Below, in pieces: positions 1 through 26,406 of a DNA stretch of 26,406 nucleotides. The stretch's first letter is position 1; each line of letters starts with the position of its first letter. The DNA is from Bacteroidales bacterium. Lineage in GTDB: Bacteria > Bacteroidota > Bacteroidia > Bacteroidales > UBA7960. Below the pieces are notes generated by a model. It searched no databases and was not told the origin of the DNA. It saw only the letters and a program-made list of their open reading frames with translations. The DNA is taken from NCBI GenBank assembly GCA_003560215.1, contig PWIY01000395.1, forward strand, positions 1 to 26,406. Reading direction: 5' to 3'. The position numbers were made by a program, and so were the translations under genes.

Positions 1-1058
1 ACCCATATTTCGAATATTTTTACCGGGTCGACATGAGTGGTGACAACCTGACGCTGTTAACCCCGGATCAGGGTCACCATCAGGTACAAATGGCTGCTTC
101 CGGTAATTACTTCAGCGTTTCCCGATCAACACCCGATACCGCCCCCGTTACCCATATCCGGGATCAGAACGGGGAAATGATCATGCTGCTGGAAGAAACA
201 GACATTTCGCAACTGGAGGCAGCAGGCTGGCGTCCACCCATTGAATTTTCCGTCAAGGCCCGCGACGGGGTTACGGATCTTTGGGGGCTAAAATACAAGC
301 CCACCAATTTTGATGAATCTGTTTCTTACCCCATCCTGGTCTACATTTACCCAGGCCCGCAAACCGGCAGCGTAGGCAGCCGTGCTTTCAGGGCTTCACG
401 CTCAGACAAGCAGTCGCTGGCTGAACTCGGATTCATTGTTGTAGAAATAGATGCCATGGGCACCCCCGGACGCTCCAAAGCCTTCCATGACGCGTATTAC
501 GGCAATATGGGAGACAATGGTCTTCCGGATCATATAACCATGATCGAACAAATGGTTGAACGCCATCCTTACATGGACATTGACCGGGTCGGTATCTTCG
601 GGCACTCGGGCGGCGGATTTGCCTCCACCAGGGCACTGCTGGAATACCCTGATTTCTTCCACGTGGCGGTTTCCAGTGCAGGAAACCATGACAACCGGAA
701 CTATACAGACTCATGGGCGGAAAAATGGCAGGGGCTGCTGGTAGAATACGAAGACGAAGAAACCGGTGAAAAATCCACCAATTATGACAACCAGGCCAAT
801 CAATTGCTTGCAGAAAACCTGGAAGGCAAACTGCTGATCACACACGGAACAATGGATACCAATGTTCCCCATTACGGAACCTATCTGGTGGTAGATGCAC
901 TGATTGCAGCCAACAAAGATTTTGACATGATCATGTTCCCCAACCGGGGTCACGGTTACTATGGAGAGCCTTATATGATGCGGGCCCGGTGGGATTATTT
1001 CGTCCGCCACCTGAAAGGGGTTGAACCGCCCAAAGAATATTCTTTCGGAGAACTGTAA
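1..1058 (+). CDS. S9 (prolyl oligopeptidase / DPP-IV-like) serine peptidase, 5'-truncated by the window edge
   Basis: The frame is open upstream of the ORF-track ATG at 33 (PYFEYFYRVDM from position 3). It has a nucleophile elbow GHSGGG, Asp in HGTMDTNV, His in NRGHGY, and the S9B-type motifs YIYPGPQ and IDAMGTPGRSKAFH. Stop TAA at 1056-1058. Confidence 0.92.
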   Translation, partial: PYFEYFYRVDMSGDNLTLLTPDQGHHQVQMAASGNYFSVSRSTPDTAPVTHIRDQNGEMIMLLEETDISQLEAAGWRPPIEFSVKARDGVTDLWGLKYKPTNFDESVSYPILVYIYPGPQTGSVGSRAFRASRSDKQSLAELGFIVVEIDAMGTPGRSKAFHDAYYGNMGDNGLPDHITMIEQMVERHPYMDIDRVGIFGHSGGGFASTRALLEYPDFFHVAVSSAGNHDNRNYTDSWAEKWQGLLVEYEDEETGEKSTNYDNQANQLLAENLEGKLLITHGTMDTNVPHYGTYLVVDALIAANKDFDMIMFPNRGHGYYGEPYMMRARWDYFVRHLKGVEPPKEYSFGEL

Positions 1059-1080
1059 CCCTCAGGTATCCGCATTCGGG

Positions 1081-1110
1081 GTTTGCCGGTATTGAGCCAC
1101 TCCGGCAAAC
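1081..1110. terminator. Hairpin 1 between the convergent S9 and M16 genes
   Basis: Perfect 9-bp inverted repeat gtttgccgg (1081-1089) / ccggcaaac (1102-1110) with a 12-nt loop and no clear U-tract. Confidence 0.45.
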
Positions 1111-1119
1111 AGCAAAACC

Positions 1120-1155
1120 AAGAGGCTGTCTCAAAAAATTGAGGCAGCCTCTTTT
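1120..1155. terminator. Probable bidirectional intrinsic terminator
   Basis: 15-bp stem aagaggctgtctcaa / ttgaggcagcctctt with one G-U pair and a 4-nt loop. It ends in tttt on + and is followed by ggtttt on -, and lies between convergent genes. Confidence 0.8.
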
Positions 1156-1186
1156 CACTCAAACCAACCATAATAACTGATAAGAA

Positions 1187-4117
1187 TCAGTATGGGAAAA
1201 GATCTTCCGGAGTAAGTCTGATCACTTCACCGAAATCACGCTCCAGCGCTTCAAAATCAACCACTTGCTCATTGCCGAGGACCACATAGGTTCTTGGGCG
1301 ATCTTTAATGAAGCGATGATTGAATGTCTCAAGATCTTCCAGCGTCAGAAAAGGAGTTTCCTCGAATATTTTTTTGCGGACATCGTAATCCCGGTCAAAA
1401 TCTCTGGCGGTCAAATAATTGCTGACAATACTTCCTCCCCTGTTGATGCGTTCAGTCCGTATATCAGAAATGATACGTTCCCTGGCCAGTTCAAAGGCGG
1501 TAGTGGAAAGCGGTAAATCGTCAAAGAGTTCATTGAACGCATGAAATGACTCACCCACCTTGTCGTTCTGCGTGGCAATCACACTGGTATTCATATATTG
1601 TGCATCAGGCCTGGAAGGGTTGGAAAACCGTGCATGCGCCATATAGGCCAGGCCCCTTCTCTCCCGCATTTCCTGAAACACAATCGAATTCATTCCCCCG
1701 GAAAAATAGCGGTTATACAGGTTGACAACCGGCACCATTTCGTGGTCATATTGCTCACTTCTGGACACCGTATTCAGGTGACTCTGGTTGGCATCATAGT
1801 GGGCGAAATACACCTTTTCCTCTTTAATATCACGTGGTTCGTAATATACAGGGTCGGGAGCAGGCTTTAATGAATCCGCTGTTTCGTGATATATCTGAAG
1901 CATACGTATCACCTCCTGCATCGGATGCGGGCCGGCGTATATCACCCGGTGATCATATTTATATAGCCCATGCAAAAGGGTTACAAGCTCTTCCGCCTGC
2001 ATGTCATCCAGTTCCTCATTGGCCATTACATTGGTCGTAGGGTTATGCGGGCCATATGTGGCATAATTCTCCAGTGCCCTTTGTATTGCGTCCCGGCTGG
2101 TGTGACTGTTTCTCCGGCTTCGTTTTACACTGGAAACATGGTTATCCAATACCTCGTCATCCACATTCACGTTCCAGATAAATTCATGAAGCAAACCCAT
2201 GGATTCCTCCAGATTATCTTTCAGGCCACGCAAAGAAATCCTTGTTTCATTGCCCGAGCCCCGGATGCTGTAAGTAGAAGCAAGAATGTAAAATTCATTG
2301 CTGATCTCATCTGCACCTTTATCTTTTGTCCCTGACAAAGTAAAGTACCTGCCGAAATGGGTCATTGCCGGTTCATGATTGCTTCCCTTATCCCAGCTGA
2401 AAGTCAATTGAAAGTCTGCATCTGAATCATCATACACATACAAAAGCTCCGCGCCATTGGGCAGATACACCCGTGTGAGATCCCGGTCATAATCCAGGAA
2501 AACCGGTTCAATCGGCTCCACCTCTGCTTGCTGCATTTCCTTCAGCAGGGGAGAACGGGAATCCCGGTCCATGTGAATTGGAGTAATCGGTGGTTTTGCT
2601 ACCAGATCCACATCCAGCTCATCGACCTGCCGCTTATAAACTACTGCGTACGCATCGGTACATAAATGTTCGTTGGCAAACGCCACGATATCTTCCTTGG
2701 TGATGGCCTCAAGTTTATCAAGATAGCGTATGGTATTTTCATATGGGATTTCCTGCATAAAAGCCATCGCCAGGTCGCGGGCCCTCGAACTGATGCTTGA
2801 ATAGCGCCGTGTCTGCGTTCGCCGGATATTGTTGATGGCAGCCTCCATCATCCAGTCCGGCCAATCACCGCTTTTCAGTACCTCAACCTGCTCAAGCAAG
2901 AGCTCCTTCACTTCTTCCAGGCTTTGATCATCCTTCGGGCGACCAAACATTTCCAGTCGCGAATAGTCTGCCATTTTGGTGGTTGTTGCTGAAGTACCCC
3001 CGGCCTTCATGGGAAGGTTGATATGCTGATCCACCAGGCCGGCCCTTCCGTTCCCCAGTATGTTGCTGATCATATCCAGGTAAGGCATCTGGTCAGAGGC
3101 CGCCCCTTCAAACCGCCACGCCAGTTGCAAAAATTCTGACTGACGCCCCTCCACCTCCTTGATGACAGGTTCATTGATTGGAGGTGTTTCCGGATAAGAA
3201 AATTCCGGAACCGGAGATGGTTCCATGTGACCGAAATGCTCTTCCACAATCATGATGGCCTCATCAGGATCAAAATCACCGGCAAGAACAACCGCCATAT
3301 TATTGGGGACATAATATTCTTCAAAGAACTGCTTAATATTGACAATGGAAGGGTTTCGCAGATGCTCCGGTTCTCCCAGTGTGGTCTGGTAGGCATAAGG
3401 ATGATTCGGATAAAGTGCCTCATTCAGTGCCTGAAAGGTCATCCGCCGGTCACTGGTAAGAGACATATTCAACTCCTCGTAAACCGTTTCAAGTTCAGTG
3501 TGGAACAAGCGGATCACAGGATCCGTAAAGCGCTTCCCCTGTATTTTGGCCCAATGCTCAAGCCTGTTGGAAGGAATGTTTTCCACATAAAAAGTATAAT
3601 CACTGGATGTGGCCGCATTGGTGCCCCTGGATCCGATGGCAGTCATCAGCCTGTCGTATTCGTTGGGGATGGCGTAAGTGGAAGCAACATATGAAATACT
3701 GTCAATTTTCTCATAAATCGCTGCCCTTTTTTCTGCATCGGTTTCCTGGCGATAGTCCTCAAACAGTGCCTCGATCTTATCCAGCAAGGGCTTTTCCTTT
3801 TCCCAGTCCGTGGTTCCGAATGTAGAGGTTCCCTTAAACATCAGGTGGTCAAAATAGTGGGCCAAGCCGGTGGTCTCTGCAGGATCATGTTTGCTGCCGA
3901 CACGAATGGCAACATAAGCCTGAATTCTGGGCTCGGCATCTGTGGGAGACATATACACCTTCAGGCCGTTGTCCAGGGTATAGATCCGGGTATCAAGCGG
4001 ATCATCTTCAAAGCTTTTATACTCAAAGACAGCCTGGCCGGTGAGGACAGCAGGGAAGCTTAGTAGAAGAAATAGAAAGATAGCGTAAACTTTTTGTTCT
4101 TTTTTCCGGTAATCCAT
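1187..4117 (-). CDS. M16 family (insulinase/PqqL-like) zinc metallopeptidase, four-domain, exported; variant active-site motif HYFDH
   Basis: Signal peptide followed by Gln. Motifs TLDNGLKVY, VGSKHDP, GLAHYFDHLMFKG, NAATSSDYT, third ligand in ELETVYEE, and C-terminal M16 repeats (EMRERRGLAY). 976 aa. Confidence 0.93.
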   Translation of the reverse strand: MDYRKKEQKVYAIFLFLLLSFPAVLTGQAVFEYKSFEDDPLDTRIYTLDNGLKVYMSPTDAEPRIQAYVAIRVGSKHDPAETTGLAHYFDHLMFKGTSTFGTTDWEKEKPLLDKIEALFEDYRQETDAEKRAAIYEKIDSISYVASTYAIPNEYDRLMTAIGSRGTNAATSSDYTFYVENIPSNRLEHWAKIQGKRFTDPVIRLFHTELETVYEELNMSLTSDRRMTFQALNEALYPNHPYAYQTTLGEPEHLRNPSIVNIKQFFEEYYVPNNMAVVLAGDFDPDEAIMIVEEHFGHMEPSPVPEFSYPETPPINEPVIKEVEGRQSEFLQLAWRFEGAASDQMPYLDMISNILGNGRAGLVDQHINLPMKAGGTSATTTKMADYSRLEMFGRPKDDQSLEEVKELLLEQVEVLKSGDWPDWMMEAAINNIRRTQTRRYSSISSRARDLAMAFMQEIPYENTIRYLDKLEAITKEDIVAFANEHLCTDAYAVVYKRQVDELDVDLVAKPPITPIHMDRDSRSPLLKEMQQAEVEPIEPVFLDYDRDLTRVYLPNGAELLYVYDDSDADFQLTFSWDKGSNHEPAMTHFGRYFTLSGTKDKGADEISNEFYILASTYSIRGSGNETRISLRGLKDNLEESMGLLHEFIWNVNVDDEVLDNHVSSVKRSRRNSHTSRDAIQRALENYATYGPHNPTTNVMANEELDDMQAEELVTLLHGLYKYDHRVIYAGPHPMQEVIRMLQIYHETADSLKPAPDPVYYEPRDIKEEKVYFAHYDANQSHLNTVSRSEQYDHEMVPVVNLYNRYFSGGMNSIVFQEMRERRGLAYMAHARFSNPSRPDAQYMNTSVIATQNDKVGESFHAFNELFDDLPLSTTAFELARERIISDIRTERINRGGSIVSNYLTARDFDRDYDVRKKIFEETPFLTLEDLETFNHRFIKDRPRTYVVLGNEQVVDFEALERDFGEVIRLTPEDLFPY

Positions 4118-4134
4118 AACGAACTATTTAAAGT

Positions 4135-4278
4135 AAAACTTAACGGACGCATGCATAAACTTACCAGTATTTTTTTTCTCAGGCAATGGTTTCCGAAGCT
4201 TATCCATTTGAAAATCAAAAATAAGCATAATCTGCCGGTAACATCTACAAACGGGTGTTAATTGTTCGTTAAACCATC
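4135..4278 (-). promoter_or_regulatory. Promoter/leader of the M16 gene: -7 element TATTTTTG (4216-4223) plus tandem TGTTAA-N5-CGTTAA box (4256-4272)
   Basis: Matches the Bacteroidetes primary-sigma -7 consensus TAnnTTTG. The same blocks recur at 9641-9789 with the same spacing. No canonical -33 TTTG at the expected distance. Confidence 0.65.
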
Positions 4279-4320
4279 ATTATCTGCAAAAATGCACCAT
4301 GGTGGCAAGTAAAGTGGTGG

Positions 4321-5565
4321 CTACCGCTTTAGTATCTTCCTTACCTCACGTACGCCCGACTGCCCTTCAATGATCATCAAATACACAGAGGCAGGAAGGT
4401 GGTCTGTACGGATAACGATTTGCGCTGAGGGTTCCGGGTGCATCTGTTTTACCACCTGCCCGTAAAGATCGGTGATGGTAATGCTTTTCACGTTTGAAGC
4501 TTCCTCAATCTGAAGGAAATCCCGAAAAGGATTTGGAAACACCCTCAGCTTGCTTAATTCAGGATGTCTTGTCGGAGTGGATGGTTCAAACAAAGCTGTC
4601 AGCGTGACATCCATGGCAGGCATTACATACACCATGGAAGCTTCCTCACCAATCAATTCCCCATCCTGATCCTGCCATCTTTTGAAAGACTCCGAAGCAT
4701 CTTTGTCAACACCCAATTGAACATAATTTCCCTCTTCATACTGCCCCGCCCCTTTCAGGGGAACCTCATTTGCCGGTTCAGCCTCAAGGGCCAATACATA
4801 ACCAGGTTGGTCTGATACGCCCCCATCGGTTATGGTCCACCCGTGATTGTCAATGATAGACTCCCTTGCTTTTTCAGCTTTCCCGGCGGAAAAGCGGCTA
4901 TCGCCCCCGTGAAAATCAACCTGCCCTCTGAGCGCCTTCCCCGCCCATCCAATCAATAATCCGTTATAATTTGCCGTTGTCAGGGTTACACCCTGAAACA
5001 TATTATCCATATTTACCACACTGCTGACATCCCAGTCACCCAGATCCTGATCAAACATGATTGCAGCCTGAAACATGGCCGACATATTGGTAAGATTGCT
5101 TACGTCCCACCGACTGATATCCTGGTTGAATGAGGAAGCTCCCTGAAACATGGCCCGCATCTCGAGTACATCCCCTGTATCCCAATCCCCAATATCCTGG
5201 TTAAAGCTTGAAGCCATTGTAAACATGTTTCGCATATTTCTTACCCTGCTCACATCCCAACCTCCAATATCCTGGTTAAACGCGGAAGCACCCCTGAACA
5301 TTTGATCCATAAAAATTACCCGGCTTACATCCCAGCCTCCAATATCCTGGTTAAAGGATGTGGCATCACGGAACATATGTATCATATTGGTTACCCGGCT
5401 TACATCCCATTCCCCAATATGTTGATTAAAAGATGAAGCCCCCATAAACATATAACTGGTATGGGTTACACCTTCAGGAAGCTGAGGAGGAACCTCGAAG
5501 ATTTGAAGCCCCGTTAAAGGCACCACGAAGGTTGGTAAGCCCAAGGTCACCAAAGCTGATGGCAC
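4321..5565 (-). CDS. C-terminal fragment of the S8 protease: DUF285/BspA-like repeats, InlB B-repeat-like domain, T9SS type A C-terminal sorting domain
   Basis: Repeats MFxxAxxFNQDIxxWDVSxVxxM, motif GAGQYEEG...FKRWQD, and CTD VFPNPF...ITDLYGQVV...ASVYLMII...RKILKR. No signal peptide; the coding part probably starts near 5496. Confidence 0.8.
   Translation of the reverse strand: MPSALVTLGLPTFVVPLTGLQIFEVPPQLPEGVTHTSYMFMGASSFNQHIGEWDVSRVTNMIHMFRDATSFNQDIGGWDVSRVIFMDQMFRGASAFNQDIGGWDVSRVRNMRNMFTMASSFNQDIGDWDTGDVLEMRAMFQGASSFNQDISRWDVSNLTNMSAMFQAAIMFDQDLGDWDVSSVVNMDNMFQGVTLTTANYNGLLIGWAGKALRGQVDFHGGDSRFSAGKAEKARESIIDNHGWTITDGGVSDQPGYVLALEAEPANEVPLKGAGQYEEGNYVQLGVDKDASESFKRWQDQDGELIGEEASMVYVMPAMDVTLTALFEPSTPTRHPELSKLRVFPNPFRDFLQIEEASNVKSITITDLYGQVVKQMHPEPSAQIVIRTDHLPASVYLMIIEGQSGVREVRKILKR
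5002..5451 (-). repeat. Six tandem 75-bp (25-aa) DUF285/BspA-type repeats
   Basis: The core ccaatatcctggttaaa or variants starts at 5039, 5114, 5189, 5264, 5339 and 5414 (exact 75-bp period). ttacccggcttacatccca is identical in two adjacent units. Confidence 0.92.
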
Positions 5566-8500
5566 GGATCAGCTTCTCTGCATTATCATACCCCCTCCAG
5601 GCCGTCTCTGCAAAACCCTCTAAACGACCGCCAATTCTTACTTCATAAACTCCCTCTTCATCATAAGTGTGGTTTATGTACCCGGCCGTTGTTACCTGTT
5701 CAATGCTGCCATCTCCCCAGTCAATGGTAACACTTACGGTACCGGTTAAAGGTAAAGTAACGGTTTTCCCACTGCCAAGTTCGGTGTCGAATACCAGAAT
5801 CATCTCATCAGACGGTTCATACGCATCAAAATGCGCAAACAAACTGACATTGTCAGTTGGCATCGTCAGGGAATATGATTGTTCCTCCCCGAGGATCTCT
5901 CCATCATCAGACTTCCAGTGAACAAAATAATACCCCGGTGCCGGAACTGCTTTTACCTCGACCTCACTTTCGGCCTGAAACAACCCGGCTCCTTCAACAA
6001 AGCCGGCTCCTTCCGGAATCACCCTGGCTTGCAACACAAAAGGGGGATAGCTATATGGACCCGGGTGCCCCTGCCACTGCAAGTAGGGATAAGAGTTCCC
6101 TTCATCAATGGCCCATGTGCTTGTAAAATCCCATCCCTCGAATGAGGAAGCTTTCATCATTTTTTCTGAGGTTTTCGGGGTACCACCTGCAGAAAAATCA
6201 AGACCACTGGTAATCGTATTCCAGTAGCTGCCTGTGATATCAGTTTCTGCTTCCTCTCTCTCTGCAATCAGGCCTCCCTTTGATTCCTGAGAGGCCTTCA
6301 CATTTCCTGCCGCAAAGCAGTGAGATACTTTACCAGAGGATATTCTGCCGATCAATCCGCCAACGCTATTTCCCCCGGTCACTGCTCCGACGGCGTAAGA
6401 ATCATTCATTGAACTTTGGTTGGTCATTTGACCAGCCAGTCCTCCAACAACATGGCGTCCGGATACATCTCCTTTTGCAAAGCTTTTGTTGATGAGGCTT
6501 CCTTCCACAAGTCCGGCTATACCTCCCGCATACTGGGGCCCGTCATGGTTCAGGGTGACACTTGAAGAAGAAAGCAATACGGTTGAATTATTCTTAAGCA
6601 CACCGACCAATCCTCCGTGTCCGCTTCCTTCGCCCGACAACTTACCCTCGACATGGCTGTCATTTATCAACCCGTTTTTGCCCAAAACCCCAACCAGCAC
6701 TGCCGATTGTGCGCCTCCAAAAACACTGGCTTCTTGAATACTGACATTTTCAAGTTTTGCTCCGAAGGCAACACCAAAAAGTCCGAGCCCTGCCTTACCA
6801 GCTTGTGAAATTTTCAGTTGATTGATGGTGTGGTTCCCCCCATCAAAGTGCCCATGGAATGCTTCCTCTGAGTTCCCAATGGGCTGCCAGCCCCCTGACC
6901 TGTCCCAGGGTGCCTGACCCAGGCAAATATCCGCCACCTGTAAAAAAAACTGACCGCTGTTTTTTGCACCGGTGTATTTCCGGACATTATGCAACTGAGT
7001 TGCATCTTCGATCCTCCAGGGATTTTCTTCTGATCCATCCCCTCCTGCAAATGGGCTGGTTTCGCAAATGGCAGTTATTCCGATATCGTCCACGTTCCAG
7101 TAATAGGCCCACTCACCCTGGAAGTTCCACCTGAAACGGACCTGGGATTCCCCTGCCAATTCCGGGATTTTTTTTCGGAAAAAAGAGGGGTTTGGGGTGG
7201 TTTCCATCCACTCTTCTAAGAGTTCCCAGGTCGATCCATCGTCAATGGAATAATAAAGTGAAGCTACAGACAAATCTTCATATTGACGGAAAAAGTGAGA
7301 AAAGGAAAGGGTCACATGTGTGTGACCTGAAAAATCAATTAATGGAGTAACCAGGTCTGTGTTTTGTTTATTGCCGGGGCCAAATAAATCACTGTTAACA
7401 TAAGCATAATAACCAGTGGTTCCTTCCAACCCCCGGTCATGCCCCCCGAATTTCCAAACCTGACCGTTTCCCTCATGGTCAGTAATATCCCAGCAAACCG
7501 GCGGTTGAATCGATTCGTCAAAGTCTTCGGTGAAAGGGAACTGAGCCACCCGGTCACATGCTGTCATCACATGGGCCCTTCTTCCCATGGAGTATCGCCC
7601 TGACTCATCCACGGCAAAAATCTGATAGTAATAGTTGGTTGCCTCCTTCAAACCGGAATGAATAAAACCGTTTTCAGATCCGCTGTAAAGGACAATCCCC
7701 CCCCCCGGGATCGAATCTCCGGGTCCATAATTGGCCCCCGGTTCCGGGACACCGAAGTCATTATCGGGGCTCCAGGCCAGCATAACTTCATCCTGGTCTG
7801 AGTTGGGCTGCCATTGAAGATTTACCGCATCAACTCCCAGGGCTTCAGCCAGCAGGGTTTGGGGATTGGGCACCCCATCAAGTGGCATATTACCGGAAAT
7901 GATCAGGGAAAAATGCTGCTTGCCATCGCTGAGGGCATCTTTATGGTTGATCTTAAGCGTAAAAATTTCATTTTCGCCCGGTGATTCAATATGAATCATT
8001 TCAACATTGTCACGATAATTATCTCCGGTAGAAGCGGCCTTTTCAGGTTGTGAAGGGTCAAGCACATAAGGTTTATAAACAGAATCATGCTCGCAAATGA
8101 TACGCATATCCAGGTCATTGACCAACATCAGGTCTTCAGGATTCAGAATGGGAGGATCTACCGGTGTACCAGGCTTATCCGTCCAGACAATGGTTGCCCT
8201 GAGAGGTTCCTCTCCGGTTGCCTTCACCTGTATGCTGACTTCTTCACCATCTTCCAGGATTTTTTCATGGATGTGCAAAGATCCGTGGGCATGATTGTTG
8301 CGCATGATATTTGCTGCAGCGTGAACATCCAGCATTCCCCAACCATAACGATAATCAGGGCCGGGTGCTCCCCCGATATGATCATTTGCACTATGAAGCA
8401 ACAATGCTTTTATGGTGGAAGCCTTGATTACCTCGCCAGGAAAAAGCTTTTCCTGATACTCAAGCAACAGCCCCACAGAGCCACTGACCATTGGCCCTGA

Positions 8501-9625
8501 CATTGAAGTACCGCTATAGGTTGCATAAGCATCATCTGCAGCAGCCAACGAAGAGAACACATATCGTCCTTTGGCCACAAGGTCAGGCTTGATTCTTCCG
8601 TCATCGGTAGGACCCCAGGCACTGAAATGCGTCATTTCTCCATTGGGGTATACCGCTCCGACACTGATGATATTTTTTGCCAATGCGGCATGAGACAGTG
8701 AGGTATAGCCATCATCTCCTCCGTCAATTTCCCGGACTGCCTCGCTGGTCACCCAGTTGCCATCAATATTTACGTAATGTGTGGTTCCTGGCTCAGGCCC
8801 GCGCCCCCTTTCGTTTCCCGCTGATTTAACAATCAGGTAGTGGGGAGCATGGTAAGCAATCTCATCCCACTCCATGGCATGATCATCATAGAAACCAAAA
8901 AAATAATCCTCAGTTTCACTGACATTGGGGTCTCCATGCCAGTACCATTGATTCATACTGTTATTAAACTGCCAACCGGTGGCATACCCATAAGAGTGCT
9001 GGGAAACCTGGAGTCCTTCGGCTGCCGCTGCAGCCATCTGAGCATTGTCATCATTCCAGTCATAGGCATCCAGATGGGCTTTCCAGGACATACCGCGGGC
9101 TGCGGCATTCACACCCCCTGCCATCATTATACCCGCCACATGGGTTGCATGACTGCTGAATGCAGTAGCATTGTCGCGCTGAACCACGCGACTCCCTGCT
9201 TCAGTCATAAATTCCTGATGAGTATTCCGCACCTTGCCCCCGTCCCAGATACCAAGCGTTTGCCCTGCACCTGAGAGATTAAATCCCCCACCTCCTCCCG
9301 GGTAAAGCTTGTCTGCGTTTATACTGGACGCACCCTCAGCATTGTGGGTGACATAATACATCGGCCGCCCATCCCTGATTCGCATCAATTCCATCACCCT
9401 GCCATCTTCCAGCTCTTTTCGAACAATTAAACCAAGGGAATCGGCCACACGCATGGCATAAGCACGTTCGGCCTTAAAACGTTCACTGTGGGTTGCTGAG
9501 AGCTTAAGCAGGTTCTCCTGCTGCTGCTTTGTCTGGGCATACATGGGTTCAGTAAGGGCAGTAAGGGCAGCAAGGGCAACAAGGAGAAAAAAGGAACCCT
9601 TACTCAACAGTCGGGGAAGAAGCAT
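5474..9625 (-). CDS. N-terminal part: subtilisin-like S8 serine protease with beta-sandwich, FN3-like, MAM/cleaved-adhesin-like, GLUG-repeat, InlB B-repeat-like and PKD-like domains
   Basis: Signal peptide (..MYA|Q). Catalytic motifs GIWDGG (Asp), SHATHVAG (His), KSAGN (oxyanion Asn), GTSMSGP (Ser). FN3-like LKEATNYYYQIFAVD; GLUG-type FAGGDGSEENPWRI and VGGLAG/VGGLIG; PKD-like TIDWGDG. Confidence 0.92.
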   Translation of the reverse strand: MLLPRLLSKGSFFLLVALAALTALTEPMYAQTKQQQENLLKLSATHSERFKAERAYAMRVADSLGLIVRKELEDGRVMELMRIRDGRPMYYVTHNAEGASSINADKLYPGGGGGFNLSGAGQTLGIWDGGKVRNTHQEFMTEAGSRVVQRDNATAFSSHATHVAGIMMAGGVNAAARGMSWKAHLDAYDWNDDNAQMAAAAAEGLQVSQHSYGYATGWQFNNSMNQWYWHGDPNVSETEDYFFGFYDDHAMEWDEIAYHAPHYLIVKSAGNERGRGPEPGTTHYVNIDGNWVTSEAVREIDGGDDGYTSLSHAALAKNIISVGAVYPNGEMTHFSAWGPTDDGRIKPDLVAKGRYVFSSLAAADDAYATYSGTSMSGPMVSGSVGLLLEYQEKLFPGEVIKASTIKALLLHSANDHIGGAPGPDYRYGWGMLDVHAAANIMRNNHAHGSLHIHEKILEDGEEVSIQVKATGEEPLRATIVWTDKPGTPVDPPILNPEDLMLVNDLDMRIICEHDSVYKPYVLDPSQPEKAASTGDNYRDNVEMIHIESPGENEIFTLKINHKDALSDGKQHFSLIISGNMPLDGVPNPQTLLAEALGVDAVNLQWQPNSDQDEVMLAWSPDNDFGVPEPGANYGPGDSIPGGGIVLYSGSENGFIHSGLKEATNYYYQIFAVDESGRYSMGRRAHVMTACDRVAQFPFTEDFDESIQPPVCWDITDHEGNGQVWKFGGHDRGLEGTTGYYAYVNSDLFGPGNKQNTDLVTPLIDFSGHTHVTLSFSHFFRQYEDLSVASLYYSIDDGSTWELLEEWMETTPNPSFFRKKIPELAGESQVRFRWNFQGEWAYYWNVDDIGITAICETSPFAGGDGSEENPWRIEDATQLHNVRKYTGAKNSGQFFLQVADICLGQAPWDRSGGWQPIGNSEEAFHGHFDGGNHTINQLKISQAGKAGLGLFGVAFGAKLENVSIQEASVFGGAQSAVLVGVLGKNGLINDSHVEGKLSGEGSGHGGLVGVLKNNSTVLLSSSSVTLNHDGPQYAGGIAGLVEGSLINKSFAKGDVSGRHVVGGLAGQMTNQSSMNDSYAVGAVTGGNSVGGLIGRISSGKVSHCFAAGNVKASQESKGGLIAEREEAETDITGSYWNTITSGLDFSAGGTPKTSEKMMKASSFEGWDFTSTWAIDEGNSYPYLQWQGHPGPYSYPPFVLQARVIPEGAGFVEGAGLFQAESEVEVKAVPAPGYYFVHWKSDDGEILGEEQSYSLTMPTDNVSLFAHFDAYEPSDEMILVFDTELGSGKTVTLPLTGTVSVTIDWGDGSIEQVTTAGYINHTYDEEGVYEVRIGGRLEGFAETAWRGYDNAEKLIRAISFGDLGLTNLRGAFNGASNLRGSSSAS

Positions 9626-9640
9626 ACAATATATTTAAGA

Positions 9641-9789
9641 AAAACTTAACGAAATATCACCTTGTGGGTTACAACGATTTTCCTTATTTTGCAAGGGTAT
9701 TTTGGGTGTCATATCTTTTTGACAATCAAAAATAAGAATATTTTAACGGCCATGCCATCAGGCAGCTGTTAATTGTTCGTTAAACCATC
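9641..9789. promoter_or_regulatory. Divergent S8 / histidine-kinase promoter region: -7 element TATTTTTG on - (9727-9734) and TGTTAA-N5-CGTTAA box (9767-9783)
   Basis: 23-bp exact match to 4256-4278 and 20/22 match to 4208-4229, with the same 43-bp offset between the aatcaaaaataag block and the box. Confidence 0.65.
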
Positions 9790-9812
9790 TTTTTCATTAT
9801 TCTTTCAGTTTT

Positions 9813-11081
9813 GTGAGCAAGAAACAGTTCATATTGATCATTGTCTTTTCCGCAATTGTTTTGGGGGGGCTGGGTATTTCACAGATTCGCTGGATCTCCA
9901 ATGCGCTTGACCTGTCTGAAGAACAATTTGATCATCGTGTCACCCTTGCATTGAACGAAGTGGTTGATATCCTTGCCACCTCCACCGAATCATACAGGGG
10001 TTGTACCAATACGGACTGTGAGCATTACGATCCTGAAGTAAGCCACCTTGAACACGTCATCAATTACCAGTTTCTTGATATTACCATCCAGGGTGTTTTC
10101 AGCAATTACGACCTGCCGGAGAATTATCAGTACAGTCTGATCAACATCAGTGAAGATGAAGAGGTTCATCAGGGGATTTACAGCAACAAAACTTCTCTCA
10201 AACCCCATACAGATTGCGATTCCTGGGAAGCAGAAAATTATCAGCTTGGGGTATATTTTCCGCAAAAGCAACATCACCTGCTCCTCGAAATGTGGTTTTG
10301 GCTCGCCTTATCGGCATTGTTGCTTATCGCTGTAGCCTGGCTGCTATATTTCGTGATCTTCAGGTTCATGCAGCAAAAAAAGGTGGCGGATATCAAAAAT
10401 GATTTCATCAACAATATGACCCATGAATTCAAGACCCCATTGTCCACCATTTCACTTGCTTCAGAAGTACTGCTTAAGTCAGACCCAAAAGCAGCCCAGG
10501 AAAGGTTCCGGCATTACTCCCGGATTATTCAGGATGAAAACAACCGGATGAAAACCCAGGTCGAATACATTCTTAAGATGGCGTTGCTGCAAAAAAACGG
10601 GGTTAAACTAAAATTGTCCTATAAAAACATTCACAATCTTATCAATGACGCCATTGATACCTTATGCCTGGAACAGTTCGAAAAGAAAATTAACATTCAC
10701 TACCGCTACCAGGCCGGAGATCCCATGGTTTTTGTGGATGAAATGCACTTTTATAATATCGTGACCAATCTGATCAGCAATGCAGCCAAATACTCCAAAG
10801 ACAGTGTTGACATTACCATCAGCACGAAAAATGCGAACAACGGGGTAATCCTCTCTTTTGCTGACAATGGCATTGGCATTCGCAAAGCCGAAGTTCCGCA
10901 TATTTTTGATAAATTTTACCGGGTTCCCACGGGGAGCCTGCATAACGCCAAAGGATTCGGACTCGGTCTGTATTATGTCAAAGAAATGGTAAATGCACAC
11001 AACGGGAGCATTGAGGTGGAAAGCGAACCGCACAAAGGAACGACATTCAGCATCTATTTCCCGTCTTTTGAGAAGAATTAA
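9813..11081 (+). CDS. Membrane sensor histidine kinase (HisKA + HATPase_c), RprX-like
   Basis: Two TM helices flanking a periplasmic domain. H-box THEFKTP, N-box NLISNAAKYS, G1 DNGIGI, F-box IFDKFYR, G2 GFGLGL. GTG start. Confidence 0.95.
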   Translation: MSKKQFILIIVFSAIVLGGLGISQIRWISNALDLSEEQFDHRVTLALNEVVDILATSTESYRGCTNTDCEHYDPEVSHLEHVINYQFLDITIQGVFSNYDLPENYQYSLINISEDEEVHQGIYSNKTSLKPHTDCDSWEAENYQLGVYFPQKQHHLLLEMWFWLALSALLLIAVAWLLYFVIFRFMQQKKVADIKNDFINNMTHEFKTPLSTISLASEVLLKSDPKAAQERFRHYSRIIQDENNRMKTQVEYILKMALLQKNGVKLKLSYKNIHNLINDAIDTLCLEQFEKKINIHYRYQAGDPMVFVDEMHFYNIVTNLISNAAKYSKDSVDITISTKNANNGVILSFADNGIGIRKAEVPHIFDKFYRVPTGSLHNAKGFGLGLYYVKEMVNAHNGSIEVESEPHKGTTFSIYFPSFEKN

Positions 11082-11101
11082 TTTGTTATTCTTTGGTTTT
11101 C

Positions 11102-11800
11102 ATGAAAAAAGTTAAAGGAAGAATCCTGCTGGTAGAAGATGATCGCAACCTTGGTTATATTGTGAAGGACTTTCTGGAAATGTCCGGTTATGAAGTGGTA
11201 CACCATGAAGATGGCAACAGCGGGCTGGAGGCCTTCAAAAACGACAATTTTGATCTCTGCCTGCTGGACATCATGCTTCCCAATAAGGACGGGTTTAGGT
11301 TATCGGACGATATCCGCAAGCTGGACAGCCTTGTGCCTGTCATTTTTATCACTGCCAGGACCATGACAGAAGATAAACTCAAAGGATTTAAGCACGGTGC
11401 AGATGATTATATCACCAAACCTTTCAGCACAGAGGAACTTGTACTTCGGATTGAGGCCATCCTCAAGAGAATTGACATTGCGGGGATTGATAGTGATCAT
11501 AACGTGTTTCCACTCGGTAAATATGTCTTCGATTACTCACAGAAAAAACTAATTCTTGGAGAGCAGGAAACAACACTTACCAATAAACAGGCCGAATTGC
11601 TGCGCCTGCTTTATCTAAACAGAAACAAATTGCTGAAGCGCGAAACAGCCCTTAAAACCATCTGGGGAGAGGATGATTATTTTATGGGAAGAAGCATGGA
11701 TGTGCACATTGCCAAGTTGCGCAAACTGCTAAGGGAAGACCCCGGGATCAGTATTGTCAACATTCATGGAGCCGGATTCAGGTTAGAGGTCGATGTGTAA
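11102..11800 (+). CDS. OmpR/PhoB-family response regulator, RprY-like
   Basis: VEDD, phospho-acceptor LLDIMLP, FITAR, DDYITKPF, and winged helix RSMDVHIAKLRK...NIHGAGFRL. ATG at 11102 is preferred to the ORF-track TTG at 11093. Confidence 0.95.
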   Translation: MKKVKGRILLVEDDRNLGYIVKDFLEMSGYEVVHHEDGNSGLEAFKNDNFDLCLLDIMLPNKDGFRLSDDIRKLDSLVPVIFITARTMTEDKLKGFKHGADDYITKPFSTEELVLRIEAILKRIDIAGIDSDHNVFPLGKYVFDYSQKKLILGEQETTLTNKQAELLRLLYLNRNKLLKRETALKTIWGEDDYFMGRSMDVHIAKLRKLLREDPGISIVNIHGAGFRLEVDV

Positions 11801-11826
11801 AGCATCCTTTTGGATAAGTCCGGATA

Positions 11827-13428
11827 TCAGAAAAGGAACCCAAGGGAAAGACGCATGTTTAAATTATGCCCCTGATCCAAATCCTCAAGATCGGGAAATA
11901 TCATATAACTGCCTTCAATATTCATGAAGACAGTAGAAAAGCGGTCGATGGGAAAACGTTTGGTAGAAATGTCGAACCCAAGCTTTATCAAATAACAGTT
12001 TTCGCTGAAGTACCGGAAGTCCAGCTCCGGAATGGCATCAATGTAGTTGGGGAAAGGAATAAATACCGCATCGGAATCAATCACGAAGCGCCCGCCAATG
12101 GCAATATGCGGATCGATATTATACCCATTAAGCCTGAAAAAATGTTGATATTCAAGTTTTGAAGTCAGGCTCGTGGCGTTATAGAAACCATAATTTTGCA
12201 CCGGATAGTGGGTGGCCTCATAAAGGCGGGCATTCGCTGAAGCTTTGATTTGATATTGAAGCGGCCTGCTGCTTCCTTTCTTCATAAAATGATAATCTAC
12301 CCCGGCAGCATAGTCGTTCACAATATGCTTGCCTTCAATCCAGCGGATCGTCCGGATAATGGTATAAAATACCCCATCAACCGGTTGAGAATGGGTTTGT
12401 TGCCTGACTTCTGTGGCATTGGTAATCTCTGCAGAAGCATTTAAACCTATGTGGTGAATACTACCCTGTCTCTCCCATAGCAGGCTTCCCTGGTATGCCA
12501 GCCGGTCATAGTCTGTAATTCCGTTAATCAGACGGTATGAACTCCCCACAAGCGCTTCAGTATTCAGATGCCCATAATCAAATGAATGAAGCACGGCAAA
12601 ACCCCCTACCGAATGGCTGAGCTGCAGCCCGCCGCGGTATCCGCTACCCTCATACCTTACTGTTTCGGTTCCGGTAAAATTTCCACTGGCACTGTAATGC
12701 CCCATGCCCATGTGGTAAAACAAAGTGTGCCTTTCGTCCAGCTCCGCCCTGACGTTAACCATATTGGTTTCAACCGTATACCCACCACTCAAACCAATGG
12801 AAAAGTTATCATGGTTGTACACCAGCCCCGGCGTGAATTTGGCCCGGGCAATGGTGCTGCGGTTTCTTAAATCCTGCATCTTAGCACCTATGGCGGATTC
12901 ATAGTTCATACGGATCCCGGTAAATAAGCGTCCGTCCAGCATCGGATAGGCCATTTCAGCTAAAAAGAAATAGCCCTCCTGCCGCTGTTTGCCCCCTATG
13001 GTATCTCCCAGGGTATACAAATTGCGATTGTGGCGGAAATCCATCACCCCATTATACATCAAGTCTTTGTATTGCTGATTCTGATAACCGAAAATCCCGT
13101 TGACTTTCACATTTCCGACCTGCTGCTTGCTTTGGGTCTGGAAAAACAGTGATCGGGTTTCACCTGGATCCATGGCCCTCCTGAGAGGTTCATCCTCAAA
13201 AGCCAGGGCTGAAGTTGCCCGGGAAATCCTTTCTTCAGGCTCAAAAAACAATTGCCCGGCCGGGTTCTCCGTCAGACTCCATTGATTCATCAGCACCGGG
13301 TGCGAGTAAAGCATCATCTTTTTCTCCACAGACAAGGAATCTTCAAAAAAAGAAGCTATAAATGTGTTTGACCCGAACCCTTGCAGGGATAATAAAAACA
13401 AGGCAAAAAGAATGCAGGACCTAATCAT
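11827..13428 (-). CDS. Outer-membrane beta-barrel protein (DUF6850-like)
   Basis: Signal peptide, alternating amphipathic strands rich in Tyr/Gly, and a C-terminal aromatic (RLSLGFLF, BAM signal). It is the third gene after the TBDR and lipoprotein. The DUF name is from memory. Confidence 0.7.
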   Translation of the reverse strand: MIRSCILFALFLLSLQGFGSNTFIASFFEDSLSVEKKMMLYSHPVLMNQWSLTENPAGQLFFEPEERISRATSALAFEDEPLRRAMDPGETRSLFFQTQSKQQVGNVKVNGIFGYQNQQYKDLMYNGVMDFRHNRNLYTLGDTIGGKQRQEGYFFLAEMAYPMLDGRLFTGIRMNYESAIGAKMQDLRNRSTIARAKFTPGLVYNHDNFSIGLSGGYTVETNMVNVRAELDERHTLFYHMGMGHYSASGNFTGTETVRYEGSGYRGGLQLSHSVGGFAVLHSFDYGHLNTEALVGSSYRLINGITDYDRLAYQGSLLWERQGSIHHIGLNASAEITNATEVRQQTHSQPVDGVFYTIIRTIRWIEGKHIVNDYAAGVDYHFMKKGSSRPLQYQIKASANARLYEATHYPVQNYGFYNATSLTSKLEYQHFFRLNGYNIDPHIAIGGRFVIDSDAVFIPFPNYIDAIPELDFRYFSENCYLIKLGFDISTKRFPIDRFSTVFMNIEGSYMIFPDLEDLDQGHNLNMRLSLGFLF

Positions 13429-13473
13429 TTGTCTTAAAAATAACCTTGTGAATATTGGACGCTACATCAATTG

Positions 13474-13507
13474 AAGATGGACGGGTGCCCAAACCCGTCC
13501 ATCTTTT
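13474..13507. terminator. Strong intra-operon stem-loop (terminator or mRNA-stabilising hairpin)
   Basis: Perfect 13-bp stem aagatggacgggt (13474-13486) / acccgtccatctt (13493-13505) with a 6-nt loop. The T-run is better on + than on the coding (-) strand. Confidence 0.65.
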
Positions 13508-13535
13508 GTGATTTGATCAATCGAAACTGATGCGA

Positions 13536-14729
13536 TCAGTCAACCACATCGGGCACATGCCCCGGATTGGGGACCACGCCACCAATCCAATCTTCGGAGG
13601 AATTGTTGGTGTTCCTCAAAAATACACTGCCGTCAATGACCTTCTCCACCTTACGACGGACACTATGGCCTCTTCCCTCGGGATTCCAGACAAATCCGGC
13701 ATCCACCGAAACAGGCAACTGTTTATTGCGGCGGTCTTCTTCCGGACGTACAATATCCACGGCATCCACCACCCAGTCGGCATCCACCATCAACATATTA
13801 AAACCACTTCCGGTAGTTGGATTTTGCATAAAATTGTCGGGGTCCTCAACAAAAGCTTCCCAGTCAAGTCCCGTCGGCAAACGCCAGGTAATCAAGGCCC
13901 GGCCATTCACATCCATGGTCCAGTTATTCATGGCCGGAGAGGTGGTATAGATCTCAATCATGTTCGGCACGTTAATATTGTCCGGGGTACCCCGATCATG
14001 ATCGACAAAAGCCTCAAAATCAGCGTTGGAAAGGTCCACAGGTGAGTCCGGGTTGAGGGTGTCTGCCTGGTGATTCATCGCCACATTGGCCAAAACAATT
14101 GCCTCCCGGGGCTCCACCGGATAGTCCTCACCACTGCCGGGGAACATCCACGACTGGAAGATAATCGGAATCCTTTCCAGCATATTGCCTTCCCCGTCAA
14201 CCCACTGCGATGGGTTGATTGCATTCTGCGCGTGAATTCCAATACACAAACCATCAATGTAGATAACCTCATCGCTGTTGTTATAAATTTCCACAAAAAT
14301 GTCGTTGTTGTAATTGGTGCCTTCGGGGGTTGTGGAACCTGCAAAGAAAACTTCACTGATTACCAGTCCTCCTCCTTTTGCAACAGCCAAAAGCTGCACC
14401 TCAAAATGAGCGAGGTCAGTTTCCACCGACTGATTTTCAATGATCCCATTAAACGCAAAATCATCGGTCTCAAAGTTCGAAACAATGTTGTAGTTACCAC
14501 CTTCAACGGCAAAGCTTGCAATACCCTGGGCGTCTGTTTCTGCCTGGGAATCAATACCGGTAATCATATTGGACATGGTTACAGGAATCCCGGCACGGGT
14601 ATCGTAATCATATCCATCGGGGTAAATCACCTCTACCGTCACATCGTAGAGCGTAGCACCATCATCGTCGCATCCAAGGAAAGCGACAGCGCCAATTGCC
14701 ATTAAGCAAATCATTAATAATTTTTTCAT
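13536..14729 (-). CDS. Surface-exposed lipoprotein (DUF4876-like), probable TBDR partner
   Basis: Lipobox AFLG|C followed by acidic DDDG (Bacteroidetes lipoprotein export signal type), an N-terminal beta-sandwich, LVISEVFFAGS...VEIYNNSDEVIYIDGLCIG, and C-terminal NTNNSSEDW. Confidence 0.75.
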   Translation of the reverse strand: MKKLLMICLMAIGAVAFLGCDDDGATLYDVTVEVIYPDGYDYDTRAGIPVTMSNMITGIDSQAETDAQGIASFAVEGGNYNIVSNFETDDFAFNGIIENQSVETDLAHFEVQLLAVAKGGGLVISEVFFAGSTTPEGTNYNNDIFVEIYNNSDEVIYIDGLCIGIHAQNAINPSQWVDGEGNMLERIPIIFQSWMFPGSGEDYPVEPREAIVLANVAMNHQADTLNPDSPVDLSNADFEAFVDHDRGTPDNINVPNMIEIYTTSPAMNNWTMDVNGRALITWRLPTGLDWEAFVEDPDNFMQNPTTGSGFNMLMVDADWVVDAVDIVRPEEDRRNKQLPVSVDAGFVWNPEGRGHSVRRKVEKVIDGSVFLRNTNNSSEDWIGGVVPNPGHVPDVVD

Positions 14730-14770
14730 AATACTTCTTGTTTTGGTTAGTGAAAAATGGATGATAATGG

Positions 14771-17635
14771 TTAAATCCTTATGGTTAATTCTCCGCTGAA
14801 ATAAAGACTCTGGTTTCTCCTGGTATAATTGTCAACCCTTCCCCCAATTCGTTGCAAGGGTCGGTAGTAAGTCACATTATTCACATTAAAGGAAATGGTG
14901 GCGGCCCTGGACAACTCCTTGGTCAACCGCATATTTACCTGAAATGCAGGCTTATACCTCATGGGAACAAAGTGGTAATTGTTGCTGTGAAACCTTACCA
15001 GGTCTGCATAGGGCCTTATGTCAGCATACTCTGGACGCCACGGCTTGATATTGCCGCTCAGATCCATCACAGCAATCGGGTGATAGTATTTTCGCTGACT
15101 AACGTCGCCATACACATCATCTGTTGGCTCCAGGGTGTAGACAATGGGGTTTCCATCCGCATCCTCGTGGGTGTTCTGTACCCTCTCAACCCAGATGGCC
15201 TGAAGGTTTAGTGACACGACCATTGCAAGAGGCTGTATCTGAGTTACTGTTCTTAAATTGCTGACAAAACGCTGGTTAATACGACCCCCATGTCCGGCAG
15301 GATAAAGCCCGACTACCTGGTCGGAGACACTGGTTACTGTGGAAAAGTAGTCTTTTGTGGATCTGCGATGCTGGTGCATATATGCCCCACTCAAAAGAAA
15401 ACTGGTGTAAAGAGATTCAACCCGGCCAAAATCAAGCTCAAATTCCAGCCCGTACTTGGTCATTTCTTCCGTATTGTCCGGGTATGAATAAGACCGGAGC
15501 AGGGTATCCGGATGTGAAGGCACAATGACCGTCTCTCCCGTTTCGGGATTCTGGTAGGTGACCCCAACTCCAGGGACGAACTCAGGGCGCGCATTGGGAA
15601 TAGTCAATCGTTCATACCGGTTAAAAACCGCCGGATAATAATTCCTGTGTAAGCCAAATCCATCTGTTTGTTTTTCATAGTAACCCGTCAGCTGCACGTC
15701 CACACGTCCCACTTTGATATCCAGTCCTGCTTCATATTTTTTGTTTTGTGCCGGACGCAGATCATAGTTTCGGGTATCTTCAATGACGATGGTATTGACA
15801 ACTGCAAGAGCATGGGGCGGATCATAATAATTAAAGCTGAGAAAATCCCGGTAGGACTTGTCAGGATACAAATGTGAAATGGTAGGCGTCATGGACAATA
15901 TGCCAAATCCCAATCTGAATCCAAGGTCACTGACAAGCTGCTCCCGGTTTCGTAGGATGCGATACCTTGCGTTGAAACGGGGATCCAGCGTGGTAAGATC
16001 CTCCGAAGAAGAAAATGGCCCGTCTGGCTGAATGTTGTTAAACCTTACACCGGCATGTAATTCGAACTCTGTGCCTCCCAATGGCAGTGTTAGTTCTTCG
16101 GCAATATATAAGGCCAGGCGATTCAAGGCAGGAATGTCATAAAAAGGACGGGGACGAATACCGGCAGAACTGGTGGGATCCGGGGGCCTGGTACGGTCAA
16201 AGATGCTGCCCTGCCCCTCATTGCCGCTTAACCGGTAATCAACCCCTGCACGGACTGTATGTTCAGTGGGTCCGATTTCAAATGTCCGGGTACCGGAAAG
16301 GCTGGCATTCAAATAATAAGGTCTGCCGTCTATGGTCACATCAGAATAATACCTGGGATTCAGAAAAAGGGCCTCAAACTCACCTGGTTCTGTGTTGACC
16401 GCCAGGGTACTTACCCCGGAAAAGGAGCGGAACCTTATTTCCTGATTTTTCTGCCGCTGGATACTACCTGAAAGGTTCAGGTTTAAGTTGGTAAGAACTG
16501 CAGAATTCAGCGCCCACCTTCCCGACATGGTCATATTTAAACTTCTGTCGTGGGAAAGAAAGGATTCTTCACGAAGATGATCCGGATCGTGGCCGCTCAG
16601 GCTGCGGCTGTCTGAATACCGGGTGGAAAAAGAAAAGGTAAGCGGCTTGCTTTGCTGAAAAAAAACATTGTTGTATGAAAGGTTTCCGTTGATGCGGTTA
16701 TAGGATCGATACGGGGTGCGGATATCGGTATGGTTTTGCAAAAAGTCCGCATTGATGTTGAGGGTTCCCCCCACAAAACCAGTCAGGTTAAAACCTTTTC
16801 CGATAGAGGCCTGCTTGATATTCGGATCTGCCTTAACCCGTGTAGTCAAAGGGGTACTGCCCCTGATGGTATTGATACGAACCACCCCGGTCAGGACATC
16901 CCCTTCTTCCACCCCCGGAATCCCCTGCACGACTTCGATTGATTCGATATTGTCTACAGAAAACTGCCGCATATCGACACCCTGCATCGCGGTTGACTGA
17001 AAAGACCCGGTTCCGGTAGCTGTACTAAGCATCTGCATATTCGCAATATTGGAAGCCGGTGCCCCATCTACTACAAGTCCGGTACCCAAACTGGCCATCG
17101 GCCTTTGGGTTGAAGGCCCGGCTGCCCCAACTATCTCCCTGATCCCAAGTTGACTGACGCCGGAGAGATCGGGGTTCATTGCGAGCTGACCGGGCAATAG
17201 CTGCATCAGCTCAGTCACATCCGATGCCTGAAGATGTTCAATGGCAGACCTTCCGATCACCGATGAGGTGGCAATTCCCGAGCCCCGCCTTGCCACAACC
17301 TCCACCTCACCAAGCGCAAGTGAAGTTGGGGTCAGTCCAATATCCAGGGTGGTTTCCTCGGTAACATCCACCTCAGTTTTTTTGGTATTGTAACCCAAAC
17401 ACCTTGCCAATACCACGTGTTTTCCGGCTGGTACGTTCTTGAGAACAAAATTACCCTCCAGACTGGTTACTGTCCATAAATTCAACTCCTCAATACCGAC
17501 AGCGACCATCGGCATGGGTTGATCATTCTCGGTATCCGTTACCTTGCCACTTACAGAAAACCTTTGTTGCTGCGAAAAAGCGGTTAATGCAACTAAACAA
17601 TTGAGCAACAAAAGAAAAATTAACTTTCTCAACAC
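14771..17635 (-). CDS. TonB-dependent receptor with N-terminal CarboxypepD_reg-like domain
   Basis: GTG start and signal peptide (AFS|QQQ). Motifs VSGKVTD...LGY, TonB-box region LGEVEVVA, plug DNIESIEVVQG...GVVRINT, and barrel LRPAQNKKYEAGLD. No SusD-type gene follows. Confidence 0.95.
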   Translation of the reverse strand: MLRKLIFLLLLNCLVALTAFSQQQRFSVSGKVTDTENDQPMPMVAVGIEELNLWTVTSLEGNFVLKNVPAGKHVVLARCLGYNTKKTEVDVTEETTLDIGLTPTSLALGEVEVVARRGSGIATSSVIGRSAIEHLQASDVTELMQLLPGQLAMNPDLSGVSQLGIREIVGAAGPSTQRPMASLGTGLVVDGAPASNIANMQMLSTATGTGSFQSTAMQGVDMRQFSVDNIESIEVVQGIPGVEEGDVLTGVVRINTIRGSTPLTTRVKADPNIKQASIGKGFNLTGFVGGTLNINADFLQNHTDIRTPYRSYNRINGNLSYNNVFFQQSKPLTFSFSTRYSDSRSLSGHDPDHLREESFLSHDRSLNMTMSGRWALNSAVLTNLNLNLSGSIQRQKNQEIRFRSFSGVSTLAVNTEPGEFEALFLNPRYYSDVTIDGRPYYLNASLSGTRTFEIGPTEHTVRAGVDYRLSGNEGQGSIFDRTRPPDPTSSAGIRPRPFYDIPALNRLALYIAEELTLPLGGTEFELHAGVRFNNIQPDGPFSSSEDLTTLDPRFNARYRILRNREQLVSDLGFRLGFGILSMTPTISHLYPDKSYRDFLSFNYYDPPHALAVVNTIVIEDTRNYDLRPAQNKKYEAGLDIKVGRVDVQLTGYYEKQTDGFGLHRNYYPAVFNRYERLTIPNARPEFVPGVGVTYQNPETGETVIVPSHPDTLLRSYSYPDNTEEMTKYGLEFELDFGRVESLYTSFLLSGAYMHQHRRSTKDYFSTVTSVSDQVVGLYPAGHGGRINQRFVSNLRTVTQIQPLAMVVSLNLQAIWVERVQNTHEDADGNPIVYTLEPTDDVYGDVSQRKYYHPIAVMDLSGNIKPWRPEYADIRPYADLVRFHSNNYHFVPMRYKPAFQVNMRLTKELSRAATISFNVNNVTYYRPLQRIGGRVDNYTRRNQSLYFSGELTIRI

Positions 17636-17695
17636 TTTAAAAGAATTATTGGGCAGTGAGCAATATTGTCATTGTTGGTAGCATAGTCCCTGTAT

Positions 17696-17703
17696 CAAAA
17701 ATA
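17696..17703 (-). promoter_or_regulatory. Candidate -7 promoter element (TATTTTTG) of the TBDR operon
   Basis: TAnnTTTG about 60 bp upstream of the GTG start, in the same TATTTTTGAT context as the M16 and S8 promoters. Confidence 0.5.
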
Positions 17704-17720
17704 CATCTTTTTTCCCACTT

Positions 17721-17754
17721 AATTAAGGTATTACGGTTGTCGAAGACCTTAATT
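17721..17754. promoter_or_regulatory. Palindromic operator-like site AATTAAGGT-N16-ACCTTAATT
   Basis: Perfect 9-bp inverted repeat over the expected -33 region of the TBDR promoter, flanked by direct repeats ccactt (17715-17720, 17755-17760). Confidence 0.45.
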
Positions 17755-17777
17755 CCACTTTTACATTTGCTGATCTC

Positions 17778-17807
17778 AAAAAATGGCAGATGCACGATGT
17801 TCTGCCA
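17778..17807 (-). terminator. Intrinsic terminator of the upstream ABC operon
   Basis: On -: TGGCAGA-10 nt-TCTGCCA followed by TTTTTT, about 95 bp after the stop at 17902. Confidence 0.65.
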
Positions 17808-17901
17808 GAAAAAAGAGCCTGAATCGGCTTAACTAAAATACCAGTCGCCCGCCTAATAGTCAAGCCTGAACCTACAGATTAACAATAAATTAACAGCCCC
17901 A

Positions 17902-19140
17902 CTACTCATAAAATTTGTTTGGGAAAACCTGGGTAGCAATAAACCCAAAAATTCCGGTAAACAAGATGATCAACAGATCGGGCAGCTGATGTTTTAGAGG
18001 TAGTTGCCTCCATTTTGACAAAACCAATGCCACTCCCCCCAATACAATGTGCAACAACATGAAAGCTATCCCTTTAGGCTGATACACATCCAGGGTAATG
18101 TACCTGCTGTCGGGGTTCAGGAAACTTACCTGAAATGGAAAAATCCAGGAAAAAAGAATATGGTCCCTTCGTTGATGGGGCGGTTCCCATGACTTGTGAA
18201 ACGTATCAACCAAATCATAATCATTGCAAACCACAAACACTTTTACCTGATCTTCCCCTATTACACCAATGGTTTTATGTAATAAGTCTGTCCGCACCCT
18301 TAACCTGTGTAGCGACCTGTCATATCCCTCAACTGGCAGTTCCTGAAGCCGGTAGTCATCCTGCATCAACAAGAACACCCTGTTGTCGTCAGTAAAAAGG
18401 TATGCAAAGAACTCCCTGGTAGCCAAATCCACACATTCAATGTGTATAACATCCATATCTTCCGGGATATCAATCCTGGCCACATAAGGGGCACCCCTGA
18501 CCATTTTCAGGTGATAGATATCTCCCCTGTTGTCTTTGATGAAATAACCGTCGTCCACATTTTTCCTATCGGTAGGCAAGCCGGCAATCAATCTGGCGGG
18601 GAATGAAAAACCACCCTCTTCAAGCGCCTGCTGAAACAATGCACTTTTTTCCTTGTCCACTTTATTGGTTGCCGCATCAATAAACTCAATCCGGTCATGC
18701 AGCCTGAAAAAATCTTCAGGGAGTTCCAGGTCAACGCGCCCGCTCTCAGACTCCAGCAGAGGCCACAATACCGGCCGTGGCTGACTCATGTCTACAGGAC
18801 GTATGGTGAAGTTTGCAGAGTGTTTGCTTAACATTGCATGGTCCATATAAACCCCATGAAGTGTATCAGGCATATCCCCTGATGTCAGGCGTTGACGAAA
18901 AAATAAAACAGGCAGCAGTTGTTCAAATTCATCCCGCGTGTATTGGTTCCCTTCACTGTCAGCCCGAACCAAAACCCCGTCCACTCGTTTGATCATCATA
19001 AAATCGTCCAACACCCTGCTGTATACCACATTGGGAACCGATGAAGCCTCCCTGAAAATGGTCCAGTACAAAGATGGAATTGTAACAGCCGCCGACAAAA
19101 TGCCAATGGCTACCAATATATATCTGCTTAATTTAACCAT
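17902..19140 (-). CDS. DUF4857-like membrane protein, paralog 2 (N-terminal TM, large periplasmic domain, two C-terminal TMs)
   Basis: 412 aa. Colinear with 20755..21993 (LLESxSGRV, EFI...VDKEKS, FPARLIAG, GYFIKDN, FPNKFY). The start overlaps the upstream stop by 8 bp. Confidence 0.75.
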   Translation of the reverse strand: MVKLSRYILVAIGILSAAVTIPSLYWTIFREASSVPNVVYSRVLDDFMMIKRVDGVLVRADSEGNQYTRDEFEQLLPVLFFRQRLTSGDMPDTLHGVYMDHAMLSKHSANFTIRPVDMSQPRPVLWPLLESESGRVDLELPEDFFRLHDRIEFIDAATNKVDKEKSALFQQALEEGGFSFPARLIAGLPTDRKNVDDGYFIKDNRGDIYHLKMVRGAPYVARIDIPEDMDVIHIECVDLATREFFAYLFTDDNRVFLLMQDDYRLQELPVEGYDRSLHRLRVRTDLLHKTIGVIGEDQVKVFVVCNDYDLVDTFHKSWEPPHQRRDHILFSWIFPFQVSFLNPDSRYITLDVYQPKGIAFMLLHIVLGGVALVLSKWRQLPLKHQLPDLLIILFTGIFGFIATQVFPNKFYE

Positions 19141-19810
19141 GATGCATCTCTCCTTTTCTAAACCTGTATCCGGAAAACAACACCAAAATAACCGTTAGCA
19201 CGGCTGTCAATGAAAAAAACCACAGCATATTGGAGTATGCCATCGGGACCGCCTGAATGTAAAAACGGGAAACAAATCCGTATGCTATAACCGCATAAAG
19301 AACCCGGTAAAGCCAGAGCGGTTCAAGCATAATCAGACCAACAAGCGAATAGGCTGCCAGCCCGCCCAGGAACCATGGCATGATGGTTACCAGTATCATA
19401 TTGATCACCTCTGATGGAAAAAAGATGGCACTACCAATAAAAAAAACAGCCAGATAAATCAGGAATAAAACAATCAGGGCAGCCAGGCCAAACCCTTGCT
19501 GCATTAGCAAGACCTTATTCTCCCTGATGGGGAGATGAAAAGTCAGTTTGATCCTTTGGTTTAATACTTCCGGAAAATACTGTGCAATGGCCAGGCCCAA
19601 CCCGGCAAACAAGGGAATGTATTTCAGGGAAGCAGCATAGTTCGATCCCTGAATGATTATCCGGTACCAGTAGTCATGTGCATCCATAAAGCGGACCCCA
19701 TACCTTACATTCAGAAAAATATTCACCAGGGCAAAAACACCCAATAACAAAAAAATCATAAGTGCCCAGCGTATTTTCAACCACTCTTTGTAAAAAATTG
19801 CTTTATACAT
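19133..19810 (-). CDS. Polytopic inner-membrane protein, probable ABC permease subunit
   Basis: About six hydrophobic helices, ABC-2-like start MYKAIFYKEWLKIR, and LAIAQYFPEV...RIKLTFHLP. Directly follows the ABC ATPase. Confidence 0.75.
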   Translation of the reverse strand: MYKAIFYKEWLKIRWALMIFLLLGVFALVNIFLNVRYGVRFMDAHDYWYRIIIQGSNYAASLKYIPLFAGLGLAIAQYFPEVLNQRIKLTFHLPIRENKVLLMQQGFGLAALIVLFLIYLAVFFIGSAIFFPSEVINMILVTIMPWFLGGLAAYSLVGLIMLEPLWLYRVLYAVIAYGFVSRFYIQAVPMAYSNMLWFFSLTAVLTVILVLFSGYRFRKGEMHHG

Positions 19811-19832
19811 TGCAAAATAAGTTTTCTAAAGG

Positions 19833-20717
19833 TTAATACTTACCTGTCAGACCAATGAATGCATCTTCAAGGTTCATGTTTATTTCTTCAATGCTTTTAA
19901 ATGGAATACCTTCTCTGTTAAGATAACCTTCGACCTCTTTCCTTTCAGCATAGGTATAGAAGGAGACTTTGGCACGAATCTGTTCAACGTTAACAGAAAG
20001 ACCATTTTTAGGGAAAGGAATATCCGGGTTATCAAGAATTATATTGTATTGGCGAAACTTCGTCATAAACTCATCCACTGGTTGTTGTGCAAGGATTCGG
20101 TTATAATCCATAATCAGCAGATCATCAATCAACCGTTCCATGTCCTGGATAATATGTGAAGTAACAAACACGGTTTTGTTATTAGCCTTGGCGTACTCCC
20201 TCAGGTAATCGATAAACAACCGACGATATCCGGGATCCAGCCCCATTGAAAAGTCATCAAGTACCAACAGCTGGGGATCCTGGGCGAGGATCAGACCCAG
20301 CGCCACCTGAGAACGTTGTCCGCAAGACATGCGGGAAATTTTCTGATTGGGGGTAACCTGCAACTTCGACAACAACTCCCAGTAGGGTTCGCTATTCCAA
20401 CGCTTATAACAACCCGAATAAAATTTCTCAATTTGGTGAACATTCATAAAAGCGTACTGAACATGGCCTTCGATCAGAAATCCGATTTTTTCCTTGGTAG
20501 CCGGTGTCAGGTGCTTGGAATCTTCACCATAAATCAGGCACTCTCCTGCATAGGGATGCAGGAATCCATTCATGATGTTGATGGTGGTTGATTTTCCGGC
20601 CCCGTTTTTACCAAGCAATCCGAGAATTTTTCCTTCCTCCACTTTAAAGTTTAGGTTTTCGTATACCAACTTTTTTCCGTAGTAGTGGGTGAGGTTGTTA
20701 CATTCAATAGCATACAT
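19833..20717 (-). CDS. ABC transporter ATP-binding protein (exporter/ABC-2-like) with atypical signature and Walker B
   Basis: Walker A GKNGAGKST, signature MSCGQ, Walker B LLVLDDFSMGLD, H-loop VTSH, and C-terminal NLEDAFIGLT. Confidence 0.95.
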   Translation of the reverse strand: MYAIECNNLTHYYGKKLVYENLNFKVEEGKILGLLGKNGAGKSTTINIMNGFLHPYAGECLIYGEDSKHLTPATKEKIGFLIEGHVQYAFMNVHQIEKFYSGCYKRWNSEPYWELLSKLQVTPNQKISRMSCGQRSQVALGLILAQDPQLLVLDDFSMGLDPGYRRLFIDYLREYAKANNKTVFVTSHIIQDMERLIDDLLIMDYNRILAQQPVDEFMTKFRQYNIILDNPDIPFPKNGLSVNVEQIRAKVSFYTYAERKEVEGYLNREGIPFKSIEEINMNLEDAFIGLTGKY

Positions 20718-20754
20718 ATTGTCTACCTGTTTTTAAGTGATACGCGATGTTTGA

Positions 20755-21993
20755 TTAATCGTAAAATTTGTTTGGAAATACCCTGACAGCTATAAAACCA
20801 AAAATACCGGTAAGTAACACCAATGCCAGGTCTATACTGTTTTTCCTTAAGCTGCTGTTTCTTCGCTTCAGTAAATATATCAGCAAACCAGCCAATAAAA
20901 GGTGGAGCACCAGCCATCCAAACCCATGGGCAAAGGAGAAATACATACCCACATATCTTGAGTCCGGTGCTTCCATTGACACCTCAAAAGGAAACAGCCA
21001 TGAGAACAATTGATAGTCACTTCTTTTTTGCCTTGGTTCCCAGGTTGTTTCATATGTATCAACCACCTGATAAGCATCATCAATCCGGGTTACCTTTAAA
21101 GAGTGGTCACCTATCACACTTATGGTTTTCCCAAACATATCGTGCCTGACACGCAAGCGGTCTGTATGGCGATTAAAGCCCCCGACCGGTAGTTCCTGTA
21201 AATAATAGGCACCCTCCAAAAGAATGTATACCTCATTGTCATCTGTATAGAGATAAGCATAAAGCTCTTCAGTCCGCATATCCACGCACTCAATATGAAC
21301 AATATTCAAGTGGTCAGGAACGCTGATATGCCTGACATAGGGTTTCCCCCTGACCTTTTTAAGGTGAAAAAGGTCACCCGAGTTATCTTTTATGAAATAA
21401 CCTTCGTCCCGGCTTTTCATTACCGTTGGAATTCCTGCAATCAAACGGGCCGGGAACTGAAAGCCGGCGTCCACCAATGCATCATTAAACCGGATGCTTT
21501 TCTCTTTGTCGACCGTATTGGTTTCTGCAACAATAAATTCAATCCGGTTATTTAACCTGAATACATCTTCGGGCAAGGTAAGGTTGACACGCCCACTCTG
21601 TGACTCAAGCAAAGGCAAAAGAACAGGTTTTGGGGTGTTGATATTCCTGGGCATAAACGTGTAGGTACTCCGGTGTTTACTGATCGTGGCGTGATCTGCA
21701 GGAACTCCGCGAATGCTGTCGGGCATATTTCCGTCTGCGGACAGCTGGCGGAAAAACAAAAGCGGAAGCAGTTCCTCCACTTCATCAGCGGTATAGGAAT
21801 TTCCTGCCGGATCAAGCCGCTCTGTCCCATCTTCTGCAGACCTTACAATAATAAAATCATCAATAACCTGGCTATACATTACGTTGGGGGTCCGGAACCC
21901 CTCCCTGAAAACCGTCCAGAACTGATCCGGCAATACAATTGATAGCACCAAAACCCCGATCAGTACCAAAATGTACCTGCTCGTTTTAACCAT
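20755..21993 (-). CDS. DUF4857-like membrane protein, paralog 1
   Basis: 412 aa with the same topology as 17902..19140 and ungapped colinearity where checked (27 of the first 50 residues identical, counted by eye). Confidence 0.75.
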   Translation of the reverse strand: MVKTSRYILVLIGVLVLSIVLPDQFWTVFREGFRTPNVMYSQVIDDFIIVRSAEDGTERLDPAGNSYTADEVEELLPLLFFRQLSADGNMPDSIRGVPADHATISKHRSTYTFMPRNINTPKPVLLPLLESQSGRVNLTLPEDVFRLNNRIEFIVAETNTVDKEKSIRFNDALVDAGFQFPARLIAGIPTVMKSRDEGYFIKDNSGDLFHLKKVRGKPYVRHISVPDHLNIVHIECVDMRTEELYAYLYTDDNEVYILLEGAYYLQELPVGGFNRHTDRLRVRHDMFGKTISVIGDHSLKVTRIDDAYQVVDTYETTWEPRQKRSDYQLFSWLFPFEVSMEAPDSRYVGMYFSFAHGFGWLVLHLLLAGLLIYLLKRRNSSLRKNSIDLALVLLTGIFGFIAVRVFPNKFYD

Positions 21994-22023
21994 AGTAAAT
22001 CTTTAAAAAATGAATAATTCCTT

Positions 22024-22596
22024 TTAATTAAGATGACCGGAAACACTGACACCCGGCATTCCGATTTGGTCCAATCTTTCCTGTCTCGGGCATTCCACCC
22101 GGTTACACTGTTCACATTGCTTTTCAAGCTGCATAATCTCTTTGAACAGAGAAGCCAGCAAGGTGATCTGTTCCTCAGAACAAACACTCCTGACATGCTG
22201 AAAATATTCTACAGTAAGGTTTTTCAGGTTGGTATGCATCGTACCGATACGACGGGTCATCCGATCCAGCTGTACCTCATCAGGTTCCTGACTGGCAAGT
22301 TCTTCAAGCAAACTGATATTTGCATCGCACAACAAGTCAAGGGTATAATTGTATCGCCTGAAAGTACGATCGCTTAGCTGCACCACCTCATGGTACTGCT
22401 CATCAGTCAGGTCGAGTTGTTCCCTCAAAAACCTCAGGGAGCGGATATCCCTTGCCTGCTCCGTTTCGTCTCCGTCAAAAAAAATTATAAATAGAATGGT
22501 GGCAAAGGCTGCTAAATTAACCACCAGCAAAACCAGGTTCAACCATCGAATGAATCGCGCATATCTTGTCATGAGCATAATCTTTTGCAGCTTCAA
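22024..22596 (-). CDS. Membrane-anchored periplasmic Spy/CpxP/CnrX-like (heavy-metal sensor type) helical protein
   Basis: N-terminal TM helix, LREQLDLTDEQ, EPDEVQLDRMTRRIGTMH, VCSEEQ...LF, and a C-terminal CxxCxxxxC. Confidence 0.7.
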   Translation of the reverse strand: MKLQKIMLMTRYARFIRWLNLVLLVVNLAAFATILFIIFFDGDETEQARDIRSLRFLREQLDLTDEQYHEVVQLSDRTFRRYNYTLDLLCDANISLLEELASQEPDEVQLDRMTRRIGTMHTNLKNLTVEYFQHVRSVCSEEQITLLASLFKEIMQLEKQCEQCNRVECPRQERLDQIGMPGVSVSGHLN

Positions 22597-22621
22597 AAAA
22601 AGTTGAAATAATGAAGCTTAA

Positions 22622-23047
22622 TCAGTCAATAAGCCAACCCTTTTCCGCCAAAAACGCATCGGCCTCCTCTCTGGTTTGGAAAACCTCTGTGGGGTCTTTT
22701 TCCCACCAGGTATCCCCGTAACCAACAGCCATCGCTGAACAACCCTCAACCTGACCAAGGGTAACAGACTCCATCGCCCGGAGCCGGATCTGCTCCTCAG
22801 CTACCACCACAATACGGGCCCTGAGTGAGCGCCCTACAGTGCTGCCATCCGGCAGGGCAAAAACAGCAATTCCATAGCAATACTCGCCACGTTGAACCCA
22901 GTCCGGAAAATCTTTGTCATCAGCAAGGTCCGGTTTTGCTTCAGTGACAATCGGGCCCTCATCCATACATCGTATACCTTCGCCTTCATTGGACAAAAGC
23001 AACATTTGAAAAGATAACATAAGCGAAACACCTAACACGAAGTTCAT
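22622..23047 (-). CDS. Hypothetical exported protein
   Basis: Open frame with a hydrophobic N-terminus from ATG 23047 (the ORF track starts at TTG 23098). Cooriented within the operon, with a protein-like C-terminus (DTWWEKD...FQTREEADAFLAEKG). No family recognised. Confidence 0.65.
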   Translation of the reverse strand: MNFVLGVSLMLSFQMLLLSNEGEGIRCMDEGPIVTEAKPDLADDKDFPDWVQRGEYCYGIAVFALPDGSTVGRSLRARIVVVAEEQIRLRAMESVTLGQVEGCSAMAVGYGDTWWEKDPTEVFQTREEADAFLAEKGWLID

Positions 23048-23098
23048 TTTTTTTGGGTTTAGATTTATTAATATTTTCTTCAATGCATATTCAGGCAA

Positions 23099-23407
23099 TC
23101 AGGTTCCGTTGTAGTAGCAGGTTTCTTCTACTCCTGATGAAAGATTGTGAATCTTCTGAAACTCTTGAATTGACTGACTGCTGCGGCTGATCGAACCTCC
23201 GCCATTATTATAACCGGTCCCCAACCATATGCCAAAACCCGCGCTGATCAGCAGAACAGCAGCTATGCCGGCCATCCGGAAATGGTGGCCCAGGCGACTG
23301 ACAGGGGAAATATTTTCCTGATTAATCTTTGCCAGGATCCTGTCAGCGAAGTCTGCAGGAGCCCGTAAGTTTTCTTCAGGTGGGCTCTGGGGACGATTGA
23401 ATTCCAT
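23099..23407 (-). CDS. Probable single-pass anti-sigma factor
   Basis: Short cytoplasmic helix (APADFADRILAKI), one TM helix (IAAVLLISAGFGIWLG) and a short periplasmic tail. Immediately downstream of the ECF sigma gene. Confidence 0.6.
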   Translation of the reverse strand: MEFNRPQSPPEENLRAPADFADRILAKINQENISPVSRLGHHFRMAGIAAVLLISAGFGIWLGTGYNNGGGSISRSSQSIQEFQKIHNLSSGVEETCYYNGT

Positions 23408-23481
23408 GTTTCACGAGGGTTTGATTGCCGATTATCTAACCTGTAATATTAAAGACAATTTAAATGAGGAAAACTTGCGGT

Positions 23482-24063
23482 TTATTCCAAAAATTCTGAG
23501 AACAGATGCCTGTATTTTTTTTTAATATTCTGTTTGGCCCTGAAAATCAATGACTCCACACTTGACACAGAAAGCTGGAGTACAATGGCAATTTCTTTAT
23601 AGGATAACTGCTCAAAATGGTGCAGGACCAGAGCTTTATGCTGACGGGCAGGCAACCTCCCCAGCACCTCTTTGAATAACCTGACCTTTTCGGTGCGAAC
23701 CATATCCTGATATGCATTGTTATCGGCAGAGGCCAAACCGGTCATTTCTACGCAGTCTTTTTTATGCAAGAGGTGGTCAATCCGCAAAACCCGGTTAAAA
23801 AAACGGTTTTTTTTCTGATAGTTCACAGACTTGTTTAAAGCAATACGGTAAAGCCAATATGACAACTGATCCTGATGCTTAATTGTGGAAATTGAACGAT
23901 AGGCCTCAATAAACACTTCTTGCGCAATATCTTCAGCATCAGCAGGATTGTGCAGGACACGATAGCAAGTATTCAGGACCAGATCCTGGTATTTAGCGAT
24001 CATAGCCCTCATGGCAGACTGATCTCCTTTAGTTACCCGGTGCACAATTTCTCGGTCATACAT
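23482..24063 (-). CDS. ECF RNA polymerase sigma-70 factor
   Basis: Region 2 DAEDIAQEVF...WLYRIALNKSVN and region 4 LPARQHKALVL...LSYKEIA...VSSVESLIFRAK. 193 aa. Confidence 0.95.
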   Translation of the reverse strand: MYDREIVHRVTKGDQSAMRAMIAKYQDLVLNTCYRVLHNPADAEDIAQEVFIEAYRSISTIKHQDQLSYWLYRIALNKSVNYQKKNRFFNRVLRIDHLLHKKDCVEMTGLASADNNAYQDMVRTEKVRLFKEVLGRLPARQHKALVLHHFEQLSYKEIAIVLQLSVSSVESLIFRAKQNIKKKYRHLFSEFLE

Positions 24064-24078
24064 AAAGGAGATACAGAG

Positions 24079-25503
24079 TTATTGGACAATGGTCATTTCA
24101 TCCAGCAGGTAATCAGCTCCGGCAAACTGGTCAATGATGAACAGCACATATCTGATATCCACACTGATGGCGCGCTGCAGGCTTTCCGCGTAAGCAATAT
24201 CAGATGACATTGCTTCCCAGTTGCCGTCGTAAGCCACCCCCACCAACTCTCCCCTGCTGTTTAGCACAGGACTGCCTGAATTACCCCCGGTAATATCCAA
24301 ATCAGACAGGAAGGATACGGGTAAAACACCATCTGTTCCATACATCCCAAAGTCAGAAACACTGAGCAATTCAATAAGCCTTTCAGGGGTTTCGTAAATA
24401 CTTCCCTGTTTGGTAACTTTTTCCAGGATCCCCTGATGTGTGGAATGTGGGAGAAACACAACCGCATCACGCGGTTCATATCCCTGAACCGATCCATAAG
24501 TAAGTCTCATGGTAAAATTGGCATCCGGATAAAGATGTCGTTCACTGATCATCTCATTTAAAGCCTTATACCACAGCCTTTTACCGGGAAGCAAGTAGGC
24601 CTGATTGACTGCGGTGTTGTGCTGTCTTAAAGAAACAGCCCTCTGAAAAACATCATTGGTCAAATGATAGCCGATGTCCTGACTCAAAACCTCCGGATCC
24701 GGGTTGGCCAGGAATTTTTCCATACGTTCCCTGTCTGTCAATACAGATCGCTCAAACAAATAATCAGTAAAGTGATCGGTATCTCCCCCGAATTGTTGGT
24801 CTATAACCCGAAAAAAACCGGGTTGGTGTTCTTCAGGCAATGTTTCCATTACATATGGCAGCAAAGCAGCAAATACCTTTTGTTCTGTAGGCATATGCAC
24901 ATCATAAAAGTTGTCAAGTGCCCGGTGAAGGTTGGATATATTCCTGTCGATTGCCTGCTGATCAGGCTCCTCTGCGGTCATTTGATTGTATAAGGTTTGT
25001 AATCTTCTCCCAAATGGGAAATAGCTTTGACTGCCGATCAGTCCCTCCATAATCAATCGATGGCTGAATGCTTTTTCGCGTCGCTCTTTCATGGCGGATT
25101 CAATCATCGGGAGGACCTCACCGTATTGATCAATGCGACCTGGATCTTTCTGCACCCAATTGCGAAATCGATCTTCAAGAGACCGGGCATCTGCAAGCAC
25201 CCCTAAATTTTTAAGTGCCAGGTTTTGTCCAACGGCATATTTCCAGTAATTGCTGGCATTGAAATAACGGGATGCATACTGAATCCGGATATCATCATCC
25301 GCATCCATGGCATCAGCCCAGATATCCAGGTAAATGCCACGAACATCTCCGATGATTTGGTTCACTACTTCCTTTTCCTCTTCTATTTCGTATGAGGTCA
25401 GGTACCTGGTGGTACTTCCCGGATAACCGAGTGCCATCACAAAATCATCCTCCTCTATTCCGGAAACAGAAATTGGGAAATAATGAGAAGGTTGATAAGG
25501 CAC
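24079..25503 (-). CDS. C-terminal fragment of the S46 peptidase (contains the catalytic Ser)
   Basis: LGYPGSTTRY, YPDANFTMRLTYG, DITGGNSGSPVLN. The ORF-track GTG start is an internal Val codon. Confidence 0.6.
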   Translation of the reverse strand: MPYQPSHYFPISVSGIEEDDFVMALGYPGSTTRYLTSYEIEEEKEVVNQIIGDVRGIYLDIWADAMDADDDIRIQYASRYFNASNYWKYAVGQNLALKNLGVLADARSLEDRFRNWVQKDPGRIDQYGEVLPMIESAMKERREKAFSHRLIMEGLIGSQSYFPFGRRLQTLYNQMTAEEPDQQAIDRNISNLHRALDNFYDVHMPTEQKVFAALLPYVMETLPEEHQPGFFRVIDQQFGGDTDHFTDYLFERSVLTDRERMEKFLANPDPEVLSQDIGYHLTNDVFQRAVSLRQHNTAVNQAYLLPGKRLWYKALNEMISERHLYPDANFTMRLTYGSVQGYEPRDAVVFLPHSTHQGILEKVTKQGSIYETPERLIELLSVSDFGMYGTDGVLPVSFLSDLDITGGNSGSPVLNSRGELVGVAYDGNWEAMSSDIAYAESLQRAISVDIRYVLFIIDQFAGADYLLDEMTIVQ

Positions 25504-25524
25504 GTTTTTTTCATCATAAAAGGC

Positions 25525-26322
25525 TTATGGTGAACCATCAGGCTCCATATAGACCCTGAAAAGTGCAAAATCGCCATTGTGATTTGGCCATTCCCAGTTA
25601 TCCTCATCCCCTCCAAACTGACCGATCGAAGACGGTGGCACCCCGACCATACGCACATCCGAATAATCAGCATAAACAAACAACAAGTACTGCCCTTCTG
25701 AACCCATCCTGAACAGTTCCACTGATCCCCTGTAAGGGCCGTCAGCAGAAACTTCGCGCGCAATGGCACTTCTGGCCTGACGAATGGTCCTGTTCCGCTC
25801 CTCCTGCGACATTTCATCGTCAACTGCTTTAAAAACCCGATCTGTCACATCTTCAATATGCAGTAAAAATGATACTGACAGATCCGGGACATGAATCTCT
25901 TCATCAGGCCCCATGGCCCAAAACCCATCTTTCAGATAATCGTTCCCGACACTGCTCAATGCCTGAAATCGGTCAATGGCACAATGGTGATTGGTCAGCA
26001 GTAATCCTTCAGGTGAAATCATTTCCCCTGTACATCCCCCACCAAAAATAGCGACAGCATCCTTCAGACTCGACTCATTGACCGAATAGATTTGTTCCGC
26101 GGTAAGTTCAAGGCCCAGTTCCTCCATATCGTCCATAACCATTTCCTCAAGATAGGGCAAAAGCCACATCCCTTCGTCAGCCTGTAAAGTTCCACGGGCT
26201 GGCAAAAGCAAAATCAAAAAGGCAATAATCAGGGAGGTTTTCCGGGATGGATTCCGGGAAAGCTGATCGAAAAACCGGCATCTGCCGACCCCCAACATTG
26301 AATCAACCATAAAACAAAGCAT
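25525..26322 (-). CDS. N-terminal fragment of the S46 peptidase (signal peptide, catalytic His and Asp)
   Basis: ADEGMWLL, FGGGCTGEMISPEGLLLTNHHC, DVRMVGVPP, DNWEWPNHNGDF. Ends at the premature TAA. Confidence 0.6.
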   Translation of the reverse strand: MLCFMVDSMLGVGRCRFFDQLSRNPSRKTSLIIAFLILLLPARGTLQADEGMWLLPYLEEMVMDDMEELGLELTAEQIYSVNESSLKDAVAIFGGGCTGEMISPEGLLLTNHHCAIDRFQALSSVGNDYLKDGFWAMGPDEEIHVPDLSVSFLLHIEDVTDRVFKAVDDEMSQEERNRTIRQARSAIAREVSADGPYRGSVELFRMGSEGQYLLFVYADYSDVRMVGVPPSSIGQFGGDEDNWEWPNHNGDFALFRVYMEPDGSP

Positions 26323-26406
26323 TTAAAATTTAAAAACTCTACAAATCAATGAAAAAAGTCCATTTCGCCAACAACATATTGTCATAAAAATCACTGTTGG
26401 AAAAAT

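Follow-up and report, generated by a model that had tools for sequence, protein, structure and literature searches.

The window, by which we mean the whole 26,406-nucleotide stretch of DNA analysed here, belongs to a metagenome-assembled genome of an uncultured soda-lake Bacteroidales (assembly G000; 2.29 Mb in 397 contigs, 77% complete). It carries the genes of a two-component system together with two peptidase genes and a TonB-receptor operon. The features relevant to this work are as follows.

1187-4117, minus strand: M16 peptidase (Pfam Peptidase_M16 and M16_C), a predicted target; its orthologue is divergent from the kinase gene in the related genomes G023 and G003
4129-4145, minus strand: M16 leader block 3, CGTTAAGTTTTACTTTA, a conserved block close to the start codon that contains a degenerate pair of half-sites
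4216-4223, minus strand: putative Bacteroidota -7 element TATTTTTG of M16, then GATTTTCAAA; part of a composite match at 4216-4272 and aligned with six homologous promoters
4256-4278, minus strand: box copy 1, exact 23-mer, predicted operator of the M16 promoter
4321-9625, minus strand: S8 subtilase with DUF285 repeats and a T9SS C-terminal sorting domain (Pfam), a predicted target; displayed as two overlapping open reading frames, the S8 subtilase at 5474-9625 and the DUF285/T9SS sorting domain at 4321-5565
9635-9651, minus strand: S8 leader block 3, CGTTAA-N5-TCTTAA; it matches the direct repeat with 2 mismatches, lies 9 nt ahead of the ATG and has the same sequence in G023 and G003
9727-9734, minus strand: putative -7 element TATTTTTG of S8, then GATTGTCAAAAAG; part of a composite match at 9727-9783 and included in the promoter alignment
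9767-9789, minus strand: box copy 2, exact 23-mer, predicted operator of the S8 promoter, orthologous to the M16-promoter box of G023 and G003
9813-11081, plus strand: sensor histidine kinase, 422 aa (Pfam HisKA and HATPase_c; alignment A2 of 12 orthologues)
11093-11800, plus strand: OmpR/PhoB-type response regulator, RprY paralogue, predicted to bind the box (PF00072 Response_reg and PF00486 Trans_reg_C)
11827-17635, minus strand: operon of a TonB-dependent receptor, DUF4876 and DUF6850 (Pfam), a predicted target whose upstream site is kept in four species
17879-17895, minus strand: third site, TGTTAATTTATTGTTAA, which matches the core of the box and lies, in gene orientation, ahead of the TonB-receptor operon

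The kinase has two transmembrane segments that enclose a periplasmic domain of ~135 aa, followed by HisKA and HATPase_c, and the regulator consists of a receiver and a winged-helix Trans_reg_C domain, an architecture that binds tandem repeats. Across alignment A2, the periplasmic sensor domain (kinase residues 1-190, 9813-10382) has a Cys at position 69 that is almost invariant, and the consensus P-H-x-x-C-L-S-C-L-W directly before the second transmembrane segment; this pattern of Cys and His may reflect metal or cofactor binding, or a disulfide. Contigs from three independent soda- and salt-lake sequencing runs (X2, X3 and X4) have two extra bases (GT) behind position 5497, so that in those populations S8 and the DUF285/T9SS tail are probably encoded by a single uninterrupted gene; strain variation or a mistake in the assembly may explain the frameshift of the window at 5474-5565. 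At the far end of the contig, an S46 (DPP7/11-like) peptidase gene (24079-26322) is split into two reading frames, 25525-26322 and 24079-25503, and no site was seen in the 84 bp upstream of it that are present on the contig.

The first-pass annotation of this DNA had singled out a 23-bp box, TGTTAATTGTTCGTTAAACCATC, as exactly repeated upstream of the two peptidase genes, and we found it on the plus strand at both positions, 4256-4278 and 9767-9789. There were no matches with up to 3 mismatches in 100 dinucleotide shuffles of the window, and no further copies with up to 4 mismatches in the whole assembly. The core of the box is, as had been proposed, a direct repeat with an 11-bp period: TGTTAA-N5-YGTTAA has 3 matches in the window against 0.01 expected. 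Genome-wide there are five copies, three of them inside the window, within 14 kb of the regulator gene, and the remaining two on contigs C375 and C188. The copy at 17879-17895, upstream of the TonB-receptor operon, had escaped the first-pass annotation. N5 is the most frequent spacing between half-sites in the genome among all spacers from 0 to 15.

Both copies of the box are covered without differences by contigs from X2 (3900-5352 and 9191-9865), X3 (3914-4494 and 9658-9969) and X4 (4120-4595 and 9536-9788), and the repeat is thus not an assembly artefact. One contig of X4 matches up to position 9789, the last base of the second box, and then continues for ~37 nt that resemble the flank of the first box rather than the kinase side, which may represent a variant arrangement in that sample. 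An Rfam scan of the window returned no RNA family, and so gives no support to a reading of the box as an RNA element.

The distances reported earlier between box and start codon, 139 bp for M16 (4117) and 142 bp for S8 (9625), are accurate. On the gene strand both promoters have the same order, TTAACG-N5-TTAACA, then exactly 32 nt, then TATTTTTG (4216-4223 and 9727-9734), which agrees with the -7 spacing first noted. The exact 32-nt gap, with the repeat in reverse orientation, is found at S8, M16 and porin-like promoters of G000 and four related genomes, G023, G003, G002 and G026. Beyond the two promoters of the window, this set consists of the M16 promoters of G023 and G003, the promoter of a ~400-aa gene with no Pfam match in G000 (contig C375), G023 and G003, and that of the same ~400-aa gene where it is divergent from the kinase gene in G002 and G026, where M16 or two S46 genes follow. 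At the S46 promoter of G002 the gap is 42 nt. In all promoters of the set the -7 box is immediately followed by GA-N3/4-(G)TCAAA or TCTAA (9712-9740 and 4205-4230 in the window), and in the S8 copy this region forms a 7-bp inverted repeat, TTTTTGA-TTG-TCAAAAA; the element may mark where transcription initiates or where a second factor binds.

We searched 77 genomes of the family for the composite pattern of repeat, 32 nt and -7 box. There were 8 matches, all of them in G000, G023, G003 and G026, and none for a reversed control. With a threshold of E < 1e-50, close orthologues of the sensor kinase are encoded by the same four genomes and by G002, and by no other of the 77. Hence, the composite promoter is present in 4 of 5 genomes with a close kinase orthologue, as compared to 0 of 72 without one; the fifth carrier, G002, has the variant TACTTTTA.

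The two promoter copies have an unequal history. Synteny around the kinase gene is the same in G023 and G003 except that the divergent gene there is M16 rather than S8. The S8 promoter of the window aligns over its whole length with the M16 promoter of G023 and G003, while the similarity of the window's M16 promoter to the others is confined to three blocks, namely the box, the -7 box plus GATTnTCAAA, and the leader block. The nearest homologues of S8, 56-64% identical, are located elsewhere and are not among the genes with exact sites in G023 and G003. Given the whole-length promoter match and the position of M16 in the sister genomes, S8 has in this lineage taken over the ancestral M16 promoter, and M16 is now driven from a second, more diverged copy. 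As an alternative, the sister species might have lost S8 through recombination of the two promoter copies; we rejected this because their single promoter resembles the S8 copy throughout. Hand counts over the 32-nt spacer give 69% for the sister promoter versus the S8 copy, against 50-56%.

Such a history raises the question of whether the two boxes are a neutral leftover of a promoter duplication that accompanied the insertion of S8, with no regulatory meaning. This explanation draws on the orthology between the S8 promoter and the M16 promoters of G023 and G003 and on the diverged second copy in front of M16, and the last 4 bases of the 23-mer, which are identical between the two copies and variable between species, hint at shared descent or gene conversion of the copies. 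However, between the three conserved blocks the promoter copies are ~50% identical, whereas the box is conserved at 23 of 23 positions, and the same half-sites with other spacers are found at unrelated promoters and across the phylum. Contradicted as it is by conservation between species, a neutral origin is very improbable.

The kinase loci of other genomes give further evidence that the repeat belongs to this two-component system. Close orthologues of the kinase are encoded in G023 (84% identity), G003 (80%), G026 (53%) and G002 (47%), and more distant full-length relatives in other families of the order. Absence of the motif from orthologous loci would have argued against the proposed operator; instead, with up to 1 mismatch, the repeat is present upstream of the kinase gene and in its orientation at 10 of 11 relatives' loci, a count that overstates independence since these genomes are kin. 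The half-sites are conserved in these sites and the spacers are variable. We then extended the search with alignment A2 to named genome records of the phylum and retrieved 80 loci, with 50 full-length matches, from Bacteroidales, Cytophagales, Flavobacteriales, Saprospiraceae and others. The repeat (up to 1 mismatch) lies within 300 bp upstream in 22 of the 50 full-length loci, in every case in the orientation of the kinase, as compared to a background of 7 matches per 397 kb, both strands counted, in the rest of the loci. The other 28 full-length loci have no match at this stringency; N4 sites are present in four of them and weaker GTTAA repeats in several. Among named isolates, Dyadobacter flavalbus NS28 (L099) matches over the full length and its upstream repeats are spaced N4/N3, not N5; others, such as Roseivirga sp. 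E12, match in the kinase core only. Many loci have two sites 21 bp apart and thus four half-sites. The order proximal site, 26-28 nt, TAnnTTTG -7 box and short leader is found in about 20 lineages; in G026 and G002, 36-37 nt separate site and -7 box, one helical turn more. Judged from sequence, this layout is the classic signature of a positively autoregulated system of the OmpR/PhoB type. The neighbourhood of the pair varies: no generally conserved neighbour was found across the 80 loci, the pair follows prs, rplY and pth in some Bacteroidales (4 of 80 loci; loci of this type include L039, L041, L043, L076-L078 and L080), and an MFS/POT-like transporter gene lies downstream of it in L077 and G043.

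The kinase gene of the window itself departs from this layout. The second box ends 23 nt from the GTG start at 9813, as had been noted, and in G000, G023 and G003 the gap between the repeat and the start codon (GTG or TTG) is 29 nt and contains no -7 box; the start codon is backed by a conserved M-x-K-K N-terminus in A2. Judging from these distances, an ancestral autoregulatory promoter has been remodelled in this clade, and autoregulation in this genome is doubtful. The site on the kinase side appears now to serve the divergent promoter. Thus, of the earlier proposal that the pair controls both proteases and itself, the first half is favoured by the peptidase promoters with their fixed, activator-like distance, and the second half is in doubt.

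A protein bound this close to the kinase start, about 23-24 bp away, would block transcripts arriving from upstream, and OmpR-family proteins are known to repress some promoters. The box might therefore be a repressor operator or act both ways, shutting off the peptidase promoters or blocking read-through transcripts into the kinase gene, and the weaker repeats in the S8 and M16 leaders, directly before the start codons, fit such a role as well. At seven promoters, however, the site precedes the -33 region and keeps a constant distance to the -7 box, in helical phase with it. A good -33 element (TTTG at the usual distance) is absent from the peptidase and porin-like promoters examined, which is the layout of activator-dependent promoters. 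Position, fixed phasing and a weak core promoter together argue for activation, and we regard repression as quite unlikely.

To ask which genes the system might control, we examined all exact sites in the genomes of the genus. The relatives have 5-7 exact sites each, as compared to 0-1 for a reversed control, and these sites are intergenic and flank an orthologous set of genes: the kinase/regulator pair, M16, S8 and S46 peptidases, a porin-like protein, a Glt_symporter-like transporter and the TonB-receptor operon. In three species the Glt_symporter-like gene and the porin gene are divergent neighbours; in G002 the symporter-like gene is paired in this way with S46. The site at the TonB receptor, DUF4876 and DUF6850 genes is present in G000, G023, G003 and G026, and through S46 in G002; the spacers differ in the orthologous sites of G023, G003 and G026, and additional TonB receptors have sites in G023 and G003. 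In general, orthologous targets (porin-like protein, symporter, TonB receptor, M16 and S46) retain the site despite changes in partners and spacers. Of all predicted targets, the most constant is the Pfam-less ~400-aa protein (G000:C375:3221-3784; G023 L055:205-1410), which looks like an outer-membrane porin by its resemblance to Porin_O_P, BBP2 and alginate-export proteins. That resemblance raised the possibility of a phosphate regulon, which we rejected: the regulator and kinase score far under the Bacteroidota PhoB and PhoR cut-offs, and there are no pst or pho targets. Three contig ends in G002 repeat the site upstream of an SBBP-repeat gene, with S8 homologues a few kb downstream on C68 and C69. 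Other occurrences seem incidental: an intergenic site between hisS and an NYN-CSD gene in three close species may reflect inertia rather than function, and the exact matches of G002 at nusG/tuf and beside a thioredoxin gene look like chance. Taken together, the predicted targets look like a regulon for foraging on protein, peptides and amino acids. The earlier description of a proteolysis regulon holds for the peptidases, but is too narrow for a set that extends to the TonB-receptor operon, the porin-like protein, the glutamate-symporter-like transporter and, in relatives, S46.

The pair had been described as RprX/RprY-like. RprY is indeed the best-matching family for the regulator (286 bits), but this score is under the NCBIfam RprY equivalog cut-off of 370, and a regulator encoded elsewhere in the genome, on contig C88, scores higher, at 339 bits. 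Across relatives, regulators that adjoin long RprX-type kinases score 335-353 bits and regulators of the window type 286-290 bits. The kinase is 422 aa long as compared to about 515-585 aa for RprX-type kinases, which align only to its residues 140-417, and a long RprX-type kinase is also present elsewhere in this genome. The pair is thus a paralogue of RprXY of Bacteroides and Porphyromonas and not RprXY itself; its kinase has a different sensor and a patchy distribution, close orthologues being limited to 5 of the 77 genomes of the family.

This paralogy bears directly on what binds the box. RprX-type operons have TGTTAA-N4-TGTTAA 27-29 nt before a -7 box at ~11 of 16 relatives' loci, the same half-site at the same -7 distance as in the window system, and the recognition helices of the window regulator and of the RprY type, RSMDVHIAKLRK and RSMDVYISKLRK, differ at two positions. 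The N4 pairs are themselves a candidate RprY autoregulatory operator (G000:C350:1816-1841; L018, L020, L022, L025-L028 and L030-L033), sometimes with a third half-site at N5. Since half-site and recognition helix are shared so closely, the binder could be or include RprY: the box might be bound mainly by the RprY-type regulator of C88, with the neighbouring pair only a target or a bystander. We consider this unlikely. Loci and targets of the paralogue have N5 and the proximal pairs of RprX-type operons have N4, in this genome no site belongs to both sets, and the composite promoter is confined to genomes with the paralogous kinase, whereas RprX-type kinases are present in nearly all genomes searched. 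With a half-site common to the whole RprY clade, spacing is the sole visible discriminator; given the four window-type loci with only N4 sites and the several with weaker GTTAA repeats, the distinction between N4 and N5 is a tendency and not a law.

We conclude, with a probability of roughly 0.7, that the box is the operator through which the adjacent regulator activates the peptidase genes and, from other sites of this type, the porin-like gene, the TonB operon and probably the symporter gene. The first-pass suggestion of an operator for an OmpR-family pair thus gains from conservation at kinase orthologues and from the fixed -7 distance, and the operator itself is a prediction. The motif scan that had been recommended for this genome and its relatives bears the suggestion out, in that sites of this type, of which we collected roughly 40 in all, recur in relatives and across the phylum. 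Several features are those of OmpR/PhoB operators: direct-repeat half-sites with a period of 10-11 bp, a regulator with receiver and Trans_reg_C domains, and a site conserved at the system's own locus and at its targets. In the model that we propose, the kinase (9813-11081) would respond to a physiological signal by phosphorylating the regulator (11093-11800), which would bind as a head-to-tail dimer to the TGTTAA-N5-YGTTAA repeat. If transcription starts just after the -7 element, the repeat would be positioned at roughly -46 to -62, and the dimer would recruit RNA polymerase to promoters without a good -33 element. The T9SS-secreted S8 protease and the M16 peptidase would thereby be switched on and, from the further sites, so would the TonB-receptor operon (17879-17895), the porin-like protein and probably the glutamate-symporter-like transporter.

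Comparable operators are known from other systems. The WalR (YycF) box of Firmicutes has the consensus TGTWAH-N5-TGTWAH, which TGTTAA-N5-TGTTAA fits, but the likeness is one of operator shape only: the window regulator scores 139 bits against a YycF cut-off of 340, and phylum, sensor and targets all differ. Promoters of the PhoB, PhoP and PmrA type have tandem hexamers with an 11-bp period, bound by a head-to-tail dimer in either orientation and at phased distances. The tandem hexamers and the 11-bp period are shared by the sites described here, whereas the predicted core promoter is the Bacteroidota type with a TAnnTTTG -7 element, and half-site and regulon are different. No published consensus for the TGTTAA motif, for RprY/RprX sites or for Bacteroidetes peptidase regulons was found in the literature searched. 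HaeR of the P. gingivalis HaeSR system (PG0719/PG0720) binds its own promoter and those of a TonB-dependent receptor, an ABC transporter, kgp and rgpA (PMC3764172, PMC5706477); the HaeR motif is not given in these two papers. Compared by published target classes, HaeR has the same mix of targets as we predict for the window regulator, and on this analogy HaeSR is probably the nearest functional analogue. The sensors differ, in that HaeS has a periplasmic domain of 104 aa and H226 as compared to ~135 aa and H204 in the window kinase.

The regulation proposed here is of an ordinary type, a two-component activator with a tandem-repeat site. To our knowledge, few transcription-factor operators have been defined in Bacteroidota, and TGTTAA-N5-TGTTAA is a testable candidate that comes in two promoter layouts, with 26-28 nt or 32 nt before the -7 box depending on its orientation. 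Since conservation of the motif extends from Bacteroidales to Cytophagales and Flavobacteriales, one binding experiment in a cultured member could annotate the system across the phylum. The contrast between N4 and N5 could serve as a simple test case for how cross-talk between paralogous regulators is avoided, and the predicted regulon ties secreted proteases to outer-membrane uptake. A wider possibility, which we put forward tentatively and do not favour on balance, is that TGTTAA repeats are the operator of the RprY clade throughout the phylum, that spacing, N4 for RprXY and N5 for its paralogue, is mainly what separates the two, and that N5 drives a protein-foraging regulon that captures genes. 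If so, the N5 regulon would comprise the T9SS protease, M16, S46, the porin, the TonB receptor and the amino-acid symporter, and would gain members by promoter capture, as with S8.
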